From contig JAHPZI010000018.1 in assembly GCA_019058295.1 (NCBI GenBank), forward strand, positions 2,134 through 66,133: a DNA stretch of 64,000 bases, given 5' to 3'. Made by a program: the position numbers and the translations under genes. Below are positions 1 to 64,000 of this stretch, one piece after another. The notes under the pieces are model-generated. The model was not told where the DNA came from and searched no databases. It saw only the letters and a program-made list of their open reading frames with translations. Within the stretch, counting starts at the first letter, position 1. Each line of letters opens with the position of its first letter. This DNA is from Promethearchaeota archaeon (GTDB taxonomy: Archaea; Asgardarchaeota; Lokiarchaeia; Sigyniarchaeales; SOKP01).

Positions 1-682
1 TGTTTCTGCCCATATCTACTCCTTTAGCACCTTTGTCGACGGCATTTTTCGCCATTTGTAGAGCGTCTTTTTCAGGAATTTTTTTACCCCCTGCAATAAC
101 TATCGGTGCTGGACAAATGCTAGTAACTTCCTCAAAATTTTCGCAATAATATGTTTTCACGAAAGTTGCTCCCATTTCGGCAGCCATTCTACTTGCCATA
201 CCTAAATAACGCGCATCCCTCACCATTTCACGACCCACCGCTGTCACGGCTAACGTTGGAATGCCATATTGCTGACCCCAATTTACTAGTTTCGATAAGT
301 TCATGAGAGTTTGTTTTTCATATTCTCCTCCAACAAATATTGAGCACGTAATTGCTGAAACATTTAATCTAATGGCATCATCCACAGCTACATTGATTTC
401 CTCATTAGAAAGTTCTTTTAACATACTTGCTCCTGCTGACACTCTTAAAACAATTGGGGCCTCAACCTCTGAGGGGACACAATTTCTCAACATTCCCCGT
501 GTTAACATCAAGGCATCGGCATACTTAAATAGGGGTGACATCTCTTCAAAACATTTTAATTGACCGGGCACGTTTCCAAAATATCCATGATCTATTGCTA
601 ACATCACACATCGTCCAGATTTAGGCTTAATAATCCTACTGAAGCGATTTCTAAAACCCCAGTCGCCCGAAACTTGTACCAT
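1..682 (-). CDS. Class I aldolase of the DeoC/LacD/FbaB(DhnA) type, C-terminus cut by window edge
   Basis: Not in the ORF track because it runs off the window. Manual minus-strand translation from the ATG at 682 gives MVQVSGDWGFRNRFSRIIKPKSGRCVMLAIDHGYFG...GATFVKTYY...PIVIAGGKK...GAKGVDMGRN. The LAIDHG, VKTYY (Schiff-base Lys strand) and AGG phosphate-loop layout fits DhnA/LsrF/ADH-synthase-type TIM-barrel aldolases. Confidence 0.6.
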   Translation of the reverse strand, partial: MVQVSGDWGFRNRFSRIIKPKSGRCVMLAIDHGYFGNVPGQLKCFEEMSPLFKYADALMLTRGMLRNCVPSEVEAPIVLRVSAGASMLKELSNEEINVAVDDAIRLNVSAITCSIFVGGEYEKQTLMNLSKLVNWGQQYGIPTLAVTAVGREMVRDARYLGMASRMAAEMGATFVKTYYCENFEEVTSICPAPIVIAGGKKIPEKDALQMAKNAVDKGAKGVDMGRN

Positions 683-887
683 CTATTTTTACCTCACATT
701 TTAATAATTTTCAAATCGATTTTAAGTAATTTTGATTAATAAATTAAAGAAATTAAATAAATCCTTTTGAATATATTAGAGAAAATAAAGCTATGAATTT
801 AAATTGTTATTTATATATCATTGAACTCAAATGATTTTAACACAATTCTTTTCTTGATTACTTGAAGATATCTAATAAAATAAAAAA

Positions 888-3143
888 CTATTTTGGAATC
901 GGCGGAATCTGAGTTAAAAATCGTTCTGGTCGATAAAAAGATTCCACCGTTAAGTAAGCACAAATACCTGTCCAGAGATGCGGAATGCTGGTTCTTTGTT
1001 GCGGAATTAGTTTTGATTCTCCAGGCATGTTAATCCATAAGGTAACCTCCCCATAACAATCAGAGCCGGATATTGGAATTGAATTAATAACTTCATTTAC
1101 TGCGCGAGAAAGTAATGGTCGAATTTCAGGTTTTTTAGAAGCAACAATATTTAAAATAAAAACTTGTTCTGCCAGATAGACATATCCAAGGTATTTTCTT
1201 TCTGTTTTTTTTTGAACTTCCTTTGTCAGTTGATCGATGAGCAGTTTTGCCCGTTCATCATTGTAATGTTCAAACAACGGTGCTGGAAATAACGACCATT
1301 GAATCCCTCGCCATCCACTTTTATTTAAAATAGTTTTATCTTCAATCCTACGAAGAATGCCATTTCTTAATGCTATCGCAGATGTTCTCCATCGCTCTAC
1401 TTGTTTTGGATCTGCTCCCCAACGTTTTCCAGCATCTACCGCTGAGGCAAGTCCTGTCAAAACTGCTGCTGCTCCGTGTAAAGTGGCATGGGGAATTAAA
1501 TTATCGTCTTCACAGCTTTTCCCAACCCATCCTTTTTTTCTTTTAACAGTATTGTTAATCGCATTTGCCGCAAGCTCGAGCATTTCAAGAAACTGATCTT
1601 GATATGTGGAGCGCTCATTCTCCTGAATAAACTGTTCATGTCGCCAAAGATCCCAAATTATTAGGGAAGTCTCATCAATTTCATATGGAATTACTGAAAG
1701 ATTGCCTTTTTTTCCATCAGTAGATAAATTTGCATACCAATGACCACTTGGAGAATAAAAGGGAGATTTTAATCCTAAAAGCCATAAAAAATTTGCTGAA
1801 AATCGCTTTTTTCGCTGTGAGCGGCGGTAAAAATCAAGATGCTGATCTACAACTTCAGAAATTCCAGCAAGATCAAGTGCAAGGTCATAAAATGCCCCAT
1901 CGCGAGGCCAATCAAAATTATATGCAGGTTGTCGGCTCGGTGAGGCTACAATTGCCCCACTATCACGGTCACGCCCGATAAAAAGATTGGTTATTGAACG
2001 TTTAGCCACTCTTTTTTCTGTAGTTTTAGCTTGTGGTGATAGATTTATCTTTTCAGAAAGATTCAACCAATATTTTATAGTTTTTTGTTTCAATAGATTA
2101 AAATCTTGAATTTGAGCATCTTTAACAATTTTCACGCTGTCTACTGCATTATCTGCTATTGCGGTCAGTACTGTGATTTTTGTTTCTTCGTCTTTTAGTA
2201 TACATTCAAAACCAGCATCCACCGATCCAATAAATCCAGTACTTCCATTTAATCTTCCTTTCATAGCATTTTCACTTGCGCTGATTGGTGCATTCTTGGA
2301 AATAGATCTTCCCCTCCGATCCGCCCCGATTTGAAATCCGTCTGGTGGATTCAATAAACTCATTGCAATAAAAACTCCTCCTTCTGGATATAATTTATCA
2401 ATTTGTTCAGGTAATAATGTTCCATCAAGAGAAGGTAAGATCTGATTTTTATTTTTCATTTCAGGTTGAAAAAAGAGAATTATTGATTGTTCAGGTAAAT
2501 AAATTGCGGCAAAACCCCTTTTTTTTGAATCTGGCACGCCCAAATTGGGATCTAATATTTTTGATGGGGCAAATGTACCATAGTAAAAGAATTTTTCTGC
2601 AGATTTTGCCTTAATTTTGAATTCCTGTACTAATAAATCATAGTTATAATCGACCCACTGACACACTTTGATTTTTGTATTATTTCTTAGTAATTGAGTG
2701 CAAAGGTTCGGACCCCCCTCAGGTTCATATTGTCTTGAACTTGTCCACGTTGGATCTCCTAACCAGCTTAAATTTCCTTTTTCAAAATAAATTCCTCCTC
2801 TCGCACCCAAACCAGGATAAACCTCATAGGGCCTTCCATACCTTCTCCAATCCAAACTCGGTGCATCTTTACCCCAGCGTACATCCTTCAAGGATATTCC
2901 TCCTTTTAATCCGTAGGCTTTAGTAAAATATCGAAGATGATCATAATATGATAGTGTAGGCCAACGAAAATAGATTAATTCACTCCATGGACTAATTCCA
3001 ACGGTTAATCTTCCATTACCAAGTGCTCCTACTGCATTTGTTCCTCCGCCTAAACTCTCTGAGCGGAAATCGCAGTGCACCAGCGGATCTTTAAATATAT
3101 CCACCTGTTCCCAATCAAGGATTTCTTTATCCTCCTTTGTCAT
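888..3143 (-). CDS. Glycoside hydrolase family 15-like protein (glucoamylase/trehalase type)
   Basis: 751-aa ORF with the GH15-typical block IVASPSRQPAYNFDWPRDGAFYDLALDLAG and a later HLWTGICAYL. An N-terminal beta-rich region precedes an alpha/alpha-barrel-like region. No signal peptide seen. Confidence 0.6.
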   Translation of the reverse strand: MTKEDKEILDWEQVDIFKDPLVHCDFRSESLGGGTNAVGALGNGRLTVGISPWSELIYFRWPTLSYYDHLRYFTKAYGLKGGISLKDVRWGKDAPSLDWRRYGRPYEVYPGLGARGGIYFEKGNLSWLGDPTWTSSRQYEPEGGPNLCTQLLRNNTKIKVCQWVDYNYDLLVQEFKIKAKSAEKFFYYGTFAPSKILDPNLGVPDSKKRGFAAIYLPEQSIILFFQPEMKNKNQILPSLDGTLLPEQIDKLYPEGGVFIAMSLLNPPDGFQIGADRRGRSISKNAPISASENAMKGRLNGSTGFIGSVDAGFECILKDEETKITVLTAIADNAVDSVKIVKDAQIQDFNLLKQKTIKYWLNLSEKINLSPQAKTTEKRVAKRSITNLFIGRDRDSGAIVASPSRQPAYNFDWPRDGAFYDLALDLAGISEVVDQHLDFYRRSQRKKRFSANFLWLLGLKSPFYSPSGHWYANLSTDGKKGNLSVIPYEIDETSLIIWDLWRHEQFIQENERSTYQDQFLEMLELAANAINNTVKRKKGWVGKSCEDDNLIPHATLHGAAAVLTGLASAVDAGKRWGADPKQVERWRTSAIALRNGILRRIEDKTILNKSGWRGIQWSLFPAPLFEHYNDERAKLLIDQLTKEVQKKTERKYLGYVYLAEQVFILNIVASKKPEIRPLLSRAVNEVINSIPISGSDCYGEVTLWINMPGESKLIPQQRTSIPHLWTGICAYLTVESFYRPERFLTQIPPIPK

Positions 3144-3275
3144 ATGAAACTAACTCCAATGAATAATCTATAGGGATTATTTATATGTTTAAAATATTTG
3201 GAATAAAACTAGTTTCTTTTTCAATATAAAGTTAATCTTAAAATTCGCTTATTTTAATCTTACTTTTTCTTCTTT

Positions 3276-4256
3276 TTATATTTCTCTAACTCCTATTGAA
3301 AGATTATCTTTATTTTCTTTTTTTTGTGGTTTTACAATAAATATAACAGAAGTTATAACTATTATTGTTCCAATAAGATGAAAAATTGTAAATATATCAC
3401 CTAATATAATTGTTGCAAAAATAATGGTAATGATTGGCGTTCCAGAGGTCATAGCGGTACCTTTTGATGTACCTAAATATGTGAGTACTTTATACCAACA
3501 GAATAATCCTAAGCCATATGCTAAGCCCATTAATATAATAAAAAAAAAATTGATTGAGTCGAATATTAAATAAAAATTTTCAATTGGAAAGATGATGAAA
3601 TATGTAGAGATTAAAAAGAATCCACTTAAAGAATTTCTAATAAATACTAATTGAACTGGAGTTGCCTCATTCCTATCTAATACTGGTTTAGTTAATGAAT
3701 GTCCAAGCATCCAGATTGCAGCTGTTACAATCAATATTATTACACCGATATTAAATTCCAATAAATTAAATTTTCCAGCCGTAACTGCTAAAATGAGTCC
3801 GAAAAATAATACTAGTGAAAAGATAATTTGAGGATATTTTACTTTTTCCTGATTTATCAAGTATCCAAATAGAAGACCAAAAATTACCACTGTTTTTTGA
3901 GCTAGGCTACCAGATATCGATCCTGCAAGTTGATAACCCCAGAAAAAGAGAACCTGAGCTATTCCAAAATTTATTCCTATGTAGATTAATAGAATTTTAT
4001 TGTTTTTCCAGCCATTTAAAAGAGTGAATATATCTTCTTGAGGGATTAGGTCTTTCTCATGAGATAATCTAATTCTTTTTCTTTCGATGAGCATTAAAGG
4101 TAAAAAGATAATGGCTTCAACTATACATGTCGTTGCTGCAAAAAAATACGGATCTAATGAAAGGGGTCTTGAATTTGCGATAATAGGTTGCAAGCCTACT
4201 AAAAAGAGCGCACATAATGCGAAAATAATCCCTTTTGCATAATTTTCATTATTCAA
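3276..4256 (-). CDS. DMT/EamA-like 10-TM transporter (paralog 1 of 3)
   Basis: 326 aa, about 10 hydrophobic segments in two halves. Close paralog of 4305..5249 and 9988..10950, sharing KGIIFAL...LQPI.A.SRP, LNGWK..K, QLAG.I.GSLAQ and ILGD/E.FT.FHLIGT.I. Confidence 0.55.
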   Translation of the reverse strand: MNNENYAKGIIFALCALFLVGLQPIIANSRPLSLDPYFFAATTCIVEAIIFLPLMLIERKRIRLSHEKDLIPQEDIFTLLNGWKNNKILLIYIGINFGIAQVLFFWGYQLAGSISGSLAQKTVVIFGLLFGYLINQEKVKYPQIIFSLVLFFGLILAVTAGKFNLLEFNIGVIILIVTAAIWMLGHSLTKPVLDRNEATPVQLVFIRNSLSGFFLISTYFIIFPIENFYLIFDSINFFFIILMGLAYGLGLFCWYKVLTYLGTSKGTAMTSGTPIITIIFATIILGDIFTIFHLIGTIIVITSVIFIVKPQKKENKDNLSIGVREI

Positions 4257-4304
4257 GATAGAAAATAAAAAGCGATGAGATATAAAAAATTTTGTTTTAA
4301 GGAT

Positions 4305-5249
4305 TTAATCCTCTTTTTTTTCTCTTACGATAATCACAATCGAAGAAATTATTATAATTGTACCTATTAGATGAAAAATTGTGAAGATCTCACCTAAAAA
4401 AATATAAGCGAAAAAAGCTACCAATATTGGCATTGGACTCGCTATGATTGTCGCCTTACTCACTTCAATGTTATTAAGACTTTTATACCAAAACAATACA
4501 TCGAATCCATATAATACACCCATACTGATAAAAAAAAATAGGTTTATTGGATCAAATAAAAGATTTACATTTTCAAAAGGAAAAAAAATAAAATATGTAG
4601 AGATTAAGATTAATGCGCTTAGGGTATTCCTTGCAAAAACTATTTGAGTGGGGGTCATTTCATTTCGATCCATTATTGGTTTAGTCAAAGTATGAGCCAA
4701 TAACCATAATGCAGCTGTAATGATCATTATCAGTACCCCTAAGTTAAATTCAAGTAAATTAAAAGAGCCTTGAGTAATAGCAAGAAATAATCCAAAAAAT
4801 AAGAGAAATACAAAAAAAATTTGAATCTTTGAAATTTTTTCGTGATTTATTAAAAACCCAAATAAAAGCGCAAAGACTATAGTCGTTTGCTGAGCCAGCG
4901 AGCCGTTTATCGCGCCCGCAAGCTGGTAAGCTACGAAAAACAATATTTGAGCAATAGCAAAATTGATACCCAGATAAATCAAGAATTTTTTTTTTTTTCT
5001 CCATCCGTTCAAAATCAATTCAAAATTTTGAAAATTAAGTGGTTCAATTTGAATTGACGATTTTATTTTTTTTCTCTCAATTAACATTAATGGTAAAAAT
5101 ATTATTGCCTCAATTAAGCAGGTCATAGCTGCAAAAATATAAAAATCAATAATCTGTGGTCTCGCAATTGCCACAATTGGCTGTAAAGAAACTAATAAAA
5201 GGGAGATTAGCGCAAAAATAATCCCCTTAACTTGATTTTTATTGCTCAA
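4305..5249 (-). CDS. DMT/EamA-like 10-TM transporter (paralog 2 of 3)
   Basis: 314 aa. Same architecture and motifs as 3276..4256, and arranged in tandem with it. Confidence 0.55.
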   Translation of the reverse strand: MSNKNQVKGIIFALISLLLVSLQPIVAIARPQIIDFYIFAAMTCLIEAIIFLPLMLIERKKIKSSIQIEPLNFQNFELILNGWRKKKKFLIYLGINFAIAQILFFVAYQLAGAINGSLAQQTTIVFALLFGFLINHEKISKIQIFFVFLLFFGLFLAITQGSFNLLEFNLGVLIMIITAALWLLAHTLTKPIMDRNEMTPTQIVFARNTLSALILISTYFIFFPFENVNLLFDPINLFFFISMGVLYGFDVLFWYKSLNNIEVSKATIIASPMPILVAFFAYIFLGEIFTIFHLIGTIIIISSIVIIVREKKED

Positions 5250-5317
5250 GATATTGATTAAAAAACTAAGAAAAATAAAAATTATTTGATTTTAAGATTA
5301 TAAATGTGATTTCTTGC

Positions 5318-5704
5318 TTACCCTCTAATTGGTTCTAAATAATCTTGGATAAATTCCGCCAGTGAACCAAAGCCCATAGCCAATTGCAAATCGCCTTCAA
5401 TCTTTAAATCTCCACTCATATATGCCGAAGTGGCGTCTACTTGTCCTAAAAAGAAGCCTCTGGCCACTTCAGCATCCTCAATTGTCATAGTGAGGTCTGC
5501 ATCGTCAATTTCCTCATCCATCTTAAAAGAATATTTGCCCTCTTCAATGACTTGATACCCTTTAAAACTCGCGATTTTCCATTGTATTTTGCCATCAAAA
5601 TCTTCCATTTCTTCTTGTAAGTCCTCGTCAACCTTTGCAATCTCTTCTAAACTTTTGCACATTATGAAAAACATCATTTTTGCCTGAAACTCAACTTTAT
5701 CCAT
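5318..5704 (-). CDS. SCP2 (sterol-carrier-protein-2-like) lipid-binding domain protein
   Basis: The C-terminal block AEVARGFFLGQVDATSAYMSGDLKIEGDLQLAMGF is SCP2-like. I prefer the ATG at 5704, which has a GGAGGTGA Shine-Dalgarno-like motif about 9 nt upstream inside the end of the preceding gene, over the GTG at 5716 used by the ORF track. Confidence 0.6.
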   Translation of the reverse strand: MDKVEFQAKMMFFIMCKSLEEIAKVDEDLQEEMEDFDGKIQWKIASFKGYQVIEEGKYSFKMDEEIDDADLTMTIEDAEVARGFFLGQVDATSAYMSGDLKIEGDLQLAMGFGSLAEFIQDYLEPIRG

Positions 5705-5708
5705 AAAA

Positions 5709-6107
5709 TCAGTCACCTCCCATACCTTGCATATATTCTCCTACAGTCTCTAATATAAAACCAAGTTTCTGGACTGTTGCGGCATCTCCATTAATTTTAA
5801 GTTTTCCTGCCGATATTATTTTAGTTATATCCGTATCCCCTCTTTGTGTAAATAGAGCTAATGCATCAGAGACATCAGGGACCTCAAAGGTTATTGTTGG
5901 ATTTGATGCCGTTCCATCAGATGCTTTTATTTTCTGATCTTTTATTTCAGTGTAATATGCGATATCGTCACCGATTTTCCATTGGATAACCTCACTTATT
6001 CCTTTTAATTTTCCTTTGAATTCTTCGTCGACTATCGCAAGTTGTTCCGTGGCGTAGCCAATCATGGCTCCAAGGACTCGCACACATACTTTTTCTTCTG
6101 TTGACAT
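5709..6107 (-). CDS. SCP2 lipid-binding domain protein
   Basis: 132 aa. The ALALFTQRGDTDITKIISAGKLKINGDAATVQKLGF block is SCP2-like. Paralog of the downstream gene. Confidence 0.6.
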   Translation of the reverse strand: MSTEEKVCVRVLGAMIGYATEQLAIVDEEFKGKLKGISEVIQWKIGDDIAYYTEIKDQKIKASDGTASNPTITFEVPDVSDALALFTQRGDTDITKIISAGKLKINGDAATVQKLGFILETVGEYMQGMGGD

Positions 6108-6325
6108 TTTTCTAAACTCCTCTATTTTGAAAAAATTATTTTATGTATTATTTGGAAAAACAGATTAATATTATATAAATCTTTCATTCATGAATGTTTT
6201 AAAAAGATATTTTAGAGTAATTTAAAAAAAATCAGATGTAAAATATATAGAAAATTAGGATTATACTTTAAATAAAATTATTAAAAAAAAGAAATATATA
6301 AAAATAGACTCTCTTCTATAAGAAT

Positions 6326-8653
6326 TTACTGCTTAGACATTTCTGACCGATAATACGCCTCAGCGCGCTTGCGTCTATCCCCTTTCAGCTTTTCCCCTGA
6401 AGCTCTTCCCGCAAAAATATCCAGTGACGTAAAAGGTCCTTTGTATTCTGGAACATCGATAATTATGCGATGAATAACCCCGGAAAATTTAAAAGGTCCT
6501 TCATAGTCATTAGTAATGGGAGAAAGGTTGTCTTGACCGATATCCATACCTGTGGAAGAGAAAATATAAAGAATGTATGGAATTGGGATTGAACCACACT
6601 CTTTTCCATTTATTGAAAGAGTGAGGGTCCCTTTTCTTTTTTTCCTCACGAAATGAGCGCGAACCGTGGATTCTCCAGTAGGTACCGTTATATCAGAACG
6701 TACTACATGATGCTCCATGAACATGTTAAAATCAAAAACCAAATGAGAATCTTTGATATAAAACGTAAATCCTCCATTCATCGTACCTAAAGAAATAAGA
6801 ACACCTTCGTCGGTATCACTAGCTCGTTGGATTTCTACATCCATTGTCCATGTATGACCTCCCATTTGTGGAGCTGCATCTGCTGGTATGTGGCTCATAG
6901 GGGGATAATAGATATAATGACGCTTTTCATGCACGGATCCCGGTTGATATCGACTTCCAAATAATTCAAGGAGCCTATCATCAAGCGGTAGCACATCATA
7001 GCGCCCAGCCTCAGCCCACCATAGATCAATCATTTCTTTTAGTTTTTCAGGCTTCTCTGAGGCGAGATTATGGCATTCAGAAAAATCTTCGTCTAAATGA
7101 TATAGCTCCCATTCTCTCACATCAAATGGGTGCCCCTTAATGTGATGAGTAACGGCTTTCCAACCATCGTGTACAATACCCCTGTGACCAAACATTTCAA
7201 AATATTGAATGTCCTTACGAGTCTTTTCTTCAGGTCCATCGAAGGTATAAACCATTGATGTTCCTGATATTGGGATCTGATCATATCCTTTATAAGATGG
7301 AGCGGGTTCTATATCAAGAAGTTCTAAGATGGTAGGAACGATATCGGTAACATGGTGAAATTGATTTCGGATCCCGCCTTTATCTTTAATTCTTTTTGGC
7401 CAATGCATGATTAAAGGATCTCGAACTCCCCCTCCGTGTGTGTTCATTTTGTACCATTTGAGTGGAGTATTGCCCACTTGGGCCCATCCCCATGGATAAT
7501 TTGAAGAACTATTTGGTCCGCCAATATCATCTAAGCGATCTTGAATGGCGTCTACATCTGTTGACCTTGCATTAAAATATCTCAATACATCCATCATTCC
7601 TTCTTGACCGCCTTCTTGACTCGCTCCATTGTCAGACAACAAGATGATTAATGTATTTTCTTTTTCATCGATTTCTTCAAGGAACGAGATTAATCGTCCG
7701 ATTTGATGATCTGTATGATCAAGAAAAGCTGCAAATGCTTCTTGCAATCGACATGCGAATCTTTTTTGATTTTCGGATAATTCATCCCATGCTTGCACAC
7801 CTTTATTACGTGGAGCCAAATCTGTTCCTGGTGGAATGACGCCCATTTCGAGCTGTCTTTTGTACCATTCCTCTCGCGTGATGTCCCAACCAGCGTTAAA
7901 TTTCCCTCGATATTTTTGCCGATACTCTAGCGGAGATTGATGTGGAGCGTGAGTCGCGCCAAAGGCTAAATATAAAAAGAAAGGTTTGTCAGGTCGTATG
8001 GATTTTAGATCCCGGATGAATTCAATGGAACGATCAACGAGATCTTCACTAACATGATATCCATCTTCAGGCCCATACGGAGGATCAACGGGGTGATTAT
8101 CGTAAGTTAATTCAGGGTAGAACTGATCGGTTTCGCCTTGCATGAAACCATAATACCGATCAAATCCTCTCCTGATAGGCCAAGTATCAAATGGTCCACC
8201 CATCGTTGCTTCCTCCATTGGAGTAAGATGCCATTTTCCTGTCATTAATGTGGCATAGCCATCTTCTTGTAAGATTTCTCCAAGAGTCGCTGCGTTTTTT
8301 GAAATGGAACCACGTAGATTAGGGAACCCCGAAATCATGTTTGAGAGTGCCCGCATTCCAACGGTGTGATGATTACGCCCAGTTAACAAGCAAGCCCTCG
8401 TCGGGGAGCATAATGCCGTAGTGTAGAAATTTGTATATCGCAACCCTCCATAGGCGAGCTTGTCAATGTTTGGAGTATCAATGGAAGAACCAAAGCAACC
8501 AAAATGCGAAAAGCCAGTATCGTCAAGCAAGATCACGATTACATTTGGACTTCCATCGCCAAGTCGCTTCGGTGTCGGCCACCAGGGTTCTGATTCATCA
8601 AGTGTGCGACCGATCTTTCCTTTAAAAATTTCTTTTCCAGTCATTTTAATCAA
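6326..8653 (-). CDS. Arylsulfatase (Cys-type formylglycine sulfatase) with C-terminal lectin/LamG-like extension
   Basis: 775 aa. NVIVILLDDTGF metal site and the CSPTRACLLTGRNHH formylglycine (C-x-P-x-R) signature. GKWHL and LSDNGA blocks. Confidence 0.9.
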   Translation of the reverse strand: MIKMTGKEIFKGKIGRTLDESEPWWPTPKRLGDGSPNVIVILLDDTGFSHFGCFGSSIDTPNIDKLAYGGLRYTNFYTTALCSPTRACLLTGRNHHTVGMRALSNMISGFPNLRGSISKNAATLGEILQEDGYATLMTGKWHLTPMEEATMGGPFDTWPIRRGFDRYYGFMQGETDQFYPELTYDNHPVDPPYGPEDGYHVSEDLVDRSIEFIRDLKSIRPDKPFFLYLAFGATHAPHQSPLEYRQKYRGKFNAGWDITREEWYKRQLEMGVIPPGTDLAPRNKGVQAWDELSENQKRFACRLQEAFAAFLDHTDHQIGRLISFLEEIDEKENTLIILLSDNGASQEGGQEGMMDVLRYFNARSTDVDAIQDRLDDIGGPNSSSNYPWGWAQVGNTPLKWYKMNTHGGGVRDPLIMHWPKRIKDKGGIRNQFHHVTDIVPTILELLDIEPAPSYKGYDQIPISGTSMVYTFDGPEEKTRKDIQYFEMFGHRGIVHDGWKAVTHHIKGHPFDVREWELYHLDEDFSECHNLASEKPEKLKEMIDLWWAEAGRYDVLPLDDRLLELFGSRYQPGSVHEKRHYIYYPPMSHIPADAAPQMGGHTWTMDVEIQRASDTDEGVLISLGTMNGGFTFYIKDSHLVFDFNMFMEHHVVRSDITVPTGESTVRAHFVRKKRKGTLTLSINGKECGSIPIPYILYIFSSTGMDIGQDNLSPITNDYEGPFKFSGVIHRIIIDVPEYKGPFTSLDIFAGRASGEKLKGDRRKRAEAYYRSEMSKQ

Positions 8654-8728
8654 CTTTTTTGAATAAAAATTATACTATTCCTAATTGTTTCATATATCAT
8701 AATATAATTAAAATTGAATTTAAATTTA

Positions 8729-9937
8729 TTATTTCATACAACAATCTTTATATTTTTTACCGCTTCCACAAGGGCATGGATCATTACGACCAATTTTTGG
8801 TATTTTAATTGGAATATGAGTCTTAATATTGCGTTCAGTTCTAATTTGCTGCGCTATTCTTTTAAATTGCGTTAAAGTATGTGCATAAAACATCCTCCAG
8901 CCTTTGCATAGAAGACTTAATGTTCTTGATGATTTAGAACCACCAATTCGAAATTTTTGGCAATCTCCATGACAGAGATTTAGATAAGGACAGTTATTAC
9001 AATACTCATTCCAATTAACTTTTTGGCGTCCAAAGCGAAGATATAACGGAGATTTTAAAAAACCATCCCAAGTACCTGTTTTCAGATTTCCAAGTAAAAG
9101 ATCTTTGCGAACAAAAAAATCGCATGGATAAACATTACCATCATATTCAACAACAAAATACTGACAACAATTATTATTCATGAAGCAAACATTATACCGT
9201 CCATATACTAAATATTCCAAAATTGAATCAAATAAACGGATAGAAATCTTATACATATCCTCTTTTATCCATTCGTCAAATAATTCGCATAGAAAAGTTC
9301 CCCATTCTTTTCCAGTTATTGAATAGCTATGAGGTTTATTATTTTTATCAAATTCAATACAAGGGATATATTGATGATAGAAAAAACCTTGTGACTTCAT
9401 ATATTGATATATTTCCCTTGCCTTCTTTACAGTTTTATTATTAACTAAAATTAAGATGTTAAACTCTACATTTTGTTTTTTTAGAATCTCAATACCACGC
9501 ATAACTAAAGAATGAGTTGGTGTCTGACCGAGAGTTTTTCTATAATAATCGTGAAGATATGGAGGTCCATCTAGGCTCACTCCAAGAAGGAATTTATATT
9601 TTCCAAAAAGTTTAGCCATTTCTTCCGTAATTAACGTCCCATTTGTTTGAAGGCCATTACTTACAGCAGCACCAGGAGTTCCGTATTTTTTTTGGAATTC
9701 TACAACCTTTTCAAAGAATTTTAATCCCATTAATGTAGGTTCCCCTCCTTGCCATCCAAAAGAATAGTTATTATATTGATTTGTGTTCATATAACTTTTA
9801 ATCAAAATCTCTAATGTTTCATCAGACATGCGAGGAGCATTTGTTCCCTCTTCTAAATGGTCTATATAAAAACAATATTCACATCTGAGATTACAATCTG
9901 CTGAAGCGGGTTTTATCAATAGCGAAAAAGGTTTCAA
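8729..9937 (-). CDS. Anaerobic sulfatase-maturating enzyme (radical SAM, SPASM) with C-terminal SEC-C motif
   Basis: N-terminus [19 protein letters not shown] (CxxxCxxC), typical of anSME. Cys-rich SPASM region ([14 protein letters not shown]). Tail [18 protein letters not shown] is a SEC-C-type zinc motif. Lies adjacent to the sulfatase. Confidence 0.85.
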
Positions 9938-9987
9938 TGTATTATTATAAAAATTATTTTAATTTTTAATTAATTTTTATTTCATAT

Positions 9988-10950
9988 TTAATTTATTTCA
10001 TACTGTTGTTCATCACTCTTTCTTTCTCTTACAATCATTATTATTGAAAATATTACTATAATGGTTCCAATTAAGTGAAATAACGTAAAAGCATCTCCCA
10101 ATATAAAAAAAGCAAATAAAGCTGTAATAATCGGCGTAGGAGCGACTAGTATTGTAGCTTTTGAGATCTCCATGTACGAAATCGTTTTATACCAACAAAA
10201 TAAACCTAATCCTTGAACAACTCCAATAGCTATAAAATAAAAAATATTAACAGGGTCGTAAAACAGATTGACTTGAAAGGGAAAGAACAATAGATATGTA
10301 GAAAATAAGACTATTGTTCCTATAATGCTTCTTATAAAAACTATTGAAACCGGTGTAGCTTCTTTATTGTCAATAATAGGTTTAGTCTGGGTATGAGCCA
10401 AAGTCCAAAAACCACATACAATTACTAAAATTATTACTCCAAGTATTATTTCGGCATTAAACTCAGATACATCCACCTTCAACTCAGTTACAGCTAAAAA
10501 AAGACCAAAAAACAAAAAAATTGAAAAAACTATTTGTTTTTTTGAAATTTTCTCATTTAAAAACAAATAACCAAATACTAATGCAAATATTATCCTTGTC
10601 TTCGTTGCTAATGCACCATTAATTGCCCCTGCTAATTCAAATCCTATGAAGTAAAAAATACGTCCAAGACCAAATAAAACTCCTAAATATATTAAAAATT
10701 TTTTATTTTTTTTCCAACCATTTAAAAGAGATTCACTCTCATCTTGAGTTAATAGCCCATTTTCATATTTCGCTTTAAGATTCTTTCTCTCTATTATCAT
10801 TAATGGCAGAAACACAATACTCACAATTAAGAACGATGTAGCTGCGAATATATAAGGATCCAGAACTACTGGTCTTGAGAGTATTACTATTGGTTGTAAC
10901 CCAATTAAAAATCCACAAATAATGCCGAAGATATACCCTTTTTTTTCCAA
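9988..10950 (-). CDS. DMT/EamA-like 10-TM transporter (paralog 3 of 3)
   Basis: 320 aa. Same motifs as 3276..4256 and 4305..5249 (LNGWKKNKKFLIYLG, ELAGAINGALATKT, ILGDAFTLFHLIGTIIV). Confidence 0.55.
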   Translation of the reverse strand: MEKKGYIFGIICGFLIGLQPIVILSRPVVLDPYIFAATSFLIVSIVFLPLMIIERKNLKAKYENGLLTQDESESLLNGWKKNKKFLIYLGVLFGLGRIFYFIGFELAGAINGALATKTRIIFALVFGYLFLNEKISKKQIVFSIFLFFGLFLAVTELKVDVSEFNAEIILGVIILVIVCGFWTLAHTQTKPIIDNKEATPVSIVFIRSIIGTIVLFSTYLLFFPFQVNLFYDPVNIFYFIAIGVVQGLGLFCWYKTISYMEISKATILVAPTPIITALFAFFILGDAFTLFHLIGTIIVIFSIIMIVRERKSDEQQYEIN

Positions 10951-11021
10951 GATATAGATAAAAAAGAGGAGAAAATTAAAAACTTTGAGAAACTTAACAA
11001 ATTAAAAAAGAGGTAAAAATA

Positions 11022-11519
11022 ATGAATTTAAGAGAAGTGTTTGAAAAGAGAAAGAGCATTCGCAAGTTTACAGGCGAGCCAATTAAAGAGGATCAAATCA
11101 AATTAATTATGGAAGCTGCACAAATCGCTCCATCTGCATCTAATAAGCAACCTTATAAATTCATTGTAATAAAAAATGATGAATTCAAGAAGGTATTGAG
11201 AAAAAAAGCTGTACCACAGCGTTTCATAGAGAAAGCAGCCGTGATTTTTGTAGCATTAGGAAATAAAAAAGAAGCTGATTATTTTTATAAAGTGGATATT
11301 GGAATAGTAGTTCAACACATGGCTTTACAAGCAGCGGAATTAGGTTTGGGATCTTGCTGGTTGGGAGCAATTAAGAGAGATGAGCTCAGGGAATTGTTAA
11401 AAGTTCCAAATGATTGGGAAATAGTTGCCTTATTGGCAGTTGGCGTTCCTGGTCAAGATCCTCCTGCCAGACCGCGTAAGTCTTTGGATGAATTATTTGT
11501 CAATGACAGTTTTCAATAG
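11022..11519 (+). CDS. Nitroreductase-family flavoprotein
   Basis: 165 aa. The KRKSIRKFTGEPI...APSASNKQPYKF start is typical of the NADH-oxidase/nitroreductase fold. Confidence 0.75.
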   Translation: MNLREVFEKRKSIRKFTGEPIKEDQIKLIMEAAQIAPSASNKQPYKFIVIKNDEFKKVLRKKAVPQRFIEKAAVIFVALGNKKEADYFYKVDIGIVVQHMALQAAELGLGSCWLGAIKRDELRELLKVPNDWEIVALLAVGVPGQDPPARPRKSLDELFVNDSFQ

Positions 11520-11610
11520 ATTTAACTTATAAGTTATTAAAGAAGAAATAGAAAATGATATTTGTTTTGATGTTTTTTAACAAATAAATAGAATGAATAC
11601 AAGTGATTGA

Positions 11611-12981
11611 ATGTCCAAGAAATTTTCTAAGGAGCCATTAAGGGGGATGCGGGATTTTTACCCGACTGATTTAAGGGAAGTAAATTGGATAAAGAGCATT
11701 ATAGAGGGGATTGCAGATATATATTGTTATGAAGAATTTGAGGGCCCACTTCTGGAGCCAATAGAGATTTTCGCTGCGAAATCCTCTGATGAATTGGTAA
11801 ATGAGCAATCGTTTGTTGTTGAAAAGAAAAAAGGAGAGAGATTACTTTTAAGACCAGAGCTTACTCCAACGCTTGCGAGAATGATTGCTAAAAGAAGTCA
11901 GGAAATTAAGAAGCCCATACGTTGGTATTCAATCCCTATTTGTTATAGATACGAACGACCTCAAAAAGGGCGTCGAAGAGAGTTTAAGCAAGTAAATTTT
12001 GATATTTTAGGCGAAGATAGTCTTTATGCAGAATTAGAGATATTTAACATCAGCGTTGATATTTTTGTGAGTTTTGGTGCAACCGCTGATCAATTTCAGA
12101 TTTTTTATAATAATCGTAGATTTATAGACGCTATTTGTGAGCTTATTCTTGAGATTCCCGAGGATAAAATACCTCTGGTCTTTAAGATTTTAGATAAATC
12201 AGATAAAATGGAAGAGAGCGAATTTGAGAAGTATGTCATTGATTCCTTCCAAGATGAATTCATTGTTCAAGGAATCTTGAAACTGAAGGATTCTGACGGA
12301 ATAAAAGAATTATTGGATAAATTTGATAATATTCCTGAAAAATTTTACGATTCTGAGGGATATAAAGAAATTAAATCTTTAGAGGATTTAATCAATGAAA
12401 CGGGGCTTTCAGATTATTGTACATTCTCGTCGAGTGTCGTAAGAGGATTAGATTATTATACTGGAACTGTATTCGAGGTATTTGACACAGGGAAAGAAAA
12501 TATAAGAGCTATTTTTGGTGGTGGAAGATATGACGATTTATTATCTTTATTTTCTGATGAGCAATTATCTGGGATTGGATTTGGAATGGGAGTGTTGATG
12601 TTCTCTTTATTTTTAAAAACGTATAATTTAATTCCAGAGTTTGTTTATGAAAGGGATTTCTCTGATACAGTTTATATCACATGCGTTAACGAAAATGTAG
12701 CTAATTACGCTATTCAGCTCGCAGATATTATTCGGAGTGAAGATTTTCCTTGTATTATAGATTATAAATTTAAAAATTTAAAAAGTCAATTGAGCAGAGC
12801 GAGTGAGTTAGGGATTTTAATAGCTTTAATCATTGGAGAAGAAGAAATGGAACAAAATAAAGTCTCAATAAAAAATATGGCTGCAAATGAACAAAAAACG
12901 ATAAATTCTGAAGATATAATAGAGGAAATTTACAAAATTCTTGATGAATTTGAAGAGAAAAATGAGATTGAAGATAATTAA
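11611..12981 (+). CDS. hisS: Histidyl-tRNA synthetase (class II)
   Basis: 456 aa. LRGMRDFYP, RPELTPTLARM, RWYSIPICYRYERPQKGRRREFKQVNFDILG and GGGRYDDL motifs, plus a C-terminal anticodon-binding-like domain. Confidence 0.85.
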   Translation: MSKKFSKEPLRGMRDFYPTDLREVNWIKSIIEGIADIYCYEEFEGPLLEPIEIFAAKSSDELVNEQSFVVEKKKGERLLLRPELTPTLARMIAKRSQEIKKPIRWYSIPICYRYERPQKGRRREFKQVNFDILGEDSLYAELEIFNISVDIFVSFGATADQFQIFYNNRRFIDAICELILEIPEDKIPLVFKILDKSDKMEESEFEKYVIDSFQDEFIVQGILKLKDSDGIKELLDKFDNIPEKFYDSEGYKEIKSLEDLINETGLSDYCTFSSSVVRGLDYYTGTVFEVFDTGKENIRAIFGGGRYDDLLSLFSDEQLSGIGFGMGVLMFSLFLKTYNLIPEFVYERDFSDTVYITCVNENVANYAIQLADIIRSEDFPCIIDYKFKNLKSQLSRASELGILIALIIGEEEMEQNKVSIKNMAANEQKTINSEDIIEEIYKILDEFEEKNEIEDN

Positions 12982-13153
12982 TTTTATAACTTTCAAAAAT
13001 AAATAAGAAAGTGTGATATTTTCACAAAATTTTTAGAAAAAGAATATTTTTTTATTTTCTTATTCATTATACTTTTTTGTTAAGGAAAAGCTCTTTTAGG
13101 CTTTTAATCATCATTAAATATTAATTTGTAATTGAAAAGGGTGAAATACTAAA

Positions 13154-14263
13154 TTGAATATAAATATTGGTGTAATTGGTACGGGATTGATTGGATTAAT
13201 TCATTTATTCTCATTAAAACAAATAAAAGAAGAAAATTTAATATCTAAAAATGGAGTAAATATCAATATTAAACAAATCGCTGATATTGATGAAAATAAA
13301 TTGAATAAATTAAAAAAAAATAATCCTTATAATGTGGAGCGTTTTACGACTAATCCAGAGGACTTAATTTATGATAATTCAATTGATATCATATACATAG
13401 CGACTCCCACGAAATTTCATAAAGAATTTTTTTGTAAAGCGGCCGAGGAAGGTAAGAATATTTTCTGTGAAAAACCAATAGCTTTTTCTTTAGATGATAT
13501 CAAAGAAATGATTTCTTATGAAAAAAAATATGGAATTCTTACACAAACAGGATTAGTTTTGAGATATTGTCCGATATTCTGGAAATTCAAAGAAATTTTA
13601 TTAGATAAGAATCTACAATTTGGAGAGAGATTATCATTCATATTTCGAGATACACAGGAATGGCCTTTAGGAACTCAAACTCATCCGTCTGAATGGAGAA
13701 AAGATCCTTCCTTAGCGTATGCTGGTTGTTTATATGAACATGGTATTCATGATGTGGATTTGTTAAACTACCTTTTTAATGAAGAAGCTGAAATTTCGAA
13801 ATTAAAAGCTAAAATACGCTATGTTTCTCAATTAACGCAGGGAAGCATTGAAGATGTTGCAATCTTAAACATTGAATATTTAGATGGATTTTCGGGCAAT
13901 TTAATCGGAATTTGGAATAATGCTAGAATGGATGAGAGGCGGTTTGAAGTCTCTTTTGAAAATGGATTTCTGGTTTTGGATGGATATACTGGATTTTCTC
14001 TTAATAAATTTGAATATCTAATTAAAAAGAAAAAAAAAAGATTCACTATGAAAGATGTTACAATAGAATATTTGGAACAGAAAAATTATCCAAAGACAAC
14101 TTCAAACTTAGGGCCTTATTTATACGAGAATTTAAGTTTTTTAAATTCAGTGCTTAATGAGGAGAAACCATACCCTGGATTAGAAATTGGATATAAAGCG
14201 CATAATATTATTGAACTTGCTTATCAATCTTCAAAGGAAAATACAATAATTAATTTTAATTAA
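13154..14263 (+). CDS. Gfo/Idh/MocA-family NAD(P)-dependent oxidoreductase
   Basis: TTG start. NIGVIGTGLIG Rossmann start and the FCEKPIA (EKP) motif. Confidence 0.7.
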   Translation: MNINIGVIGTGLIGLIHLFSLKQIKEENLISKNGVNINIKQIADIDENKLNKLKKNNPYNVERFTTNPEDLIYDNSIDIIYIATPTKFHKEFFCKAAEEGKNIFCEKPIAFSLDDIKEMISYEKKYGILTQTGLVLRYCPIFWKFKEILLDKNLQFGERLSFIFRDTQEWPLGTQTHPSEWRKDPSLAYAGCLYEHGIHDVDLLNYLFNEEAEISKLKAKIRYVSQLTQGSIEDVAILNIEYLDGFSGNLIGIWNNARMDERRFEVSFENGFLVLDGYTGFSLNKFEYLIKKKKKRFTMKDVTIEYLEQKNYPKTTSNLGPYLYENLSFLNSVLNEEKPYPGLEIGYKAHNIIELAYQSSKENTIINFN

Positions 14264-14296
14264 TAGAAGATAATTAATTGAATTTTTAAATAAATT

Positions 14297-14893
14297 ATGG
14301 AAACCATTAAACCAATTTTAAATATAGATGAAAAAATTTTATGGAAAAGTAATCCCTCATTTTATAAATCAAAACGAGCAATATTAATTACTTATATTGT
14401 ATGTGAATTATTCTCAAGCTTCTTGTTAATTATTAGTATAATAAAAATAGATTTATTTTGGATTATATGGTCACTAATTTATATGGTTTTCTTTAATATA
14501 ATAATCTATCTAGGGCATATACTTTTAAAAAATGTTGAAAAATCTATATATTTGATTACAGACAAACGAGTTATTGAAAAATCCTCTATAGTTCGCCGAA
14601 TCGATTTTTCTAAGGCTCCAAGTAATTCTTTAAAAGTTGAAGGAGATATAGTTGCTGTTGATATTTCATCAATTAAAAGAATTATAATTAAAAGGTTTGA
14701 ATTATCTTGGAAATTTGAATTCTATATAAATTTGGAAAAAGATGTTTATTCTTGGATAACTTTTCGAGGAATTACCGAATTTTCGGAAATAAAGAAAATT
14801 TTAGCTAAATTAATCCCTTTCAGAGAAGAAAGGATAAAAAAAAGAAATAAACTTAAAAAAATTATCCTTTTAAGAGAAAATGGAACGATTTGA
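14297..14893 (+). CDS. Membrane protein, possible bacterial-PH (YdbS/DUF304-like) domain
   Basis: 198 aa. Two central TM segments followed by LITDKRVIEKS. Weak family assignment. Ends in TGA. Confidence 0.3.
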   Translation: METIKPILNIDEKILWKSNPSFYKSKRAILITYIVCELFSSFLLIISIIKIDLFWIIWSLIYMVFFNIIIYLGHILLKNVEKSIYLITDKRVIEKSSIVRRIDFSKAPSNSLKVEGDIVAVDISSIKRIIIKRFELSWKFEFYINLEKDVYSWITFRGITEFSEIKKILAKLIPFREERIKKRNKLKKIILLRENGTI

Positions 14894-14943
14894 TGTTAAT
14901 ACTTTTAATTTTTTAAGATTATGAAAATTAATTAAATAGAAAA

Positions 14944-16659
14944 ATGTTGAGGACTTTGGATATCACATTATTTAAAGACGCAGAAATCATTACTATGGAC
15001 AAAGATAATTCGATATATGATTGCATGGCGGTTTATAATGACACAATTTTAGATATTGGAGAATATAATAATGTTATAAAGAATGTAAATAAAACTATCA
15101 AAGATATTGAAGAAAAAGAAAATAAAAAAATAACATTTAAAGAGAAGATCTTAAAGGGATGCTGTATTGTTCCTGGTTTTATCGATGGTCACCTCCATCC
15201 AATCATAGCAATTTATTTTAAAACACAGATTGAGTTATCAAATATTAAAAGTTATTCACAATTGAAAGACGTTTTAATAAATGAAGATAAAGTGAGAGAA
15301 AAAGATGAATGGATTTTAGGTTTTGATTTAATGGAAGATAGATTTATAAATGAAGAAGAAAGATATTTTCCAAATAGAACGAAATTGGATGAATTTGGTT
15401 TAAATAGACCAATTGCAATTTTTAGATCTGATGGTCATATATGCGGAGTAAATTCTATCGCTTTAGATTTGATGGGTATAAATCAGTCAAATGTTAAGGA
15501 AATGATTCTTACATTTGGAGAGATTCAAATTGATAGAAAGGGCATCCCAACGGGCATATTTATAGAAGACGCAAAAAATATCATTTTAGAAAGAATACCT
15601 GTCCCCAGTATTGAAAGAATTAAAGAAGCAATCCAATTGTTTTCTGATGAATTAGCATCATATGGAATAACATCATTTGGATGTTTTGTACAGGAGGGTG
15701 AAAAGGGATTCACTGGGAAAATCGGGAGGGTAGAAATACAATTATTAAAATATTTGATTAAAGAGAATTTAATCAAACAAGATTTCACTATTTTTTTGGA
15801 TACTGAGAAACCTAAAAAACTAAATCGTTTAAACAATACTATAATCAAGTTAATTGGTAATAATGAAAAAATTAATGTGGGAGGTATCAAAGGTTTTGCT
15901 GATGGTACTTTCGCGGCTTTCACAGCATATATGTATGAACCTTTTTCTGATTCATTAGAAAAGAAGACAGGATTTTTGGTAAAAGAAAAAGAAGATCTTT
16001 TTCAACTTTTTAAAGAATCTTTCAATTTAAAATATCACTTAGCATGTCATGCTATTGGTGATAGAGCCAATAGAATCATTGTAGATGTTTATAAAGATAT
16101 TATAAAGAATGATGGTAATAATCCATCTTTAAAAAACAACAATCAACCCATAAGATTTAGAATTGAACATGCTTCTCTAATTAACGATGAAACTATAAAA
16201 GATGCAGCAGACCTTGGCATTATTATAGTAAGCCAACCTCTCTTTATAGACAGTGATCATACTTTGTTAGAAAAAAGATTAGGACCTGAACGGATAAAGA
16301 ATTGCTATCCATTTAGGTCTATTATTGATTCAGGTATAATCTTAGCAGGAGCTTCCGATGCGCCAGCCGAACCCCCCGATATATTAAAGGCAATTCAAAT
16401 TTGTATTACTAGAGACGGATTTGTTCCAGAACAAGCAATTACAGTAAAAGAAGCTTTAAAAATGTTTACTTATAACGCAGCTTATTCACTCGGGCAAGAA
16501 AAAAAGAAAGGTAGTTTAGAGAAAGGGAAACTAGCTGATTTCGTCATTTTAAATCGAGATATTACGTCAATTTCTATTGATGAAATTACAAATACTAAAA
16601 TATTAGGTACATATCATAGAGGAAACAAAATATATTCAAAAAAAAATATTAACGAATAA
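14944..16659 (+). CDS. Metal-dependent amidohydrolase (Amidohydro_3-like)
   Basis: 571 aa. VPGFIDGHLHP metal-binding start, HAIGDRA, RIEHAS and GASDAP blocks. Confidence 0.7.
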   Translation: MLRTLDITLFKDAEIITMDKDNSIYDCMAVYNDTILDIGEYNNVIKNVNKTIKDIEEKENKKITFKEKILKGCCIVPGFIDGHLHPIIAIYFKTQIELSNIKSYSQLKDVLINEDKVREKDEWILGFDLMEDRFINEEERYFPNRTKLDEFGLNRPIAIFRSDGHICGVNSIALDLMGINQSNVKEMILTFGEIQIDRKGIPTGIFIEDAKNIILERIPVPSIERIKEAIQLFSDELASYGITSFGCFVQEGEKGFTGKIGRVEIQLLKYLIKENLIKQDFTIFLDTEKPKKLNRLNNTIIKLIGNNEKINVGGIKGFADGTFAAFTAYMYEPFSDSLEKKTGFLVKEKEDLFQLFKESFNLKYHLACHAIGDRANRIIVDVYKDIIKNDGNNPSLKNNNQPIRFRIEHASLINDETIKDAADLGIIIVSQPLFIDSDHTLLEKRLGPERIKNCYPFRSIIDSGIILAGASDAPAEPPDILKAIQICITRDGFVPEQAITVKEALKMFTYNAAYSLGQEKKKGSLEKGKLADFVILNRDITSISIDEITNTKILGTYHRGNKIYSKKNINE

Positions 16660-16826
16660 AAGCCGATTAATATTTAACATGGAACTTGGAAAGATTGATA
16701 ATGATCAAAGGGCAATAGGTAATATTATATGGTTATTTAGAGAATGCATGAGAAAGGATTATATGTCCGTGTTGATTGATTTAAAAGTTTCTAATCCATA
16801 CTATATTAATATAAATTAAAAGAGAA

Positions 16827-17996
16827 TTATTTTTCAATAGATATTGCGGGTTTAACTGCATATTTTTCTAATGCTTTTTCATCTAATTTAACGCCCCATC
16901 CAATACCGTCAGGGACTTCCACAGTACCCTTATCATATTTAAGAGCATCAACAATTAGATCATCTTCAAACATAATATATCCAAATAATTCTGGATGAAA
17001 TCCCAATGAATCAAATTTAGCTGTAGCTAAATGAATAAGAGCTGCTGATGAAATACCTAAAGGTTGACTATTTATAATTGTGCCCATTCCTTTTTGCTTG
17101 GCATAATCAATTACTTTTATAATATTGGAAATTCCTCCAGGGAGCTCCATATTCACTCCCGCAGCTCTAACCGCACCAAGTTCAACTAAGACAGTGAAAT
17201 CTCTGAAAGAATAAAAACCCTCATGAGCAAATATCGGGATATTAACATTTTTTTGAACAAAAGCCATTCCAAGATAGTCATCTTTATCAACAGGTTGTTC
17301 TGCGGCTTCAATTCCGAAAATCTCAATTGCATTGATTGCGCGAATGGCTTCTTCTGTTTTATAAGCTTGATTATAATCTACGCGTAATCTTATATCAGAT
17401 CCAACTTCATCCCGGATGTTTTTAGAGATTTCTATGTCCTCCTCAACATTTCTGCCCAATTTATATCTAATAGTTTTATAACCTGACTTTACATATCCTT
17501 TAGTAATAAATTTCATGGTATTTAAATCAGCAAGAGGAACTAAAGCTGTTAACGGGATTTTATCAACTTGTTTTCCTCCTATTAGATCATATACAGGTTG
17601 ACTAGAGATTTGTCCTATTAAATCATAACAAGCCATATCTAATATACCTTTAGCAACTTCAGTTCGAGCGACATTATCATTCATTTTTTTATTGATTTTA
17701 TTAAAATTTTGAGGGTCTTCACCTAATACATACTTATATAATTCATTTTCAATAGCATCAATTATTTGGTTAGGTGATACTCCCGTCTCAGGTAACCAAA
17801 CCACCATCTCACCAAGACCCATTGTTCCATCTTTAGTAAATATTTGACAAATAACAGCTTCTCCTCCCTGCCAAGGTTCATCTGTATGAATTGCCATCCC
17901 ATGCCCTCCTTCGCTGGAATCCATAATTGCTCTTACAGCTTTTTTAAATGGCACAAAAATAGGAGTTAATCTTATTTCTACAATCTCATTGGTCAT
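16827..17996 (-). CDS. Enolase-superfamily enzyme (mandelate racemase / muconate lactonizing / dipeptide epimerase-like)
   Basis: 389 aa. YKLG...RVDYNQAY...AEQP...HEG pattern of metal ligands typical of the MR/MLE subgroup. Confidence 0.7.
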   Translation of the reverse strand: MTNEIVEIRLTPIFVPFKKAVRAIMDSSEGGHGMAIHTDEPWQGGEAVICQIFTKDGTMGLGEMVVWLPETGVSPNQIIDAIENELYKYVLGEDPQNFNKINKKMNDNVARTEVAKGILDMACYDLIGQISSQPVYDLIGGKQVDKIPLTALVPLADLNTMKFITKGYVKSGYKTIRYKLGRNVEEDIEISKNIRDEVGSDIRLRVDYNQAYKTEEAIRAINAIEIFGIEAAEQPVDKDDYLGMAFVQKNVNIPIFAHEGFYSFRDFTVLVELGAVRAAGVNMELPGGISNIIKVIDYAKQKGMGTIINSQPLGISSAALIHLATAKFDSLGFHPELFGYIMFEDDLIVDALKYDKGTVEVPDGIGWGVKLDEKALEKYAVKPAISIEK

Positions 17997-18060
17997 AATT
18001 TATATTATATACTGATTTTATTATACTTTTTTATTAATAGGAAGTTCAATTATAAATTAT

Positions 18061-19188
18061 TCATTCAATAAATTGTTTAATTTTAATAGGTTTCCCTCTC
18101 GAACGAGCTGATTGAGATGCAGCCATTCCCGCTATACAGAAATTTGCCCCGATTTTCGCATGTATTGGTGATTTTTTATTTTTTTCAATTGCGGTTAGCC
18201 ACTCATTCATAATCCGAGTTGAAGCCCCATAATGAAGACCATCTAAAGGTGGAACAATTTCAGCTAATTGATCTTTATCAATTTTTTTTGATCTTCCTTT
18301 TCTATGGAGATTTTTCGTGATTTTATGCCCATCTGCCAGGAAAAATTTACCTGGTTTACCAATTTGATAGCATTCATAGGTTCCCGTCCTACCAACAACT
18401 TGGATTATAAGGCGATTAGGCTCCCGGGCAAAAATGTATGCATTGGCACATTTCGCAATTGCTCCCGTTTCGGTTCTAAATAGTCCTACATGAAACGCTT
18501 TAGCAGGATTGCATATAGCCTTCCCTTCAAATCCCCCAATATCATTTGAATAGCTTACTACTTCTATAAAGGGCATAGGAGTCTCAATACCACCCATAGC
18601 AACTTGAGCAGGACCAATAGAATGAGCATACATTAAAGGATCAAACTGCTGATACCAAGAGTCCACACGTGGGACATCAATATCCCCGTGTCTTTCTTCT
18701 CTCCATCGATAAGTAACATCATGTAGATATTCAGATTCTGCATATACAATTGGACCAATTTTTCCAGATGAAGCAAGATAACCTGCGTATAATACCTCGG
18801 AAAAAAAGCAATAATTTTCTCCTAAGAGATATATTTTTCCTGATTGTTCTTCAGCAGCGATAATTTTCTCAAGATATTTTTCCTCTATTGCCATTGGTAC
18901 TTCAGAAAACACGTGTAAACCAGCCTCCAATGCAGCAACAGCTTGTTCTGCATGAAATCGTGGTGGACTACTAATAATTATAGCATCAAGTTCGGGAGTA
19001 TCCAGAAAATCATCAAATGACTCAGCTGCTTTAATCTCATTTAATTCCTTTAATTTTTGAGTAGCTTCTGGATTTGGATCAAATCCTGCAATTAGGATGG
19101 AGCGTCCTTGAAGTATTGGAAATTTCGAAAGCTCCATTACATGACTGAAACCATTAAGTCCATACCCTACTAATCCATAATTTATCAT
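18061..19188 (-). CDS. Gfo/Idh/MocA-family oxidoreductase
   Basis: 375 aa. N-terminal YGLVGYGLNG Rossmann start and an EVPMA (EKP-like) motif. Confidence 0.7.
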   Translation of the reverse strand: MINYGLVGYGLNGFSHVMELSKFPILQGRSILIAGFDPNPEATQKLKELNEIKAAESFDDFLDTPELDAIIISSPPRFHAEQAVAALEAGLHVFSEVPMAIEEKYLEKIIAAEEQSGKIYLLGENYCFFSEVLYAGYLASSGKIGPIVYAESEYLHDVTYRWREERHGDIDVPRVDSWYQQFDPLMYAHSIGPAQVAMGGIETPMPFIEVVSYSNDIGGFEGKAICNPAKAFHVGLFRTETGAIAKCANAYIFAREPNRLIIQVVGRTGTYECYQIGKPGKFFLADGHKITKNLHRKGRSKKIDKDQLAEIVPPLDGLHYGASTRIMNEWLTAIEKNKKSPIHAKIGANFCIAGMAASQSARSRGKPIKIKQFIE

Positions 19189-19314
19189 TATAAAATTATT
19201 AAATCTATATTAATTGAGACTAATAATAATTATAGATTATAATATGCTAAAAGTTAATTGATTAAAAAAAATATAATTCTCAATAATTAAAGTTATTTAC
19301 ATCAAGAATGAAAT

Positions 19315-20232
19315 ATGATCTTTGTAGAAAAATTAATTGAACTAATCAAAGAGAAGAAAAGTGTTGTTTGTATGGGGCTTGATCCCCGAATGGACGACAG
19401 AGGGCAAATTCCTAAGTACTTAGTTGATGATCTTAATGAACCAAACGAAATTATCACAGAATTCAATAAAACCTTAATTGATAATGCATACGATTTAATC
19501 CCAATTATTAAACCTCAAATTGCCTTCTATGAAAAATATGAAGCATTAAGCGCTTTAAAAGAAACTATAAACTATGCTCATAAAAAAGACTTATTAGTAA
19601 TTTTAGATTCTAAGAGAAATGATATTGGATCAACTTCTGAAGCATATGCTCATTCTAATTTTAAAGTATATGGTGCTGATGCTTGCACTGTAAATGCTTA
19701 TTTTGGAATTGATGGCGTCCAACCTTTTTTGGACTATAAAGATAAAGGCGTATTTATTCTCGTAAAGACTTCAAATCCAAGCAGTCGAGAATTTCAAAAT
19801 ATTTTTAGTGCTGAGATAAGAGGCATTCCTGATACTCAAATTGAGATGATTGCAAAAGAGATAAAATTAGAGCGAAATTATATCTATATGGCAAGATTGG
19901 TGAATAAATGGGGTAAAAATTTAACAGATTTTTCCGGATATCATAATCTTGGTGTAGTTGTTGGTGCTACTTATCCTGATGAATTAAAACAAATCAGAGA
20001 GATACTAAAAAATTCATTTATTTTAATTCCTGGGTATGGTGCTCAAGGGGCTCAAGCAAAAGATATTAAATATGGTTTTAATGATGATGGTTTAGGGGGA
20101 ATTGTAAATTCATCACGAAAAATAATGTTTGCTTACCACTATAGGAAAATAAAACCAACAGAGTATGCTAAGGCTGCAAGAGAAGAAATTATTGATATGA
20201 ACATAAAAATAAATAAAGAAATAGGAATCTAA
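19315..20232 (+). CDS. pyrF: Orotidine 5'-phosphate decarboxylase, type 2
   Basis: 305 aa. VCMGLDPR, KPQIAFYE, ILDSKRNDIGSTSEAY and PGYGAQG blocks. Confidence 0.8.
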   Translation: MIFVEKLIELIKEKKSVVCMGLDPRMDDRGQIPKYLVDDLNEPNEIITEFNKTLIDNAYDLIPIIKPQIAFYEKYEALSALKETINYAHKKDLLVILDSKRNDIGSTSEAYAHSNFKVYGADACTVNAYFGIDGVQPFLDYKDKGVFILVKTSNPSSREFQNIFSAEIRGIPDTQIEMIAKEIKLERNYIYMARLVNKWGKNLTDFSGYHNLGVVVGATYPDELKQIREILKNSFILIPGYGAQGAQAKDIKYGFNDDGLGGIVNSSRKIMFAYHYRKIKPTEYAKAAREEIIDMNIKINKEIGI

Positions 20233-20257
20233 ACATTTAGTTTAGGAATTTAAAATT

Positions 20258-20674
20258 TTAGGTTGGAATAAATTGAACTATCAACGCAATGATAGAAAAT
20301 GAAACGATTAAAAAAGGAGCCACCATTAATCCAAAGACGAGCAATGCTCGTTTTATTCCAAGTCGGTGAAGAATATTTAAAATATTAACCTCCATAAATA
20401 ATACTAAAACTAAAAATATAATTATTAAAATTATTTCAGGACCTTGTTCTCCAAAAGCACCTGAGAGACCCAAGAATATCAAAGGAAGGCCAATAAAAAA
20501 GAACATTCCAACTTGAATTCCAAAACTTCCTAAAAGCCATTTAAATCCGGTTCTAGTTTCAGCTTTGCTAATTACTAATCCAATTTTTAACAAAATTAAT
20601 CCTACTATGAAAGCTATAATAATTACATAAATTATTACTATGACCCAGTATGGTCCACCATTTTGAAGTAACAT
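20258..20674 (-). CDS. Small integral membrane protein (4 TM), unknown function
   Basis: 138 aa, almost entirely hydrophobic segments. No recognisable family. Confidence 0.35.
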   Translation of the reverse strand: MLLQNGGPYWVIVIIYVIIIAFIVGLILLKIGLVISKAETRTGFKWLLGSFGIQVGMFFFIGLPLIFLGLSGAFGEQGPEIILIIIFLVLVLFMEVNILNILHRLGIKRALLVFGLMVAPFLIVSFSIIALIVQFIPT

Positions 20675-20883
20675 ACTACAAGTAATTCTTTAAAAATTAG
20701 TAAATTTTATTTTTAAATTAAATTTTGTTTCTTAACTTATAAAACATATAAGCAAAATTTTTGATTTAAATTTATTTTTTCACAATTAGATATTTTATAT
20801 TACATTGTGTATTTAAATTCTTAATTATATTTTACAATAATTTAAGGAGGAATAACCAAAAAATTAGAAAGGAATGATTTGCA

Positions 20884-22863
20884 ATGGTAGAAACTAAAAG
20901 CGATATTTCTAAAGATAACGAGGAAATTCGAATTTTCGTTGCTGTCTGTCAATGAGGAATTAACATTAGCGAGATTATAGACTGTACTGCTCTTGTAGAA
21001 TTCTCAAAGACGCTTCCGAATGTTGTTGAGGCCTCAGAATATATTAGTCTTTGCACAGAACCGGGCGCTGAGTTTATAAAAGAAAAAATGACTGAAAGTA
21101 ATGCAAATAGATTAATAGTAGCCTCTTGTACTCCAAAAACTCACGAACCTGTTTTTAAGAGTGTATTAGAATCAATGGATTTGGACTCCTCCTACTTAGA
21201 ATTTGTAAATATCCGTGAACATTCAAGCTTTGTACATCGTAATGATAAACCAGGAGCCCAAAAAGTAGCTGAAGACGCAATTAGGTCTGCAGTTGCCAGA
21301 GCTGCAGTTTTAGAACCTATTTTGGTAAAAGAAGTTGATATTACTAAGAAGGCCTTAATAATTGGTGGTGGAGTTGCGGGTTTAACGGCTGGAATTGATT
21401 TAGCAGAGCAAGGTTTTGAAGTCCACTTAGTTGAAAAAAACCCTACTATAGGAGGAAAAATGGCTAAATTAGATCGTACATTTCCAACAGACGATTGTAG
21501 CATATGAATTCTTGGTCCAGTAATGCTTCAGTCTGCTAGAACTCCAGGGCTCAATCTTTACACTTATAGTGAGCTAGAAGATGTAGAAGGATTTATTGGT
21601 AATTTTAAAGTAAAAATAAGAAGGAAGGCTCGATATGTTACAAATGATTGTAATGGATGTGGGGCATGCTTTGAGGTATGTCCTGCGTTTGGATATAACG
21701 AGTTTAACGAGGGAATGGATCCAAGAAAAGCTATTTATGTCTCGTTTGCTCAAGCTGTTCCATCATTAGCACAAATTGATATGGATCGCTGTATAAGATG
21801 TGAATTATGTACAAATGCATGCGAACTTGAAGCTATAGATTTTAATCAAGAAGATGAAATTATTGAGCTAGAAGTTGGTTCAATTATAGTTGCTACAGGT
21901 TGGGATGAATATATACCTGAAACCGGCTATTTAGGTTATAATATCTATCCGAATGTAATCACAGAGTTACAACTCGAAAGAATATTAGCACCGAATGGAC
22001 CGACTATAGGGCATCTTGTTAGACCATCTGATGGTAAACGACCCAAAAGAATTTTATTTATTCAATGCGTAGGATCACGGGATTTAAACAAAAATACCTA
22101 TTGTAGTGCTGGAGTCTGTTGTATGATTGCAATTAAAAATACGAAACTAATCAAACAACATTATCCAGATACAGAAATCGATGTTGCTTACATGGATATA
22201 CGGGCTGCTGGAAAAGATTACGAAGAATATTTTACAGCATCTAGAAAAGAAGGGATAAGATATATTAGAACAAACATCTCTAAATTAAAAGATGATCCTT
22301 TAACTGGTAATATTAAAGTCATAATGCAAAATACGCTAAGAGAATCGCTTGGATTAAAAGAAATGGAATATGATTTAGTTGTTTTATCTGCGTCAATGAT
22401 GCCTGCCCAAGGAATTGGAAAAATCGAAAAAATGCTAAAACTTGAAACAAGCCAAGATGGATTCTTCAAGGAGTTTCATTCGAGATTAAATCCTATTGAC
22501 ACAAAAATACCTGGTATTGCGCTTGCAGGGGTTGCTCAAGGACCTAAATCTATCGCTGAATCTATTGCACATGGGAGAGCTGCGGCTTCGTCTTTAGCTA
22601 GGTTAATGTCTAAAGATAAGTATCGTATACTCTTAATTCGAGCAACTGTTGATAAAGAAAAGTGTGCTAAATGCGGTTTATGTGAATTGAACTGCCCTTA
22701 CATGGCAATTACTATAAATGATGACGGAGCTGAAGTAAACGAGATACTATGTAGAGGATGCGGATCATGCTTAGCAAACTGTCCTTCTGAAGCTATAACC
22801 CTCAGATATTATCGAGAACCTCAATATGAAAAACAAATAGATGCAATATTAGAAGAGATTTAG
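20884..22863 (+). CDS. hdrA: Heterodisulfide reductase subunit A (FAD, multiple 4Fe-4S) with two in-frame TGA (putative selenocysteine) codons
   Basis: One reading frame joins the unlisted 5' segment (ATG 20884) with ORFs 21088..21507 and 21523..22863. TGA 20953-20955 falls in VAVCQ-U-GINIS (HdrA VCHCGxNI motif). TGA 21505-21507 falls in TFPTDDCSI-U-ILGP (HdrA DCSxCILAP motif). GGGVAGLTAG FAD site and four CxxCxxCxxxCP ferredoxin motifs. Confidence 0.85.
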
Positions 22864-22864
22864 A

Positions 22865-23350
22865 GTGGTGATAAAAATAACAATAAATAATGAGAGTAAG
22901 ATTCTGGCTTTTTTATGCTGGAAATGAGGTTATGGCGCCGGAGATATGGCTGGAACAATTCGAGCTCAATATCCTGCGACAATTAGACCTATAAGAATTA
23001 ATTGTACCGGAAGAGTAACACCTAGTTTAATCATGAGAACAATTGGAAAAGGCGCTGATGGTGTAATGATTGCTGGATGATACAAAGGTGAGTGTGATTA
23101 TGAAACCGGGAATTTAGTTGCTGAAAGAAATGTAGAATATGTAAAGAATATCTTGAAGGCAACTGGAATATCACCTGAAAGAATTCAAATGGTTCACTGT
23201 AGTGCAGCTGAAGGGCAAGTATTTCAAAATGAAGTAATTCGGATTTCAGAAATAATTGAAAATTTAGGCAGCAATCCCTTGAAAGAGTCTTTATCTTCAC
23301 ATCCTGAAGCTAAGGATTCCGAAAAAGGTAAAAAAAATAAAACCGAATAG
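22865..23350 (+). CDS. mvhD: MvhD/VhuD-like (FlpD family) 2Fe-2S electron-transfer subunit with two in-frame TGA (putative selenocysteine) codons
   Basis: Manual translation from GTG 22865 gives VVIKITINNESKILAFLCWK-U-GYGAGDMAGTIRAQYPATIRPIRINCTGRV...GADGVMIAG-U-YKGECDYETGN...RIQMVHCSAAEG. TGAs at 22925-22927 and 23078-23080 sit where the family has Cys (CNWCaY, GChpgdCHY). The start is 1 nt after the hdrA stop. Confidence 0.8.
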
Positions 23351-23450
23351 AATGAATATCCAATAAAAATTGTAGATTGGATATGACTGACCCATAGCAT
23401 GGGATTCGGAAAAAATAGCATTAATTTATATTAATTAAAATAAGTATTTT

Positions 23451-23481
23451 ATATCCCGAAGCTCAGGTTTCATGGGAATAT
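23451..23481 (+). promoter_or_regulatory. Imperfect hairpin in the mvhD 3' UTR; candidate SECIS-like element or terminator
   Basis: ATATCCC-GAAGC-TCAG-GTTTC-AT-GGGAATAT. It has a G-C-closed lower stem, a GAA immediately above it and an unpaired A/AT on the 3' side. It only loosely recalls the archaeal GAA_A SECIS layout. Confidence 0.2.
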
Positions 23482-23525
23482 CTAAAAACAATTTCATATA
23501 CATTAGATTCATACCGAGTCAAAAA

Positions 23526-23849
23526 TTATAATTTGAATTCCTTATTTAATATATTGATGACGATGGCGTGTTCTTCTTCATCTAAGTCTTTTAAATCCCT
23601 AGACTGATTATATTCAATAAAAAGTTCTTTTGTATTTTTTTCTTTGTTTTTATTTTTTAATTCTGCTCCACATTTTTGGCAGAATTTGCTAAAGCCACGA
23701 TTTTTTGAATGACATATAGGGCAAGAAATTATCATACTTTTCTTTTTAAAATCTTCTACCAAATTCTCAAAACGTTCTCGATAGTATTCTTTTGGACTCT
23801 TACCCCTCAACTCCTCAATTCCGGTTATCCAATTTATTTTTGCTTCCAT
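23526..23849 (-). CDS. Zinc-ribbon protein, unknown function
   Basis: 107 aa. CPICHSKNRGFSKFCQKCGAEL double CxxC. Confidence 0.45.
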   Translation of the reverse strand: MEAKINWITGIEELRGKSPKEYYRERFENLVEDFKKKSMIISCPICHSKNRGFSKFCQKCGAELKNKNKEKNTKELFIEYNQSRDLKDLDEEEHAIVINILNKEFKL

Positions 23850-23896
23850 AGCATTTTTTCACCTCAATTAAATAAAAATAAAAAAATCAATTTCTG

Positions 23897-24055
23897 TTAA
23901 ATTTTGCTTTCTTTTTCTGTTTTAATAGAGTTCTTTAGTAGATCTACACCGCAATAAGAACAGATATTTTGCTCATTTTCTTTAAATTCAGATAATAAGG
24001 AGCCACAATAAAAACAAGATCTAACCTTATTTTTATTTACTTTAATATTTATCAC
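23897..24055 (-). CDS. Possible 52-aa zinc-ribbon miniprotein
   Basis: Manual translation from GTG 24055 gives VINIKVNKNKVRSCFYCGSLLSEFKENEQNICSYCGVDLLKNSIKTEKESKI, with two CxxC pairs. Below the ORF-track size cutoff. Confidence 0.3.
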   Translation of the reverse strand: MINIKVNKNKVRSCFYCGSLLSEFKENEQNICSYCGVDLLKNSIKTEKESKI

Positions 24056-24428
24056 CTATATGTAAATAATAAAATCTTTAATTAGATAAAAGAGATTTAG
24101 AAATTTAAATAATCTGTAGTCCAATTCTTGTCTAAATCTATAATTATAAAAGATATACTTAATTAATATAAGTATTTTCACTCAAATAATTTTAAAATAT
24201 AAAATTTTTGAGTAAAAACTTATTAAGTTTTTATTAATGGTTAGAACTTAAGAAATCTTATATCTTAATAGATAATAATATCAGATTATCAATAAGGTCG
24301 ACTGAGTAGAATAATAAACCTAATAAAAAAGACCAAAAATTTACGCTTTCACACTAAAAATTTTATATAATTATTTTAATTCATAATTTTAACACTAAAG
24401 ATTAGTGTAAAACTTATAAGTATTTAAT

Positions 24429-25739
24429 ATGCCTAAAGATCCTCTTATAGAAGCTGAAAAAAAGTTAAGTAAAGCAGAGTTATTTTTTAATGCTGATCAA
24501 TTTAAAAAAGCGGGAAAATTATTCAATTCCGCAGCAGATTCATTTTTTAAACAAAAAGAATATAACTTAGCAAGGGAATGTTATAATAATGCGGCAAGTT
24601 CTTTTATTCATTTAAAAAGATACAGCCTCGCAATTGGAGCCTTAAGAAATGCAGGTGATTGTTCTTTATTTATTAACGAATACTCCGATGCGAATAGATT
24701 TTTCAAGAAAGTTATTAATTACCTACCTAATTATAAGAAAACGGCAGATCGTGATTATCTTTACATCCTATTTTCATCCTTATCGTATTTATGTTTATTT
24801 GTTGAAGGGAAACAAGACCAAGGATTAGATTTTATTAAACAAATAAAAAAAAACGTAGATAGTGGATTTTTTAAGGAATCTCCAACCATTAGTCTTGTAA
24901 AGAATTTAACAATAGCGGTCCGAGATAAAAACAAAGATTATCTTGATAAGGTAATTAAGAGTTTTAAAAAATATGATTTTCATATAGTTGAAGAAAAACT
25001 TTTAAGAGAAGTATTGGTGGCAGCTAAATCAATTCTCTCTTTAGAAATAAAATTAAGCCTTGATAAAGAACAATACACTACTAAGGATATAATAAATTTA
25101 AAGATAGATCTAAATACACAACCTTTATTAGAGATTTCTCAAAATTCTTTTTATAATTATAATATTGAGAGAATAAAAGTTACAAACATTGGGTTAAACC
25201 TTTCTGAAAATATTATTGCTCAAAAAAAACCTAATCTACCAGTAACAATAAATGCTGGTGAGAGTTATCAGTTCGAAATTCTCTTAAAGTCCCACTTTCA
25301 AGTTGATGAGCCTTTTATTGGCCCTATTTCTTTAAATTGCGAGATGGACGATAAATTCATGTTTCTGCTTCAAGAAAAAGAAGCCATAAAACCAAATATA
25401 ATATCTCCTCCTCCTTCATTAGATATTTCTATAAAAAATCTGAGACCTCCGTTAATCAGTCAAACATTTCCGTTAGAAATCTTAATCGAGAATAATAGTC
25501 AGGGAGATGCTCTCGAACTTAATATTAATATTGACTTCCCTAAAGAACTTAAAATAATGAGAGGTACAACTAAAAAGCAAGTATATTATCTTAGTTCAAA
25601 CGATAATATAAAGTGGGAAATTAATCTTAAACCTCTTGAAGCAGGGGATTATATTATAAAAATGGATATAAGTTTTAAAGACCCCGATCAAAATTTAGTT
25701 GAAGAACAAAAAACCTTTCCATTTTCAATAAAATTATAA
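24429..25739 (+). CDS. Hypothetical protein: TPR-like helical N-terminal half plus CARDB/DUF11-like beta-sandwich C-terminal half
   Basis: 436 aa. The N-terminus has repeated helical A..AG/Y..A patterns. The C-terminus has two segments resembling adhesin-type beta-sandwich repeats (VTNIGLNLSENI..., ENNSQGDALELNINIDFP...). No signal peptide. Confidence 0.35.
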   Translation: MPKDPLIEAEKKLSKAELFFNADQFKKAGKLFNSAADSFFKQKEYNLARECYNNAASSFIHLKRYSLAIGALRNAGDCSLFINEYSDANRFFKKVINYLPNYKKTADRDYLYILFSSLSYLCLFVEGKQDQGLDFIKQIKKNVDSGFFKESPTISLVKNLTIAVRDKNKDYLDKVIKSFKKYDFHIVEEKLLREVLVAAKSILSLEIKLSLDKEQYTTKDIINLKIDLNTQPLLEISQNSFYNYNIERIKVTNIGLNLSENIIAQKKPNLPVTINAGESYQFEILLKSHFQVDEPFIGPISLNCEMDDKFMFLLQEKEAIKPNIISPPPSLDISIKNLRPPLISQTFPLEILIENNSQGDALELNINIDFPKELKIMRGTTKKQVYYLSSNDNIKWEINLKPLEAGDYIIKMDISFKDPDQNLVEEQKTFPFSIKL

Positions 25740-25795
25740 GTGATTTTTTTTTTATATCTCTAGTTCTTAAAAACATAATAAAAGGTCGATGATAT

Positions 25796-27325
25796 ATCAA
25801 GCTTGTAGTAAAGAAAATCAATTTTGAAACTGGCACCACTAAGGATGTTATCATTAATGCTAATGATGCGAAAAAACTCAATTTAAAAGCTGGAGATCGT
25901 ATTAATATAAAAAATCCTGAATCTAAGTCTATAGATGACAAATATCGCGTTGCAATTATACAGATTGCTTATTCAGATTCTATTGTAGCTCCGGGTGAAA
26001 TTGGCATTTTCATAGATACTATTAAAGAGATTCAAAATAATACGGAAGTTTCAATACGGCCAATAGATCCTCCAGATTCCTTTAAATTCATAAAGAAAAA
26101 AATTAATGGATTAAAATTAACTAGTGAGGAAATTAATAGGATCATTTCAGATTCAGTTTCAGGTCATCTTTCTCCAATTGAATTAGCTTCATTTATTACA
26201 GGTGTTTCTATAAATGGTATGGATAACGAAGAGATGACAGCTTTGACTCTAGCAGAAACTAAAAGTGGAAATACCTTTGATTTTGGTCCTGAAGTCTATG
26301 ATAAACATTCAACAGGCGGAGTCCCCGGTAATAAAGTTAGTCTAATTATCGTTCCAATTGTTGCTACTGCTGGGTTGACTATTCCCAAGACAAGTACTCG
26401 TGCAATTACATCACCGTCGGGAACTGCTGATAGTATGGAAGCGTTGGCACCTGTTGCTTTTGATTCAGAGGAGTTAAAGAAAATTGTTTCTAAATTAAAA
26501 GCTTGCATTGTCTGGGGGGGTGCTCTTGATTTGGCTCCAGCAGATAATATCATGATTGAAATCGAACGACCACTGCGGATGGATCCATTCGGTTTGATGA
26601 TTCCCTCTATATTGACGAAAAAGCTATCTGTTGGCGTAAAAAAAATAGTCTTAGATATTCCAGTTGGACCAGGGACAAAATTTACGACCCCCAACGATGG
26701 AAAGAAATTCGCTCATTTGTTTAAAGAAATAGCTAAAAATGTTGGTCTTGAGGCAGAATGTGCGCTAACTTTAGCCCATCAACCTATTGGTCATAGTATT
26801 GGACCTGCAATTGAAGCTAAGGAAGCCTTAACTTTGCTTAGAGATTATAATGCGGGTCCTAATTCCTTAATTGAAAAATCAACTTCTTTAGCGGGAATAA
26901 TTCTTGAAATGGGGGGAAAAGCGGAAAAAGGACAGGGTCAAAGTTTAGCAAAGGAGATCCTGCGATCCGGGAAGGCTTACGAAAAAATGAAGCAAATTAT
27001 TGAAGTTCAGGGAGGTGATCCCAACATTCTGCCTGAAGATATTAAATTAGGGACTTATGAGAGAGAATTTTACTCCACTAAGGAAGGACATATTACAGAT
27101 GTAAACAACGCAATTATCAATCAAATAGCTAAAGCAGCTGGCTGTCCAAATTCAAAAACTTCTGGTGTATATATCTTTAAGAAACAAGGAGCTAGAGTTA
27201 AAGAAGGGGAAATAATTTTCAAGGTCTATTCGAACAGTCAATCCAATTTGAAAAGGGCAGAAAAAATTTATAATTCCACAGGCGGACCTGTTATCCTAGG
27301 TGGAATGATAATTGAGACGATTTAA
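25796..27325 (+). CDS. deoA: AMP phosphorylase (archaeal thymidine-phosphorylase-family DeoA); no canonical start codon
   Basis: The ORF track starts at an internal Met (26219). The same frame is open from 25793 and encodes IKLVVKKINFETG...DAKKLNLKAGDRINI...IKKKINGLKLTSEEI...SFITGVSINGM. This is the AMPpase-specific N-terminal domain plus the alpha-helical domain. Downstream are HSTGGVPGNK and TSTRAITSPSGTAD. ATC at 25796 sits where the homolog Met is. Confidence 0.8.
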   Translation: MKLVVKKINFETGTTKDVIINANDAKKLNLKAGDRINIKNPESKSIDDKYRVAIIQIAYSDSIVAPGEIGIFIDTIKEIQNNTEVSIRPIDPPDSFKFIKKKINGLKLTSEEINRIISDSVSGHLSPIELASFITGVSINGMDNEEMTALTLAETKSGNTFDFGPEVYDKHSTGGVPGNKVSLIIVPIVATAGLTIPKTSTRAITSPSGTADSMEALAPVAFDSEELKKIVSKLKACIVWGGALDLAPADNIMIEIERPLRMDPFGLMIPSILTKKLSVGVKKIVLDIPVGPGTKFTTPNDGKKFAHLFKEIAKNVGLEAECALTLAHQPIGHSIGPAIEAKEALTLLRDYNAGPNSLIEKSTSLAGIILEMGGKAEKGQGQSLAKEILRSGKAYEKMKQIIEVQGGDPNILPEDIKLGTYEREFYSTKEGHITDVNNAIINQIAKAAGCPNSKTSGVYIFKKQGARVKEGEIIFKVYSNSQSNLKRAEKIYNSTGGPVILGGMIIETI

Positions 27326-27351
27326 GATTTTAACTTAATTTAAAAATCTAT

Positions 27352-28767
27352 TTATTCACTCAAAAGACCAAATCTTTTAAGACCTTCCCTCATTTCGGCT
27401 TGAAATGGACCCGGAGTTCCTTTTATGAATGCTTCAATAATATCTTGATCTTCTATCCTATTTGAGGAACGCTTTTTAGCCTTTTCCTCTGCAAGAGAAG
27501 AAATAGCCATCCTTGCCATGGATTGAAATGCCGGAGGGGATAATTGTATAAGCTCCTCAAAGACATTTGCAGTTTCAGGATCCCAGTCTAATCCCTTTTT
27601 TGTTTCTTCACTAGGCTCAGAAAGATTAAGCCCAAATTCACGACTTGTAATGATGTTTTTTAAATATTCCCTTAAGGACTGAACATAACGTGGAGATTTT
27701 TCTTGATCAAGAACCACTGCTTTTTTTGCCCATTCTTTACAATAGTTACAGTCATCGCACATTGCTACACAATCTTGCTTTTTAAAGAAGTCGATAAAGC
27801 CATCTAGTTTGGTGTTGTCAATATATAATTTAGATTTTGATTCTTTTCCAATAGTTTTAGTTATTCCTATATTAGGATCTTTCTCTTCCAATCCACCGTG
27901 AGACATCGAAAATCCTTGAATAATATCAACAAGATTACCTTCATATTTTCGTGATGAAAAAGCTTTTACAGACCTTAGGATCCAATCAGTGGTCATACGC
28001 CTTCCCGCGATTTTAAAATCAGTAATCCCAATCTCTTCATAGTGAACTAAATCTTCTGGACGAACCCAACGACATTTCAATACTTCTTCTGGTGTAGAAA
28101 ATTTAATGATACTACAATTGATTATACATGTATCTACATAATTACGTTCAAATTGTTGATATGTCTGTGAAGCATGTCCTAGGGTATTATAATGATAATA
28201 TCTAAAAGGACATTGATATAAACATCCATCAGTTAAAAGTAATACGATCTTACATTTTACTGCTTTCTTTATTTTACTGAGCGTCTTAAAATCACGATTA
28301 ATCATTATATCCGGAGTTATTTCATCCGCCCCAAGCATCTCATAAAATTTAGCTCGATTCACACTATTTACGTGTGAGATGGTAGAAACTCGGACTTTAA
28401 GCTTAGGAAACTGTTCTTTAATCAGCTGTATTAAAAAGGGGATAGTTACAATTACGCTATCGCTACCAATATCACTAATCCATTGAATATACTCGATAAG
28501 CTTGCTATGATAATGCGAATCATACTCAATATTGTTCATACAGGGAGCATTTAGCAAATAAGAAAATTTCATTTTTTTCTTATGTACTTTATCGATATAT
28601 TCTGCTATATCTCCTTTTGAAATGTCTGGTAATAAAAATGAAGGGCGCCCTCCTCCCACTATTGAATGATTAGAAACTCCATAGAGATCTGTCACAGGAT
28701 ATTTAGCCAATTCTTCTATTAAGCTTAAGTCCCAATTAGTTGCAACATAAAATTGAATTAATATCAC
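27352..28767 (-). CDS. U32-family-like (UbiU/V-type) Fe-S TIM-barrel protein with C-terminal PCP_red-like domain
   Basis: 471 aa. The core is paralogous to 28867..30903 (GGGRPSFLLP, TDGCLYQCPFRYYHY..HASQT, DFKIAGRRMTTDW resembling the U32 KIEGR block). Extra CVAMCDDCNYC motif. The last ~80 aa (LDWDPETANVFEELIQLSPPAFQ...AEEKAKK...PGPFQAEMREGLKRFGL) match the domain at the N-termini of the 32102, 34762 and 36187 ORFs. Confidence 0.6.
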   Translation of the reverse strand: MILIQFYVATNWDLSLIEELAKYPVTDLYGVSNHSIVGGGRPSFLLPDISKGDIAEYIDKVHKKKMKFSYLLNAPCMNNIEYDSHYHSKLIEYIQWISDIGSDSVIVTIPFLIQLIKEQFPKLKVRVSTISHVNSVNRAKFYEMLGADEITPDIMINRDFKTLSKIKKAVKCKIVLLLTDGCLYQCPFRYYHYNTLGHASQTYQQFERNYVDTCIINCSIIKFSTPEEVLKCRWVRPEDLVHYEEIGITDFKIAGRRMTTDWILRSVKAFSSRKYEGNLVDIIQGFSMSHGGLEEKDPNIGITKTIGKESKSKLYIDNTKLDGFIDFFKKQDCVAMCDDCNYCKEWAKKAVVLDQEKSPRYVQSLREYLKNIITSREFGLNLSEPSEETKKGLDWDPETANVFEELIQLSPPAFQSMARMAISSLAEEKAKKRSSNRIEDQDIIEAFIKGTPGPFQAEMREGLKRFGLLSE

Positions 28768-28866
28768 CTATTATTTTGGGTTATTTTTTGTTTATGTACA
28801 TTTTTTTTCTTATTTAATACTTAAATAAAAATATTTTAGATTTAGATTATTTTCTTTTTAGCTTTT

Positions 28867-30903
28867 TCATTTATTTGCTATTTCATGAGCTTTTGCGTTA
28901 AGCGGTAATAAAGGTGCACATGCCATAAGTTTATTAACATCTCCTTCTACGATATATGTTCCTGCCATCGTTGCTTGAATCGGATCTGACTCTCCCGAAT
29001 TAACCTTTTGGATGGTGGCAAAATCCGTTTTATGAATAATTTTTGGGGCGTCAGGTCCTGAATATTCACCCATCCCCCAATCCATCTTATCTTTATCAAC
29101 AAATTGCCAGTAATTCATTTCAGGTTTATCACTTATATTATATTGAAAGATTAATGGAGCAATAGGTTCTAATAAAGGCTTTAAATCCGGCAATTCATTA
29201 TAAGCTTTCATGAAACGCATAAGATATGCTTCCCATTCTTCCTTTGTATCCAATTTAATTATCACCTCCTTTAATTTTTGTTTTTCGTCTAATTTAGATT
29301 CTTTATTTACTTCTCCCACCTTTTTTACCTTCTGAGAGATGAGTTCAGTACTTAACGGGAGAGATGTTATATATTCAATCTCATCTCCCGTCATATATTG
29401 ATTTATATTAATATTCTTTTTAATTAAAAAATCGATATAATCATGTTTAAACGGTTGAGGAACTAATTCAATTATTATAGCTATCAATAAATCCTTAGTT
29501 ACCCTCTTTAATTCTTGCTTTTCTGCAGTTCTTTCTGCAGTAAATCCAATTCCCTTGGTTGCAGCCTCATGCATCTCTCTGGGAATTAGGTCCATTACTT
29601 CTTTCAAAAATTTTTTTGCATCATTATCCCAAGGAATCCCAAAATATGTTCCTATTTCGGCTGATTTAACAGGACTTTTAAGTTTTCGCTCTTCTTTGGA
29701 TAAAAACATATCTCCTGTATTTAGATATTTTAAGAGATATGCCATATATTCCTTATATGATTCTGTAATTCCTCCTTCAGGTTGAGAATAAGCTATTTTT
29801 GTTAGACTATGACAATAAAAACATGTGATTCCACAAGTTTCTACGCATCTAGCACCTCTATGTGGCATATTTTCAATGAATGTAGTCAGCTTGTTCCCAT
29901 CTAATACTGCATCAAATTCGGGCACGCTTAACAGTAGACTTTGGTTATCCGTGTCAGTTCCCATTTTAACTTGCCTAGCGGAAAATTCATTGAATTGATT
30001 ACCAGCTAAAATTAACGGATCAGATTCGAATGAATAACCATTAAAAATTTTACCGAGGTTACCATTGGAATTCTTATAACTATAAGCTTTTAATGCATTA
30101 AATAACCATTTGGTCCCATATCTCCTTCCAGATATCTTAAAATAATCAATACCAATCTCAATATATTTATCAAGATCTGCTGGTTGAATCCATTTAGACA
30201 TTACTATCTGTTCTTGATTAAAACATTTTTGATTCTGACAGGCAATAGTAGCCCAATCATTATAATATCCTTCTAAACAATCATGGGTTTGGCTTGCGTG
30301 GGAGCATTCAGTATAATGAAAAAAACGAAAAGGGCATTCATTAAGACAGCAATCGTTAGTCAATAATTCTATATCACACTTTACTGCTTTTCTAATTTCT
30401 TCTAAAAGGGGAAAATTACGATTAAGCATTATAGATAAAGTCAATACACCATCAGTACCAATTATTTCTTCCCATTCCAAAGCCCGGGTAAGAGAATTGA
30501 CTTCAGCTATTACAGAAACCTTTAATTTTAATTTAGGATGATAGGTTTTAGCAAATTGAGCGAGATAAGGATCTGTAACTGTTAAATATTCTACGCCCAA
30601 ATCATCTAACCAGTCTAATTCGTATAGTGCTTTTGTTTGTTCTTTGGAATTAAATTTATAATATCCAAGACACTCACCATTCCATAGCCATGTAAATTTG
30701 AAATTTAAATCATGAACTTTATTAATAAATTTTTCAATTTCAGCTTTATCTCGTTTAGCCATTAAAAAAAAGGGTCGCCCAGATCCAGTGAAACTCATGT
30801 CGGAAGCGCCATAAAAATCATTTATAGTTTTCATTAAATGATTATCATTTTCTATGAGAGTCAATAAATCTATTTTCCAATTGCATGCTAATGATATTCT
30901 CAA
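28867..30903 (-). CDS. U32-family-like protein fused to an internal PCP_red-like domain and a C-terminal SCP2 lipid-binding domain
   Basis: 678 aa. Residues 1-300 are U32-like (SGRPFFLM, NDCCLNECPFRFFHY..HASQT, YFKISGRRYGTKW). 4-Cys motif CVETCGITCFYC at ~353-364. Residues ~422-495 are PCP_red-like (IPWDNDAKKFLKEVMDLIPREMH...AERTAEK...PQPFKHDYIDFL). Residues ~555-670 are SCP2-like (DFATIQKVNSGESDPIQATMAGTYIVEGDVNKLMACAPLL). Confidence 0.6.
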   Translation of the reverse strand: MRISLACNWKIDLLTLIENDNHLMKTINDFYGASDMSFTGSGRPFFLMAKRDKAEIEKFINKVHDLNFKFTWLWNGECLGYYKFNSKEQTKALYELDWLDDLGVEYLTVTDPYLAQFAKTYHPKLKLKVSVIAEVNSLTRALEWEEIIGTDGVLTLSIMLNRNFPLLEEIRKAVKCDIELLTNDCCLNECPFRFFHYTECSHASQTHDCLEGYYNDWATIACQNQKCFNQEQIVMSKWIQPADLDKYIEIGIDYFKISGRRYGTKWLFNALKAYSYKNSNGNLGKIFNGYSFESDPLILAGNQFNEFSARQVKMGTDTDNQSLLLSVPEFDAVLDGNKLTTFIENMPHRGARCVETCGITCFYCHSLTKIAYSQPEGGITESYKEYMAYLLKYLNTGDMFLSKEERKLKSPVKSAEIGTYFGIPWDNDAKKFLKEVMDLIPREMHEAATKGIGFTAERTAEKQELKRVTKDLLIAIIIELVPQPFKHDYIDFLIKKNININQYMTGDEIEYITSLPLSTELISQKVKKVGEVNKESKLDEKQKLKEVIIKLDTKEEWEAYLMRFMKAYNELPDLKPLLEPIAPLIFQYNISDKPEMNYWQFVDKDKMDWGMGEYSGPDAPKIIHKTDFATIQKVNSGESDPIQATMAGTYIVEGDVNKLMACAPLLPLNAKAHEIANK

Positions 30904-30907
30904 AATT

Positions 30908-31969
30908 TCACCTCTGTATTACTCCATTTTCCATAATTTTCATTTTTTCATCTATTAATCTTAAGATTTTAGCTTTCTCTTCTGCATTTCCATTCCTTAG
31001 CTTTTTGGAAAATTCAATGCAATAATTATTTATTTCCTTTTCTGAAGGATAGTGAGAATCATAAGAGTAATTATTGCAAAATTCATTAACAATTTCAGAT
31101 TTCAACTCAAATAGAGAATTTTTAACATTATCATAAGGCCAGAATTCACCATAAGGTTGAGGAATATTGATAAATTCATTAAAGTTAACTTTTAATTCTC
31201 TTTGGGTGTAGCTTCTAATTATTTCAATTATTTTTTTAGAAGTAAATCCCCCAGTATATAGAGAAAATGTATTATATCCAAGATCTTCATACAATTTTAT
31301 ATTACTTGGTGAAATCCATCCAGCTTTCAAGAGATTTTCAGGTTTCTCTAACCTTTTTTTCCAGCAGTAGAGTAGTGGGTAATCAAACTCATCTTCAACA
31401 TCGGATAATTCTTCTTGATTTGAAAAAACAGGGGAACCTATTGTTCTATGACTTTGTAAGTTATGATGTTGATACCAATGAATACACCCCCAATTACACC
31501 CAATATTCAATGGTAAGATATAATCAAGATCTTCAGATCCTTTAAATTTGTTCTTAAGCTTAATAAAATTTTCTAATACTTTAAAATATCTCAAGATATC
31601 AGGATTTAAAATAATAATATCAGCACCAATTTCAAAAAAGATTTTCCCACGATTTAATGAAGTGACACATTGTGAATATGATAAGTAAATTTTCATCATT
31701 GGAGCATTTTCTTTAAAAAATCCAATATTATTTGGAGATGATAATAATACATCTTTGTATCCCAACTTCTTTAAATTTTGAATTAAATCTTTTGTAGCTC
31801 TATATTGTTGAAAATGAGCTTCTAAATTCCCTTGACAAGTTGAATCCAAACCTGCTATTGGAATTATTCCGTTTTCTTGAATTATTTTAGTATATTCTTC
31901 AAATTCTTTAATTGATGGGAGATTTCTTGGAAGAAATATTGAACTATTCCCAATAGGATTTTGTGGCAC
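30908..31969 (-). CDS. Divergent U32-family-like protein (third paralog); N-terminus probably extends upstream
   Basis: GTG start in the ORF track. Core blocks ILPLNIGCNWGCIHWYQHH..SH and WISPSNIKLYEDLGYNTF parallel the two neighbours. The frame stays open to 32089 and encodes FRIKFIIDGDYHKDLIALINKEKLPVSHIIVH, which aligns with the paralog N-termini. Confidence 0.5.
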   Translation of the reverse strand: MPQNPIGNSSIFLPRNLPSIKEFEEYTKIIQENGIIPIAGLDSTCQGNLEAHFQQYRATKDLIQNLKKLGYKDVLLSSPNNIGFFKENAPMMKIYLSYSQCVTSLNRGKIFFEIGADIIILNPDILRYFKVLENFIKLKNKFKGSEDLDYILPLNIGCNWGCIHWYQHHNLQSHRTIGSPVFSNQEELSDVEDEFDYPLLYCWKKRLEKPENLLKAGWISPSNIKLYEDLGYNTFSLYTGGFTSKKIIEIIRSYTQRELKVNFNEFINIPQPYGEFWPYDNVKNSLFELKSEIVNEFCNNYSYDSHYPSEKEINNYCIEFSKKLRNGNAEEKAKILRLIDEKMKIMENGVIQR

Positions 31970-32101
31970 GTGAACAATAATATGACTAACTGGTAATTTC
32001 TCTTTATTAATAAGAGCAATTAAATCCTTATGATAATCTCCATCAATTATAAATTTTATTCTAAAATCACTTTTTCTGTTTTTATCTTTTTAAAAAAAAA
32101 T

Positions 32102-33274
32102 TTAATTATAAGATTCAAGTCCCGCCTTACAACCCATTGATAAAAAGTCTACCATCGTGCCGTTATAATCGTTCTCAATCTTGTAATAAAATCCTTTTTG
32201 AGAGAATGTAGCGCCCCAAATAAATTTCTTAGAATCGCTTTGGAGAGGTGTTTTTTCTATGAAATCCCTCATTAAAGGATGAAGATGGGAAGGAACTTCT
32301 TTTGGATAATCACATGTGATCCCAAAACATAGTCGCTCGATTTTATTTGAATCCCAACTAAAAGTATAGTTAAGATGTGCTGCTTTACGACATCCCTCCA
32401 TCACCTCTTTGGACGCAGGCTCGAATCCTAGATCTTTCACCAGTGAAACGCAACTCTCATAAGAAGACTCAGCTGGTTGTTTAAGCATGAAATAAATATT
32501 AGTCGTATTATGAAGGAAATCGAATGCAAAAAGACTAAATGAGGTTAATCCATGCTTATTGAAGTAATCCTTATATGCGTTCATACTCTCTGGAATTGAT
32601 TTCATGGAATAAATTGGATCAATTGAACCGGGCACAACAAATGGCCAAATTTTTGATAACCCAGTTTCTGCATCAACATCTACTCCATATCCCATTATCT
32701 CGAATGAATTTATAGCTTCAACAATCATTTTATGGATAGGATGTCCATTTTTTTCTAGTAATCCTTCATTAATTGCAGTTGTATATGGGTCTGGATTATG
32801 AGGGATAAAAAATTCAACATATCTTACCGCTACATCTCTTTTTCCAATGGGTTTAGCGGTGGTTCTTATGGATACGGGAGCTCCTCTAAAAAACTTTTCA
32901 TAAGTATTAAAGGATTTCCAAATTGCATCCTTATTACATTTTACACCAGCGATATCGCAAATTTTAGCCATATCTTCAACCATTTTATTAAGATCGGTAT
33001 TACATTTAAAATCACTTTTCACTTTAGCCATATATCTATCATAGTCCACTCCAAGTTTAGTTAAGTCCTCAATCATTGTTGGTTGAAATGCAGGTGGCGT
33101 TACTTCAAACAACGCAACTACTAAATCAACTTCTGCGACTTCTGTTCCACTTCTTTCCATACATTTTTTTTCTGCTCCTTCGAGGAGTGCAGGTTTTACG
33201 GCGGGGCGTACCATCTCAGGTACTCCTAATAACACTTTTTCAAAAAGTTGTTTTACTTCTGGTTGCCATTCCAT
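32102..33274 (-). CDS. PCP_red-like N-terminal domain fused to an ABBA-fold aromatic prenyltransferase (NphB/CloQ/Orf2 family)-like domain
   Basis: 390 aa. Residues 1-85 are MEWQPEVKQLFEKVLLGVPEMVRPAVKP...AEKKC...TPPAFQPTMIEDLTKLGVDYDRY. The remainder shows blocks I recall from NphB: PDPYTTAINEGLL..NGHPI (cf. GDPYATVVEKGLF..TGHPV), TNIYF (cf. VNLYF), NKIERLCFGI (cf. GKIDRLCFAV) and GFYYKIENDY (cf. EEYYKLGAYY). Confidence 0.65.
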   Translation of the reverse strand: MEWQPEVKQLFEKVLLGVPEMVRPAVKPALLEGAEKKCMERSGTEVAEVDLVVALFEVTPPAFQPTMIEDLTKLGVDYDRYMAKVKSDFKCNTDLNKMVEDMAKICDIAGVKCNKDAIWKSFNTYEKFFRGAPVSIRTTAKPIGKRDVAVRYVEFFIPHNPDPYTTAINEGLLEKNGHPIHKMIVEAINSFEIMGYGVDVDAETGLSKIWPFVVPGSIDPIYSMKSIPESMNAYKDYFNKHGLTSFSLFAFDFLHNTTNIYFMLKQPAESSYESCVSLVKDLGFEPASKEVMEGCRKAAHLNYTFSWDSNKIERLCFGITCDYPKEVPSHLHPLMRDFIEKTPLQSDSKKFIWGATFSQKGFYYKIENDYNGTMVDFLSMGCKAGLESYN

Positions 33275-33313
33275 TATGTTCTACCTCTTTTTTTTTTTTA
33301 TTTTTTTTTTTAT

Positions 33314-34738
33314 TTATTGTAAATATTTAGCAAATTGAACTTGGCTCATTTCTGCAAATCCCTCTGGATTATTAAAACCAAGCCCAGGCATCATCCATCT
33401 TGGATTTGATTCCCCATACTTTCTTACTATTTGAAATAGATCTACTTCCTTGATTTTTGGGGAAATATAAAATTTAGGTTTTAAGAGATTTTCTCCTTTT
33501 TGGATAACCCCTTCTTCTTCAGCAATTTGCTGAAGAATTGTATGAGGATAAATTCTCATACCTATAAAGATGATTACATCTCCATCGCCTTGCCATAAAT
33601 TTCCTTGATAACTCTCCATAGTCTCAAGTCGATCTAAAGAAACTTGGATTGTTTCTAGAGTTTCTCCTGGACCTCCAACAATAACATGCAATAATTGCTC
33701 AATTTCCAAATCTATACACTTCTTTGACGTAAGAATCGCGTCATCTGGAGATCTCGATTTATTCATATTTTTTAACATCTCTTCTGAGAGAGATTCGATA
33801 CCAGTTGCAAAATGAACCGCACCACTCTCTTTCATGAGAGGCATTAAATCTATAAATTTTTTGTTGGGGACATAATTTACGCCCCAGTTTAGGGCTATTT
33901 TATTATTAATTATTTCTTGACAGGTATTTTTTACGTGATTATAATCCAAATTGAAAACACTGTCCACGATAAATATATTTTTAATTCCGTAATTATTTAC
34001 AATTAAATCGAGTTCTTTAGCAATATTTCCGGGGGATCTATATCGAACATTAGAATCCTCAATATACCTATAACTACAGTAAATGCATTTCATAGGACAA
34101 CCACGTTTAGTTTGAATATTACCCCAAACTGGACCTGATTTATTCATTGGATCTATAAGATAGGCATCATTTTCCAGCAATTCCCTTGTTGGTATTGGGA
34201 GATCATCTAGATTCTCAACCCGCCAAGGTGGTTTATGATGATATTTTCCTTTTTGATCTATAAAACAAATACCCTTCTCAATTGTTCTAGGATCGTCATC
34301 GTTTTCAATCTTTTTTAAAAATTCCGCAAAGACATATTCACCATCCCCAATTACCCCTATATTATGATTTAAATCTCTAAGAATTTCCTCTGAAAAAATT
34401 GAAAAACCAGCACCTCCTAACACAATTGGAATTTCCGGTTCTACAAGTTCTTTAATATATAAAATAATATTTTTTACTGGTAAGTAAAAGAATAGATTTC
34501 CCGGGTATGTTGTTGAGTCAACATTACGAATTGAAATCCCTATTAAATGAGGATTAAAATCATAAATTACTTTTGAAACATCTTTTTTATAATCATTACT
34601 AAGAGTTAAATCAAGCAATTTAACCTCATGACCTTGACTAAGAAGGTAAGCTGCAAGATATGCTTCTCCTAAGGGAGGGACCATAACATGAACAATCTCC
34701 CTACTCCCAGAGATTATTAATACACGCAATTTAATCAC
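33314..34738 (-). CDS. Class B (B12-binding-domain) radical SAM enzyme
   Basis: 474 aa. N-terminal Rossmann-like B12-type domain (PPLGEAYLAAYLLSQGHEVKLLD...LIGISI...VLGGAG...VIGDGE), then KRGCPMKCIYCSY (CxxxCxxC). Confidence 0.8.
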   Translation of the reverse strand: MIKLRVLIISGSREIVHVMVPPLGEAYLAAYLLSQGHEVKLLDLTLSNDYKKDVSKVIYDFNPHLIGISIRNVDSTTYPGNLFFYLPVKNIILYIKELVEPEIPIVLGGAGFSIFSEEILRDLNHNIGVIGDGEYVFAEFLKKIENDDDPRTIEKGICFIDQKGKYHHKPPWRVENLDDLPIPTRELLENDAYLIDPMNKSGPVWGNIQTKRGCPMKCIYCSYRYIEDSNVRYRSPGNIAKELDLIVNNYGIKNIFIVDSVFNLDYNHVKNTCQEIINNKIALNWGVNYVPNKKFIDLMPLMKESGAVHFATGIESLSEEMLKNMNKSRSPDDAILTSKKCIDLEIEQLLHVIVGGPGETLETIQVSLDRLETMESYQGNLWQGDGDVIIFIGMRIYPHTILQQIAEEEGVIQKGENLLKPKFYISPKIKEVDLFQIVRKYGESNPRWMMPGLGFNNPEGFAEMSQVQFAKYLQ

Positions 34739-34761
34739 TCTTAGTCTTTACAAATTTAATT

Positions 34762-36174
34762 TCATTCAATTAATTCGATTTCTTCTTCAATTTCTTCTTT
34801 TTGAGAAACATCAACTTCATGTTCATGATCATTTTCATGCCAGCAGAACGGAAACGATCCAAAGAAATCACCCGTGATATATTCCGCAGTTACACGACAT
34901 CCCCCACCGCAATATTTTAAATGATGGCAAGAGGCACATTTTCCTTTAATCTTCTTTCTATCACGAATATCCCTGTAGAGCTGTGAATTTAATACATCTT
35001 CAAAATCATCCTCCAATGCATTACCAAGAGTCAATGTTGTAGGATATCCCGCAGGGAATATTGTTCCATCTATACCAATTCCCATCATTGTCCTACAAGC
35101 TAAACAACCTACTCCCCATTCAATCGCTGCCAATTCTTTATCATTTTTTGGATGTTCCATAAAGGGCATCATATCATATATTTCATAAGCAGGTAATGTA
35201 CCTGCCTTACCTTTCCTTATCGTCTCAATAGCATGTTTGTATTTGAAATCATACATTTTTTTATATTCTTCTGAATTAAGACCGATTTCATCCCAAAATT
35301 CAGCAGCCCGATTTTGTTTCACTACACATCGAAAATATGGTTGTGATCCCCATTTTTCTGATAATATTTTAATCTCTTCTAATTCATCAATGTTTTGCTT
35401 CATAATTGTAATTGAAGAGCATACAAATATTCCATATTTCAAACAAAGATCTATTGCTTTCTTAGCATAATCTAAGGAATTGGGAAACCCACGAATCTCA
35501 TCATTTTTCTTAGGATCAACACTGTCAAAACTAACAAATATATGACTAATATTGTTATCTTTACACATTTTGGCGAAATCTTCATCGAATCTCACTCCAT
35601 TGGTGATAAGAGCGTGAATATAATCCTTCTCTTTACAAAATCTCATAATCTCACCAATGTCTTTTCTCAAAGTGGGCTCACCACCAAACCATATAAAGCA
35701 GGCATGTCTTCCTTGTTTTCGCAAACCTGTTTCAACATTTTCTATTATTTGACACCATTTCTCTGCTGATAATTCTGGCCGTGCTATTTGATCATCCGCA
35801 GCACAGTGAATACATTTTTGATTACATTTGTCAGTCAAATACATGGCAAAGTGTATATTTCCGGGATGAAACCCCCGCTCTAGTTTTTGCCATGAAACCT
35901 TCAATCGATCCTTGATTTCCTTCAGTTCTATATAACGTTCGACATCAATTCCTAATTTTGTTAAATCTTCTACCATTATTGATTTAAATGCTTCAGGAAT
36001 TATGTCAAAAATACCCAGAACAACATCAGCATCATTAATATAAGCAGCATTCCGATCAAGACATCTTTTTTCTGCAGCCTCTATGATTAATGGTTTCACG
36101 GAAGGACGAAATCCTTGTGGCATTTGTTCTACTATTCTACCAAATAATTTCTGTGTCTCCTTTTCCCATTCCAT
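34762..36174 (-). CDS. PCP_red-like domain + radical SAM + SPASM-domain enzyme
   Basis: 470 aa. N-terminus MEWEKETQKLFGRIVEQMPQGFRPSVKP...AEKRC...IPEAFKSIMVEDLTKLGIDVERY. TDKCNQKCIHCAA (CxxxCxxC). GGEPT. SPASM Cys blocks GVGCLACR... and GKCASCHHLKYCGGGC. Tail PFCWHENDHEHE. Confidence 0.8.
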   Translation of the reverse strand: MEWEKETQKLFGRIVEQMPQGFRPSVKPLIIEAAEKRCLDRNAAYINDADVVLGIFDIIPEAFKSIMVEDLTKLGIDVERYIELKEIKDRLKVSWQKLERGFHPGNIHFAMYLTDKCNQKCIHCAADDQIARPELSAEKWCQIIENVETGLRKQGRHACFIWFGGEPTLRKDIGEIMRFCKEKDYIHALITNGVRFDEDFAKMCKDNNISHIFVSFDSVDPKKNDEIRGFPNSLDYAKKAIDLCLKYGIFVCSSITIMKQNIDELEEIKILSEKWGSQPYFRCVVKQNRAAEFWDEIGLNSEEYKKMYDFKYKHAIETIRKGKAGTLPAYEIYDMMPFMEHPKNDKELAAIEWGVGCLACRTMMGIGIDGTIFPAGYPTTLTLGNALEDDFEDVLNSQLYRDIRDRKKIKGKCASCHHLKYCGGGCRVTAEYITGDFFGSFPFCWHENDHEHEVDVSQKEEIEEEIELIE

Positions 36175-36186
36175 AGAATTTCACCT

Positions 36187-37554
36187 TTAAGCACAATTAT
36201 CATGCTCATGGTCATCATCATGCCAACAAAACGGGAGCTCAGCTAGAAAATCACCAGTTACGGTTTCAGCATGGACCCTACAACCCCCACCACATAAGTC
36301 AAGATGATGACAAGTAGAGCATTTCCCTTTTATTTTTCGATCTCTAATTTTTTTAAACATTTCGGTTTCCATAATTTCATCCCAACTTTGCTCAAGAATG
36401 TTGCCTAAGATTAAATCAGAAGGATAATCACAAGGGAATACATCTCCATTGGTATCAATCCCAGAAATTGAGCGGCAAGCTTGGCATCCTGTGCCCCATT
36501 CGATCGCAGTCCTTTCTTCATCATTTACAGGACACTCCATAAATGGCACCATATCCCATGTATAGAATTTATTAAGCGATGAAGCTTCTCCTTTTCTGAT
36601 AGCTTCTATAGCATGTTTATATTTGAAATCATAGAATTGTCGATATTCATCCATATTTAAGCCAATTTCGTCCCAATTTAAATCGGCCGAACGTTGTTTG
36701 ATCAGGGGTCTGTAAAAGGGAGTTACTCCTCTAGAGTTAAAATATTCCCTTAATTTATCTAATTCATCAAAGTTCTCTTTTTGTGCAGTTACATTAGCAA
36801 TTGTAAAAAGTCCATATTTTGCAGCTAAATCTAACGCTTTTTCCCCTGCTTCGTATGCTTTTGGGTGCCCTCTAATTTTTGCAGCCCGTTTGGGATCTGT
36901 ACTATCATAACTAATAAAAACATGGCTCATTTTAGCATCTGCGCATATTTTCGCCAATTCATCATTAAATAAAATTCCATTGGTCGCAAGTGATTGATAA
37001 TAACCCTTCTCACCGCAATATTTAATTAAATCTTTAAGATCTTTACGAATTGTAGGCTCCCCGCCAAACCATATATAACATCCTCGACGACCACGTTTTC
37101 GTAAGCTTTGTTCAAGATCCTCAATAATTTCAATCCATGTTTCAATGGGTAATTCTGGACGTTTATCCATTACCGAAGCAGCACAATGAAGACAATTTTG
37201 ATTGCATCGGTCAGTGAGATATATAGTAAAATGATAAACCCCGGGTAAAAAGGCACCACTAATTTCATCCCATGTACGTGCATATTTTGTTCTAATTTCT
37301 GATAATTTTACATAGCGATCTGTATCAATATCTAATTTTTTTAAATCTTCGACTACTGCTGGTTGAAATGCCTCGGGTGTTATCTCAAATAGTGCAGAAA
37401 GCAAATCATCTTCACTTACAAATCCAGAATTCCTAAGTCGTGCTGTTTTTTCAGCAGCTTCTCGCAACATAGGCTTAACAGAAGCACGAAATGCCTCAGG
37501 TACTTGATCTGTGATTTTTCCAAACATTTGTTCCATTTCTATATTCCATTCCAT
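36187..37554 (-). CDS. PCP_red-like domain + radical SAM + SPASM-domain enzyme (paralog)
   Basis: 455 aa. Same architecture: TDRCNQNCLHCAA, GGEPT, GTGCQACR, GKCSTCHHLDLCGGGC, tail PFCWHDDDHEHD. Confidence 0.8.
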   Translation of the reverse strand: MEWNIEMEQMFGKITDQVPEAFRASVKPMLREAAEKTARLRNSGFVSEDDLLSALFEITPEAFQPAVVEDLKKLDIDTDRYVKLSEIRTKYARTWDEISGAFLPGVYHFTIYLTDRCNQNCLHCAASVMDKRPELPIETWIEIIEDLEQSLRKRGRRGCYIWFGGEPTIRKDLKDLIKYCGEKGYYQSLATNGILFNDELAKICADAKMSHVFISYDSTDPKRAAKIRGHPKAYEAGEKALDLAAKYGLFTIANVTAQKENFDELDKLREYFNSRGVTPFYRPLIKQRSADLNWDEIGLNMDEYRQFYDFKYKHAIEAIRKGEASSLNKFYTWDMVPFMECPVNDEERTAIEWGTGCQACRSISGIDTNGDVFPCDYPSDLILGNILEQSWDEIMETEMFKKIRDRKIKGKCSTCHHLDLCGGGCRVHAETVTGDFLAELPFCWHDDDHEHDNCA

Positions 37555-37662
37555 ATTTTTTTCACCTTATTATGATTTTTTACTCTCTTTTTTCTAAAAA
37601 TAATTCATTTTTAAGTTTAAATTGCAAATTAATTTTAAAATCATAGGTAATAACAAATTTTA

Positions 37663-38346
37663 TCATTTTTTTCCCCCCTCCCGTATAAAATGTTTATTAA
37701 AATCAGCAAAATTATTAATTTTGGGATGGCAATAATGATTGATTAAACGAAAAATCAAAAAACTTTCAAAATCAGAATGATAACAGAATACTTTGAGATT
37801 ATTGTAGCGATTATTTAATATATACTTGGTTTTTCTATGCAAAATTCTGTTTTGAATAAAATTAATTCTATAAATTTTTCTTCTCAAATTGTCATTAAAA
37901 TTATGAATTCTCTCATTTAAGCTATAATCTCTTTTATTTCGATCTCCTTTATTCTTATTATCGAGATATTCTATCGATTCATCATTTAGTCCAAGAGAAC
38001 CCAAACTTATATAAAAAAATATTTTTGTATCTTCATTTAAGAATGCATTTTTAACATAATGATAAAAAGCCGTATCAATATAACAAATGATATTATAAAT
38101 TATGATGATGTCAATCAAATGACCGAGGCTAAACTGGATTGTGTGAGATTCGTGAGGCAAAAATCCTAATATATTGATGTAAGGTAAAATAGGAATGAAA
38201 ATTGACTTGCCAGAGGTAATATATTCAGTTAATAAAGAAGAAAAAACTGGAACATCTCTTAAAAACATGAAAATGAACAAGCTCGTGAGATAAGAAAAAA
38301 TAACGCTAAAGATCAAGACTATTTTCAAAATTTTAAGTTTATGCAC
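37663..38346 (-). CDS. Hypothetical membrane protein
   Basis: 227 aa, GTG start preceded by GAGAGAGGA. About 3 N-terminal TM segments, then a basic, Asn/Arg-rich C-terminal half. No family recognised. Confidence 0.35.
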   Translation of the reverse strand: MHKLKILKIVLIFSVIFSYLTSLFIFMFLRDVPVFSSLLTEYITSGKSIFIPILPYINILGFLPHESHTIQFSLGHLIDIIIIYNIICYIDTAFYHYVKNAFLNEDTKIFFYISLGSLGLNDESIEYLDNKNKGDRNKRDYSLNERIHNFNDNLRRKIYRINFIQNRILHRKTKYILNNRYNNLKVFCYHSDFESFLIFRLINHYCHPKINNFADFNKHFIREGGKK

Positions 38347-38474
38347 GTATTTAATCCTCTCTCTATCATTAATAATTGATTATAATCTTAGAGTTATTGA
38401 ATAATGAAAATACTGAAGCATTAGTTATAAATATAACTGTGATTAAATAATCAGATAATGCAATAATTAAATCC

Positions 38475-39965
38475 TTATTTATCTCTCTTTTTAGGATATT
38501 TCGAACTAGATGTTAGAAGCATAGGTGCAGTGCTTAAAAATAATAGCATGTTTGCATAACGAATAAAACCTCCAGAAAAATGTTTCTTATCATAGTTAAT
38601 TACATTATAAAAATAGGATGGTTTAGTTCGCTTGAAAATGTTAACAATCTGCGGAAAAGAATTAAATTTTAGTTTTATTTTAAATTTTTCAGGAGATTCA
38701 TGGGCAGGAGAACCAGGGAAAATATGATAAGGTTCACTCATAATTGTAATTGGTTTGAAATTGGAATTACCATATTTTAAAAGGCATTTAGTCGCAAAAT
38801 GAAAATCCTTAAGAATATCAAACCGATTTTGGAAAGGAAGACCGATAGTTAACCATATCCGTAATAATATTTGAGATAAATTTGCATTTTTTATTAAATC
38901 ATTAATTTGACTTTCTGGAAATTTAAATGTTGGATCACAAGTTTTAGCTATTTTTTGCTGAACTTTAGCTGATAATGTTCGAGGAGAAATACTGATTGAT
39001 GAATATCTACGAGCAAAAGTCTTCTCAAAGATTCTCCACATTTCTTTAGGAAAGGGTAGCCGCCATATCTCTAAATCTCCACTAATATCAATTTTTTCCT
39101 TTTGAATCAGCCCAAATAATTTTTTCCAATATTTTAAATTAGCAGGATATGTACCATGTCCGAAAAAGACACTTGGAACTTTATAATTGTCGAGAATATT
39201 GTGGAGATCTTCTATTATTTTTTCTGGACTTCTGAGAACGACCTCATTTCGACCCGTTAGTTTTTGCTGAGCTCTTTGACCTCCTCCACAAAAAGGACAA
39301 TTAAATGGACAGCCCCTTCCAATTGGAAGATTGAGAGAGATTCCCATAATCTTTCTGCTATACTCAAGATATTGTTTTGCATTATTTAGAAGTGATACAT
39401 TAATAAAATTCAAATCATCCAATGTTTTTGCTGTATAGGAAAGAGAATTAACTTTTATGTGTTTAGAGGTATCTCGATAAGATAAATTGGGAACAGAATC
39501 TAATGATTGATTTTTATTAATCTTTTGAACATATTTTAAAAATGGAACTTCCCCTTCGCCTCTAATTATACCGTCAATTTCTTTATAGTATTTTAATAGT
39601 TCACTATGGTAATATGAAGCACTAAAACCTCCAAGAATTACATTAGCATGGGGATTTACTTTTTTTACGATTCTAGCAACTTCAATAGCACCATTTGCAT
39701 TATGTATCCAATGTAAATCTATTCCACATACATCAAAATTAATATTTTTAAGAAAGTCGGCTAATGACCAATTACGATTTAGATATTGCTCTAATGGATA
39801 ATTTATAATTTTAACTCCAAAACCCCCTTTCTCAAGCAAATCGGCAATGCTAAAAACACCCATTGGAATGAATAAATATTCCCCTCGTTTAAATTTGGAT
39901 CTTTTATTATTAATAGGTTTTACTACTCTAGGTGGATGGATGAGTAAAACATCGTAGCTTTTCAA
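38475..39965 (-). CDS. Class B (B12-binding-domain) radical SAM enzyme
   Basis: 496 aa. B12-type N-terminal domain (PMGVFSIADLLEKGGFGVKIIN...CGIDLHW...ILGGFS...IRGEGE), then GRGCPFNCPFCGG (CxxxCxxC). Confidence 0.75.
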   Translation of the reverse strand: MKSYDVLLIHPPRVVKPINNKRSKFKRGEYLFIPMGVFSIADLLEKGGFGVKIINYPLEQYLNRNWSLADFLKNINFDVCGIDLHWIHNANGAIEVARIVKKVNPHANVILGGFSASYYHSELLKYYKEIDGIIRGEGEVPFLKYVQKINKNQSLDSVPNLSYRDTSKHIKVNSLSYTAKTLDDLNFINVSLLNNAKQYLEYSRKIMGISLNLPIGRGCPFNCPFCGGGQRAQQKLTGRNEVVLRSPEKIIEDLHNILDNYKVPSVFFGHGTYPANLKYWKKLFGLIQKEKIDISGDLEIWRLPFPKEMWRIFEKTFARRYSSISISPRTLSAKVQQKIAKTCDPTFKFPESQINDLIKNANLSQILLRIWLTIGLPFQNRFDILKDFHFATKCLLKYGNSNFKPITIMSEPYHIFPGSPAHESPEKFKIKLKFNSFPQIVNIFKRTKPSYFYNVINYDKKHFSGGFIRYANMLLFLSTAPMLLTSSSKYPKKRDK

Positions 39966-40103
39966 AATGCCAACCGAAATTATGATTAGAAATGAATGTT
40001 AATTAAATTAAGGTTTAAGATATAAATATTAAACTTTGTTACTTATTATTTTGGAAATGTAAATTTTCTATTAATATTAAAAATTAAAGTATCTAAAAAA
40101 CCA

Positions 40104-40123
40104 AAATTTAAATATTTAAATTT
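40104..40123. promoter_or_regulatory. 20-bp perfect A/T palindrome in the divergent intergenic region
   Basis: AAATTTAAATATTTAAATTT equals its own reverse complement. It lies ~30-40 nt upstream of the CDP-alcohol phosphatidyltransferase start and also has TATA-box-like composition. Confidence 0.3.
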
Positions 40124-40152
40124 CAATAGTTTAAATTACTAATTCAGAACTA

Positions 40153-41136
40153 TTGAATAAAATGAGTGATATGGCAAATATTTTAGAATATATGAATTTA
40201 GCAGATTTTTTATTTATTGTTGTATTTCCATCAGTTTTACTTTTACTACTTTTAATTATCTTTATAAGTGGATTATTTAAAGAAAAACCAAAGCATGAGC
40301 TTATGACATTGGATGAATTCATGATGGATTGGCTTAAAGATCACGGACAAGCTCACAAATTGGAAGAACAGTTTGCGAGAATGAAAAAAGATCCAGCAGG
40401 GAAAATTTATATGCCATTAACATATCATGGCGGAATAATTGCTATAAAATGTGGTTTAACTCCAAATAAGGTATCTTATATAAATCTAATTTTATCCTTT
40501 TTCATATTTTGGGCTGTAATAATGATTAGTAAAGGTCATACTCTAAATCTATTTTCTAAACAACCGTACTTTGGCTCTTGGTTTATTCCTCTTGCCTTTT
40601 TAGCCTTATTTACAGGAATTATTGATGGGATTGATGGAGCGATAGCTAGGATATTGGATATAAAGTCTAAAAGTGGTGCGTGGTTAGATAATGTGATTGA
40701 CAGAATTAGTGATATATTATTACTTGTTTGTTTCGTTCCAACTAGTTTTATGGTTGTTTCGATATTAGGATTTAAGTTTGATTTTACATGGATAGTTTGG
40801 ACGAATATTTTCCTAATTTTTCTCTATGAATACATGAGAGCGAGACATGAAGGGTTAGGTTTACATGAAACCAAACCAACTATAGGAGAAAGAATAACTA
40901 GATTTTTTGTAATCTTTATATTCTTTTTAATTTACGGTATTTCGAGCTTCTTTGTATTATTAACAAATTGGATTAATCCCAATGCTACGAAGATATGGAC
41001 TGATTCGCACATTGGCACAATTACTTGGAATATGCTAATTTATCAGATAACTCTATTTTTGATTATGATCTTCTCATTGATTAAATTAGGGAGTTATAGT
41101 TTTAAAAACCTGAAGAAATTGGATAGTGGAGATTAA
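40153..41136 (+). CDS. CDP-alcohol phosphatidyltransferase-family membrane enzyme
   Basis: Complete signature D-x2-DG-x2-AR-x8-G-x3-D-x3-D in IIDGIDGAIARILDIKSKSGAWLDNVIDRISD. Multiple TM segments. The true start may be the ATG at 40162 rather than the TTG at 40153. Confidence 0.85.
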   Translation: MNKMSDMANILEYMNLADFLFIVVFPSVLLLLLLIIFISGLFKEKPKHELMTLDEFMMDWLKDHGQAHKLEEQFARMKKDPAGKIYMPLTYHGGIIAIKCGLTPNKVSYINLILSFFIFWAVIMISKGHTLNLFSKQPYFGSWFIPLAFLALFTGIIDGIDGAIARILDIKSKSGAWLDNVIDRISDILLLVCFVPTSFMVVSILGFKFDFTWIVWTNIFLIFLYEYMRARHEGLGLHETKPTIGERITRFFVIFIFFLIYGISSFFVLLTNWINPNATKIWTDSHIGTITWNMLIYQITLFLIMIFSLIKLGSYSFKNLKKLDSGD

Positions 41137-41239
41137 AAAATAAAAAAAGAGGTTATGAAATATCAATTTCAAAGGTTTTATATACTTAGTTGTACTGGTA
41201 ATCTTTTTTGTTCTATTACATATTTATTTTCCCCCTTAT

Positions 41240-42511
41240 TTGTCATCTGGAACTAAAGAAGCAATAGATACATTCATTGCCGACCCTTTGACTTATTGGT
41301 GGTTTGTATTTCCATTATTTGGATTAATCATGTGGTTAGTATTGATTATATATTATGGAAAATATTTCTTAGCATCATTTGGTCGTGGTTATCGAACCAA
41401 AACACCTTATTATCCAAAAATAAGTATAATGATCGCTTCTAAAAATGAAAGAAAATTATTAGAAAGAACATTAAATTCGATTGTTAAAACAGACTATCCA
41501 AAAGAGAATATCCAAATAATTATAATAACAAGTGGATCAACAGACGATACAACAGAATTTAGTCAAAATTTTGCAAAAGAGCATCATACAATAGATATAG
41601 AAGTGTTATCAGAGAATTTACCTAAAAAAGGAAAGCCTCCAGCTATGAATTACGGTCTAAAATATGTAAAAAATGATATTATTGTCCTTTATGATTCAGG
41701 TTGTATTTTACAAATAGATACATTGAGAAATTTATTATCCCCTTTTCAAAAGAATAAAATTAATGCTGTTATTGGACCTGTTTTAGTTGAAAATTGGAAG
41801 ACTAATACATTGACTAGAGCTATTTACCTTGATTATGCTTTTTTATCTGGTGGTGGATTATTATTTGAATCTAAAAATAGATTAGGTAAATCAGCTTTTT
41901 CATATGGAAGAAATTTTGCTGTTAGGACGAAATACCTTAAGAAATATGGAGGTTTTAATGAAGATTCATGCACAGAAGATCTTTATCTTTCTGTGCTTTT
42001 AAATATGGATGGAATAAAAATTTACTTTTCACCTAAAGCAAAAGTTTATGAATATGTACCTACTACTTGGGAGATCTTAACAAAACAACGAGAACGATGG
42101 CTCGCAGGATATATCTTTGATATGCCACAATTAATGGCAATGGAAGGAGAAAAAAAGAATGGGAAATCGATAATTATTTCAAGAAATATGACAATGACAT
42201 TCATAGGGAATATGGATTCGTGGATGCCCATATTTATTGGATTAGCAATACTCTTTTTCTTAATTGGAGAGTTTTATCTCTTAAGTTGGACCCTCGCTTG
42301 TTTATTTTTTCAATTTGGATTTTTGTTCAATTCAGTACGTAAGTATGGAGATTGGCATATGAGCATTTTGTTTTTATGGCCATTATCGGGTTATATACAT
42401 CTTTATATGTTTCTACATCAGTTCCATTTACCAAGAGAAATAAGTTGGGAAAAAACTCCAATGTTATTAGAAAAACAAGAGGAAGAAATAGAAGCTTTAT
42501 CTGCTAAATAA
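41240..42511 (+). CDS. Family-2 glycosyltransferase, processive-type (QxxRW) with flanking TM segments
   Basis: 423 aa, TTG start. ISIMIASKNE...DYP...IIIITSGSTDDT, YDSG and TEDLY blocks, QRERW (Q-x-x-R-W) motif. One N-terminal and several C-terminal TM segments. Confidence 0.75.
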   Translation: MSSGTKEAIDTFIADPLTYWWFVFPLFGLIMWLVLIIYYGKYFLASFGRGYRTKTPYYPKISIMIASKNERKLLERTLNSIVKTDYPKENIQIIIITSGSTDDTTEFSQNFAKEHHTIDIEVLSENLPKKGKPPAMNYGLKYVKNDIIVLYDSGCILQIDTLRNLLSPFQKNKINAVIGPVLVENWKTNTLTRAIYLDYAFLSGGGLLFESKNRLGKSAFSYGRNFAVRTKYLKKYGGFNEDSCTEDLYLSVLLNMDGIKIYFSPKAKVYEYVPTTWEILTKQRERWLAGYIFDMPQLMAMEGEKKNGKSIIISRNMTMTFIGNMDSWMPIFIGLAILFFLIGEFYLLSWTLACLFFQFGFLFNSVRKYGDWHMSILFLWPLSGYIHLYMFLHQFHLPREISWEKTPMLLEKQEEEIEALSAK

Positions 42512-42644
42512 CTTTGTATAAACACTAATCAATTTTATTTATATGAAATTAAGGTCTCTCTTTAACTATTATCTCTCTATTATATTTTAATAAGATTAAA
42601 AATAAAAAAATAACTACTAAGGTTAATTAAGGAGTATTTTTTTA

Positions 42645-44090
42645 ATGAAAATCAATCTTATTAATCCCGCACCTTCAAAAATAAAAGATGGCCAAACCGA
42701 AACATTGTTTTATGCTTCTGCTCCTCCATTAGGATTAATGTACCTTGCCACATATTTGAAAGATGCAGGTCATAAAATTTCTATTTTAGATCAAGCAGCT
42801 GTTAATTATGAAAATAGAGATGTTATTAATTGGGTTAAAAAGAGAAATCCAGATGTAGTAGGTTTTTCAATTTTATGCGCTTCCGTAGAGAATGCAAAAT
42901 TAATATCTAAAGCATTAAAAACCCTAAATCCGAATCTAAAAATCATTTTTGGGAATTATCTTGCTACATTCTATGCAAGAAAAATCTTAGAACATTATGA
43001 TTGGGTGGATATATGTGTGAGAGGGGATGGTGAAATAACTTTCTCAGAGCTTATTGAAAAAATAGAATTGAATAAAGATCTTAATGATGTCGATGGAATA
43101 ACATACAAACGTAATGGTAAAATTAAAGAGAATAAGAATCGACAGCTATTAAAAAATCTTGATACATTACCATTTCCTGACCAAAAATTGATTCCAAATG
43201 TATATAAGAATCGAATCGGTGGAATTGATGTTTCACCGCGAAAATTTACTACGATGGTTACTTCTCGAGGATGCCCTTTTGGATGCAATTTCTGCGCATG
43301 CACAGCATTCTCTCAAGGGCTATGGAGGACTCGATCAGTAAATAATATATTTGAAGAGATTTGTGAATTAGCTAATCAAGGTTTTCAAGAAATCCTTTTT
43401 GTTGATGATAATTTTACATTAAATACGAAAAGAATTATTAAGTTATGTGATAAAATTAGGAAAGAAAAATTGGATATGGTATTTGTATGTGATGGAAGAG
43501 TAAACAAGAGCTCTATTGGTTTATTAAGAACCATGAAAAAAGCAAAATTTGAAATCTTAATGCTTGGATTAGAAAGTAGTTCTCAAAGAATGTTAGATTT
43601 TTATAATAAAAAAATAACACCACAGATGAGTGAAACTGCTGTGAACAATGCCCGTAAAGCGGGTTTCAAGATGATTGTTGGTTCGTTTATGATTGGTGGA
43701 TTCGATGAAACCTATACTGAGGCAATTAATACTCTTAAATTTATTTCAAAACTTGATATTGATTTTCCTCATATAATTTTTACTCGTGCATTACCTGGAA
43801 CTAAACTTTTCAATAATTTAATTCAAAATAATGTTATAGATGAAGATAAATATTGGGAAAGAGGTGTAGATCTTATTGATTTACCTGGTGCGAAAATGAA
43901 ACGCGAGATAATCTATCAAATAATAAAGGAACAATTCCATAAAAATTTCTTAAGACGAAAATATTTGATTAAAGCTTTTATACGAACAATAATGAGCAAA
44001 TACAGACAAGATATGATTTTAAGTCATCTTAATTTTCATGATATAGATAAATTTGTAAAGTTAATCAATAATCCCCCTGATTTATTTTAG
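42645..44090 (+). CDS. Class B (B12-binding-domain) radical SAM enzyme
   Basis: 481 aa. PPLGLMYLATYLKDAGHKISILD...VVGFSI...VRGDGE, then SRGCPFGCNFCAC. Confidence 0.85.
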   Translation: MKINLINPAPSKIKDGQTETLFYASAPPLGLMYLATYLKDAGHKISILDQAAVNYENRDVINWVKKRNPDVVGFSILCASVENAKLISKALKTLNPNLKIIFGNYLATFYARKILEHYDWVDICVRGDGEITFSELIEKIELNKDLNDVDGITYKRNGKIKENKNRQLLKNLDTLPFPDQKLIPNVYKNRIGGIDVSPRKFTTMVTSRGCPFGCNFCACTAFSQGLWRTRSVNNIFEEICELANQGFQEILFVDDNFTLNTKRIIKLCDKIRKEKLDMVFVCDGRVNKSSIGLLRTMKKAKFEILMLGLESSSQRMLDFYNKKITPQMSETAVNNARKAGFKMIVGSFMIGGFDETYTEAINTLKFISKLDIDFPHIIFTRALPGTKLFNNLIQNNVIDEDKYWERGVDLIDLPGAKMKREIIYQIIKEQFHKNFLRRKYLIKAFIRTIMSKYRQDMILSHLNFHDIDKFVKLINNPPDLF

Positions 44091-44118
44091 TGATAAATTA
44101 AAAATGTGAGATATAAAT

Positions 44119-45624
44119 TTGAAAATTGCGTTAATAAATCCAAGTTTAGAAACAAAAATTTATTCCCCGTGGCCTCCATTAGGAATATTATATTTAGGAA
44201 CAATATTGAAAGAGAATGGGTTTACAGTTAAATTATTGGATGCGGCAGCTAAATTTTATGGAAAAAATGAAGTTTTAAATTGGTTAAAACATGTAAAACC
44301 TGATATAGTAGGTATTTCTGTCTTTACAATAGCATTTCTTCCAGCAATAAATCTCATTAAAGTAATCAAAAACTGGAATCCTTCCATAAAAATCGTAATA
44401 GGGCATTATCATCCCACTATGGAGGCAGAAAACATACTTCGTAAGTATGGAGATTATGTTGATTATTGCGTAAGAGGAGAAGGAGAGTATACTCTCTTAG
44501 AACTATGTGAATTTTTAGATAAGAATGACAATAAATTACCAAATGATATCAAAGGTCTCGCATTTCGAGATTCTAATAAGAAAATTGTTTTAACTCCTGA
44601 AGCTCCTTTAATAATAGATTTGGACTCGCTTCCGTTTCCTGATAGAAGATTGCTTGATTTTGAATATAAATGGAATTTCTCAGGATTTGAGTTCTCGAAA
44701 TCAAAATTAACTTCGCTAGTGTCGTCTCGAGGGTGTCCATTTAATTGTTCATATTGTGCATGTACTAAATTTGCGAAACGTCGATTTAGACCAAGAAGTC
44801 CTGAGAATATTATAAATGAGATGCTTCTAATTCAAAATCATGGGTATACACAATTAAATTTTGTCGATGATAATTTTACATTACAACCGAAAAGAACCAT
44901 AGAAATATGTCGACTAATGAAAAAAGAGAAGATTGATATCAATTGGCATACAGATGGACGAGTTGACCAAACGTCCCAAGAGATGCTGAATCTGATGAAA
45001 AAAGCTGGATGTAAATCGATATGGTTTGGATTTGAAAGTGCAAATCAGAGAATTCTGAATATATATAATAAGAGAACAAAAGTGTCTCAATTCTATGAAG
45101 CGATTCGTAAAACACGGAAAGCAAATATAGAACTTATTGTTGGATTATTTATGCTCGGTGCACCGACAGAAACGTTAGATGAAGTGAAAAGGACTATAGA
45201 ATTTGCAGTTAAATCTGATATCGATGTGCCATTTTTTAATGTTGTAGAGATTTTTTCAGGAACAAAATTTTGGGATGATTACAATTCAAATGGAAACATC
45301 AATCAATATGATAAAGTAAAAGCTCTCGTAGGTGAGGAAATCTATGAAGTTGAGCGATGGGAGACAACAACTAGAGTAATGGACTTTTTATTATCCCCAG
45401 AAGAACGAGAACAAATGTTAAATGAAATTCAAACTGCATACCAAACATTTTTCTCTTTTGAGCGCAAGATGATATTTATGTGGAAGATGCTCTATCGTAC
45501 AGTAAGAAGTAGATTCATGCTAAATATGGCATACAATATTATGAGAAACTTTAAAGGGGCTTTGGGAGCAATATCTGCATTTAGGAATTCTAAACCTCGA
45601 GGTTTTGGTACCTACGATGAGTAA
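44119..45624 (+). CDS. Class B (B12-binding-domain) radical SAM enzyme
   Basis: 501 aa, TTG start where the paralogs have ATG. PPLGILYLGTILKENGFTVKLLD...VRGEGE, then SRGCPFNCSYCAC. Closest paralog is 51872..53350. Confidence 0.85.
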   Translation: MKIALINPSLETKIYSPWPPLGILYLGTILKENGFTVKLLDAAAKFYGKNEVLNWLKHVKPDIVGISVFTIAFLPAINLIKVIKNWNPSIKIVIGHYHPTMEAENILRKYGDYVDYCVRGEGEYTLLELCEFLDKNDNKLPNDIKGLAFRDSNKKIVLTPEAPLIIDLDSLPFPDRRLLDFEYKWNFSGFEFSKSKLTSLVSSRGCPFNCSYCACTKFAKRRFRPRSPENIINEMLLIQNHGYTQLNFVDDNFTLQPKRTIEICRLMKKEKIDINWHTDGRVDQTSQEMLNLMKKAGCKSIWFGFESANQRILNIYNKRTKVSQFYEAIRKTRKANIELIVGLFMLGAPTETLDEVKRTIEFAVKSDIDVPFFNVVEIFSGTKFWDDYNSNGNINQYDKVKALVGEEIYEVERWETTTRVMDFLLSPEEREQMLNEIQTAYQTFFSFERKMIFMWKMLYRTVRSRFMLNMAYNIMRNFKGALGAISAFRNSKPRGFGTYDE

Positions 45625-45644
45625 TTAGATGGGGGATCTTTATT

Positions 45645-47084
45645 ATGAAAATTGCGCTAATTTTTCCGGTTCCGATGGACTTAAAACGAGAAGACCCTCG
45701 TCCCATGTTTTCATCATTTGCGGAACCCTTGGGACTATTATATATCGCAGGAGTCTTAATAGATGGGGGATATGATGTATCGATATTAGATCATGGTGCA
45801 ACAGATTATACATTCGATGATGTATTAAATTGGATAAAAAAACAGAATCCTGATGTCCTTGGTATTTCAGTTTTAACCCGATCTTTTCAATCGGGAATAA
45901 GAATAGCGAAATTAGCAAAAGAGTGGAACCCAAACCTAACCATAATTTTAGGTAATTATCAAACTGTCTGCGCTGAAAGGATATTACAGAAGTATAACTT
46001 CATAGATTTGTGTGTCCGTGGTGAAGGTGAATACACTATGTTAGAGCTACTACCATTGATTCAAAAAAATAACACCAACTATGAGAATATTAAAGGAATA
46101 TATTATAGAAAAAACGGAATTGTCAAATCAACTCCGCCTCGTGAACTAGAAAAAAATCTAGATAAATTCCCAATTCCCAATCGTACATTAATTGAAGGAG
46201 TAAAATATAAAATGTCTATGGGAGGATTAGAGCTTTCTAAAGAGAAATCGGCAACTATTATGATGAGCCGGGGATGTCCTTATCAATGTAGATTCTGTTC
46301 AGTTAATCATGAGAGTTGGAGGCATAGATCAGCTCACAATATAATTCAAGAGCTACATCTTATGGAATCTCAAGGGTATCGAGAAATCATGATTATGGAT
46401 GATAACTTTACAATAAATCCTAAATGGGTAATTGAGATATGCAAAAATATTATGAAAGAAAAAATCGATTTAGTATTTCATTGTGAAGCTAGAATTGAAG
46501 GAACAAAAGAAATGTATGAATATATGAACAGAGCTAATGTTAAAACTATTTTTTATGGTATGGAAAGCGGTAGTCAACGAGTTTTGGATTATTACAAAAA
46601 AAATATTACCCCTGCTCAGTGTAAGTTGGCTTTAAAAAAAGCAAGAAAAGCGGGAATTGATATGTTATTCGCTTCTTTTATTGTTGGTGCCCCAATCGAA
46701 ACAATCAATGATATACAAAAAACAACAAATTTAGCTTTGAGTCTGGACATTGATTATGCGATGTTTCATGTGTTTGAAGTATTTCCAGGTATTAAAATCT
46801 GGGATGAATTAGTAGAACAAAATAAGGTTGATGAAAATAAATATTGGGAATCTGGTGTTCGAGTAGCTGAACTTCCGTTTTATAATATCAATCTTGATGT
46901 TTTAATAGAAACAATAAGAAGAACTTATAAAAAATTTTATTCATTAGCAAGACCAAAATTCATTTTCAAGCAATTTTTAAGGTCAATAAAAAGTAATTAT
47001 CGTCGTGATAAATTAAAAAATCTAGGAAAAGATTTTCATTCATCGTTAAAGATGTTGGAGTCATTAAGTGAAAAAAGATTCTGA
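45645..47084 (+). CDS. Class B (B12-binding-domain) radical SAM enzyme
   Basis: 479 aa. EPLGLLYIAGVLIDGGYDVSILD...VRGEGE, then SRGCPYQCRFCSV. Ends in TGA. Confidence 0.85.
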   Translation: MKIALIFPVPMDLKREDPRPMFSSFAEPLGLLYIAGVLIDGGYDVSILDHGATDYTFDDVLNWIKKQNPDVLGISVLTRSFQSGIRIAKLAKEWNPNLTIILGNYQTVCAERILQKYNFIDLCVRGEGEYTMLELLPLIQKNNTNYENIKGIYYRKNGIVKSTPPRELEKNLDKFPIPNRTLIEGVKYKMSMGGLELSKEKSATIMMSRGCPYQCRFCSVNHESWRHRSAHNIIQELHLMESQGYREIMIMDDNFTINPKWVIEICKNIMKEKIDLVFHCEARIEGTKEMYEYMNRANVKTIFYGMESGSQRVLDYYKKNITPAQCKLALKKARKAGIDMLFASFIVGAPIETINDIQKTTNLALSLDIDYAMFHVFEVFPGIKIWDELVEQNKVDENKYWESGVRVAELPFYNINLDVLIETIRRTYKKFYSLARPKFIFKQFLRSIKSNYRRDKLKNLGKDFHSSLKMLESLSEKRF

Positions 47085-47139
47085 ATACGATTATTCTAAA
47101 AAATTTATTAAATTTGAAAATAAGAGATACTAATTAAAA

Positions 47140-47727
47140 TTAGAAAATTATGAAAATTACTACTATAAATATAAGGGAAGCTATCAATGCTATTGCATTA
47201 CCTATAATCCCCAAAATCCCAAAAATGCTTCCCACTTTCTCCAGATTATTTACTGGTTCAGAATTCTTTGCTTTCGCCCTATTCACTCTAGATAAAATTC
47301 CAAATATTGTTCCTACAATATGAACTATTATGAATATAATTATTAAAACTAATAATAATATTAGTAAGTCTTTTGTTTGATAAATAGAGTAATAATTAGA
47401 GTAAAAATTCTGGAAAATTGTTCTATAAACTAAATAATTTAAAATATTAGAACCAATATAGTAACCAACTAATATTATACAAATAGATAATATTCCAAAG
47501 ATTAAACACTTTTTTGAATGTGGACCCGGGATCGTTCTCTCTTTCTTTCTAACTGGAATTTGAATATCAGCGGAAATTGGTTTGGTTCTAGGTATCGCTA
47601 CGTAGTATTGAGTATTATTGGTTCTTGATTGAGAAGTTTTAGAAATAATTGTGAGCTCATTTCCACAGTAAATACAAAACCTTTGATTTGGTATTTTCAA
47701 TTCTTTACCACAATTCGGGCAAAACAT
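47140..47727 (-). CDS. Zinc-ribbon + C-terminal multi-TM (DUF4190-like) membrane protein
   Basis: 195 aa. MFCPNCGKELKIPNQRFCIYCGNEL, then 3-4 TM segments with a GILSRVN..KAK loop. Confidence 0.55.
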   Translation of the reverse strand: MFCPNCGKELKIPNQRFCIYCGNELTIISKTSQSRTNNTQYYVAIPRTKPISADIQIPVRKKERTIPGPHSKKCLIFGILSICIILVGYYIGSNILNYLVYRTIFQNFYSNYYSIYQTKDLLILLLVLIIIFIIVHIVGTIFGILSRVNRAKAKNSEPVNNLEKVGSIFGILGIIGNAIALIASLIFIVVIFIIF

Positions 47728-47777
47728 TTTTTTACATCCAAATAGATTTCTATTAATTTAATATGGATTATTAAAAA

Positions 47778-48326
47778 TTATAAAAATATTAATATTAAAT
47801 TTTTTTCATTTTGTAAATTAATAAATAGTAGAAATGGGAATACAAGAGATATAACTACTAATGCTATTAAATTAATGATCATTCCTATTATCCCAAACAC
47901 GTTTCCAACTTGCTGATAAGTGTTAATTGGTTCCGTCTTATCCGCTTTCACACTTTTTTGTTTAGATAGAATCCCAAATATTAATCCTACCACATTAGTC
48001 GCTAGGCATATTATGAAACCTACAATATACCATCCGAATCTTATTATTGGACCTGATATTATAATTCCAATAATTGCCAATACAATTGAAGTTATTGCAT
48101 AACCTAAACAACGTCTTGAATTTTGGTACAGATCATCTGGCAATGATTTATTAACAGAAATATAAGTATATCCTGAGTCTTTTTGCGATATAGTAGGTGA
48201 TTCATACTGAGGTCTTTCAGTTCTTAATTGAGCTGTTGTAAAAATAATTTTAAGGTCAATTCCACAGATGTGACAAAACCTTTGGTTTGGGTTTACTAAT
48301 TCTGTACCACAGTTTGGGCAAAAAAT
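47778..48326 (-). CDS. Zinc-ribbon + multi-TM membrane protein paralog whose start codon is ATT
   Basis: The ORF track begins at an internal TTG (48143). The frame is open to 48326 and encodes I-FCPNCGTELVNPNQRFCHICGIDL.... The upstream context gataaagtATTttttgcccaaactgtggtacagaattagtaaa equals the paralog context gataaagtATGttttgcccaaactgtggtacagaattagtaaa except for the start-codon G-to-T change. Confidence 0.5.
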   Translation of the reverse strand: MFCPNCGTELVNPNQRFCHICGIDLKIIFTTAQLRTERPQYESPTISQKDSGYTYISVNKSLPDDLYQNSRRCLGYAITSIVLAIIGIIISGPIIRFGWYIVGFIICLATNVVGLIFGILSKQKSVKADKTEPINTYQQVGNVFGIIGMIINLIALVVISLVFPFLLFINLQNEKNLILIFL

Positions 48327-48403
48327 ACTTTATCATCCAAATAGATTTCTATTAAATAATATTATTAAATAAAATTTAAAGATTAGTTTATTAACTAAAA
48401 CTA

Positions 48404-49006
48404 TTAGAGGCTGGCAACTGCGATAACAATCCCAATAATTGTTAGGGCTAATCCCAATTCTATTATATTGAAGCTAAGCCCTAGAATCCCAAACACGCTT
48501 CCAACTGTTTTAACAGAATTTGATGTTTCTGACTTTCCAGCTTTTGTATTATTTACTCTAGATAAAATTCCAAATATTACCCCTACACTATTAGCTAATA
48601 TGGATACTATAAATCCTATTAACCCAACAAACGCATACCTCGAAATATTAATTAATATTAATATAGCACCCCCCGAAAACACACAGAATATTCCTATCGC
48701 AAAAGAAACTATAGAGAAGGCTAAACACTTTTTTGAATATGATCCTACCTCTCTTTTTTTAACTAACATTTGCTGACTAACTGGAAAACTGGTATATACT
48801 GGCGTTGACTGTGATTTAGCTATTGCTGCATCTTGTCCTCTCTCAGTTCTTAATTGAGGTGTTTTAAAATTTATCGGTGTTGGCTGTGATTTAGCTATTG
48901 CTGCATTTTGGCCTCTATTAAGAATAAGTGAAAGGTTAATTCCACAAGTTTGGCAAAATTTTTGGTTTATTTTTACTAATTCTGTACCACAGTTTGGGCA
49001 AAACAT
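48404..49006 (-). CDS. Zinc-ribbon + multi-TM membrane protein paralog
   Basis: 200 aa. MFCPNCGTELVKINQKFCQTCGINL. The linker contains an internal duplication (RGQNAAIAKSQPTP / RGQDAAIAKSQSTP), seen as an exact 23-nt repeat at 48809-48831 and 48884-48906. Confidence 0.55.
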   Translation of the reverse strand: MFCPNCGTELVKINQKFCQTCGINLSLILNRGQNAAIAKSQPTPINFKTPQLRTERGQDAAIAKSQSTPVYTSFPVSQQMLVKKREVGSYSKKCLAFSIVSFAIGIFCVFSGGAILILINISRYAFVGLIGFIVSILANSVGVIFGILSRVNNTKAGKSETSNSVKTVGSVFGILGLSFNIIELGLALTIIGIVIAVASL

Positions 49007-49119
49007 ACTTTATCAACTAATTAGATTTGTATTAAATAATTCAATATTGTCCTATTAAATAAAATTAAAATTTTAGTTTATAAACTTTTATCATACCTTA
49101 ATGAGTGAATAATAATAGG

Positions 49120-50211
49120 TTAAAACTTTTTATCAACCTCTTCTTTTTCAGCTTCATTTAATTGGCGCACTATTTTAGCCGGGGAACCATATGCTATTGA
49201 ATATGGTGGAATATCCTCTGACACGATTGATCCCGCTCCTATAATCGATCCTCGACCAATTGTGACTCCAGGTAATATGATAGAATATGCACCAATTCTC
49301 GCATTTTCGCAAACTTTAATAGGCCCAAAGCTGAATGTCCCATGTTTTATATGCATCGCATTGTGAGTTAAAAATTTAGTACCAATCCCACAACCGCTCC
49401 CATCTTCAAATTCAATTAATTCAGGTAAAAGTGGATCAGGTATTGCTTTTTGAGAAATATGGCAATTTTTTCCTATTTTCATTCCTATAAATCGAAATAA
49501 TTTATTTCTGCCTCGCGGCCATCCAGCTAAATATGTAGTAAGTAAGGAAAATAAATGATTAAACGCTCCTTTGATAAACCAAGAAATTGAAAATCCTTGA
49601 CTCTGAAGATATTTTGCAATAATTAACATTGGGATAGGTGTAAAAAGAAAGTCATCAGTTTCTATATTTATATATGTTATTTTGCCCTTAACTTCAATTT
49701 TAAATTCAGGCCTTTTATGCTTCCAAATTTTTCTCGCCTTTCTTAAATCTTTATAAAAGATAGACAAATCTGTAATAACTACAACTAAGATTAGACTTAG
49801 CGCAAAAATAATAGGTAGAAAGAGTATGATTAACATCAACCTTGTATTAAGTGTTAAATTCTCATTAAATAAGATACCAAAATAAGCATAATAAATTCCG
49901 ATGAATGTATTCAAAACAAATCCTAATAGACTAAAGACATATAGTTTTGAACCGGTTAATTGTCTAGATTTTGCTAAGTTGTATCCAAAGACGTATAATA
50001 GAAGTAGAACAGCATAAGCAATTATAATTCCACCATAGATAAATACACTAAATGTGTAAAAAACTAATGACAACCAAAATACAATAGAATCATATATCAT
50101 ATTAATCCATGGAATTGAAAAAAAAATACGATGTATTACGAATAAAACGACAAGTACTACATTTGAAAGTAAAAGAATAAATGAAATTATAAATCCTTTT
50201 TTCATTTTCAC
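49120..50211 (-). CDS. Membrane-anchored hexapeptide-repeat (LbH) acetyl/acyltransferase
   Basis: 363 aa. About 5 N-terminal TM segments. The C-terminus IGAYSIILPGVTIGRGSIIGAGSIVSEDIPPYSIAYGSPAKIV is typical of the WbbJ/maltose O-acetyltransferase type. Confidence 0.7.
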   Translation of the reverse strand: MKMKKGFIISFILLLSNVVLVVLFVIHRIFFSIPWINMIYDSIVFWLSLVFYTFSVFIYGGIIIAYAVLLLLYVFGYNLAKSRQLTGSKLYVFSLLGFVLNTFIGIYYAYFGILFNENLTLNTRLMLIILFLPIIFALSLILVVVITDLSIFYKDLRKARKIWKHKRPEFKIEVKGKITYINIETDDFLFTPIPMLIIAKYLQSQGFSISWFIKGAFNHLFSLLTTYLAGWPRGRNKLFRFIGMKIGKNCHISQKAIPDPLLPELIEFEDGSGCGIGTKFLTHNAMHIKHGTFSFGPIKVCENARIGAYSIILPGVTIGRGSIIGAGSIVSEDIPPYSIAYGSPAKIVRQLNEAEKEEVDKKF

Positions 50212-50324
50212 AATTAATTTATTATTTAATTTATAACTTTGATAGAATAATTAGAAATCATCATTAAATAATTAATATATTTTCTTAACTCAAATGATTA
50301 ATCAAAATGTTTTAAAAAAATAAA

Positions 50325-51095
50325 ATGAACACATTTAATCAGAAAAAGAAGCCAAGAATTTCTATTATCGTACCCACCTACAATGAGGAGAATCATTTAA
50401 AAGAAACATTAATCGCTATTAAAAAGCAAAGATGTGATATTTCTTATGAAATCCTTGTCGCTGATGGAAAAAGCACCGATAAAACCGTTTCTATTGCTGA
50501 AAATTATGCAAAAGTATTTATTTCACCACAAAAAGGTAAGGCCTTTCAATTAAACTATGTTGCACCAAAAACTTCTGGTGATTTACTTATATTTTTAGAT
50601 GCCGATACATTAATAGAACCATTTTTTTTACAGAAAATTCACAAAATTTTCAAAAGAGATAAAAATCTTTTTGCCTGTAGTGCTAGAGTTAAATATTATG
50701 ATGGAAAATGCCTAACCTTTAATTTGGGTTCTCTGACTTTTACTATAACAAGTTATTTTTTTCTTAATATTAATGCGCACTTATATTATTTTTTCAAAAC
50801 GTTATTTGGCTATCCTGAACTTTCAGGCACTAATATAATTGTTAGAAGAGACATATTTTTTAAAGCTGGTGGATTTAAGCAACCACCAGAGTCATTAGGA
50901 ATCGACAAGGTTTTCTCAGATTCCTTATTATATTTGAAAAGAAAACTAAAAAGGGGCAAAATTAAAACCTTAAATTTCATTTCAGTATTTACAAGTGGAA
51001 GACATTTAACCATGCGTCGTAGTTTTAAACGTATTAGCCAATACCATTCTAAAAAAGAGATATATTATGAATTAGCAAAAGAAATAAATAAATGA
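50325..51095 (+). CDS. Family-2 glycosyltransferase (short, non-processive type)
   Basis: 256 aa. ISIIVPTYNEENHL and FLDADT (DxD) motifs. Confidence 0.7.
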   Translation: MNTFNQKKKPRISIIVPTYNEENHLKETLIAIKKQRCDISYEILVADGKSTDKTVSIAENYAKVFISPQKGKAFQLNYVAPKTSGDLLIFLDADTLIEPFFLQKIHKIFKRDKNLFACSARVKYYDGKCLTFNLGSLTFTITSYFFLNINAHLYYFFKTLFGYPELSGTNIIVRRDIFFKAGGFKQPPESLGIDKVFSDSLLYLKRKLKRGKIKTLNFISVFTSGRHLTMRRSFKRISQYHSKKEIYYELAKEINK

Positions 51096-51107
51096 ATTAA
51101 TATTATA

Positions 51108-51869
51108 ATGAAGATTGCACTGACCTTTGATATTGAACGCGATATTCCTACTGTTTTAGATACATATTTTGGAGTGAAAGTTGGATTATTGAAAATATTA
51201 CAAATATTAGATAATTTTAATATCAGAGGAACTTTTTTCTGTACTGGAAATGTTGTTGAGCATCTGCCTGAGCATATAAAATTAATTGAGCGTAAAGGCC
51301 ATGAAATTGCTTGTCATGGTCTAAATCATGAACGATTAAATCAATTGAATTTTAAAGAATGTCAAGAAATAATTGATCAAAACAAAAAGATAATAGAAAA
51401 GACATGTCCAAATTCAGAGATTATTGGTTTTCGAGCTCCTAAATTAAGACCTCCAAAATTTCTTTTCAAAATATTAAGCAATTTAGGATTTAAATATGAT
51501 TCTTCAATCAGATCTCCTGAAAAGTTAAAATCTTATCAAACAAAAGATAATCAAATTCAAGAATTTCATCCTTCAAATTTCAATATATTATTTAGATTAC
51601 CTCAACCTATGGGTGATTCTTTAATACGAAAATGGATCTTTAAAAAAGAGGTAGTTATATTATTATTTCATCCTTTTGAAGCAATAGATATGAAAAATTT
51701 AATATTCAATATAAAAAATGTTTCCGGTATATTTAAAAATGTTTTCTTTAGACCAGATCGTTTGGGTCATACAGGAAATAAATTTAATACAGGATTGAGC
51801 AACTTTATCAAGGAATCTATTTCTAGAAAAGCCGAATTTGTTAGCTTAAAACAATTAATTAGTGAATGA
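51108..51869 (+). CDS. Polysaccharide deacetylase (CE4 / NodB-homology) family protein
   Basis: 253 aa. LTFDIERD start, GTFFCTG, and HEIACHGLNH (His-His metal motif). Confidence 0.7.
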   Translation: MKIALTFDIERDIPTVLDTYFGVKVGLLKILQILDNFNIRGTFFCTGNVVEHLPEHIKLIERKGHEIACHGLNHERLNQLNFKECQEIIDQNKKIIEKTCPNSEIIGFRAPKLRPPKFLFKILSNLGFKYDSSIRSPEKLKSYQTKDNQIQEFHPSNFNILFRLPQPMGDSLIRKWIFKKEVVILLFHPFEAIDMKNLIFNIKNVSGIFKNVFFRPDRLGHTGNKFNTGLSNFIKESISRKAEFVSLKQLISE

Positions 51870-51871
51870 GA

Positions 51872-53350
51872 TTAATAAAGTGGGGTTTTATCATCAGAAA
51901 ACCTTCCAAAACCTGACATTTTTAGATGTCTAAATTGCATAATCATTCTCATTCCAGTAGGGAAATGTTTCAAGAAATTTAAACCAAGATTTCTCTTATA
52001 TGGACTTAATAGCATACTAGGAAGGAACTTTACATTTCTAAATGAAATATGTTGCCTATAAGCTTTTCTAATCAACCCCAATATAAGTTTTCTCTGTCTT
52101 TCTGTGTGAGTAAAATCCATTACTCTAAGTGAAGTCTCCCAATTTTTATCTTCATCAATAAGTCCCTTTGAGACTAGATCATCCCACATTGGGATTCCGG
52201 GCCAAGCTTCAACTACATTTAAAAAGAAAAAATCCAAACCGGACTTCAATGCAAATTGTATTGTGTTTTGGCACTCGGATATTGTTTCATATGGAGCACC
52301 AACCATAAATAATCCAATTACAAAATCTATTTTAGCTTCTTTTGCCATTTTAATAGCTTTTAAAGACTGGTCAGGTGTTATATTTTTATTATAATAATTT
52401 AAAATTCTTTGATTAGCACTCTCGATTCCAAAACTAATAGATTTACAACCAGCCGATGCCATTTTTTCGAAAAATTCCCTTGTAACTCTATCAACCCGCA
52501 TTTCAGCATGCCAATTGATGTCAAGATTTTCATTTTTTAGTAATTTACAAAATTTTAACACATTCTTAAGATTTAGTGAAAAATTATCATCTACAAATGC
52601 AATTTCAGAATATCCTTGTGAAGCTAAATATGAAAACTCTTCAACTAAACGTTCAGGAGATTTAGTTCTATATTGTCTATTGGAGAATTTAGCCACGGCG
52701 CAATAAGCACACCCATAAGGACAGCCACGAGTAAAAAAAGTTGTAGCTAATTTTGAATCCATTAATTCTATTCCTGCTAAATTCTGCCGATATTGAATAT
52801 TGATAAGTGAACGATCAGGAAAAGACAGATCATCTAAATTTTTAGTAACTGGACAATCAGGATTGTGTCTAATTTTTCCATTAAATTGATAACTTATTCC
52901 TAATATATCAGTAGGTTCACGAATAGGATGTTTTTCCAGATAATTAATTAAATTAGATAAAATATATTCATTTTCTCCTCGAACACAATAATCTACGAGA
53001 TGATTATACTTTCTTAAAATATTATCCGCACAAATTGTTGGATGATAATGTCCTAATACAATTTTTACATTTGGATTCCATTTTTTAACCATCTGGGATA
53101 TTTTAATGGAAGATAAAAATCCTACAGTAAATGTTGTAATTCCAATAATTTCAGGATCTACTTTTTTTATCCATTTTAATACTTCTTCAAAACTAAATCC
53201 GTTCGATGCTTGATCTAATAATTTAACCTGATGCCCCTGTTCTTTTAAAATCGTTCCTAATAAAATAATTCCTAATGGAGGCCATTTTTGTCCATAAAAT
53301 TGTTCCTTTTCTCCTAAAACTGGACTAGGATTGATGAGTGCAATTTTCAA
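51872..53350 (-). CDS. Class B (B12-binding-domain) radical SAM enzyme
   Basis: 492 aa. PPLGIILLGTILKEQGHQVKLLD...VRGENE, then TRGCPYGCAYCAV. Close paralog of 44119..45624. Confidence 0.85.
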   Translation of the reverse strand: MKIALINPSPVLGEKEQFYGQKWPPLGIILLGTILKEQGHQVKLLDQASNGFSFEEVLKWIKKVDPEIIGITTFTVGFLSSIKISQMVKKWNPNVKIVLGHYHPTICADNILRKYNHLVDYCVRGENEYILSNLINYLEKHPIREPTDILGISYQFNGKIRHNPDCPVTKNLDDLSFPDRSLINIQYRQNLAGIELMDSKLATTFFTRGCPYGCAYCAVAKFSNRQYRTKSPERLVEEFSYLASQGYSEIAFVDDNFSLNLKNVLKFCKLLKNENLDINWHAEMRVDRVTREFFEKMASAGCKSISFGIESANQRILNYYNKNITPDQSLKAIKMAKEAKIDFVIGLFMVGAPYETISECQNTIQFALKSGLDFFFLNVVEAWPGIPMWDDLVSKGLIDEDKNWETSLRVMDFTHTERQRKLILGLIRKAYRQHISFRNVKFLPSMLLSPYKRNLGLNFLKHFPTGMRMIMQFRHLKMSGFGRFSDDKTPLY

Positions 53351-53613
53351 GTTATCTGACCTGCTGTTTTATTTTTTTCTTTCCGATTTTAATTATGAGT
53401 ACTTATTACTAATGTGTTGTATTTTAATATGATGAGAAGATATTAATAACTTTTTTTAAGTTAATACATATTTCATTTTTTTCCCGAGTCTTTTTATAAT
53501 TATATTTAAATGAAATTGTTATTATCATAGTTTGAAATATAAATATTATTGAACCTAATTATAATATTAAACACAAATTTAATTTAACAATAAAGTAAGG
53601 TTGGTAAAGTAAA

Positions 53614-54108
53614 ATGACAATAATGGAAGGTTGGGAAGTTTCGCCTGATAGAATTGATATGTATGAAAAAATGCAATCTATGGACGCAATAGGTGAACCA
53701 ATAATTACCTCAAAATGCGTACTGGATAAAGATAATGGCTTTTTAGTAGTCAGTGATGATGGTTTTGCTTGGAGAATCAAAATGGGGATGAGACAGGCAG
53801 GTATAATGAGGGCAGCGATGTCAAGTGGAAAAAGTAAATGGGTAAGATGGCATGATGTCGCTAATATTACACCGAAAAAAAATGGTCAAATATTAGTACA
53901 TTTAAAAATAAGAAAAAAGGGAGCTCTATTAAAAGATAAAAAAGGCAATTATAAAGTAAAGAAGTGGAAACTCACAATTAGAAAAGCAAAAGGAGAAGAA
54001 AAAGATTCTTTTAAACAGAGATTAGAAACTTTCAATACTATTATGTTAGAAATTTTTAGCCGGAACGCCGTAAAAGAAGATCCTCCTACAAGTGATTCTA
54101 GAATGTAA
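53614..54108 (+). CDS. Hypothetical protein (possible PH/GRAM-like fold), paralog A
   Basis: 164 aa. MEGWEVSPDRI...GFLVVSDDGFAWRIK...WVRWHDVANI...KKWKLTIRKAKGE...DPPTSDSRM. Paralog of 54347..54979. Confidence 0.4.
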   Translation: MTIMEGWEVSPDRIDMYEKMQSMDAIGEPIITSKCVLDKDNGFLVVSDDGFAWRIKMGMRQAGIMRAAMSSGKSKWVRWHDVANITPKKNGQILVHLKIRKKGALLKDKKGNYKVKKWKLTIRKAKGEEKDSFKQRLETFNTIMLEIFSRNAVKEDPPTSDSRM

Positions 54109-54346
54109 AAGGTTATTATTTCAACTTTAAAAATTCAACATTTTTTTTCTCTTTCTATAATTTTTTTAGTATTTCCACCTTAGTAAAGAATTTTTTTATA
54201 AATTTTATTGAAGAATCTTTTTCTTCCTTTATATTGAATTGGAATAAAAAATATATTATCGTAAAATAATACTAGAATTAAATCCATATATTATATCTAA
54301 GAAAAAAATTAAAGGTTTATCTTTTAATTAGAATGAAGGGGAAAAA

Positions 54347-54979
54347 ATGGTTCAACAAGAGAAAACTACATGTCCTGCATGTGGTAAAGCTATAAAAGTT
54401 GGGTTTAATTTTTGTATCAATTGTGGAGTTAAATTAAGTGAATTAGATGTAAGGGAAATCCCTTCTGAGGTTTCACCACCGCCACAAACTACTCCTGTTA
54501 TAAGAGGAACTTTGCTAATGGAAGGATGGGAAGTTTCCCCTGGTAGAATTCCAAAATATCATAAAATGATGACTATGGATCCAATCGGTGATCCAATCAT
54601 AACTTCAAAATGCAAACTTAATAATCAAAATGGCTTTTTAATAGTCAGTGACAACGGTTTTGCTTGGAGATACCAGGGAAGTTCAATGTATTCAGCAGGA
54701 AAAAGAAAATGGATAAGATGGCATGATGTAGCTAATATTATCCCAATAAAATATGATCAAGTACTAGTAGAACTAAAAATTCGAAAATATGGATCTTTAA
54801 TATTAGATGGAAGCGGTAAACTAAAAATAAAAAGGTGGAAACTCACAATAAGAAAAGCTAAGGGTGAGCAAGACGCTCAATGGCGACAAAGATTGGGAAC
54901 TTTCAATCAGATTATGCTAGAAATATTTAATCGTAATAAAGTAGAAATAGATCCTCCTACAAGTGATTCTAGAATGTAA
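54347..54979 (+). CDS. Zinc-ribbon + same domain, paralog B
   Basis: 210 aa. N-terminal CPACGKAIKVGFNFCINCGVKL, a Pro-rich linker, then the domain shared with 53614..54108, including the identical C-terminus DPPTSDSRM. Confidence 0.45.
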   Translation: MVQQEKTTCPACGKAIKVGFNFCINCGVKLSELDVREIPSEVSPPPQTTPVIRGTLLMEGWEVSPGRIPKYHKMMTMDPIGDPIITSKCKLNNQNGFLIVSDNGFAWRYQGSSMYSAGKRKWIRWHDVANIIPIKYDQVLVELKIRKYGSLILDGSGKLKIKRWKLTIRKAKGEQDAQWRQRLGTFNQIMLEIFNRNKVEIDPPTSDSRM

Positions 54980-55009
54980 AATGTTAAAGATTCAAAATAT
55001 CATTTTTTT

Positions 55010-56464
55010 CTAATTTTTCTTTATTGATATAATTTTACGTGAGAATGGGTCGTATTCAATTGAATCTCTTTTACTAATTACTTTTTCAATTACTTTTCTA
55101 AAAATTTTAAAGAATAAATTTTCAAATCCGGCGCTGAAAACTTCATTTTTCCATCTAAAATTCGCCGGATGTTTAATCAATTTAAAAATTGGCACGTTAT
55201 TGGATTCAAAAACTTTTTTCCCTATGATTGCACTAGTAATTGAAATCATTTCTAGAAAATTCTTATGTCTTAAATAGTCTGGAGCATGCTCTCTACGAAT
55301 ATTAGACCAGCTAACAAGGTTAGATGGTGGTGTGAAACCAGATTTTATAGCCTGTTCATATATTAATGTTTGGGGATAGGGAAAGAGTATTTTTATTGAA
55401 AATTCACTTTCAGGATTTATTTCTCTTACGTTTTTTATTAAAGAAATGGTTTTTCTTATATCTTTTTTAGTTTCACCTGGAATACCAATCATCCAACTAT
55501 ATTCAGCGATGATATCTAATTTATTAGTAATTTCTGCACTCTTGATTATATCTTTTATTGAAATGTTTTTATTCAAGATATTTAATACGCGTTGAGAGCC
55601 TGATTCTGCCCCAAAATACATATTACTACAACCATGTTCCTTTGCCTCTTTAGCTAATGAGTAATTCATTTGATCAACACGCAATTCAGCTTTCCATATT
55701 ATATCTTTTTCTTTAAAATATTGGAATAAAATTTTAATCCGATTTGGATTTGCGAAGAAATAATCATCATAAAAAGTTATTTTCTTAACTCCAAATTTAA
55801 ATATTTTATTAAACTCTTCAATGCATTTTTCAGCAGTCCACCCTCTCCAAACATTATTAAATAGAGCATTATAACAAAAAGCACATTTAAACGGACAACC
55901 ACGACTGGTTATCATGTTGAAATTACCACTTTTTAAATAACGCCTTGGATTTATCAAATCCCATGGAATACTTAATTCATTTAATTCAGAACTTTTTAAC
56001 AAGGCGCGGTCAGGATTATGAAAAATTTTGGCGCCGTTTTTTAATGAAAGACCATTTATTTGACTTTTATTTTTACCACTTACTAATTCATGATAAGATT
56101 TTTCACCCTCTCCACGAATAACAAAATCTATTAACTTATTTTGAAGGGTTTGGGTTGGAAGAATAGTTGAATGGATCCCGCCCCATACAATTTTAATTTT
56201 TTTAAATTCTTTCTTAATTGATTCACAAATCTTCAATGCATAATAAATCTGCGGACCAGTCATTACAGAAATGCCAATATACTCGGGCTCAATATCTGAA
56301 ATGGCATTCTTTACTTGATGGAGTGAATCAAATCTTAAATCGAAGATTTTTACATTCACGTTTCGTTTAATCAGGTAATCCGCAATAAATAAAATAGAAT
56401 AAGGGGGAGTAGGGATTTGAGTCCCAATAAATTCAAGTTGGGGATAAATTAATATAGTATTCAT
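55010..56464 (-). CDS. Class B (B12-binding-domain) radical SAM enzyme
   Basis: 484 aa. PPYSILFIADYLIKRNVNVKIFD...IGISVM...IRGEGE, then SRGCPFKCAFCYN. Confidence 0.8.
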   Translation of the reverse strand: MNTILIYPQLEFIGTQIPTPPYSILFIADYLIKRNVNVKIFDLRFDSLHQVKNAISDIEPEYIGISVMTGPQIYYALKICESIKKEFKKIKIVWGGIHSTILPTQTLQNKLIDFVIRGEGEKSYHELVSGKNKSQINGLSLKNGAKIFHNPDRALLKSSELNELSIPWDLINPRRYLKSGNFNMITSRGCPFKCAFCYNALFNNVWRGWTAEKCIEEFNKIFKFGVKKITFYDDYFFANPNRIKILFQYFKEKDIIWKAELRVDQMNYSLAKEAKEHGCSNMYFGAESGSQRVLNILNKNISIKDIIKSAEITNKLDIIAEYSWMIGIPGETKKDIRKTISLIKNVREINPESEFSIKILFPYPQTLIYEQAIKSGFTPPSNLVSWSNIRREHAPDYLRHKNFLEMISITSAIIGKKVFESNNVPIFKLIKHPANFRWKNEVFSAGFENLFFKIFRKVIEKVISKRDSIEYDPFSRKIISIKKN

Positions 56465-56711
56465 CTTATTTCTGGTTTAATATAAAAAGAATAGGATGTA
56501 ATTCTAAATATTTATTTTATATATTATTTTTCATTTTAAAGATATTATTATATTATATACTATTTTGCTTTTATTTTTACCATTAAACTAAAAATTGAAG
56601 ATTCCTTAAAGAATTATCTCGAATATAACAACTTATTAAAATTGTAAGTTAAGTACTATTAGACCTATAAAAATATAAAAAAAAATTTTAAAATAAATTA
56701 AAATATTCGAT

Positions 56712-57224
56712 TTAATCTATTTCTGTACCACAGTCGCCACAAAATTTTTCTGATCCATCCATTGGGGTCCCACAATTTGGGCAAAACATCTTATTTCCAC
56801 TTGAAGCAGGTTCTGGTTGTGCTGGTTGAACTTGTGCTGCGGGTGTTGCTACTGGTGCTGGTGCTGGTGCTGGTGTGCCTGGCATGCTAGTAATTTCAGC
56901 GTAGATAGTACTCCAAATTTTTTGGTTAGGCACTTTATTACCGTGAATTGGACAAGTACACTTAATTATTGTCCAAGGCCCTGCTATTTTAATAAGATTT
57001 GGTGTTGCATCTTGTCCGCATTTAAAACATTTAAAGACTGAATTACGAATGTAAGGCATAACAAGATCTTTTTGCATTAAAGGAAGTTTAATAGTTCTTC
57101 CTCCATGGGTTGGGCACCTTTGTTTTATGATCATTTGAGTTCCTGCAAGTTTTACAAGAAAAATAGCACCCATGGTTCCACATCGAGGGCAACTAAATAT
57201 GGTACTATAATCTATGTGACTCAT
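56712..57224 (-). CDS. Multi-zinc-knuckle protein with Pro/Ala-rich linker and C-terminal zinc ribbon
   Basis: 170 aa. Internal repeat CPRCG...IIKQRCPTHG / CFKCGQ...IIKCTCPIHG. Linker PGTPAPAPAPVATPAAQVQPAQPEP. Tail FCPNCGTPMDGSEKFCGDCGTEID. Confidence 0.5.
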   Translation of the reverse strand: MSHIDYSTIFSCPRCGTMGAIFLVKLAGTQMIIKQRCPTHGGRTIKLPLMQKDLVMPYIRNSVFKCFKCGQDATPNLIKIAGPWTIIKCTCPIHGNKVPNQKIWSTIYAEITSMPGTPAPAPAPVATPAAQVQPAQPEPASSGNKMFCPNCGTPMDGSEKFCGDCGTEID

Positions 57225-57423
57225 TAAATTTTCTCTCCAATTTTAATTTACAAAAAACTAATAACTTTTATTATATTTATAAAATCTTTAAAAAAATAAT
57301 GAAAACATTTACTTAAATTTTTATGTAGCATAAAAAACTAAGAATTTGAGAAATACCTAATTAAATCCTATTTGACATTTAAATATGAAAAAAAATATTT
57401 TTAGAAAAGTAATAATCTTCAAT

Positions 57424-57906
57424 TTAGTCTATTTCTGCGCCACACGTGCCGCAAAATCTCCCTGATCCTTCTATTGGTGTTCCGCAATTTGGACAAAACT
57501 TATTTTCGTCGTTTGGAGTAGGTTGTGCTGGTTGAGGTTGTGCTGGTTGAGGTGTTGTATGGCCCTTGCTAGATATTTCAGCGTAAACAGAACTCCAAAT
57601 CTTTTGGAAGGGCAGTTTATTTCCGTGAGTAGGACAATTACATTTGATTACAGTATAAGGTCCTTTTATTTTCACTTGATCCTCTGTAGCTTTTTGTCCG
57701 CATTTAAAACATCGAAAAACTCCACTTCGAAGGAGATCGATATAATATTGTTCCTGCAAATAAGGCACTCTGAAGCTTCTTGCTCCATGTTTAGGACATT
57801 TTTGTTTTATGACCATTGAATTTCCAGCCATTTTTACGAGATAAACAGTACCTATAGCTCTACATCGAGGGCAGCTAAACATCTTATTATAATCCATATA
57901 AGCCAT
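57424..57906 (-). CDS. Multi-zinc-knuckle protein, paralog of 56712..57224
   Basis: 160 aa. Same Cys/His layout. Linker TPQPAQPQPAQPTP. Tail FCPNCGTPIEGSGRFCGTCGAEID. Confidence 0.5.
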   Translation of the reverse strand: MAYMDYNKMFSCPRCRAIGTVYLVKMAGNSMVIKQKCPKHGARSFRVPYLQEQYYIDLLRSGVFRCFKCGQKATEDQVKIKGPYTVIKCNCPTHGNKLPFQKIWSSVYAEISSKGHTTPQPAQPQPAQPTPNDENKFCPNCGTPIEGSGRFCGTCGAEID

Positions 57907-58061
57907 TAGTTTTTCTCACCAATATTAAATTATTAAGAAAAAAAGATATGATTCACTTAAACTTTTATTATGTTAATTAAATTAAGAATTATTTTGTTTT
58001 TACTTAAATATAATTCTTTGAGGGATTTGAATGGATTTAAGATTAAAGAAAAAGCTAGGAT

Positions 58062-58742
58062 TTATGATTGAATTTCCAAAGAAATATCAATATGACTTTC
58101 TTCCTTTTTGCTTGAAAGATGAATATCTTCAACATTACATATGACTTTTATATCTAAATTCCTCAAATATATTCCCTCGGTAATTCCGCACACTACATAA
58201 AAAAAATAAATGAAATCATCAGTATTGTCTAAATATTCTGAATTTTTAATTCTATATAATACTTTATTTTGATAAAGTTCTAAAATCGAAATATCTATAT
58301 CATCTTGAAAAAAATCAAATGAATTATAGAATTCTCTAAAAAGTTTTAAAAAAGCTTTAGTATCAGAATTTTTTCTGAGTTTTTCTATTTCTTTACGGTA
58401 AGGATCTCCAAGAGAAAATTCAAAGTGGTCTAAAATTTTTAAACCAACTTCTTTACAAAGATCCTCCTTATTTGGAAGTTTGCTTTTTAACGCATATAGC
58501 AATGCTTGAATAAAATTATTAACTAGTTTCTTACGGATAAATTTTCTTTTTTTACTATAGTATAGTCGCGCAGCGCCTATGTCCTTTTTATTTACTAATT
58601 CTTCAGCTTCTAAGATGCCTAAATATTTTGAAACAGTATTGCGATGAATTTTTGCTTTACTTGAAATTTCTGTAATTGTTAAGCCAGAAGCAGAATCGGA
58701 CAATGTATTTAATATTTTAGATTTATAATCGTTTTTTTCCAT
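58062..58742 (-). CDS. Winged-helix (HTH) transcriptional regulator with uncharacterised C-terminal domain
   Basis: 226 aa. N-terminus LSDSASGLTITEISSKAKIHRNTVSKYLGILEAEELV is a typical archaeal wHTH. Divergent from the rSAM pair. Confidence 0.55.
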   Translation of the reverse strand: MEKNDYKSKILNTLSDSASGLTITEISSKAKIHRNTVSKYLGILEAEELVNKKDIGAARLYYSKKRKFIRKKLVNNFIQALLYALKSKLPNKEDLCKEVGLKILDHFEFSLGDPYRKEIEKLRKNSDTKAFLKLFREFYNSFDFFQDDIDISILELYQNKVLYRIKNSEYLDNTDDFIYFFYVVCGITEGIYLRNLDIKVICNVEDIHLSSKKEESHIDISLEIQS

Positions 58743-58955
58743 TATTATTAAAATGAATGAATTATTATTTATATGTTATTGTGCTTTTATTGTTGTGCTT
58801 TATTGCTTACATATCTTATTTTGAAGAGAAAATGTATTTTTATAACTGAATTTGCTAAATTTTATTTTTAATTAATGCACAGCATTTAAATATTTTTCCA
58901 TCCTTCTAAATTATGATAACTAATTAAATGTAATATAATAAAAAAAGGTCTAATT

Positions 58956-60797
58956 ATGATATCAGATAGAATTTTATTAACGACACCTTGTTATCCCTAT
59001 CCTACTCTCCCTGCTAACGATTCCCTTACAGATGCTACTGGTCAGCGTTTTACTCATGGTGATGAACTTTTTACTATTGTTTCACATACTCACTGCTACG
59101 CAAACCATATTCTGGCTCAAAATATTGATATTCCTGCCACCTTGCTTGAATATCCTAGATGGGATAATTTTACTGAAGAAGTAGATAAAGGCTATGCCAC
59201 AATCGGCATCAGCTCGTTTCCAGTTCATCTTGATATGGTCATGAAAATGTGCGAATACATCCGTAAAGCATCCCCTGAAACAAAAATACTTTTGGGTTCC
59301 TATGGGGCTCAGGCATTTGACGCGCAATACGACGAGGAAACTAAAAAAAAATATGTGGATCATGTGGTAAAAGGTGAGGGGGTAAAATGGCTTCGTGAAT
59401 ATTTAGGTGAGGATACAAACCGCCCTATTTCACAAAAGTTAATGCCTAAATGTGGTGGTGCGCCACCATTTCTAAATAAATATCCTAGAGGCGGTATCGG
59501 TTTTCTTGTAACAGGCTTAGGCTGCCCTGGTGGATGCGACTTTTGCTCAACAACCGAAATGTACGGCCAAAAACGGATTGAAATGCTTACGCCAGACGAA
59601 TTTGTAAATAATGCTCAACTTTATCGTAAGAACTTTTCGAGGTGTACTTCACTTTTTGTAATAGAAGAAGATCATTTCCGTCATCCCCGATGGCTCGTTA
59701 AAACTAGGGAACGATGGCTGCAAGACAATGATCTTATAGAAAATATGGACTGGACTGGTTTTGGTTCAGTGGATTTTATCTGGCATTTTGCTAAAAATTA
59801 TGGATGGGATGCCATTCCTGAATCAGGAATAGGAGCGATTTTCATAGGTGTGGAATCCAAGTTCGCTGGCGAACATGGTTATAGGAAAGTTAAAGAAGCT
59901 GATGCTCGAGATGTGTTTTATAAGCTTCATTCGATGGGGATTCGTACACTTGGAGCATGGATATGTGGTTGGGATTTTCATAACCATTCAAATATGTACG
60001 AAGATCTTAATTATTTCGTAGCTTGTAAACCGACTTACGAACAGCTCACTCGCATGTCCCCGTTCCCTGGTACCGAATTATGGCGTAAGCTTAAAGATCA
60101 GGGACGTGTAATGGACGTGCCTTGGGAAGATGTACATTTTTGGAGCGGTGCGCAAAAAAACATCTCTATGGAAACCCACGAAACCTTAAATTTGACCGAA
60201 TATGGATATGAGTTATTGTATAAAACGTGGGGCCCGTCCATACTTAGAAGGTTTGAATGTACACTCAACGGTTATGAACACTGTATGAATTCTGATAATC
60301 CCTTGATGAGGGATATCAGATCCAATTTATTCAAACGAGGATGCGTGGTAACATGGATGATGTTAGGTGCAATGGATCGCTTTGCGCCAAATGGTGTTGT
60401 AAGACGAAGAGTCATAAAAGCAGATGAAAAATTTAGGGATCTTTTTGGTGAACCCTCCCCAATAATGCAATTAATCTCCAGTGCTGTTGAACAGAAAGCA
60501 TTGCAATTTAAAAAGAAACACCAGTTTGATCCATTTAATCGAAGACCACGAGAAGAACCGGCTAAGATCTATCTTTACGAAAAGGATGGATCCCTGAAAG
60601 ATGAAGATATCCCTTACCAAACAGTATATCCAAATAAAATACCGGAAAAGATCCAGAAAGAAATGGACGCTAGTGAAACTTTTTATACAAATTTAGTCGA
60701 AACTTATATGAATTCTGCGAGACCAAGCAATGCAAGAAACAAGTTAGATGAGTATCTTATAAAAAATATAGGAGAGCGAAGCTACGGCGGATTCTAA
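58956..60797 (+). CDS. B12-domain-type radical SAM enzyme (distinct subfamily), tandem copy 1
   Basis: 613 aa. ATIGISSFPVHLDMVMKMCEYIRKASPETKILLGSYGAQ...VKGEGV (B12-type domain), then GLGCPGGCDFCST (CxxxCxxC). Confidence 0.7.
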   Translation: MISDRILLTTPCYPYPTLPANDSLTDATGQRFTHGDELFTIVSHTHCYANHILAQNIDIPATLLEYPRWDNFTEEVDKGYATIGISSFPVHLDMVMKMCEYIRKASPETKILLGSYGAQAFDAQYDEETKKKYVDHVVKGEGVKWLREYLGEDTNRPISQKLMPKCGGAPPFLNKYPRGGIGFLVTGLGCPGGCDFCSTTEMYGQKRIEMLTPDEFVNNAQLYRKNFSRCTSLFVIEEDHFRHPRWLVKTRERWLQDNDLIENMDWTGFGSVDFIWHFAKNYGWDAIPESGIGAIFIGVESKFAGEHGYRKVKEADARDVFYKLHSMGIRTLGAWICGWDFHNHSNMYEDLNYFVACKPTYEQLTRMSPFPGTELWRKLKDQGRVMDVPWEDVHFWSGAQKNISMETHETLNLTEYGYELLYKTWGPSILRRFECTLNGYEHCMNSDNPLMRDIRSNLFKRGCVVTWMMLGAMDRFAPNGVVRRRVIKADEKFRDLFGEPSPIMQLISSAVEQKALQFKKKHQFDPFNRRPREEPAKIYLYEKDGSLKDEDIPYQTVYPNKIPEKIQKEMDASETFYTNLVETYMNSARPSNARNKLDEYLIKNIGERSYGGF

Positions 60798-60853
60798 TAT
60801 TATTTATAGAAAAAAAATAAATAAAAATTTTTTAAAAACAATTCAAAAGTATG

Positions 60854-60883
60854 GTAAATAATTAAAAAGTAAATAATTAAAAA
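60854..60883 (+). repeat. Exact 2 x 15-nt tandem direct repeat upstream of the second rSAM copy
   Basis: GTAAATAATTAAAAA occurs at 60854-60868 and again at 60869-60883, 24 nt upstream of the ATG at 60907. Confidence 0.6.
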
Positions 60884-60906
60884 AAATATAAAAAAAAGGG
60901 CTAAAT

Positions 60907-62754
60907 ATGATATCAGATAGAATTTTATTAACGACACCTTGTTATCCCTATCCTACTCTCCCTGCTAACGATTCCCTTACAGATGCTACTGGTCAGCGTT
61001 TTACTCATGCTGATGATATTTTTACTCTTATTTCACATACTCACTGTTACGCAAACCATATTCTGGCTCAGAATATTAAAATTCCTGCCACTTTACTTGA
61101 ATATCCTAGATGGCAAAATTTTACCGAAGAAGTGGATAAAGGCTATGCCACAATCGGCATCAGTTCGTTTCCAGTTCATCTTGATATGGTCATGAAAATG
61201 TGCAAATACATCCGAAAGGTATCCCCTGAAACAAAAATACTCTTGGGTTCCTATGGGGCTCAGGCATTCGATGCGCAATATGACGAGGAAACTAAAAAAA
61301 AATATGTGGACCATGTGGTAAAAGGTGAGGGTGTTAAATGGCTTCGTGAATATTTAGGCGAGGATACAGACCGCCCTATATCACAAAAGTTAATGCCTAA
61401 ATGTGGTGGTGCCCCAGCATTTCTAAACAAATATCCTAGAGGTGGTATCGGTTTTCAAGTAACAGGCTTAGGCTGCCCTGGTGGATGCGATTTCTGTTCA
61501 ACAACCGAAATGTATGGTAAAAAACGAATTGAAATGCTTACACCAGACGAATTTGTAAATAATGCTGAACTTTATCGTAAGCACTTCCCGGATTGTTCTT
61601 CACTCTTTGTAATAGAAGAAGATCATTTCCGCCATCCCCGGTGGCTCGTTAAAACTAGGGACAGATGGATGCAAAACAAAGATCTTATAGAAAATATGGA
61701 CTGGACTGGTTTTGGTTCAGTGGATTTTATCTGGCATTTTGCTAAGAATTATGGATGGGATGCCATTCCCGAAACAGGAATGGGAGCGGTTTTCGTTGGT
61801 GTGGAATCCAAATTCGCTGGCGAACATGGTTATAAGAAAGTTAAAGAAGCTGATGCTCGAGATGTGTTTCATAAGCTTCATTCATTGGGGATTCGCACAC
61901 TTGGAGCGTGGATATGTGGTTGGGATTATCATAACCATTCAAATATGTACGAAGATCTTAATTATTTCGTAGCTTGTAAACCAACTTACGAACAGCTAAC
62001 ACGCATGTCCCCGTTTCCCGGTACTGAATTATGGCGTAAGCTTAAAGAACAAGGACGTGTAATGAACGTACCTTGGGAAGATGTCCATTTCTGGAGCGGT
62101 GCGCAAAAAAATATCTCTATGGAAACCCACGAAACCTTAAATCTGACTGAGTATGGGTATGATTTATTGTATAAAACATGGGGGCCATCAATACTAAGAA
62201 GGTTTGAAGTTCAACTCAATGGGTATGAGCATTGTATGAATTCTGATAATCCCTTGATGAGGGATATCAAATCCAACTTCTTCAAACGAGAGTTGGCAGT
62301 AATATGGATTATGTTAGGATCTATGGATCTATTTGCGCCAAATGGTGTTGTTAGACGAAGAGTTATGAAAGCAGATGAAAGATTTAGGGACCTTCTTGGT
62401 GAACCTACTCCAATGATGGAATTAATTTCACGTGGTATTGAAAAGAGAGCTATAAAATTCAAAAAGAAACATATGTTTGATCCATTTAATCGAAGAGCAC
62501 GGGAGGAACCGGCTAAGGAATATCTTTACGAGAAGGATGGATCCATTAAAGATGAAGATATCCCTTACAAAACTATATATCCAAATAAAATTCCGAGAAA
62601 AACAAGAAGGGAAATGAGGCGTGTAAATAGGAGATACGGTGCAATAAGTAATTTCTTAAGTTGGAGATATAAAATTAAATCAGACAAAAAAGGAAACGAG
62701 TTAGATGCAATTGTTGCGAAAAATATAAAAAAGCAAACTTACCCCGGATTTTAA
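60907..62754 (+). CDS. B12-domain-type radical SAM enzyme, tandem copy 2
   Basis: 615 aa. The first 33 residues are identical to copy 1, and identity is high through ~residue 560. GLGCPGGCDFCST. Confidence 0.7.
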   Translation: MISDRILLTTPCYPYPTLPANDSLTDATGQRFTHADDIFTLISHTHCYANHILAQNIKIPATLLEYPRWQNFTEEVDKGYATIGISSFPVHLDMVMKMCKYIRKVSPETKILLGSYGAQAFDAQYDEETKKKYVDHVVKGEGVKWLREYLGEDTDRPISQKLMPKCGGAPAFLNKYPRGGIGFQVTGLGCPGGCDFCSTTEMYGKKRIEMLTPDEFVNNAELYRKHFPDCSSLFVIEEDHFRHPRWLVKTRDRWMQNKDLIENMDWTGFGSVDFIWHFAKNYGWDAIPETGMGAVFVGVESKFAGEHGYKKVKEADARDVFHKLHSLGIRTLGAWICGWDYHNHSNMYEDLNYFVACKPTYEQLTRMSPFPGTELWRKLKEQGRVMNVPWEDVHFWSGAQKNISMETHETLNLTEYGYDLLYKTWGPSILRRFEVQLNGYEHCMNSDNPLMRDIKSNFFKRELAVIWIMLGSMDLFAPNGVVRRRVMKADERFRDLLGEPTPMMELISRGIEKRAIKFKKKHMFDPFNRRAREEPAKEYLYEKDGSIKDEDIPYKTIYPNKIPRKTRREMRRVNRRYGAISNFLSWRYKIKSDKKGNELDAIVAKNIKKQTYPGF

Positions 62755-62792
62755 AATTTTTTAAAGAAGTAGCGATATAATTGGTGATTTAA

Positions 62793-63878
62793 ATGAGCGT
62801 CAAAAAAAATCCAGATTCCATTCCAAGTAATACACCAGTCAGTAGCATTCCAGCTGATTATTATCCACAAGGATGCGGATTCTGGTATGAAATAACAGAA
62901 GGACTTGATGCTGGGAAAAAAATTTTCTACAGAGATAGCATTCATGGATCAGGAAATCCAGAAAACACAATTGTATTTGTTCATGGCAATCCCGAATGTT
63001 CCTACACATATAGAGATGTTATCAGTAACTTGATCAGTTCTGCCAAGAAACCTTTCAGGGTCGTTGCAATGGATCATATTGGTTTTGGCTTATCTGATCA
63101 AGCGTCATTTGAAATGGTTTGTATGGATCATGCCGAGAATCTATTAGAACTTATAGAGCATCTTGATTTGAAAAATGTAACTCTAATAATACATGATTGG
63201 GGTGGTCCAATAGGTGTTGGCGCTTTCTTGAAAGTTCCTGATCGAGTAAAAAATCTTGTCATATTAAATACTACTGTTTTTCCGATACCAGATACAGGAT
63301 TGACTTACCTTAATTATCCTTCTCCACGCTCTCCATGGGCTGGATCACCTAAATTTATTCCAAACAAGAATTGGGGGTCTTTTGCTGCAACCATCATCTT
63401 TATTGAACCTATGGAATCAAAAGAATTGGTAGCACATTTGATGAATTCTATGCGTGAAAAAGAGATGGGAAATTTTGTTCCTGAGAAGAAAACGGCTCAA
63501 ATGATTTTTAAAGAACAATTTGAGACGGAAGCAAATGCTTTAAGCTCAAAACGATTAGTACTTCAAACGCCAGTATGGGGTCATGGAAATACATATAAAG
63601 ACCCCAATCTTGGTGATCGGGATACAACTCCCTTCTATCGCTTTATACAAGACAATATTAGTAAATTGTGGGGCCCTAATGGTCAAAATATTGGAGTCCG
63701 TGCCGTTTTAGGAAAATGGGATCCCTCAGCTAAAGATGAAGTTATGCAACAATGGATTGACCATCTGCCTCAACTTGAAGGACATGTTAAAGAATTTGAA
63801 AACATAAGTCATTTCATTGAAGAACACAAACCAGAAGCAATTGCGAATGCTATTATTGATGTGGCTAGCTTAAAATAA
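62793..63878 (+). CDS. Alpha/beta-hydrolase, haloalkane-dehalogenase/epoxide-hydrolase-like
   Basis: 361 aa. VFVHGNPECSYTYRDV and IIHDWGGPIG (nucleophile-elbow Asp) blocks. C-terminal ISHFIEEHKPE (catalytic His region). Confidence 0.7.
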   Translation: MSVKKNPDSIPSNTPVSSIPADYYPQGCGFWYEITEGLDAGKKIFYRDSIHGSGNPENTIVFVHGNPECSYTYRDVISNLISSAKKPFRVVAMDHIGFGLSDQASFEMVCMDHAENLLELIEHLDLKNVTLIIHDWGGPIGVGAFLKVPDRVKNLVILNTTVFPIPDTGLTYLNYPSPRSPWAGSPKFIPNKNWGSFAATIIFIEPMESKELVAHLMNSMREKEMGNFVPEKKTAQMIFKEQFETEANALSSKRLVLQTPVWGHGNTYKDPNLGDRDTTPFYRFIQDNISKLWGPNGQNIGVRAVLGKWDPSAKDEVMQQWIDHLPQLEGHVKEFENISHFIEEHKPEAIANAIIDVASLK

Positions 63879-64000
63879 ATAGGAATCTTTTTATTAAAAA
63901 AAAATAAAAATTTTTTTTTATTTCGTTATTTTTGTTAGTTAATCATTTCTATCTGAATTAGGAGGTCTGTTGATTGAAAGAATTTAATATTTTCCAATAT

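Follow-up and report, generated by a model that had tools for sequence, protein, structure and literature searches.

The four in-frame UGA codons of two adjacent genes in a Loki-type Asgard archaeon are almost certainly read as selenocysteine (Sec) under a single RNA signal lying past the second gene, a reading that rests on sequence comparison. We consider it very probable that the locus, found in a 64-kb window (the whole stretch of DNA analysed), is a bicistronic hdrA-vhuD operon in which one lokiSECIS serves all four codons. In the mechanism we propose, tRNA-Sec(UCA), brought by archaeal SelB/EFSec, would decode the four UGAs, and a eukaryote-like kink-turn lokiSECIS would act 274 to 2399 nt upstream and across the cistron boundary. 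The HdrA flavoprotein and the VhuD/MvhD [2Fe-2S] protein would jointly supply the core of an Hdr-type complex, for electron input and bifurcation. In HdrA, Sec would occupy the canonical site equivalent to Cys197 and a position of the N-terminal CxC motif; in VhuD, it would occupy the two positions that carry Sec in Methanococcus. These residues presumably have a redox role.

The hdrA and vhuD reading frames

The initial annotation had placed four TGA codons at conserved Cys positions of hdrA and mvhD, and all four were confirmed in position, in sequence context and at the conserved Cys columns (Table 1). The open reading frame list did split hdrA, into pieces of 139 and 446 aa, and recovered no more of mvhD than fragments of 44 and 65 aa. 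The homology said to continue across each TGA was borne out: translated with TGA as U, HdrA aligned end to end with 5ODC_A (residues 13-656 with 2-650, E 7e-204), and VhuD matched the whole Pfam FlpD profile (PF02662; 1-123 of 123, 143.3 bits against a gathering score of 22.3). The two genes lie on the same strand with vhuD downstream, separated by 1 nt (22864), and are presumably co-transcribed. The hdrA stop is TAG (22861-22863) and so fits the requirement of the published model (PMC4989117).

Table 1. Features of the hdrA-vhuD locus, in positions of the window
Feature	Position	Strand	Description
hdrA	20884..22863	+	HdrA-type flavoprotein, 659 aa, two Sec, TAG stop; translation with TGA = U
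Sec codon 1 (HdrA U24)	20953..20955	+	Context AVCQ-U-GINIS; 2399 nt upstream of the SECIS
Sec codon 2 (HdrA U208)	21505..21507	+	Context DDCSI-U-ILGP; canonical HdrA Sec site
vhuD/mvhD	22865..23350	+	[2Fe-2S] delta subunit, 161 aa, two Sec, GTG start (exact start codon uncertain), TAG stop
Sec codon 3 (VhuD U21)	22925..22927	+	Context LCWK-U-GYGAGD
Sec codon 4 (VhuD U72)	23078..23080	+	Context IAG-U-YKGECDY
Extended three-helix element around the SECIS	23338..23421	+	Covariance model R1, 78.3 bits, full length
Helix I	23343-23348 with 23404-23409	+	CCGAAU with AUUCGG; overlaps the final vhuD codons
lokiSECIS core	23352..23386	+	AUGA, 9-bp stem (AUAUCCAAU/AUUGGAUAU), 11-nt loop AAAAAUUGUAG (AAAAA), GA
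3'-side hairpin	23391-23403	+	CCCAU-AGC-AUGGG

In the structural alignments, each TGA fell on a residue of known enzymes. HdrA U24 corresponded to Cys13 in the N-terminal CxC motif of HdrA from M. thermolithotrophicus (5ODC_A), and U208 to Cys197 of the same protein, the site occupied by Sec197 in M. maripaludis HdrA (PMC9012536, PMC13518236). VhuD U21 and U72 corresponded to the first and second non-standard residues (X) of 9sfi_K, respectively, and each to a Cys of MvhD (5odc_D). The HdrA domain set was complete relative to 5ODC_A, comprising the N-terminal Cys-rich domain, the FAD/thioredoxin-reductase-like domain, and the inserted and C-terminal 2x[4Fe-4S] ferredoxin domains; Pfam assigned residues 256-314 and 587-640 to Fer4 dicluster domains and 156-195 to FAD/NAD binding. 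The match to the NCBIfam HdrA2 profile (769 bits, positions 1-643 of 777) was complemented by VhuD, which matched positions 645-774 of the same profile with 134 bits (cut-off 1100). HdrA stayed under the curated NCBIfam cut-offs of the methanogen equivalog models NF041778, NF041891 and NF040770 (HdrA2), with 769 bits against 1100 for HdrA2 and 589 and 532 bits against 1400 and 1300 for the other two. It has the architecture and fold of HdrA but does not qualify as an equivalog of the methanogen proteins, and its identity as HdrA does not imply CoM-S-S-CoB as substrate. VhuD likewise scored under the cut-off of the NCBIfam VhuD exception model (145 vs 215 bits); with both proteins below the curated equivalog or exception cut-offs, the scores do not assign a substrate to the complex.

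Decoding machinery, conservation and alternative readings

The most durable alternative, although very unlikely, is that UGA is read through without Sec, either by near-cognate insertion of Cys or Trp or by genome-wide reassignment. Reassignment was ruled out by the ordinary use of TGA as a stop, which terminates 231 of 1686 long ORFs genome-wide; the next in-frame stop past TGA-terminated ORFs lay at a median of 7 codons, the same as for TAA and TAG. The initial annotation had likewise argued for site-specific recoding rather than a code change, pointing to two control stops. The TGA at 14891-14893 indeed ends an ORF (14297-14893), and for 47082-47084 the confirmation extends to the identity of the codon as TGA only.

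The 3.2-Mb genome assembly, 79% complete, contained four of the five components of the Sec machinery that the initial annotation had proposed to search for: tRNA-Sec, SepSecS (480 bits), EFSec/aSelB (including the aSelB_III domain) and SPS/SelD. SepSecS, aSelB and SelD were all intact, and selD had one in-frame TGA and a SECIS of its own. The tRNA-Sec(UCA), located 73 nt upstream of SepSecS, was the sole tRNA of the genome with a UCA anticodon, which argues against a near-cognate or reassigned reading, as do the intact factors and the conserved SECIS described below. Its acceptor stem has 9 bp, its T stem 4 bp, and its variable arm is long. It scored 44.2 bits against Rfam (below the gathering threshold of 47 bits) and adopted a canonical cloverleaf only after removal of an inferred intron of ~30 nt, with the 5' exon at C30:102581. 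ARAGORN detected no tRNA-Sec in the 64-kb window or, at default settings, genome-wide. A start at C30:102616, giving a 9-bp acceptor with two mismatches, was ruled out by the relatives and by the 5' exon at C30:102581. The gene for EFSec lay on the strand opposite to tRNA-Sec, a few kb upstream of it. The fifth component, PSTK, was not found in the 79%-complete assembly, where TIGR03574 gave only a 23-bit P-loop match and Pfam KTI12 none; this speaks for read-through without Sec, but PSTK was present in seven of the eight same-genus relatives searched.

Conservation bears on a second alternative, that hdrA and vhuD are pseudogenes or are made only as fragments ending at each TGA, as the table-11 ORF list would have it. 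In a comparison of 30 related genomes, with counts per column taken over the orthologues covering that column, HdrA column 24 was TGA in 19 of 28 and Cys in the other nine, while TGA occupied HdrA column 208 in 29/29, VhuD column 21 in 27/27 and VhuD column 72 in 28/28. Such recurrence of TGA or Cys codons in the same columns goes well past what chance could give. Further HdrA Sec sites at 57, 82 and 604 also alternated between Sec and Cys among orthologues. The same alternation, with Cys codons only, appeared among paralogues of the genome itself: HdrA column 24 was U in four and C in two, VhuD column 21 was Cys in seven Cys-type paralogues, column 72 was Cys in the Cys-type paralogues, and Sec paralogues (on C1, C7 and C20) differed from Cys paralogues (C28, C29 and others) exactly at the Sec columns. 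The alignment with orthologues that the initial annotation had suggested thus revealed Cys/Sec exchange at precisely the predicted columns, as did the paralogues. The orthologous frames were open throughout in all 30 genomes (57-95% identity over the full length), and truncation at the TGA points, which had been named as a sign of pseudogenes, occurred in none of the orthologues.

Strong purifying selection acted past each TGA. Relative to a 92%-identical orthologue, dN/dS in HdrA was 0.037 between the two TGAs and 0.053 past the second, and the VhuD segments gave 0.05 and 0.12 (estimates from the pair L023/L025 and, in part, L023/L026). These values, spanning 0.04-0.12, together with the open frames, the exchange with Cys codons alone and a dedicated SECIS 3' of the operon, make the pseudogene or fragment reading highly improbable. 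Assembly or sequencing errors for TGC or TGT can be given virtually no credence, given TGAs at these sites in 19 to 29 independently assembled genomes, according to the site, and again in two more paralogous pairs of the same genome. The four machinery components, the Cys/Sec alternation, the selection and the normal TGA stops all upheld site-specific Sec recoding.

The SECIS element and a possible larger three-helix RNA

The lokiSECIS core started 1 nt past the vhuD TAG, folded with an MFE of -7.8 kcal/mol (z -2.5), and exhibited compensatory changes at 9/9 pairs of its stem. It agrees point for point with the published description (PMC4989117). An initial search pattern, with an AA-start loop and a GA core, missed orthologues with G-start loops or an AUGA_AA core; it was relaxed and later superseded by a covariance model (R1). 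Clean pattern matches numbered four in the 3.2-Mb genome, and the other three also followed TGA-containing reading frames. The lokiSECIS was the sole pattern match on its contig (C18) and the sole R1 match within the window.

The core was embedded in a larger element with two additional helices (Table 1). Most of 23 MFE folds computed without constraints (about 17) showed the three-helix arrangement, and R1 matched over its full length in 111 of the order's 121 genomes, where the element recurred 3' of hdrA-vhuD, selD, a [NiFe]-hydrogenase gene and small ORFs. Both extra helices displayed double changes at all 4+4 pairs and were paired in 94% and 88% of cases. Comparison of the longest lower helix with shuffled sequences (mean 6.1 vs 5.2 bp) was uninformative in such AT-rich sequence, and the evidence for the lower helix therefore lies in its position-specific compensatory changes. 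RNAalifold applied to a MAFFT alignment (A1), whose 3' part was misaligned, returned the main stem and only three pairs of the second hairpin.

From these covariation patterns, we put forward tentatively, as a doubtful rather than a favoured proposal, that the recoding signal may exceed the published 35-nt lokiSECIS hairpin and comprise an ~84-nt three-helix RNA with functional extra helices. The lower helix would then close a junction from which two hairpins branch, one with the kink-turn and a small one with a GCA-type loop, and the extra helices could, for example, offer a platform for a SECIS-binding factor or for long-range action across cistrons. If they are functional parts of the Loki SECIS, they are absent from published models. 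A term search of the text of Mariotti et al. (PMC4989117) came upon neither of the two extra helices, the lower one or the hairpin on the 3' side. The 2024 model (PMC11227280) draws the lower stem and internal loop in generic form and reports no strongly conserved nucleotides in them, whereas here the lower helix covaries and an extra covarying hairpin lies within the 3' side of the internal loop. The AUGA_AA core variant reported in that study is also present here, in the paralogue on C7. If anything at this locus adds to published knowledge, it is the three-helix element.

Relation to known systems

The Sec arrangement of hdrA-vhuD is already known for the lineage. Lokiarchaeota HdrA-VhuD pairs with a shared SECIS were published by Mariotti et al. 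in 2016 (Mol Biol Evol; PMC4989117), and the Asgard selenoproteome catalogue of 2024 (ISME J; PMC11227280) lists HdrA and FrhD/MvhD/VhuD with type I eSECIS-like elements, describing hdrA and frhD(vhuD) as always neighbours under one common eSECIS-like structure and as the most abundant Asgard selenoprotein sequences. Our locus shares with the pairs of the 2016 paper the lineage, gene order, strand, very short gap, multi-Sec HdrA including the site near 200, two-Sec VhuD, and one SECIS past vhuD with AUGA, a 9-bp stem, an 11-nt A-start loop and GA. It also shares an hdrA stop that is never UGA (UAA or UAG) and the placing of EFSec relative to tRNA-Sec described above. Nothing essential differs there, and the present locus is a further instance in another genome that alters nothing in current knowledge. 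For HdrA of the lineage, the 2016 paper already records as many as four Sec, spread over five positions; two Sec in HdrA, which the initial annotation took to be more than in Methanococcales, are therefore not new. The literature cited here yielded no experimental Sec insertion in any Asgard archaeon.

The initial annotation had drawn its parallel from Methanococcales; the host is a Loki-type Asgard archaeon (Promethearchaeota) and no methanogen. The proteins do share full-length folds (E 7e-204 and 3e-32) with M. maripaludis Hdr-Vhu (9sfi; Nature 2026, PMC13518236) and the crystal structure of M. thermolithotrophicus MvhAGD-HdrABC (5ODC), and in the former U208 equals Sec197 and both VhuD Sec equal the two X of 9sfi_K. 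However, methanogen HdrA has a single Sec and a euryarchaeal GAA_A-type SECIS, whereas the Loki HdrA has a second Sec (U24) and a kink-turn SECIS. In methanogens, the neighbours of these genes encode hydrogenase and HdrBC, and the function served is the reduction of CoM-S-S-CoB; the Loki locus has no methanogenesis context, and no hdrBC or mvhAG gene was found within about 6 kb on either side, in line with the initial annotation, which saw none nearby. The description as a stand-alone HdrA-MvhD module holds for this neighbourhood, and such a setting is what has been published as normal for HdrA-VhuD pairs of Loki archaea. HdrB-like genes and a Sec-type [NiFe] hydrogenase occur elsewhere in the genome. 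Methanosarcina HdrA2, a fused HdrA-MvhD (NF040770), was the best NCBIfam model for both Loki proteins; it is a fusion with Cys, in contrast to the two Loki genes with Sec (769 and 134 bits, both under the cut-off of 1100).

Standard gene callers fragment hdrA and vhuD, so that Asgard genomes seem to lack the two proteins or to encode decayed versions of them; once UGA is taken as Sec, HdrA and VhuD are both whole. Action of one 3' SECIS over a distance of 2.4 kb and beyond its own cistron, which this locus illustrates, is unusual in the tree of life but was reported for the lineage in 2016. To complete its N-terminal [4Fe-4S] cluster, HdrA borrows Cys197, the canonical Sec site, from the partner HdrA, and cryo-EM in 2026 revealed a Cys-Sec197 selenylsulfide-like link at this cluster (PMC13518236); Loki enzymes with several Sec around the cluster could therefore inform the question of that link. 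HdrA U24 sits in the N-terminal Cys-rich domain.

Predicted selenocysteine codons in hdrA and vhuD

Under translation table 11, the locus is broken into 139-aa and 446-aa ORFs in one frame, followed downstream by 44-aa and 65-aa pieces, and reading TGA as selenocysteine (U) restores two complete genes (see table below). The initial annotation had placed four in-frame TGAs at conserved Cys positions of hdrA and mvhD; all four were recovered at those positions and in those contexts, with full-length homology across them. HdrA carries an FAD/NAD-binding domain and two Fer4 dicluster domains, matches NCBIfam HdrA2 with 769 bits over profile positions 1-643, and aligns from residue 13 to residue 656 with the HdrA of solved structure 5ODC_A (E 7e-204); there the counterpart of U24 is Cys13 (VCHCG motif) and that of U208 is Cys197 (DCSICIL). 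VhuD is a complete FlpD/MvhD domain (143 bits) that also matches the VhuD model, and its U21 and U72 columns hold two non-standard residues (X) in the solved VhuD chain 9sfi_K and Cys in MvhD 5odc_D. In the crystal structure, Cys197 completes the N-terminal [4Fe-4S] cluster of the partner HdrA (PMC9012536), and a 2026 cryo-EM study described a selenylsulfide-like link from a Cys to Sec197 (PMC13518236).

A six-frame search of 40 relatives revealed HdrA matches in nearly all genomes, with 1-5 internal TGAs and no other internal stops. Among the 30 best loci, 19 have U and 9 have Cys at HdrA column 24, and all 29 that extend over column 208 have U there; columns 57, 82 and 604 also alternate between U and Cys. 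VhuD columns 21 and 72 are U in every covering orthologue. The same genome encodes two more complete Sec-type pairs (contigs C1 and C7) and a Sec-type HdrA fragment at the end of contig C20. The C1 pair carries U at the same four positions. The hdrA paralogue at C7:36053-38547 has five in-frame TGAs (columns 24, 57, 82, 208 and 309, the last within an inserted ferredoxin domain), one above the maximum quoted in Mariotti 2016; it is followed by a vhuD with two TGAs and a SECIS with an AUGA_AA core, the UGA of which doubles as the vhuD stop codon. In the Cys-type paralogues of HdrA and MvhD, precisely the Sec columns hold Cys; Cys/Sec alternation is seen both among orthologues and within the genome.

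Relative to a 92%-identical orthologue, HdrA has a dN/dS of 0.037 in the stretch from its first TGA to its second and of 0.053 beyond the second; for VhuD the values are 0.05 and 0.12 in the segments after each TGA. TGA terminates 231 of 1686 long ORFs genome-wide, with a median of 7 codons to the next in-frame stop, like TAA and TAG, which bears out the earlier view that it is an ordinary stop elsewhere and that the code is unchanged. Orthologues, paralogues, selection and TGA use elsewhere all favour site-specific Sec recoding, and on this comparative evidence the four TGAs are predicted to be recoded; for practical purposes, the same evidence rules out pseudogenes, assembly error or a changed code as explanations.

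Coordinates and properties of the features
Feature	Position	Strand	Description
hdrA	20884-22863	+	one 659-aa protein with TGA read as U; stop TAG
HdrA U24	20953-20955	+	in-frame TGA, VAVCQ-U-GINIS
HdrA U208	21505-21507	+	in-frame TGA, DDCSI-U-ILGP
vhuD	22865-23350	+	161-aa protein with TGA read as U; stop TAG
VhuD U21	22925-22927	+	in-frame TGA, LCWK-U-GYGAGD
VhuD U72	23078-23080	+	in-frame TGA, IAG-U-YKGECDY
Three-helix RNA	23338-23421	+	lokiSECIS hairpin embedded within
Helix I	23343-23348 with 23404-23409	+	CCGAAU/AUUCGG; closes whole element, overlaps last vhuD codons
lokiSECIS	23352-23386	+	AUGA-AUAUCCAAU-AAAAAUUGUAG-AUUGGAUAU-GA, 1 nt past vhuD TAG
Helix III	23391-23403	+	hairpin CCCAU-AGC-AUGGG, downstream of core, common to orthologous loci
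tRNA-Sec (locus L106)	C30:102581-102703		true 5' exon GGCCCTTGACGGTCGG at C30:102581
SepSecS	C30:102776-104077		480 bits, above cut-off; Pfam SepSecS 386 bits

Published counterparts and gene neighbourhood

The hdrA-vhuD finding is real and its initial interpretation is correct; the arrangement is already published. The text of Mariotti et al. 2016 (PMC4989117) describes HdrA with as many as four Sec, spread over five positions, VhuD with two Sec, and tandem syntenic HdrA-VhuD pairs separated by very short gaps; each pair has a single SECIS, located downstream of vhuD, which serves up to six UGAs over ~2 kb. The element downstream of vhuD here is exactly the "lokiSECIS" of that study, and hdrA ends in TAG, as the published Loki model requires. 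According to its text, the 2024 Asgard catalogue (PMC11227280) comprises 1439 selenoprotein sequences, with HdrA and FrhD/VhuD the most abundant, always adjacent and with one eSECIS-like element in common. The remark that two Sec in HdrA exceed the familiar number is therefore true of methanogens and not of the Loki lineage (Mariotti et al. 2016; 2024 catalogue).

The assembly (3.2 Mb, 30 contigs, ~31% G+C, 79% completeness; the window lies on C18) has its closest public VhuD-encoding loci in "Promethearchaeota archaeon" and "Promethearchaeia" MAGs, the best being 98% identical. The former is the current NCBI name of the Asgard phylum, and the latter presumably that of the Loki-type class. A Roadblock/LC7 gene adjoins the SelB gene, which fits an Asgard, Loki-type placement. 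As first noted, no hdrBC or mvhAG was found within ~6 kb of hdrA-vhuD; the neighbours include genes for OMP decarboxylase, a small membrane protein, a SNAP-like repeat protein and AMP phosphorylase, as well as small Cys-motif ORFs with no Pfam match. HdrB-like genes occur at four other loci of the genome. At C5:1-3000, the gene of a [NiFe]-hydrogenase large subunit whose C-terminus bears the motif FDC-U-LSCAAH is followed by a SECIS of its own; it adjoins an HdrB-like gene at the contig end, and this locus is likely a partner module of the Sec HdrA-VhuD pairs.

Selenocysteine machinery

A search for the Sec machinery yielded tRNA-Sec, SelB, SepSecS and SelD, but PSTK (TIGR03574, Pfam KTI12) was not found in the 79%-complete assembly. 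Of 8 same-genus relatives searched, 7 have a ~150-bit PSTK match, so its absence here is likely an assembly gap. Archaeal SelB with an aSelB_III domain lies ~3 kb upstream of SepSecS on the opposite strand, a relative arrangement also published for Lokiarchaeum, and selD has one in-frame TGA (KIFG-U-SCKLG) and its own SECIS. The tRNA-Sec gene was missed by ARAGORN at default settings and scored 44.2 bits with Rfam, just under the 47-bit threshold, because its D-arm is interrupted by an intron-like segment of ~30 nt, recognized by comparison with relatives. After in silico excision of 29-31 nt, ARAGORN called tRNA-SeC(tca) at default settings, and the product is canonical: on inspection it has an acceptor stem of 9 bp, a T stem of 4 bp, a long variable arm and G as its discriminator base. 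In several same-genus or same-family relatives (among L109-L118), the sequence of the gene departs sharply after GGAGTTCGAT in the T-loop and once more upstream of AACGATAAG, a pattern suggestive of either a second intron or a split tRNA-Sec gene.

The SECIS and its three-helix extension

The lokiSECIS has a perfect 9-bp stem and an 11-nt loop opening with five A's, flanked by an AUGA...GA kink-turn core, and lies downstream of all four UGAs at distances of 2399, 1847, 427 and 274 nt. The genome contains four clean matches to the 9-bp/11-nt pattern, all of which follow a reading frame that contains TGA, and compensatory changes occur across relatives at 9/9 stem pairs. A lokiSECIS-like element also occurs at C8:18003-18037 (locus L070; 38.7 bits with R1, the covariance model of the extended element) after a small ORF that reads ...DLQPDPGC-U-U-EQVRKR..., stays open for another 38 codons and takes the UGA of the AUGA motif as its stop. 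Genes resembling ArsM methyltransferase and ACR3 (named by eye from sequence) lie upstream of this ORF, which may encode a C-U-U selenoprotein.

The SECIS stem (helix II) is embedded in a larger conserved structure with helices I and III. Unconstrained MFE folding of 23 sequences returned the three-helix shape for most of them (about 17). An 83-position covariance model matched over its full length in 111 of 121 genomes from the order, with 2 to 11 hits in each matching genome in the main family. Six matches lie in this genome: one after each of the three hdrA-vhuD pairs, one after selD, one after the hydrogenase gene and one after a tiny C14 ORF. In an alignment of 50 distinct sequences fitted to the model, double changes affect 17/17 pairs, helices I, II and III are paired at 94%, 92% and 88%, and the observed covariation score was reached by no shuffle. 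Term searches in the text of PMC4989117 and PMC11227280 turned up no such hairpin, and as far as that text goes the three-helix element slightly extends the published description. The VhuD C-terminal peptide …KNKTE* (codons AAA ACC GAA TAG; window 23330-23350) is unusually conserved among orthologues in which the preceding tail varies; this conservation is probably explained by these bases forming the 5' strand of helix I.

The tiny ORF on C14 has a hydrophobic, apparently membrane-anchoring N-terminus and reads ...SGGGG-U-GCVNFKQ..., with the full-length three-helix match (C14:93973-94056; 63 bits) 27 nt past it, and is a candidate small selenoprotein.

Follow-up and report, generated by a model that had tools for sequence, protein, structure and literature searches.

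Three U32-family paralogs close a conserved Asgard archaeal operon containing an aromatic prenyltransferase and radical-SAM enzymes

The window analysed here, a 64,000-nucleotide stretch of contig JAHPZI010000018.1 from a Promethearchaeota archaeon (assembly GCA_019058295.1), carries three adjacent genes on the reverse strand that encode U32-type proteins, here called U32a, U32b, and U32c. U32a (27352..28767, 471 aa) comprises a U32 TIM barrel, an FKIAGRR motif, a second Cys motif, and a DUF2621-like helical domain (residues ~390-471, positions 27355-27600). U32b (28867..30903, 678 aa) combines a U32 barrel, an FKISGRR motif, and a second Cys motif with a DUF2621-like domain at ~29389-29646 and a C-terminal SCP2 domain at ~28870-29256. 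U32c (30908..32059, 383 aa) is a degenerate paralog with a probable ATA start. The initial annotation had placed the trio at 27352-32092; all three ORFs are present in the translations, with the start of U32c now moved inward. Because U32c orthologs begin with MKFIIDG where the window has IKFIIDG, the ATA codon at 32059 is, judging from the alignment, the most likely start, rather than 32092 or the GTG at 31969 chosen by the ORF lister. A gap of 4 nt separates U32c from U32b, and gene spacing across the trio (4-99 nt) fits co-transcription.

The three ORFs had been proposed to be paralogs, and BLASTP and profile-profile comparison agree. U32a and U32b are 34% identical over 489 aa (E 1e-80), U32c and U32a are 27% identical over 230 aa (E 2e-22), and U32c matches U32b at E 8e-6; with hhalign, the U32c and U32a families aligned over 363 columns (probability 99.95%, E 1.5e-37). 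By sequence comparison, these similarities are far above chance, confirming the three proteins as true paralogs. The profile search suggested in the initial annotation was also significant, with both U32a (45 bits, E 1e-11) and U32b (35.3 bits, E 9.6e-9) exceeding the gathering score of 22.4 for Pfam Peptidase_U32 (PF01136), which matches 31/31 U32b orthologs. U32c had no direct Pfam match, and a precomputed PF01136 match was present in 3 of its 81 orthologs; we place it in Peptidase_U32 because hhalign ties it to U32a.

The structural evidence rests on a model of U32b alone. The AF2 model of U32b contains eight alternating strands and helices, and its top Foldseek match was Mk0906 from Methanopyrus kandleri (5d88; E 5.9e-7, TM 0.66 on target), with further TIM barrels ranked below, consistent with the Pfam result and with the TIM-barrel-like core described previously. 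Mk0906, whose function is unknown, is the best PDB match by both sequence and fold and has the barrel and an S-H-A-(S/T) block in common with the trio, but it lacks the CX3C pair in the alignment, and its solved chain of 254 aa has nothing aligned to the C-terminal Cys4 motif, the helical domain, or SCP2.

All motifs quoted in the initial annotation were present in the translations: TDGCLYQCPFRYYHY..HASQT, KIAGRRMT, and CVAMCDDCNYC in U32a; NDCCLNECPFRFFHY..HASQT, KISGRRYG, and CVETCGITCFYC in U32b; and NIGCNWGCIHWYQHH..SH in U32c. Four Cys and two His are common to the three paralogs and distant relatives, corresponding to C76, C182-X3-C186, H192, H198, and C218 in U32a, to C78, C186-X3-C190, H196, H202, and C222 in U32b, and to C45, C158-X3-C162, H168/H169, H174, and C202 in U32c (window-ORF numbering). 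Loss of the Cys residues in orthologs would have undermined the initial proposal; the Cys/His set is invariant in 111/111 U32a, 58/58 U32b, and 72/72 U32c orthologs. It is also kept in 120-142 of 142 subfamily representatives (50% identity clusters), as are K252 (140/142) and R256 (139/142). A K-I-E-G-R-type motif occupies the last barrel strand of U32a and U32b (FKIAGRR and FKISGRR), and both carry a second motif, C333-X3-C337-X2-C340-X2-C343 in U32a and C353-X3-C357-X3-C361-X2-C364 in U32b. U32c lacks K-I-x-G-R, with FSLYTGG in its place, and the C-terminal 4-Cys motif.

The resulting subfamily pattern, C…CX3C…H…H…C plus a C-terminal CX3-4CX2CX2C, does depart from the classical U32 signature, as the Cys ligands had suggested. 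The canonical four-Cys motif, CX6CX15CX3/4C (PMC6747719), is absent from the trio, which has four invariant Cys at other spacing; because of this absence, [4Fe-4S] binding by these proteins is an extrapolation, inferred without binding data. In the U32b model, C78 and C186/C190 directly follow strands 3 and 7, strand 8 carries FKISGRR, and the Cys loops are poorly modelled (pLDDT <50 at residues 184-224 and 347-364). The trio belongs to a separate U32 subfamily, in line with the earlier suggestion. With 1840 clusters at 50% identity, the subfamily is large and previously uncharacterised, and no biochemical datum exists for any of its members.

The C-terminal tail of U32b scored marginally below the cut-off for SCP2 (PF02036; 21.0 bits compared to 21.3), while the same profile matched 24/31 U32b orthologs (best E 1e-7) and stand-alone and SPASM-fused copies at 25.1-25.7 bits. 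The SCP2 region was modelled at pLDDT ~90, and the second-best Foldseek match of the U32b model was UbiJ-SCP2 (6h6p; E 5e-5, TM 0.73), one of several SCP2 structures matching the tail at TM 0.53-0.73. On profile and model evidence, the tail is a genuine SCP2 domain, as first annotated. It is 73-89% identical to stand-alone SCP2 genes of other Asgard operons. The module is a separate gene in the Heimdall, Odin, and Hermod operons; in Thor it is joined to a SPASM enzyme and in the L025 operon to a SPASM-prenyltransferase protein. U32b has captured the operon's once stand-alone SCP2 gene. No similarity to UbiT was detected for the tail by BLASTP (E 4.2).

The trio occupies the end of a nine-gene operon that is conserved among Asgard archaea and whose genes all lie on the reverse strand. 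Directly upstream is an ABBA aromatic prenyltransferase (PTase_Orf2; 32102..33274) with an N-terminal DUF2621-like domain, which matches PF11468 over essentially its full length (E 1.6e-53, 282/287 model positions) and whose closest PDB entries are 5ynt, AmbP3, AmbP1, EpzP, and NphB (E 1e-37 to 1e-26). Upstream of it lies the gene for a B12-binding radical-SAM enzyme and candidate C-methyltransferase (33314..34738) with sub-cut-off NCBIfam matches to TIGR04072 ('lipid biosynthesis B12/rSAM'; 261 bits, cut-off 360) and BzaD (195 bits, cut-off 450). Further upstream are two radical-SAM/SPASM paralogs, each with an N-terminal DUF2621-like domain, one at 34762..36174 that is AhbD/NirJ-like below cut-off and a second at 36187..37554. 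A 227-aa protein (37663..38346) with a hydrophobic N-terminus and no Pfam match is poorly conserved and keeps its operon position. The first gene of the operon, placed there by synteny (38475..39965), encodes a B12-binding radical-SAM enzyme that is Ta0216-family-like by a sub-cut-off NCBIfam match (TIGR04190, 248 bits, cut-off 500). The DUF2621-like domain is common to five of the enzymes, and its model had no PDB match, BchB included. That the trio closes a nine-gene operon had been missed in the initial annotation. With its aromatic prenyltransferase and four radical-SAM enzymes, the operon lends real support to the suggestion that the substrate is hydrophobic.

Across Asgard phyla, U32a is found together with SCP2, the prenyltransferase, two SPASM enzymes, and a B12 radical-SAM enzyme. 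U32a had 958 homologs, the best 120 of which belong to Loki, Thor, Odin, Hermod, Heimdall, Hel, and Hod lineages; it is the ancestral copy, present across Asgard phyla, with the helarchaeal U32a standing by itself without such an operon around it. U32b and U32c are duplicates restricted to some lineages, and the three paralogs arose through duplication inside Asgard archaea. The 81 U32c matches are annotated 'hypothetical', and those with a named source are labelled Asgard or metagenome. Some lineages (L014, L015) lack U32b and U32c, and the full trio is therefore not essential to the pathway.

Relatives within the subfamily link it to chorismate, prephenate, and aromatic substrates. A 924-aa protein (P0410) joins a TrpE/PabB-like domain, a chorismate mutase, and a U32a-like domain in one chain, with an overlapping TrpG/PabA-type gene directly upstream. 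The L025 operon, an archaeal version, abuts a complete shikimate-to-chorismate-mutase operon that encodes Asd, aspartate kinase, ADH synthase, DHQ synthase II, DHQase, shikimate dehydrogenase, shikimate kinase, EPSP synthase, chorismate synthase, and, at its end, chorismate mutase. In Odin, ADH synthase directly follows U32a. U32a-like genes also occur inside anaerobic type II polyketide (PKS) clusters in bacterial contexts, one cluster member being labelled Lachnospiraceae. No chorismate mutase or shikimate genes were found within the window.

UbiU and UbiV bind 4Fe-4S clusters and hydroxylate the ubiquinone ring with prephenate as oxygen donor, while RlhA and TrhP hydroxylate pyrimidine C5 (PMC6747719, PMC10990095, PMC5727448). 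The operon probably builds a prenylated aromatic lipid of unknown identity without oxygen, and with moderate confidence we read the trio as hydroxylases that work without O2, probably depend on prephenate, and act on a prenylated aromatic carried by SCP2. Hydroxylation itself is inferred, with no activity data available and the product unknown. In each paralog, the catalytic side of the barrel is predicted to bind a [4Fe-4S] cluster, presumably through the CX3C pair and a single Cys on either side of it, with two invariant His close by; the second Cys4 site of U32a and U32b could relay electrons. From family knowledge and context, the aromatic ring would be hydroxylated without O2, the oxygen atom most likely coming from prephenate as for UbiU/V. 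The inferred substrate is a shikimate-derived aromatic prenylated by the neighbouring ABBA enzyme, which the two SPASM enzymes may tailor further, perhaps by side-chain removal or decarboxylation, and the B12 radical-SAM enzymes may C-methylate; the order of these steps is likewise only proposed. The greasy intermediate is presumed to sit in the SCP2 pocket, which in this lineage is welded to U32b. U32c, whose gene lies only 4 nt from that of U32b and which has lost catalytic-looking motifs, may on these grounds be a UbiV-like partner of U32b, an inferred heteromer. The DUF2621-like domain could dock the five enzymes into one soluble assembly around the SCP2-bound intermediate.

Several known systems resemble parts of this scheme. 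In the UbiU-UbiV-UbiT system, which performs O2-independent ubiquinone hydroxylation in Proteobacteria, U32 paralogs likewise stand beside an SCP2 module, and a natural UbiT-UbiU fusion (PMC6747719) parallels U32b-SCP2. UbiU has KIEGR and E. coli UbiV does not, as with U32b and U32c. Proteins of both sets conserve four Cys, and in the trio, as in UbiV, the first of these sits far upstream of the others; the Asgard gene context implies a prenylated aromatic substrate, as in the Ubi system. The prephenate link of the Ubi proteins has an indirect counterpart in the chorismate mutase fused to one subfamily member and beside one operon version. The Cys spacing, however, is CX3C with His residues rather than CX6CX15-16C, and a C-terminal Cys4 motif and a DUF2621-like domain are added. 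The Asgard partners are a soluble ABBA prenyltransferase and radical-SAM enzymes instead of UbiA, UbiD/X, UbiE, and UbiG, and the Asgard system is archaeal with an unknown product. In the UbiJ/UbiK-centred Ubi metabolon, an SCP2 domain holds hydrophobic intermediates for several tailoring enzymes (PMC6747719), and UbiJ-SCP2 is the best SCP2 fold match of the U32b tail; the inferred Asgard assembly device is instead the helical domain fused to five enzymes, and the SCP2 module is fused to different enzymes by lineage. Bacterial ABBA pathways (NphB, CloQ, EpzP, AmbP/FamD) use the same soluble PTase_Orf2 fold to prenylate an aromatic acceptor. The Asgard system differs in its archaeal host, in the N-terminal docking domain of its prenyltransferase, in the fusion of this enzyme to SPASM and SCP2 in one lineage, and in that all its tailoring enzymes are of O2-independent types.

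The operon lies among lipid head-group and glycosyl-transfer genes and numerous B12 radical-SAM genes, a setting that could equally suit modification of ordinary archaeal membrane lipids (archaeol, GDGT chains, head groups). On that view the U32 proteins would act on an isoprenoid or head-group carbon, by oxidation or hydroxylation, and the lipid would be shuttled by SCP2, a domain that generally binds lipids. A divergent forward-strand block (40153..47084) encodes three B12 radical-SAM enzymes, a GT2 glycosyltransferase, and a CDP-alcohol phosphatidyltransferase; it often accompanies the operon elsewhere in Asgard archaea, being collinear or adjacent in five other loci (L005, L006, L014, L002, and L010), with an uncertain functional tie to the operon. 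One B12 radical-SAM enzyme has its best NCBIfam model in the 'lipid biosynthesis' family, and a distant relative in L017 lies amid GT2, PMT_2, polysaccharide deacetylase, and about nine B12 radical-SAM genes, recalling hopanoid side-chain genes. We nevertheless consider this explanation unlikely: the prenyltransferase is clearly an aromatic ABBA enzyme whose nearest structures prenylate indoles, phenazines, and naphthalenes, the chorismate mutase fusion and shikimate gene adjacency indicate aromatic chemistry, the SPASM enzymes score 62 bits against a Tes cut-off of 450, and all known U32-dependent hydroxylations target an aromatic or heteroaromatic ring (PMC10990095).

The best NCBIfam matches of both SPASM enzymes are AhbD, NirJ, and AhbC, and BchE is that of the neighbouring B12 radical-SAM enzymes, raising the prospect of a tetrapyrrole-type cofactor modified by SPASM side-chain removal or conversion, by oxidation through BchE-like B12 radical-SAM and U32 enzymes, and by a prenyl tail, with a PCP_red/DUF2621-like domain binding the macrocycle. 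These scores are far under their cut-offs (~139 bits compared to 500), the faint PCP_red matches in the shared domain are insignificant (E 0.04-0.06), the domain model did not match BchB or any other PDB entry, and no tetrapyrrole genes were seen at any locus examined. Tetrapyrrole prenylation, as known, uses UbiA-type rather than ABBA enzymes, and a tetrapyrrole substrate seems quite improbable.

RNA hydroxylation is one of two known U32 protein functions, and U32a gave a hit to no NCBIfam model other than TrhP (E 2.8e-5). TrhP and RlhA belong to the U32 superfamily, depend on Fe-S and conserved Cys, and carry out O2-independent, prephenate-dependent hydroxylation of aromatic ring carbons, but they act on RNA and have Peptidase_U32_C and DUF3656 C-terminal domains, neither of which Pfam detected in the trio. 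The TrhP score of U32a was 23 bits against a cut-off of 534. Enzymes of this kind (ho5U or ho5C) lying beside a biosynthetic operon by chance are also hard to square with the SCP2 and operon-specific docking-domain fusions, the strictly conserved operon place, and the tight spacing expected of co-transcribed genes, leaving this idea very improbable.

The initial annotation described a UbiU/UbiV/UbiT-like set. As an analogy, U32 paralogs with SCP2, this stands; orthology, with the trio making ubiquinone anaerobically, does not. The components do correspond, both systems combining two or three U32 proteins with SCP2, and Zymomonas carries a UbiT-UbiU fusion (PMC6747719). Against this, NCBIfam UbiU/UbiV were not matched, hhalign gave E 0.016 for UbiU and 0.35-0.53 for UbiV, the SCP2 tail is unlike UbiT, the Cys motif differs, the paralogs duplicated within Asgard archaea, and no UbiA, UbiD/X, UbiE, or UbiG genes occur in the operon or window. 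Orthology is effectively refuted. Scarcely credible, too, is a role as peptidases or collagenases, which rests on the database name 'U32 family peptidase' and source annotations as 'collagenase-like PrtC family protease': the name is historical, better-studied members bind Fe-S clusters and are tied to O2-independent hydroxylation (PMC6747719, PMC11574389), and the invariant Cys/His clusters, SCP2 fusion, and biosynthetic operon context speak against proteolysis.

A point against an aromatic redox product is that the lipids reported for a cultured Lokiarchaeon are phytane and biphytane only, with no quinone data given (PMC11316595). We suggest, as a speculative possibility, that Asgard archaea make an unknown isoprenoid quinone- or quinol-like redox lipid with no O2 at any step, by ABBA prenylation of a chorismate- or prephenate-derived ring, SPASM side-chain trimming, B12-dependent C-methylation, and prephenate-dependent U32 hydroxylation, all on an SCP2-bound intermediate in a soluble metabolon docked through the DUF2621-like domains. 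Were this the case, the role of the additional U32b and U32c pair in Loki, Thor, and Hod lineages would be to introduce more hydroxyl groups.

At 27352-32092, the initial annotation had placed three tandem U32-like paralogs, and in this window of ~31% G+C three minus-strand ORFs were found in succession, with all of the quoted motifs present in their translations. Homologs with named sources assign the window to an Asgard archaeon of Loki/Promethearchaeota type. U32a (27352-28767, minus strand) encodes 471 aa, and U32b (28867-30903, minus strand) encodes 678 aa and lies only 4 nt from U32c. In the ORF listing, U32c starts at GTG 31969, the first canonical start, to give 353 aa. Because the 30 codons upstream of this GTG are conserved among orthologs, which start with MKFIIDG (ATG) where the window reads IKFIIDG (ATA), U32c most likely spans 30908-32059 (minus strand, 383 aa), starting at 32059 rather than at 32092. 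The ATA codon at 32057-32059 is either a rare start or an assembly base error or SNP. U32a and U32b aligned over 489 aa with 34% identity (E 1e-80), and U32c aligned with U32a over 230 aa with 27% identity (E 2e-22) and with U32b at E 8e-6. Profile-profile comparison of the U32c and U32a families gave a probability of 99.95% (E 1.5e-37, 363 columns). By these alignments, the three proteins are paralogs.

U32a (E 1e-11) and U32b (E 9.6e-9) matched Pfam Peptidase_U32 above the gathering score, while the Pfam search gave no direct match for U32c. The sole solved relative by sequence was PDB 5d88, the Methanopyrus U32 protein Mk0906 (E 4e-5 with a single sequence, 2e-7 with the family profile). 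The structure predicted for U32b by AlphaFold from 31 orthologs had eight alternating strands and helices and a mean pLDDT of 67, with the barrel mostly at 70-90, the tail at ~90, and the Cys loops below 50. Using Foldseek against the PDB, the best match to this model was 5d88 (E 5.9e-7), followed by the SCP2 domain of UbiJ (6h6p; E 5.1e-5, TM 0.73) and further SCP2 structures. Pfam SCP2 was marginal for U32b of the window (21.0 bits against a cut-off of 21.3) and was found in 24 of the 31 orthologs. The two domain assignments that had been made from sequence inspection, U32 for the core and SCP2 for the tail, were upheld, and with the Cys conserved among orthologs (below), not one of the three conditions set beforehand for refuting the idea was fulfilled.

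In a single joint alignment, four Cys and two His were common to the three paralogs and distant relatives. These comprise a Cys after strand 3 (C76 in U32a, C78 in U32b), a CX3C pair after strand 7 (C182/C186 in U32a, C186/C190 in U32b), the His residues of YYH and G/S-H-A-S, and a downstream Cys (C218 in U32a, C222 in U32b). The set was invariant across 111 U32a, 58 U32b, and 72 U32c orthologs, so the Cys residues first noted in one genome are conserved. U32a and U32b carry in addition an invariant C-terminal CX3-4CX2CX2C motif and the barrel motif F-K-I-x-G-R-R; neither was seen in U32c when it was aligned with its paralogs and relatives. The canonical U32 motif, CX6CX15CX3/4C (PMC6747719), is missing from the trio, in agreement with the earlier suggestion of a separate subfamily whose Cys pattern differs from the classical signature.

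The trio had also been proposed to be a UbiU/UbiV/UbiT-like hydroxylase set, and this likeness holds for the U32 fold and SCP2 but not for orthology. Neither the UbiU nor the UbiV model of NCBIfam was matched, and the only NCBIfam match, to TrhP, scored 23 bits where the cut-off is 534. Alignment by hhalign to the single E. coli UbiU sequence was collinear, with KIAGRR opposite KIEGRQ, and weak (E 0.016); that to E. coli UbiV was insignificant (up to E 0.5). No UbiU relatives were found in the PDB search, and the SCP2 tail of U32b had no sequence relationship to UbiT. The missing NCBIfam matches, the weak hhalign scores, and the dissimilarity of the tail to UbiT effectively rule out orthology. 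UbiV binds its cluster through C39, C180, C193, and C197. Its first ligand lies far upstream, as does the first conserved Cys of the trio, and C39 aligned onto U32a C76, although this alignment is weak and leaves the Cys-by-Cys ligand equivalence unsettled. Since UbiV has a far-upstream first ligand and, in the E. coli sequence, lacks KIEGR just as U32c lacks F-K-I-x-G-R-R, U32c looks by analogy like a UbiV-type partner.

The trio forms the 3' end of a nine-gene operon (27352-39965, minus strand, ~12.6 kb, gaps of 4-128 nt). The genes encode, in order, a B12 radical-SAM enzyme, a small protein with a hydrophobic N-terminus, two SPASM radical-SAM paralogs, a second B12 radical-SAM enzyme, an ABBA aromatic prenyltransferase (PTase_Orf2, E 1.6e-53), U32c, U32b, and U32a. 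The nearest structures to the prenyltransferase were AmbP1, AmbP3, 5ynt, EpzP, and NphB. The same order was observed in 12 Asgard MAG loci. Across the regions flanking 13 loci, the only additional genes to reappear were small GTPases and a LuxE-like gene, which was uninformative. Among 958 U32a homologs detected, the best 120 were orthologs from the Loki, Thor, Odin, Hermod, Heimdall, Hel, and Hod lineages; U32b and U32c had ~60-80 orthologs apiece from a narrower set of lineages.

In other lineages, the core genes are ordered differently. The order in Heimdall is U32a, SPASM, SPASM, B12 radical-SAM, prenyltransferase, and a stand-alone SCP2, and in Odin it is prenyltransferase, SCP2, U32a. 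Two lineages (loci L014 and L015) have neither U32b nor U32c and instead retain an SCP2 gene of 132 aa. As the U32b tail is 73-89% identical to stand-alone SCP2 proteins, U32b is, judging from sequence alone, a U32a duplicate that captured the SCP2 gene of the operon. In Thor, SCP2 is fused to a SPASM enzyme, and in another locus, L025, a 999-aa protein unites SPASM, prenyltransferase, and SCP2. Fusion of SCP2 to different enzymes among lineages argues that the SCP2-bound molecule is the substrate for all of its partner enzymes. In a Thorarchaeota locus (L008, 16287-18850), the operon gains a third DUF2621-SPASM enzyme and two extra small SCP2 genes, along with a GlcD/GlcF-like pair of FAD_binding_4 and Fer4/CCG proteins that could be an electron acceptor for oxidative steps.

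Five operon enzymes of the window share a helical domain of ~85 aa, with copies (all minus strand) in the prenyltransferase (33005-33274), the two SPASM enzymes (35905-36174 and 37285-37554), U32b (29389-29646), and U32a (27355-27600). W, P, E, P, and F are invariant in these five copies. Every copy matched Pfam DUF2621 consistently but below threshold (E 1e-5 to 9e-3), and Pfam matches to PCP_red were insignificant. Some U32a orthologs have two tandem copies, and the domain is also present in bacterial U32a-like proteins. Its model was confident (pLDDT 88) and had five helices; the best Foldseek match in the PDB reached only E 0.15, and the matches did not include BchB. A docking module is our guess, by inference only.

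When 1.84 billion representative proteins were searched with the U32a core, 1840 clusters (50% identity) were recovered at E ≤ 1e-3, of which 518 reached E ≤ 1e-30; bacterial members include Lachnospiraceae and Desulfobacterales. The signature residues were kept in 120-142 of 142 subfamily representatives. One member, P0410 (locus L022, 3179-5953), is a predicted 924-aa protein in which a U32a-like domain is fused to a type II chorismate mutase and a chorismate-binding domain of TrpE/PabB-like type, and a TrpG/PabA-type amidotransferase gene lies directly upstream, overlapping its start. Prephenate is the product of chorismate mutase, and P0410, as predicted, is a rare 'Rosetta stone' that physically links a U32 protein with prephenate synthesis. 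At L025, the operon variant is followed directly by genes for Asd, aspartate kinase, ADH synthase, DHQ synthase II, and dehydroquinase, then shikimate dehydrogenase, shikimate kinase, EPSP synthase, chorismate synthase, and chorismate mutase; in Odin, the gene immediately after U32a encodes ADH synthase. Prephenate is the established oxygen donor for UbiU/V, and RlhA and TrhP depend on it (PMC10990095, PMC5727448), and every known U32-dependent hydroxylation occurs at aromatic ring carbons (PMC10990095).

On bacterial contigs, U32a-like genes also lie within type II polyketide synthase clusters that encode KS-alpha, KS-beta, and ACP, plus a cyclase in one of the two cluster types; one member is labelled Lachnospiraceae and another just 'bacterium'. 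The members in such clusters of anaerobic bacteria (L023, 10001-11449; L024, 4734-6182; L026, 9001-10161) are candidate O2-independent hydroxylases for aromatic polyketides. These three genes adjoin HemN-like and B12 radical-SAM genes. A further locus (L017, 1-21170) combines two U32a-like genes with ~nine for B12 radical-SAM enzymes and one for a SPASM enzyme; it also encodes two GT2 proteins, a polysaccharide deacetylase, and a PMT_2 glycosyltransferase. This set recalls the hopanoid side-chain genes HpnI, HpnJ, and HpnK.

The fold, paralogy, invariant Cys/His, operon conservation, gene fusions, and links to shikimate and chorismate mutase are supported by the analysis itself; the chemistry is inferred. 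Each paralog would bind a [4Fe-4S] cluster at the catalytic face of its barrel, with a second cluster or metal site relaying electrons in U32a and U32b, and U32b and U32c may form a heterodimer. Working without O2 and probably consuming prephenate, the trio would add hydroxyl groups to a prenylated aromatic intermediate that SCP2 presents, and the SPASM and B12 radical-SAM enzymes would carry out side-chain removal and C-methylation. For this mechanism as a whole, we judge the chances to be slightly better than even.

The main rival, that the operon tailors ordinary membrane lipids, is suggested by a neighbouring block that encodes a CDP-alcohol phosphatidyltransferase, a GT2 enzyme, and B12 radical-SAM enzymes, and we consider it unlikely. 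In several Asgard MAGs this block, which has three genes of the B12 radical-SAM type, keeps its synteny with the U32 operon; it may be a lipid head-group modification island. GGGP synthase is 'missing' in MK-D1 (PMC11316595), and the ABBA enzyme as that synthase was rejected as the main reading because the enzyme belongs to an aromatic family and the operon is spread across Asgard phyla. A RiPP pathway, with the shared domain as leader-peptide recognition element beside the SPASM, B12 radical-SAM, and prenyltransferase genes, was rejected because the gaps in the operon are too small for a precursor gene and the SCP2 and shikimate links better fit a small lipid.

B12-binding radical-SAM genes are unusually abundant in the window (seven clear and one weak in 64 kb). 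The region of B12 radical-SAM and lipid-type genes covers 40153-47084 (plus), 50325-51095 (plus), 51872-53350 (minus), 55010-56464 (minus), and 58956-60797 (plus), where B12 radical-SAM genes adjoin GT2 glycosyltransferases and a phosphatidyltransferase resembling archaetidylinositol-phosphate synthase. At 6326-9937 (minus strand), a 775-aa sulfatase adjoins a radical-SAM/SPASM protein (402 aa in the listed ORF) with a terminal SEC-C zinc motif, probably an anaerobic sulfatase-maturase pair, and three EamA transporter genes flank the two. A 436-aa TPR protein (24429-25739, plus strand) matched Pfam eukaryotic SNAP (soluble NSF attachment protein) at 31 bits against a cut-off of 25 and could be an Asgard 'eukaryotic signature'-type protein. 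Two large ORFs, 888-3143 (minus strand, 751 aa) and 60907-62754 (plus strand, 615 aa), had no Pfam match, and a tRNA scan of the whole window found none.

As of 2024, the only U32 'oxidases' with an assigned role are UbiU/V, RlhA, and TrhP, all bacterial (PMC10990095, PMC11574389), and we found neither the operon, the U32 subfamily, nor an Asgard quinone described in the full-text literature. What is new is a variant of a known enzyme type within an undescribed pathway conserved across Asgard phyla. The analysis defines a large, distinct U32 subfamily that has a different putative cluster-binding signature as well as a second Cys4 site, and that is linked time and again with aromatic biosynthesis and chorismate mutase. 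Prephenate-dependent hydroxylation is thus likely to extend into archaeal metabolism and into anaerobic natural products, type II polyketides among them. The proposal is testable, given cultured strains, a compact operon, and 18O-shikimate labelling as an established method (PMC10990095).

Since the operon is conserved from Heimdall to Loki, Asgard archaea probably make an unrecognised prenylated aromatic lipid. These relatives of eukaryotes are mostly fermentative and syntrophic. Models of membrane bioenergetics in Asgard archaea, and of the metabolic background to eukaryogenesis, would have to be revised if the lipid is redox-active.

Follow-up and report, generated by a model that had tools for sequence, protein, structure and literature searches.

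Soluble aromatic prenyltransferases built on an ABBA barrel have, to our knowledge, been characterised so far only from bacteria and fungi, where they belong to secondary metabolism. An open reading frame (ORF) on the minus strand at 32102..33274 of the DNA of a Promethearchaeota archaeon raises the question of whether such an enzyme, hereafter PT, is also encoded by archaea and, if so, what compound it may help to make. The whole stretch of DNA that was analysed, 64 kb in length, is referred to as the window. In a first-pass annotation, the ORF had been described as an NphB/CloQ-type domain in an archaeal context, fused to a PCP_red-like module and located within a radical SAM (rSAM)/U32 operon. 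A literature search returned no paper on archaeal ABBA prenyltransferases or on this operon; subscription journals were mostly outside its coverage, and the absence is not proof.

Domain organization and fold of the prenyltransferase

The ORF encodes 390 amino acids that comprise an N-terminal adaptor module (residues 1-85; 33020..33274, minus strand) and a C-terminal PT-barrel catalytic domain (residues 93-390 and the stop codon; 32102..32998, minus strand). A Pfam search matched the catalytic domain to PTase_Orf2 (PF11468) with an E value of 1.6e-53 and 182.4 bits, compared with a cut-off of 22, a similarity far beyond chance that extends over residues 94-378 and profile positions 2-283 of 287. 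The four NphB-like blocks quoted in the first-pass annotation are present at residues 161-180, 258-262, 310-319 and 361-370, and MAFFT aligns them to NphB at positions 72, 172, 224 and 280, with 9/20, 3/5, 6/10 and 4/10 identities, respectively.

The AF2 model of the ORF (pLDDT 95.6, pTM 0.92) exhibits ten strands alternating with helices to form a barrel, which is a predicted rather than a solved structure. Foldseek ranked AmbP3, FamD1 and AmbP1 first, followed by EpzP, NphB and CloQ. AmbP3 is the best match (E=1.9e-27, target-normalised TM 0.91-0.92), and the three leading entries (PDB 5yk9, 5y4g, 5ynt for AmbP1, AmbP3 and FamD1) have E values of ~1e-27, target-normalised TM of 0.83-0.92 and 28-30% identity, whereas the TM values for EpzP, NphB and CloQ are 0.78-0.87 (NphB, 0.80). 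The phmmer search against the PDB also placed FamD1 and AmbP3 first (2e-37), then AmbP1 (1e-35), EpzP (2e-32), NphB (2e-26) and CloQ (3e-13), so that the same proteins are the best matches by both sequence and fold, and all share the soluble ten-strand PT-barrel. The cyanobactin prenyltransferase LimF is more distant, with a Foldseek E value of 3.5e-5 and TM of 0.42-0.52.

In the hapalindole/ambiguine pathways, the substrates of AmbP1, AmbP3 and FamD1 are indole isonitriles and hapalindoles. Unlike the archaeal PT, these enzymes lack an N-terminal adaptor and belong to cyanobacterial natural-product clusters rather than to an rSAM/U32/SCP2 operon. The closest solved relatives of the PT are thus cyanobacterial and not actinobacterial. 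No 19-residue segment of the ORF has a Kyte-Doolittle mean above 1.6, and no transmembrane segment was found by this measure; it also lacks the DDxxD and NDxxD motifs that mark UbiA-type enzymes and trans-prenyl synthases. The NCBIfam search with the PT matched no curated family, and the automatic NCBI annotation of its homologs is "aromatic prenyltransferase".

The assignment to the ABBA enzymes rests on the HMM match, the residue conservation described below and the predicted fold. At the level of sequence and model, these confirm that the product of the ORF is a soluble Orf2/NphB/CloQ-family aromatic prenyltransferase with an ABBA barrel, with catalysis of prenyl transfer being inferred.

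Putative active site

Residues were mapped by a MAFFT alignment of 52 PT family sequences to NphB (Orf2 of Streptomyces sp. CL190, the founder of PF11468), for which the query sequence is 100% identical to PDB 1zb6_A over 307 residues. Although the PT and NphB are only 24% identical, the fold and the diphosphate ligands correspond: the NphB prenyl-diphosphate ligands K119, N173, Y175, R228 and K284 align with PT K208, N259, Y261, R314 and K365, each of which is invariant in 52/52 homologs. By this correspondence, the prenyl diphosphate would be bound via these five residues together with Y363.

In contrast, the NphB Mg2+ ligand D62 has been lost in the PT family, where the equivalent residue is Ala (23/52) or Ser (29/52); this aspartate marks a subtype of the ABBA enzymes rather than the family as a whole. 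Three arginine residues, R137, R146 and R151, are invariant, with R151 located two residues past the position aligned with D62. The loss of the aspartate alongside the invariant arginines is the basis for proposing that the PT probably ionises the prenyl diphosphate without Mg2+. CloQ has the same fold, likewise lacks the NDxxD motif and is documented to be Mg2+-independent (PMC7839719), and the family alignment suggests, by inference only, a similar Mg-independent mode for the PT despite the weaker overall similarity of CloQ.

The acceptor pocket also differs from that of NphB. S214, Y288 and Q295 are replaced by H300, D369 and D376 in the PT, and G286 by an invariant glutamate (E367), so that E367, D369 and D376 make the pocket acidic. 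Characterised PF11468 members alkylate electron-rich aromatic rings (PMC7839719), and an electron-rich acceptor may be held by H300, E367, D369 and D376 before alkylation by the PT. Such a compact enzyme, probably metal-independent and with a new acceptor pocket, may be of interest for biocatalysis.

The adaptor module

The N-terminal module consists of two 2-residue β elements and five helices. It is present in five proteins of the operon, namely the PT, two rSAM-SPASM enzymes and two U32 proteins (phmmer E values of 1e-25 to 2e-4). The AF2 model of the module alone is helical (pLDDT 88). The module is rare, with 248 representatives among 1.84e9 representative proteins, and when fused it is mostly joined to PT, rSAM-SPASM, U32 or SCP2 domains.

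The first-pass annotation was correct in that the PT domain is fused to a module, which recurs in its rSAM-SPASM and U32 neighbours, but the PCP_red label is not sustained. The best score to PCP_red (PF08369) is 14.3 bits (E=0.04) compared with a cut-off of 32.5, and only 2/5 copies give any match. The PCP_red NMR structures 2l09 and 2kru rank first and seventh in the Foldseek search, weakly (E 0.31-0.42, TM ~0.4 query-normalised and ~0.5 target-normalised, ~60 columns). As no match in that search reached E<=0.001, PCP_red remains a lead and not a finding. No RRE/PqqD-type entry was among the 50 matches listed, and the sequence-profile search against the PDB did not rise above noise (E >= 0.007, a designed protein).

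All five copies weakly and consistently match the C-terminal half of DUF2621 (PF11084); full membership was rejected, as the scores are 16-25 bits compared with a cut-off of 27.7 and the matches are confined to profile positions 57-137 of 139. PCP_red and DUF2621 are comparable to the module in size and helical content, but the scores to both fall under the cut-offs, and the module forms a rare family of its own, tied to PT, SPASM, U32 and SCP2 proteins. It is better called a rare DUF2621-like helical adaptor domain with only a remote resemblance to PCP_red. Its function is inferred: most likely it is a non-catalytic domain that either binds a ligand or carrier common to the enzymes, or keeps the enzymes in one assembly. 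A pure docking role is weakened by the bacterial module-PTs (Deltaproteobacteria and other bacterial MAGs), which are lone or tandem genes without the partner genes and whose surroundings give no hint of the acceptor. A shared adaptor domain of this type would be a possible new means of organising pathways.

The module was also found in other settings. One fusion, to a methyltransferase, lies in a cluster of the kind that typically tailors aromatic small molecules, with HpaB, Amidohydro_2, P450 and halogenase genes; in another, the partner is HpaB itself. A bacterial module-SPASM protein is fused to LuxC inside a LuxE/LuxC fatty-acyl cluster. A NuoE-like ferredoxin with two modules has an unrelated gene context, and HEAT-repeat matches to the module profile (P0185, P0250) were judged to be spurious helical-repeat matches.

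Operon organization

The PT lies within nine minus-strand genes that are inferred to be co-transcribed, from 38475..39965 (first) to 27352..28767 (last). The first gene encodes a TIGR04190-like B12-binding radical SAM protein, which also stands at the cluster edge in loci L001, L003 and L004. It is followed by a conserved small membrane protein (37663..38346) without a Pfam or NCBIfam match; this is the sole operon product with transmembrane-like segments, and orthologs are found at the equivalent place in the Loki, Thor and Odin loci. The next two genes encode paralogous module-rSAM/SPASM enzymes, of which enzyme 2 (36187..37554) is 50% identical to enzyme 1 (34762..36174; Pfam Radical_SAM and SPASM, module at residues 1-83, E=1.5e-25).

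Directly upstream of the PT is a second B12-binding radical SAM gene (33314..34738; Pfam B12-binding and Radical_SAM) that is syntenic in Asgard loci. Its product is likely a C-methyltransferase; among NCBIfam models it comes closest to TIGR04072 (261 bits, cut-off 360) and BzaD (195 bits). For both SPASM enzymes the five best NCBIfam matches are AhbD, NirJ1, AhbC, NirJ2 and NirJ, with scores 3-5 fold below the cut-offs. NCBIfam and PDB searches with the rSAM-SPASM and B12-rSAM proteins yielded only generic sub-threshold matches, and because the scores are far under every curated family cut-off, the chemistry of these enzymes is a guess.

Downstream of the PT are three U32-family genes. The first (30908..32062) encodes a divergent paralog that is 26% identical to U32a (BLASTP, E=2.6e-21) and 59-64% identical to 383-389 residue orthologs in L003 and L005; the listed ORF start is 31969, yet the in-frame ortholog match runs to ~32060. 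The second (28867..30903) combines a U32 Fe-S protein with the module (residues 424-505) and SCP2 (residues ~551-678; Pfam Peptidase_U32 and SCP2), and the third, the last gene of the operon, encodes a U32 Fe-S protein with a C-terminal module (Peptidase_U32 E=1e-11; module at residues 393-468, E=2e-9). The Peptidase_U32 scores are 45 bits for U32a and 35 bits for U32b, compared with a cut-off of 22.4. Two four-cysteine sets are present, in the last gene's product C76/C182/C186/C218 and C333/C337/C340/C343, the second being CX3CX2CX2C; the divergent paralog has the first set only. The residues of the first set are kept in 13-15 of 17 sequences, and Fe-S cluster binding is inferred. The cysteine spacing is unlike the common CX6CX15CX3/4C pattern and the published motifs (PMC6747719).

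On its own, the SCP2 domain reaches 25.2 bits (cut-off 21.3); 6/8 family members match, and the top PDB profile matches are SCP2 proteins. In L001 and L004 it is a stand-alone gene of 128-129 residues (73-81% identical). No genes for aromatic precursors, prenyl-diphosphate synthases or UbiA, UbiD, UbiX and UbiE were found in the 64-kb window, and the acceptor of the PT therefore cannot be assigned.

Distribution and conservation

The search for homologs yielded 121 PT sequences, nearly all of 390 residues. The family spans Loki-, Thor-, Hod-, Hermod- and Odinarchaeota, and NCBI homolog names also include Promethearchaeota. The archaeal context is well supported: among GTDB species representatives, 30 of the 39 PT loci found are labelled as Asgard MAGs and 5 more as uncultured or Thermoplasmata archaea. 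Identity across at least 5 Asgard phyla is 53-95%, and the gene order is conserved.

The rSAM/U32 setting noted for the window is likewise real and recurs across loci. The PT almost always neighbours two rSAM-SPASM proteins, a B12-rSAM, Fe-S U32 proteins and an SCP2 protein, and nearly all Asgard loci with enough flanking sequence retain the synteny of PT, two SPASM, U32 and SCP2 genes. SCP2, stand-alone or fused, occurs in all Asgard clusters; its fusion partner is the PT in P0049 and P0106, a U32 protein in the window, and an rSAM-SPASM enzyme in Thor and Thermoplasmata. One homolog (P0119) has a different, natural-product-like cluster with methyltransferases, an ABC transporter and a terpene-cyclase-like gene.

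The PT forms a distinct clade that is conserved in Asgard archaea and apparently vertically kept. In an NJ phylogeny, the deep nodes have bootstrap values of only 20-30%, too low to tell in which direction transfer between Asgard archaea and bacteria went.

Proposed pathway and alternatives

The presence of the module in five operon proteins, the SCP2 fusions and the synteny link the PT and its neighbours in one pathway. The operon is inferred to act as an O2-independent assembly line whose product is lipophilic, aromatic and prenylated, with the PT as the prenylation step, a reading to which a probability of roughly 55% is assigned. The ABBA enzyme would prenylate an aromatic acceptor, the Fe-S U32 proteins would hydroxylate it in the manner of UbiU/UbiV, the B12-rSAM enzymes would C-methylate it, and the rSAM-SPASM pair would remodel or cyclise it, while the SCP2 domain would hold greasy intermediates as UbiT/UbiJ do. 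Aromatic substrates are pointed to by the module-HpaB fusion and by the cluster context of the module-methyltransferase. Since the Thermoplasmata cluster, a minimal set of the PT and three SPASM/SCP2 genes, is without U32, hydroxylation falls outside the invariant core. The prenylated aromatic product has been inferred on good grounds but not demonstrated, and we know of no report of a prenylated aromatic lipid or quinone from Loki-type Asgard archaea, which counts against it. Further points against this reading are the lack of precursor and prenyl-donor genes in the window, the unassigned chemistry of the rSAM enzymes, the unusual cysteine spacing of the U32 proteins, the bacterial module-PTs without partners and the unrelated context of the NuoE-like ferredoxin.

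A known parallel is found in Proteobacteria, where the Fe-S U32 proteins UbiU and UbiV hydroxylate a prenylated aromatic ring independently of O2, and their SCP2 partner, UbiT, also occurs in nature as a UbiT-UbiU fusion (PMC6747719); the oxygen donor is prephenate (PMC10990095). The pairing of Fe-S U32 and SCP2 proteins and the SCP2-U32 fusions are common to both systems, and the Asgard operon may be regarded as loosely analogous. In contrast to the Ubi system, it has a soluble ABBA PT instead of membrane UbiA, no UbiD/X/E/G, and additional rSAM-SPASM and B12-rSAM enzymes; the Asgard U32 proteins carry a second four-cysteine set and the adaptor module, and resemble UbiU/UbiV only at the level of Pfam U32. 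Without UbiA, UbiD/X and UbiE/G in the window, the relationship is one of analogy and not of membership.

A broader extension of the assembly-line reading, possible but doubtful, is that in Asgard archaea, and in a few further anaerobic archaea, this soluble enzyme set (ABBA PT, rSAM-SPASM, Fe-S U32 hydroxylases and B12-rSAM methylases, with a shared adaptor and an SCP2 carrier) makes a previously unknown class of prenylated aromatic lipid without O2, by a route that takes the place of the universal prenylation by membrane UbiA-type enzymes. Such a lipid could serve as a quinone-like redox carrier, in signalling or as an antioxidant. Asgard archaea are the nearest prokaryotic relatives of eukaryotes, and their ABBA PT clade sits in an all-anaerobic enzyme set and is tied by fusion to a lipid carrier. 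A prenylated aromatic lipid, if that is what the operon makes, would add a new membrane or redox metabolite to those of archaea, with a bearing on electron movement in syntrophic Asgard organisms, and the U32 O2-independent hydroxylase paradigm would then reach past ubiquinone and RNA.

A rather unlikely alternative is that the cluster tailors archaeal isoprenoid glycerol membrane lipids, with the barrel alkylating a non-aromatic (olefinic or head-group) acceptor. The SCP2 carrier would suit such a role, and genes for a CDP-alcohol phosphatidyltransferase, a GT2 and three B12-rSAMs lie in the adjoining divergent operon. The phosphatidyltransferase gene is also adjacent in L001 but not in the Thor, Odin or Thermoplasmata loci. 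In NCBIfam, the adjacent B12-rSAM best matches a family labelled 'lipid biosynthesis', and the SPASM proteins weakly match GDGT/MAS synthase, although every lipid-family score is under its cut-off. While the bacterial module-SPASM-LuxC fusion points to fatty-acyl chemistry, the module-HpaB fusion and the module-methyltransferase context indicate aromatic substrates, and it is on electron-rich aromatic rings that characterised PF11468 members act (PMC7839719).

A RiPP pathway, also unlikely, would have the module read a leader peptide, the PT prenylate Tyr, Trp or another peptide residue, the rSAM-SPASM enzymes form cross-links, the B12-rSAM C-methylate and the U32 protein act as peptidase. An rSAM-SPASM, B12-rSAM and prenyltransferase set is typical for RiPP clusters, and the SPASM proteins also match mycofactocin, PqqE, ranthipeptide and sactipeptide maturase models. 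However, neither the operon gaps, which hold only AT-rich low-complexity ORFs, nor the conserved genes of the syntenic loci contain a credible precursor ORF. The module does occupy the usual RRE place, N-terminal to the rSAM domain, but it is helical and lacks the structural matches expected of an RRE, as described above. U32 is nominally a peptidase family, yet these members retain Fe-S cysteine sets; the lipid-binding SCP2 domain is a core part fused to PT, U32 and rSAM; and the PT is nearest to small-molecule ABBA enzymes (~1e-27) rather than to LimF.

Tetrapyrrole modification appears improbable. In that scheme the module would be a PCP_red-type lid, the SPASM enzymes AhbD/NirJ-like side-chain processors, and the PT would attach a prenyl chain to a macrocycle resembling haem or chlorin. 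The ranking of AhbD, AhbC and the NirJ families for both SPASM proteins would fit, but at scores far below the cut-offs, and the two PCP_red structures among the seven top matches of the module are non-significant. The B12-rSAMs of the window resemble BchE; the cluster, however, contains no other haem or sirohaem genes. Haem O and chlorophyll are prenylated by UbiA-type enzymes (PMC7839719). Apart from these considerations, the scheme is also weakened in that no ABBA enzyme acting on tetrapyrroles is known to us.

That the PT is merely an isolated, horizontally acquired secondary-metabolism gene unrelated in function to its neighbours is very improbable, for although ABBA enzymes are otherwise bacterial or fungal and lone module-PTs occur in bacteria, the high identity and kept gene order across the Asgard phyla argue against it, and the PT shares a domain with four neighbours and is found fused to the neighbouring SCP2.

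Sequence and predicted fold of the prenyltransferase

The ORF at exactly 32102-33274 (minus strand) encodes a 390-residue protein (hereafter PT). Its residues 94-378 match the Pfam family PF11468 (PTase_Orf2) with a score of 182 bits (cut-off 22 bits) and E = 1.6e-53, and the match extends over positions 2-283 of the 287-position profile. A sequence search of the PDB returned only ABBA prenyltransferases, namely FamD1/AmbP3 (E = 2e-37), AmbP1 (1e-35), EpzP (2e-32), NphB (2e-26) and CloQ (3e-13). The four NphB-like blocks quoted in the first-pass annotation all align as described with the NphB reference, whose 307 residues show no difference from PDB 1zb6_A: PT residues 161-180 at NphB position 72 (9/20 identities), 258-262 at position 172 (3/5), 310-319 at position 224 (6/10) and 361-370 at position 280 (4/10). 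Sequence similarity well past chance level is confirmed, and PT truly belongs to the ABBA (Orf2/NphB/CloQ) family, as that annotation had proposed. In this respect it adds a member to a family already known, and many homologs carry the automatic NCBI pipeline label "aromatic prenyltransferase". What is new is a deep, mainly Asgard clade of ABBA prenyltransferases, the fusion of PT to a rare adaptor domain common to four other operon proteins, and a conserved anaerobic radical SAM (rSAM)/U32/SCP2 operon whose product is undescribed. No publication on the family or the operon was found in the full-text literature, the coverage of which is incomplete.

The AlphaFold2 model of PT, calculated with a 52-sequence family alignment as input (mean pLDDT 95.6, pTM 0.92), comprises ten β-strands with helices alternating between them, in keeping with the anticipated ABBA barrel. 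The closest PDB folds identified by Foldseek are AmbP3, FamD1 and AmbP1 (E about 1e-27, 28-30% identity, target-normalised TM 0.83-0.92), followed by EpzP, NphB (TM 0.80) and CloQ; DMATS-type and cyanobactin enzymes rank far lower (E about 1e-5). Normalisation to the query lowers the TM to about 0.69, since the barrel does not include the first ~90 residues.

The diphosphate-binding set of NphB (K119, N173, Y175, R228 and K284) maps to K208, N259, Y261, R314 and K365 of PT and is kept in 52/52 aligned sequences, and W210, in place of Y121, is likewise invariant. The position of the NphB Mg2+ ligand D62 is occupied by Ala or Ser in the PT family, and an invariant Arg (R151) follows two positions later. 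NDxxD and DDxxD motifs are absent from the PT sequence, as are transmembrane segments. Since CloQ-type ABBA enzymes also lack these motifs and do not need Mg2+ (PMC7839719), a metal-independent mechanism is inferred for PT by analogy, although not shown. On the acceptor side, S214, G286, Y288 and Q295 of NphB are replaced by H300, E367 (invariant), D369 and D376, and the acceptor is expected to differ from that of NphB.

Organization and conservation of the operon

PT is encoded by the sixth of nine minus-strand genes spanning 27352 to 39965 with gaps of 4-132 bp. In the order of transcription, the operon encodes a B12-binding rSAM protein (B12-rSAM; 38475-39965), a small membrane protein (37663-38346), two module-rSAM-SPASM proteins (36187-37554 and 34762-36174), a second B12-rSAM (33314-34738), the module-PT fusion, a divergent U32 paralog (30908-~32060), a U32-module-SCP2 protein (U32b; 28867-30903) and a U32-module protein (U32a; 27352-28767). 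The rSAM/U32 operon noted at first is thus present, and its gene order is repeated in Loki, Thor and Odin genomes. Every rSAM family assignment is sub-threshold; the second-best NCBIfam match of the B12-rSAM adjoining PT is BzaD, an aromatic C-methylase. Two cysteine sets are conserved in the archaeal U32 proteins, C76/C182/C186/C218 and CX3CX2CX2C. Assignment of the putative SCP2 domain is supported by the score of the isolated domain (25.2 bits, cut-off 21.3), by matches in 6/8 members and by the PDB profile hits, the top three of which are SCP2 proteins.

The divergent U32 paralog, listed at 30908-31969, has an in-frame upstream extension (window 31970-32090, minus strand; IKFIIDGDYHKDLIALINKEKLPVSHIIVHVPQ...) that corresponds to the N-termini of orthologs 383-389 aa in length. 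No ATG, GTG or TTG start follows the preceding stop in the extended frame. Translation probably starts at a non-canonical codon near 32060, and the gene would come out too short in automatic annotation.

In the Loki, Thor and Odin clusters SCP2 is a stand-alone gene (128-129 aa), 73-81% identical to the C-terminus of U32b. According to tblastn of the GTDB loci, PT, two SPASM proteins, U32 and SCP2 occur together in nearly every sufficiently flanked Asgard locus, and these partners were not found in the bacterial loci. The Thermoplasmata locus represents a minimal version, with an rSAM-SPASM, PT carrying a C-terminal module, an rSAM-SPASM::SCP2 fusion, a module::rSAM-SPASM protein and no U32. 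SCP2 is fused to PT in two homologs (P0049, P0106), to U32 in the window and to rSAM-SPASM in Thor and Thermoplasmata, which provides Rosetta-stone evidence that PT, U32, rSAM-SPASM and SCP2 cooperate on a hydrophobic ligand. An extended Thorarchaeota cluster (L003, 17792-20355) has a third module-SPASM and an extra SCP2 gene; directly downstream lies an FAD_binding_4 and Fer4_8/CCG pair, a GlcD/GlcF-like oxidoreductase.

The adaptor module

PT residues 1-85 form an independent domain of five helices and two 2-residue β elements in the AlphaFold2 model (pLDDT 88 when modelled by itself). The same module was located by phmmer in the rSAM-SPASM proteins at 34762-36174 (residues 1-83, E = 1.5e-25) and 36187-37554 (residues 1-83, E = 6e-24), in U32a (residues 393-468, E = 2e-9) and in U32b (residues 424-505, E = 2e-4). 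The first-pass annotation had described a fusion to a PCP_red-like module. The fusion stands, but membership in PCP_red was rejected in favor of a remote resemblance: the best E for PCP_red against the module copies is about 0.04, and a fold search gave no significant match, the PCP_red NMR structures 2l09 and 2kru ranking first and seventh (E 0.3-0.4, TM about 0.5). All five copies give weak, sub-cut-off matches to the C-terminal half of DUF2621.

The module is rare: its profile matches only 248 of 1.84 billion representative proteins at E<=1e-3. Among the best 148 of these 248 matches, 78 are stand-alone proteins of <120 aa, and the longer ones are mostly U32, rSAM-SPASM, ABBA PT or SCP2 operon relatives. 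The few other fusions involve a class-I methyltransferase, an HpaB phenol-hydroxylase C-domain, a PNPOx-like flavoprotein, LuxC plus rSAM-SPASM, and a NuoE-like [2Fe-2S] ferredoxin. Among PT homologs the module lies N- or C-terminal to the barrel (P0114, P0115, P0117 and the Thermoplasmata copy) or is absent (P0116). Given this variation in position, presence and fusion partner, the module is a mobile, non-catalytic adaptor. It may dock the enzymes to one another or to the SCP2 carrier, or recognize a common ligand; lone bacterial module-PTs argue against a purely partner-docking role. On a bacterial contig (L008, 7420-12850), LuxE and a second LuxC gene precede a 949-aa fusion of LuxC acyl-CoA reductase, module and rSAM-SPASM, which connects module-SPASM enzymes of this type with the chemistry of fatty acyls or aldehydes.

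Distribution and phylogeny

A word-indexed protein search returned 121 PT homologs, nearly all of 390 aa, with the source names Promethearchaeota/Lokiarchaeota, Thor-, Hod-, Hermod- and Odinarchaeota. In a GTDB scan of one genome per species, 30 of 39 PT loci bear Asgard MAG labels and four are labelled "uncultured archaeon", in accord with the archaeal context first reported. The others belong to one Thermoplasmata genome (42%), one Proteobacteria MAG (36%) and Chloroflexota (three loci, 28-33%, module missing). Several Asgard genomes contain two PT paralogs that share about 53% identity.

In a neighbor-joining tree of the barrel domains only, Chloroflexota, FamD1 and NphB fall outside the archaeal and module-bearing sequences. 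Bootstrap values are 99% for a bacterial module-PT clade (Deltaproteobacteria/Proteobacteria) and only 20-30% for the deep nodes, so that the phylogeny suggested earlier as a check on horizontal transfer cannot resolve a direction. The family was not acquired recently from Streptomyces or cyanobacteria.

Two Deltaproteobacteria MAGs carry module-PT paralogs, as a tandem pair of PTase_Orf2 genes (L052, 9001-11512) or as a single PT upstream of an HD-domain gene and a 389-aa ORF whose family is unknown (L007, 10001-13115). Unlike the Asgard operon, neither locus has rSAM, U32 or SCP2 partners. A distant homolog with an N-terminal module (P0119, 37% identical; L006, 199-8556) neighbors methyltransferases, an ABC exporter and an AstC/squalene-hopene-cyclase-like gene, which resembles a meroterpenoid natural-product cluster.

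Proposed function

UbiU and UbiV are [4Fe-4S] U32 proteins needed for O2-independent ring hydroxylation of prenylated ubiquinone precursors, the oxygen being supplied by prephenate; their lipid-binding partner is the SCP2 protein UbiT, and natural UbiT-UbiU fusions exist (PMC6747719, PMC10990095). The window operon shares U32 and SCP2 with this system and adds a soluble aromatic prenyltransferase and strictly anaerobic radical enzymes. By this analogy, its most likely function (probability about 0.55) would be an O2-independent route to a lipophilic prenylated aromatic compound, in which the ABBA enzyme would prenylate, the U32 proteins hydroxylate, the B12-rSAMs C-methylate and the rSAM-SPASM proteins remodel, with SCP2 holding the intermediates. 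It is proposed only tentatively that this inferred product of Asgard archaea represents a new class of prenylated aromatic lipid, made anaerobically. The module-methyltransferase fusion is clustered with HpaB, an Amidohydro_2 decarboxylase, a P450 and a flavin halogenase; this cluster and the module-HpaB fusion fit aromatic small-molecule chemistry. The absence of precursor-supply genes from the window counts against the prenylated-aromatic pathway, and the sub-threshold rSAM assignments and the position of U32 outside the invariant core, as manifested by the Thermoplasmata locus, are its weak points.

A role in modifying isoprenoid membrane lipids, in which the acceptor would not be aromatic, is unlikely. 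An adjoining CDP-alcohol phosphatidyltransferase/GT2/B12-rSAM operon and the LuxC fusion of the module would be consistent with it, but the lipid-gene adjacency is not shared by the Thor, Odin and Thermoplasmata loci and the PF11468 chemistry known so far is aromatic. A RiPP pathway is similarly doubtful, since no precursor ORF was found in the operon gaps, SCP2 is a core component and Foldseek places PT near small-molecule ABBA enzymes rather than cyanobactin ones. The AhbD/NirJ-like and PCP_red-like hints of tetrapyrrole prenylation are all sub-threshold, which leaves that function improbable. An unrelated, horizontally transferred PT gene is contradicted by synteny and fusions and can scarcely be maintained.

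Other features of the window

The divergently transcribed operon adjoining that of PT (40153-47084, plus strand) encodes an archaetidylinositol-phosphate-synthase-like CDP-alcohol phosphatidyltransferase, a GT2 glycosyltransferase and three B12-rSAMs. A CDP-alcohol phosphatidyltransferase also adjoins the cluster in a Loki genome (L001), and not in the Thor or Odin loci; the adjacency may reflect a link to membrane-lipid head groups. Seven B12-rSAM paralogs occur within 64 kb (33314-34738, 38475-39965, 42645-47084, 51872-53350, 55010-56464), including three in tandem at 42645-47084 whose best matches, BchE and HpnJ, are well under cut-off. Neither the two neighboring ORFs of 613 and 615 aa at 58956-62754 (plus strand) nor the ORF at 888-3143 (751 aa) has a Pfam match at E<=1e-5.

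Two same-frame ORFs at 21088-22863 (plus strand), one of 139 aa with an FAD/NAD-binding N-terminus and one of 446 aa with multiple 4Fe-4S domains, are separated solely by a TGA at 21505-21507 (...FPTDDCSI[TGA]ILGP...). HdrA-type proteins have Cys or selenocysteine at this site, and on that basis the two ORFs probably form a single HdrA-like gene that contains Sec. At 6326-9937 (minus strand), a 775-aa sulfatase adjoins an rSAM-SPASM protein that carries a SEC-C motif at its C-terminus. The two resemble an anaerobic sulfatase with its maturase, and three EamA transporters flank them.
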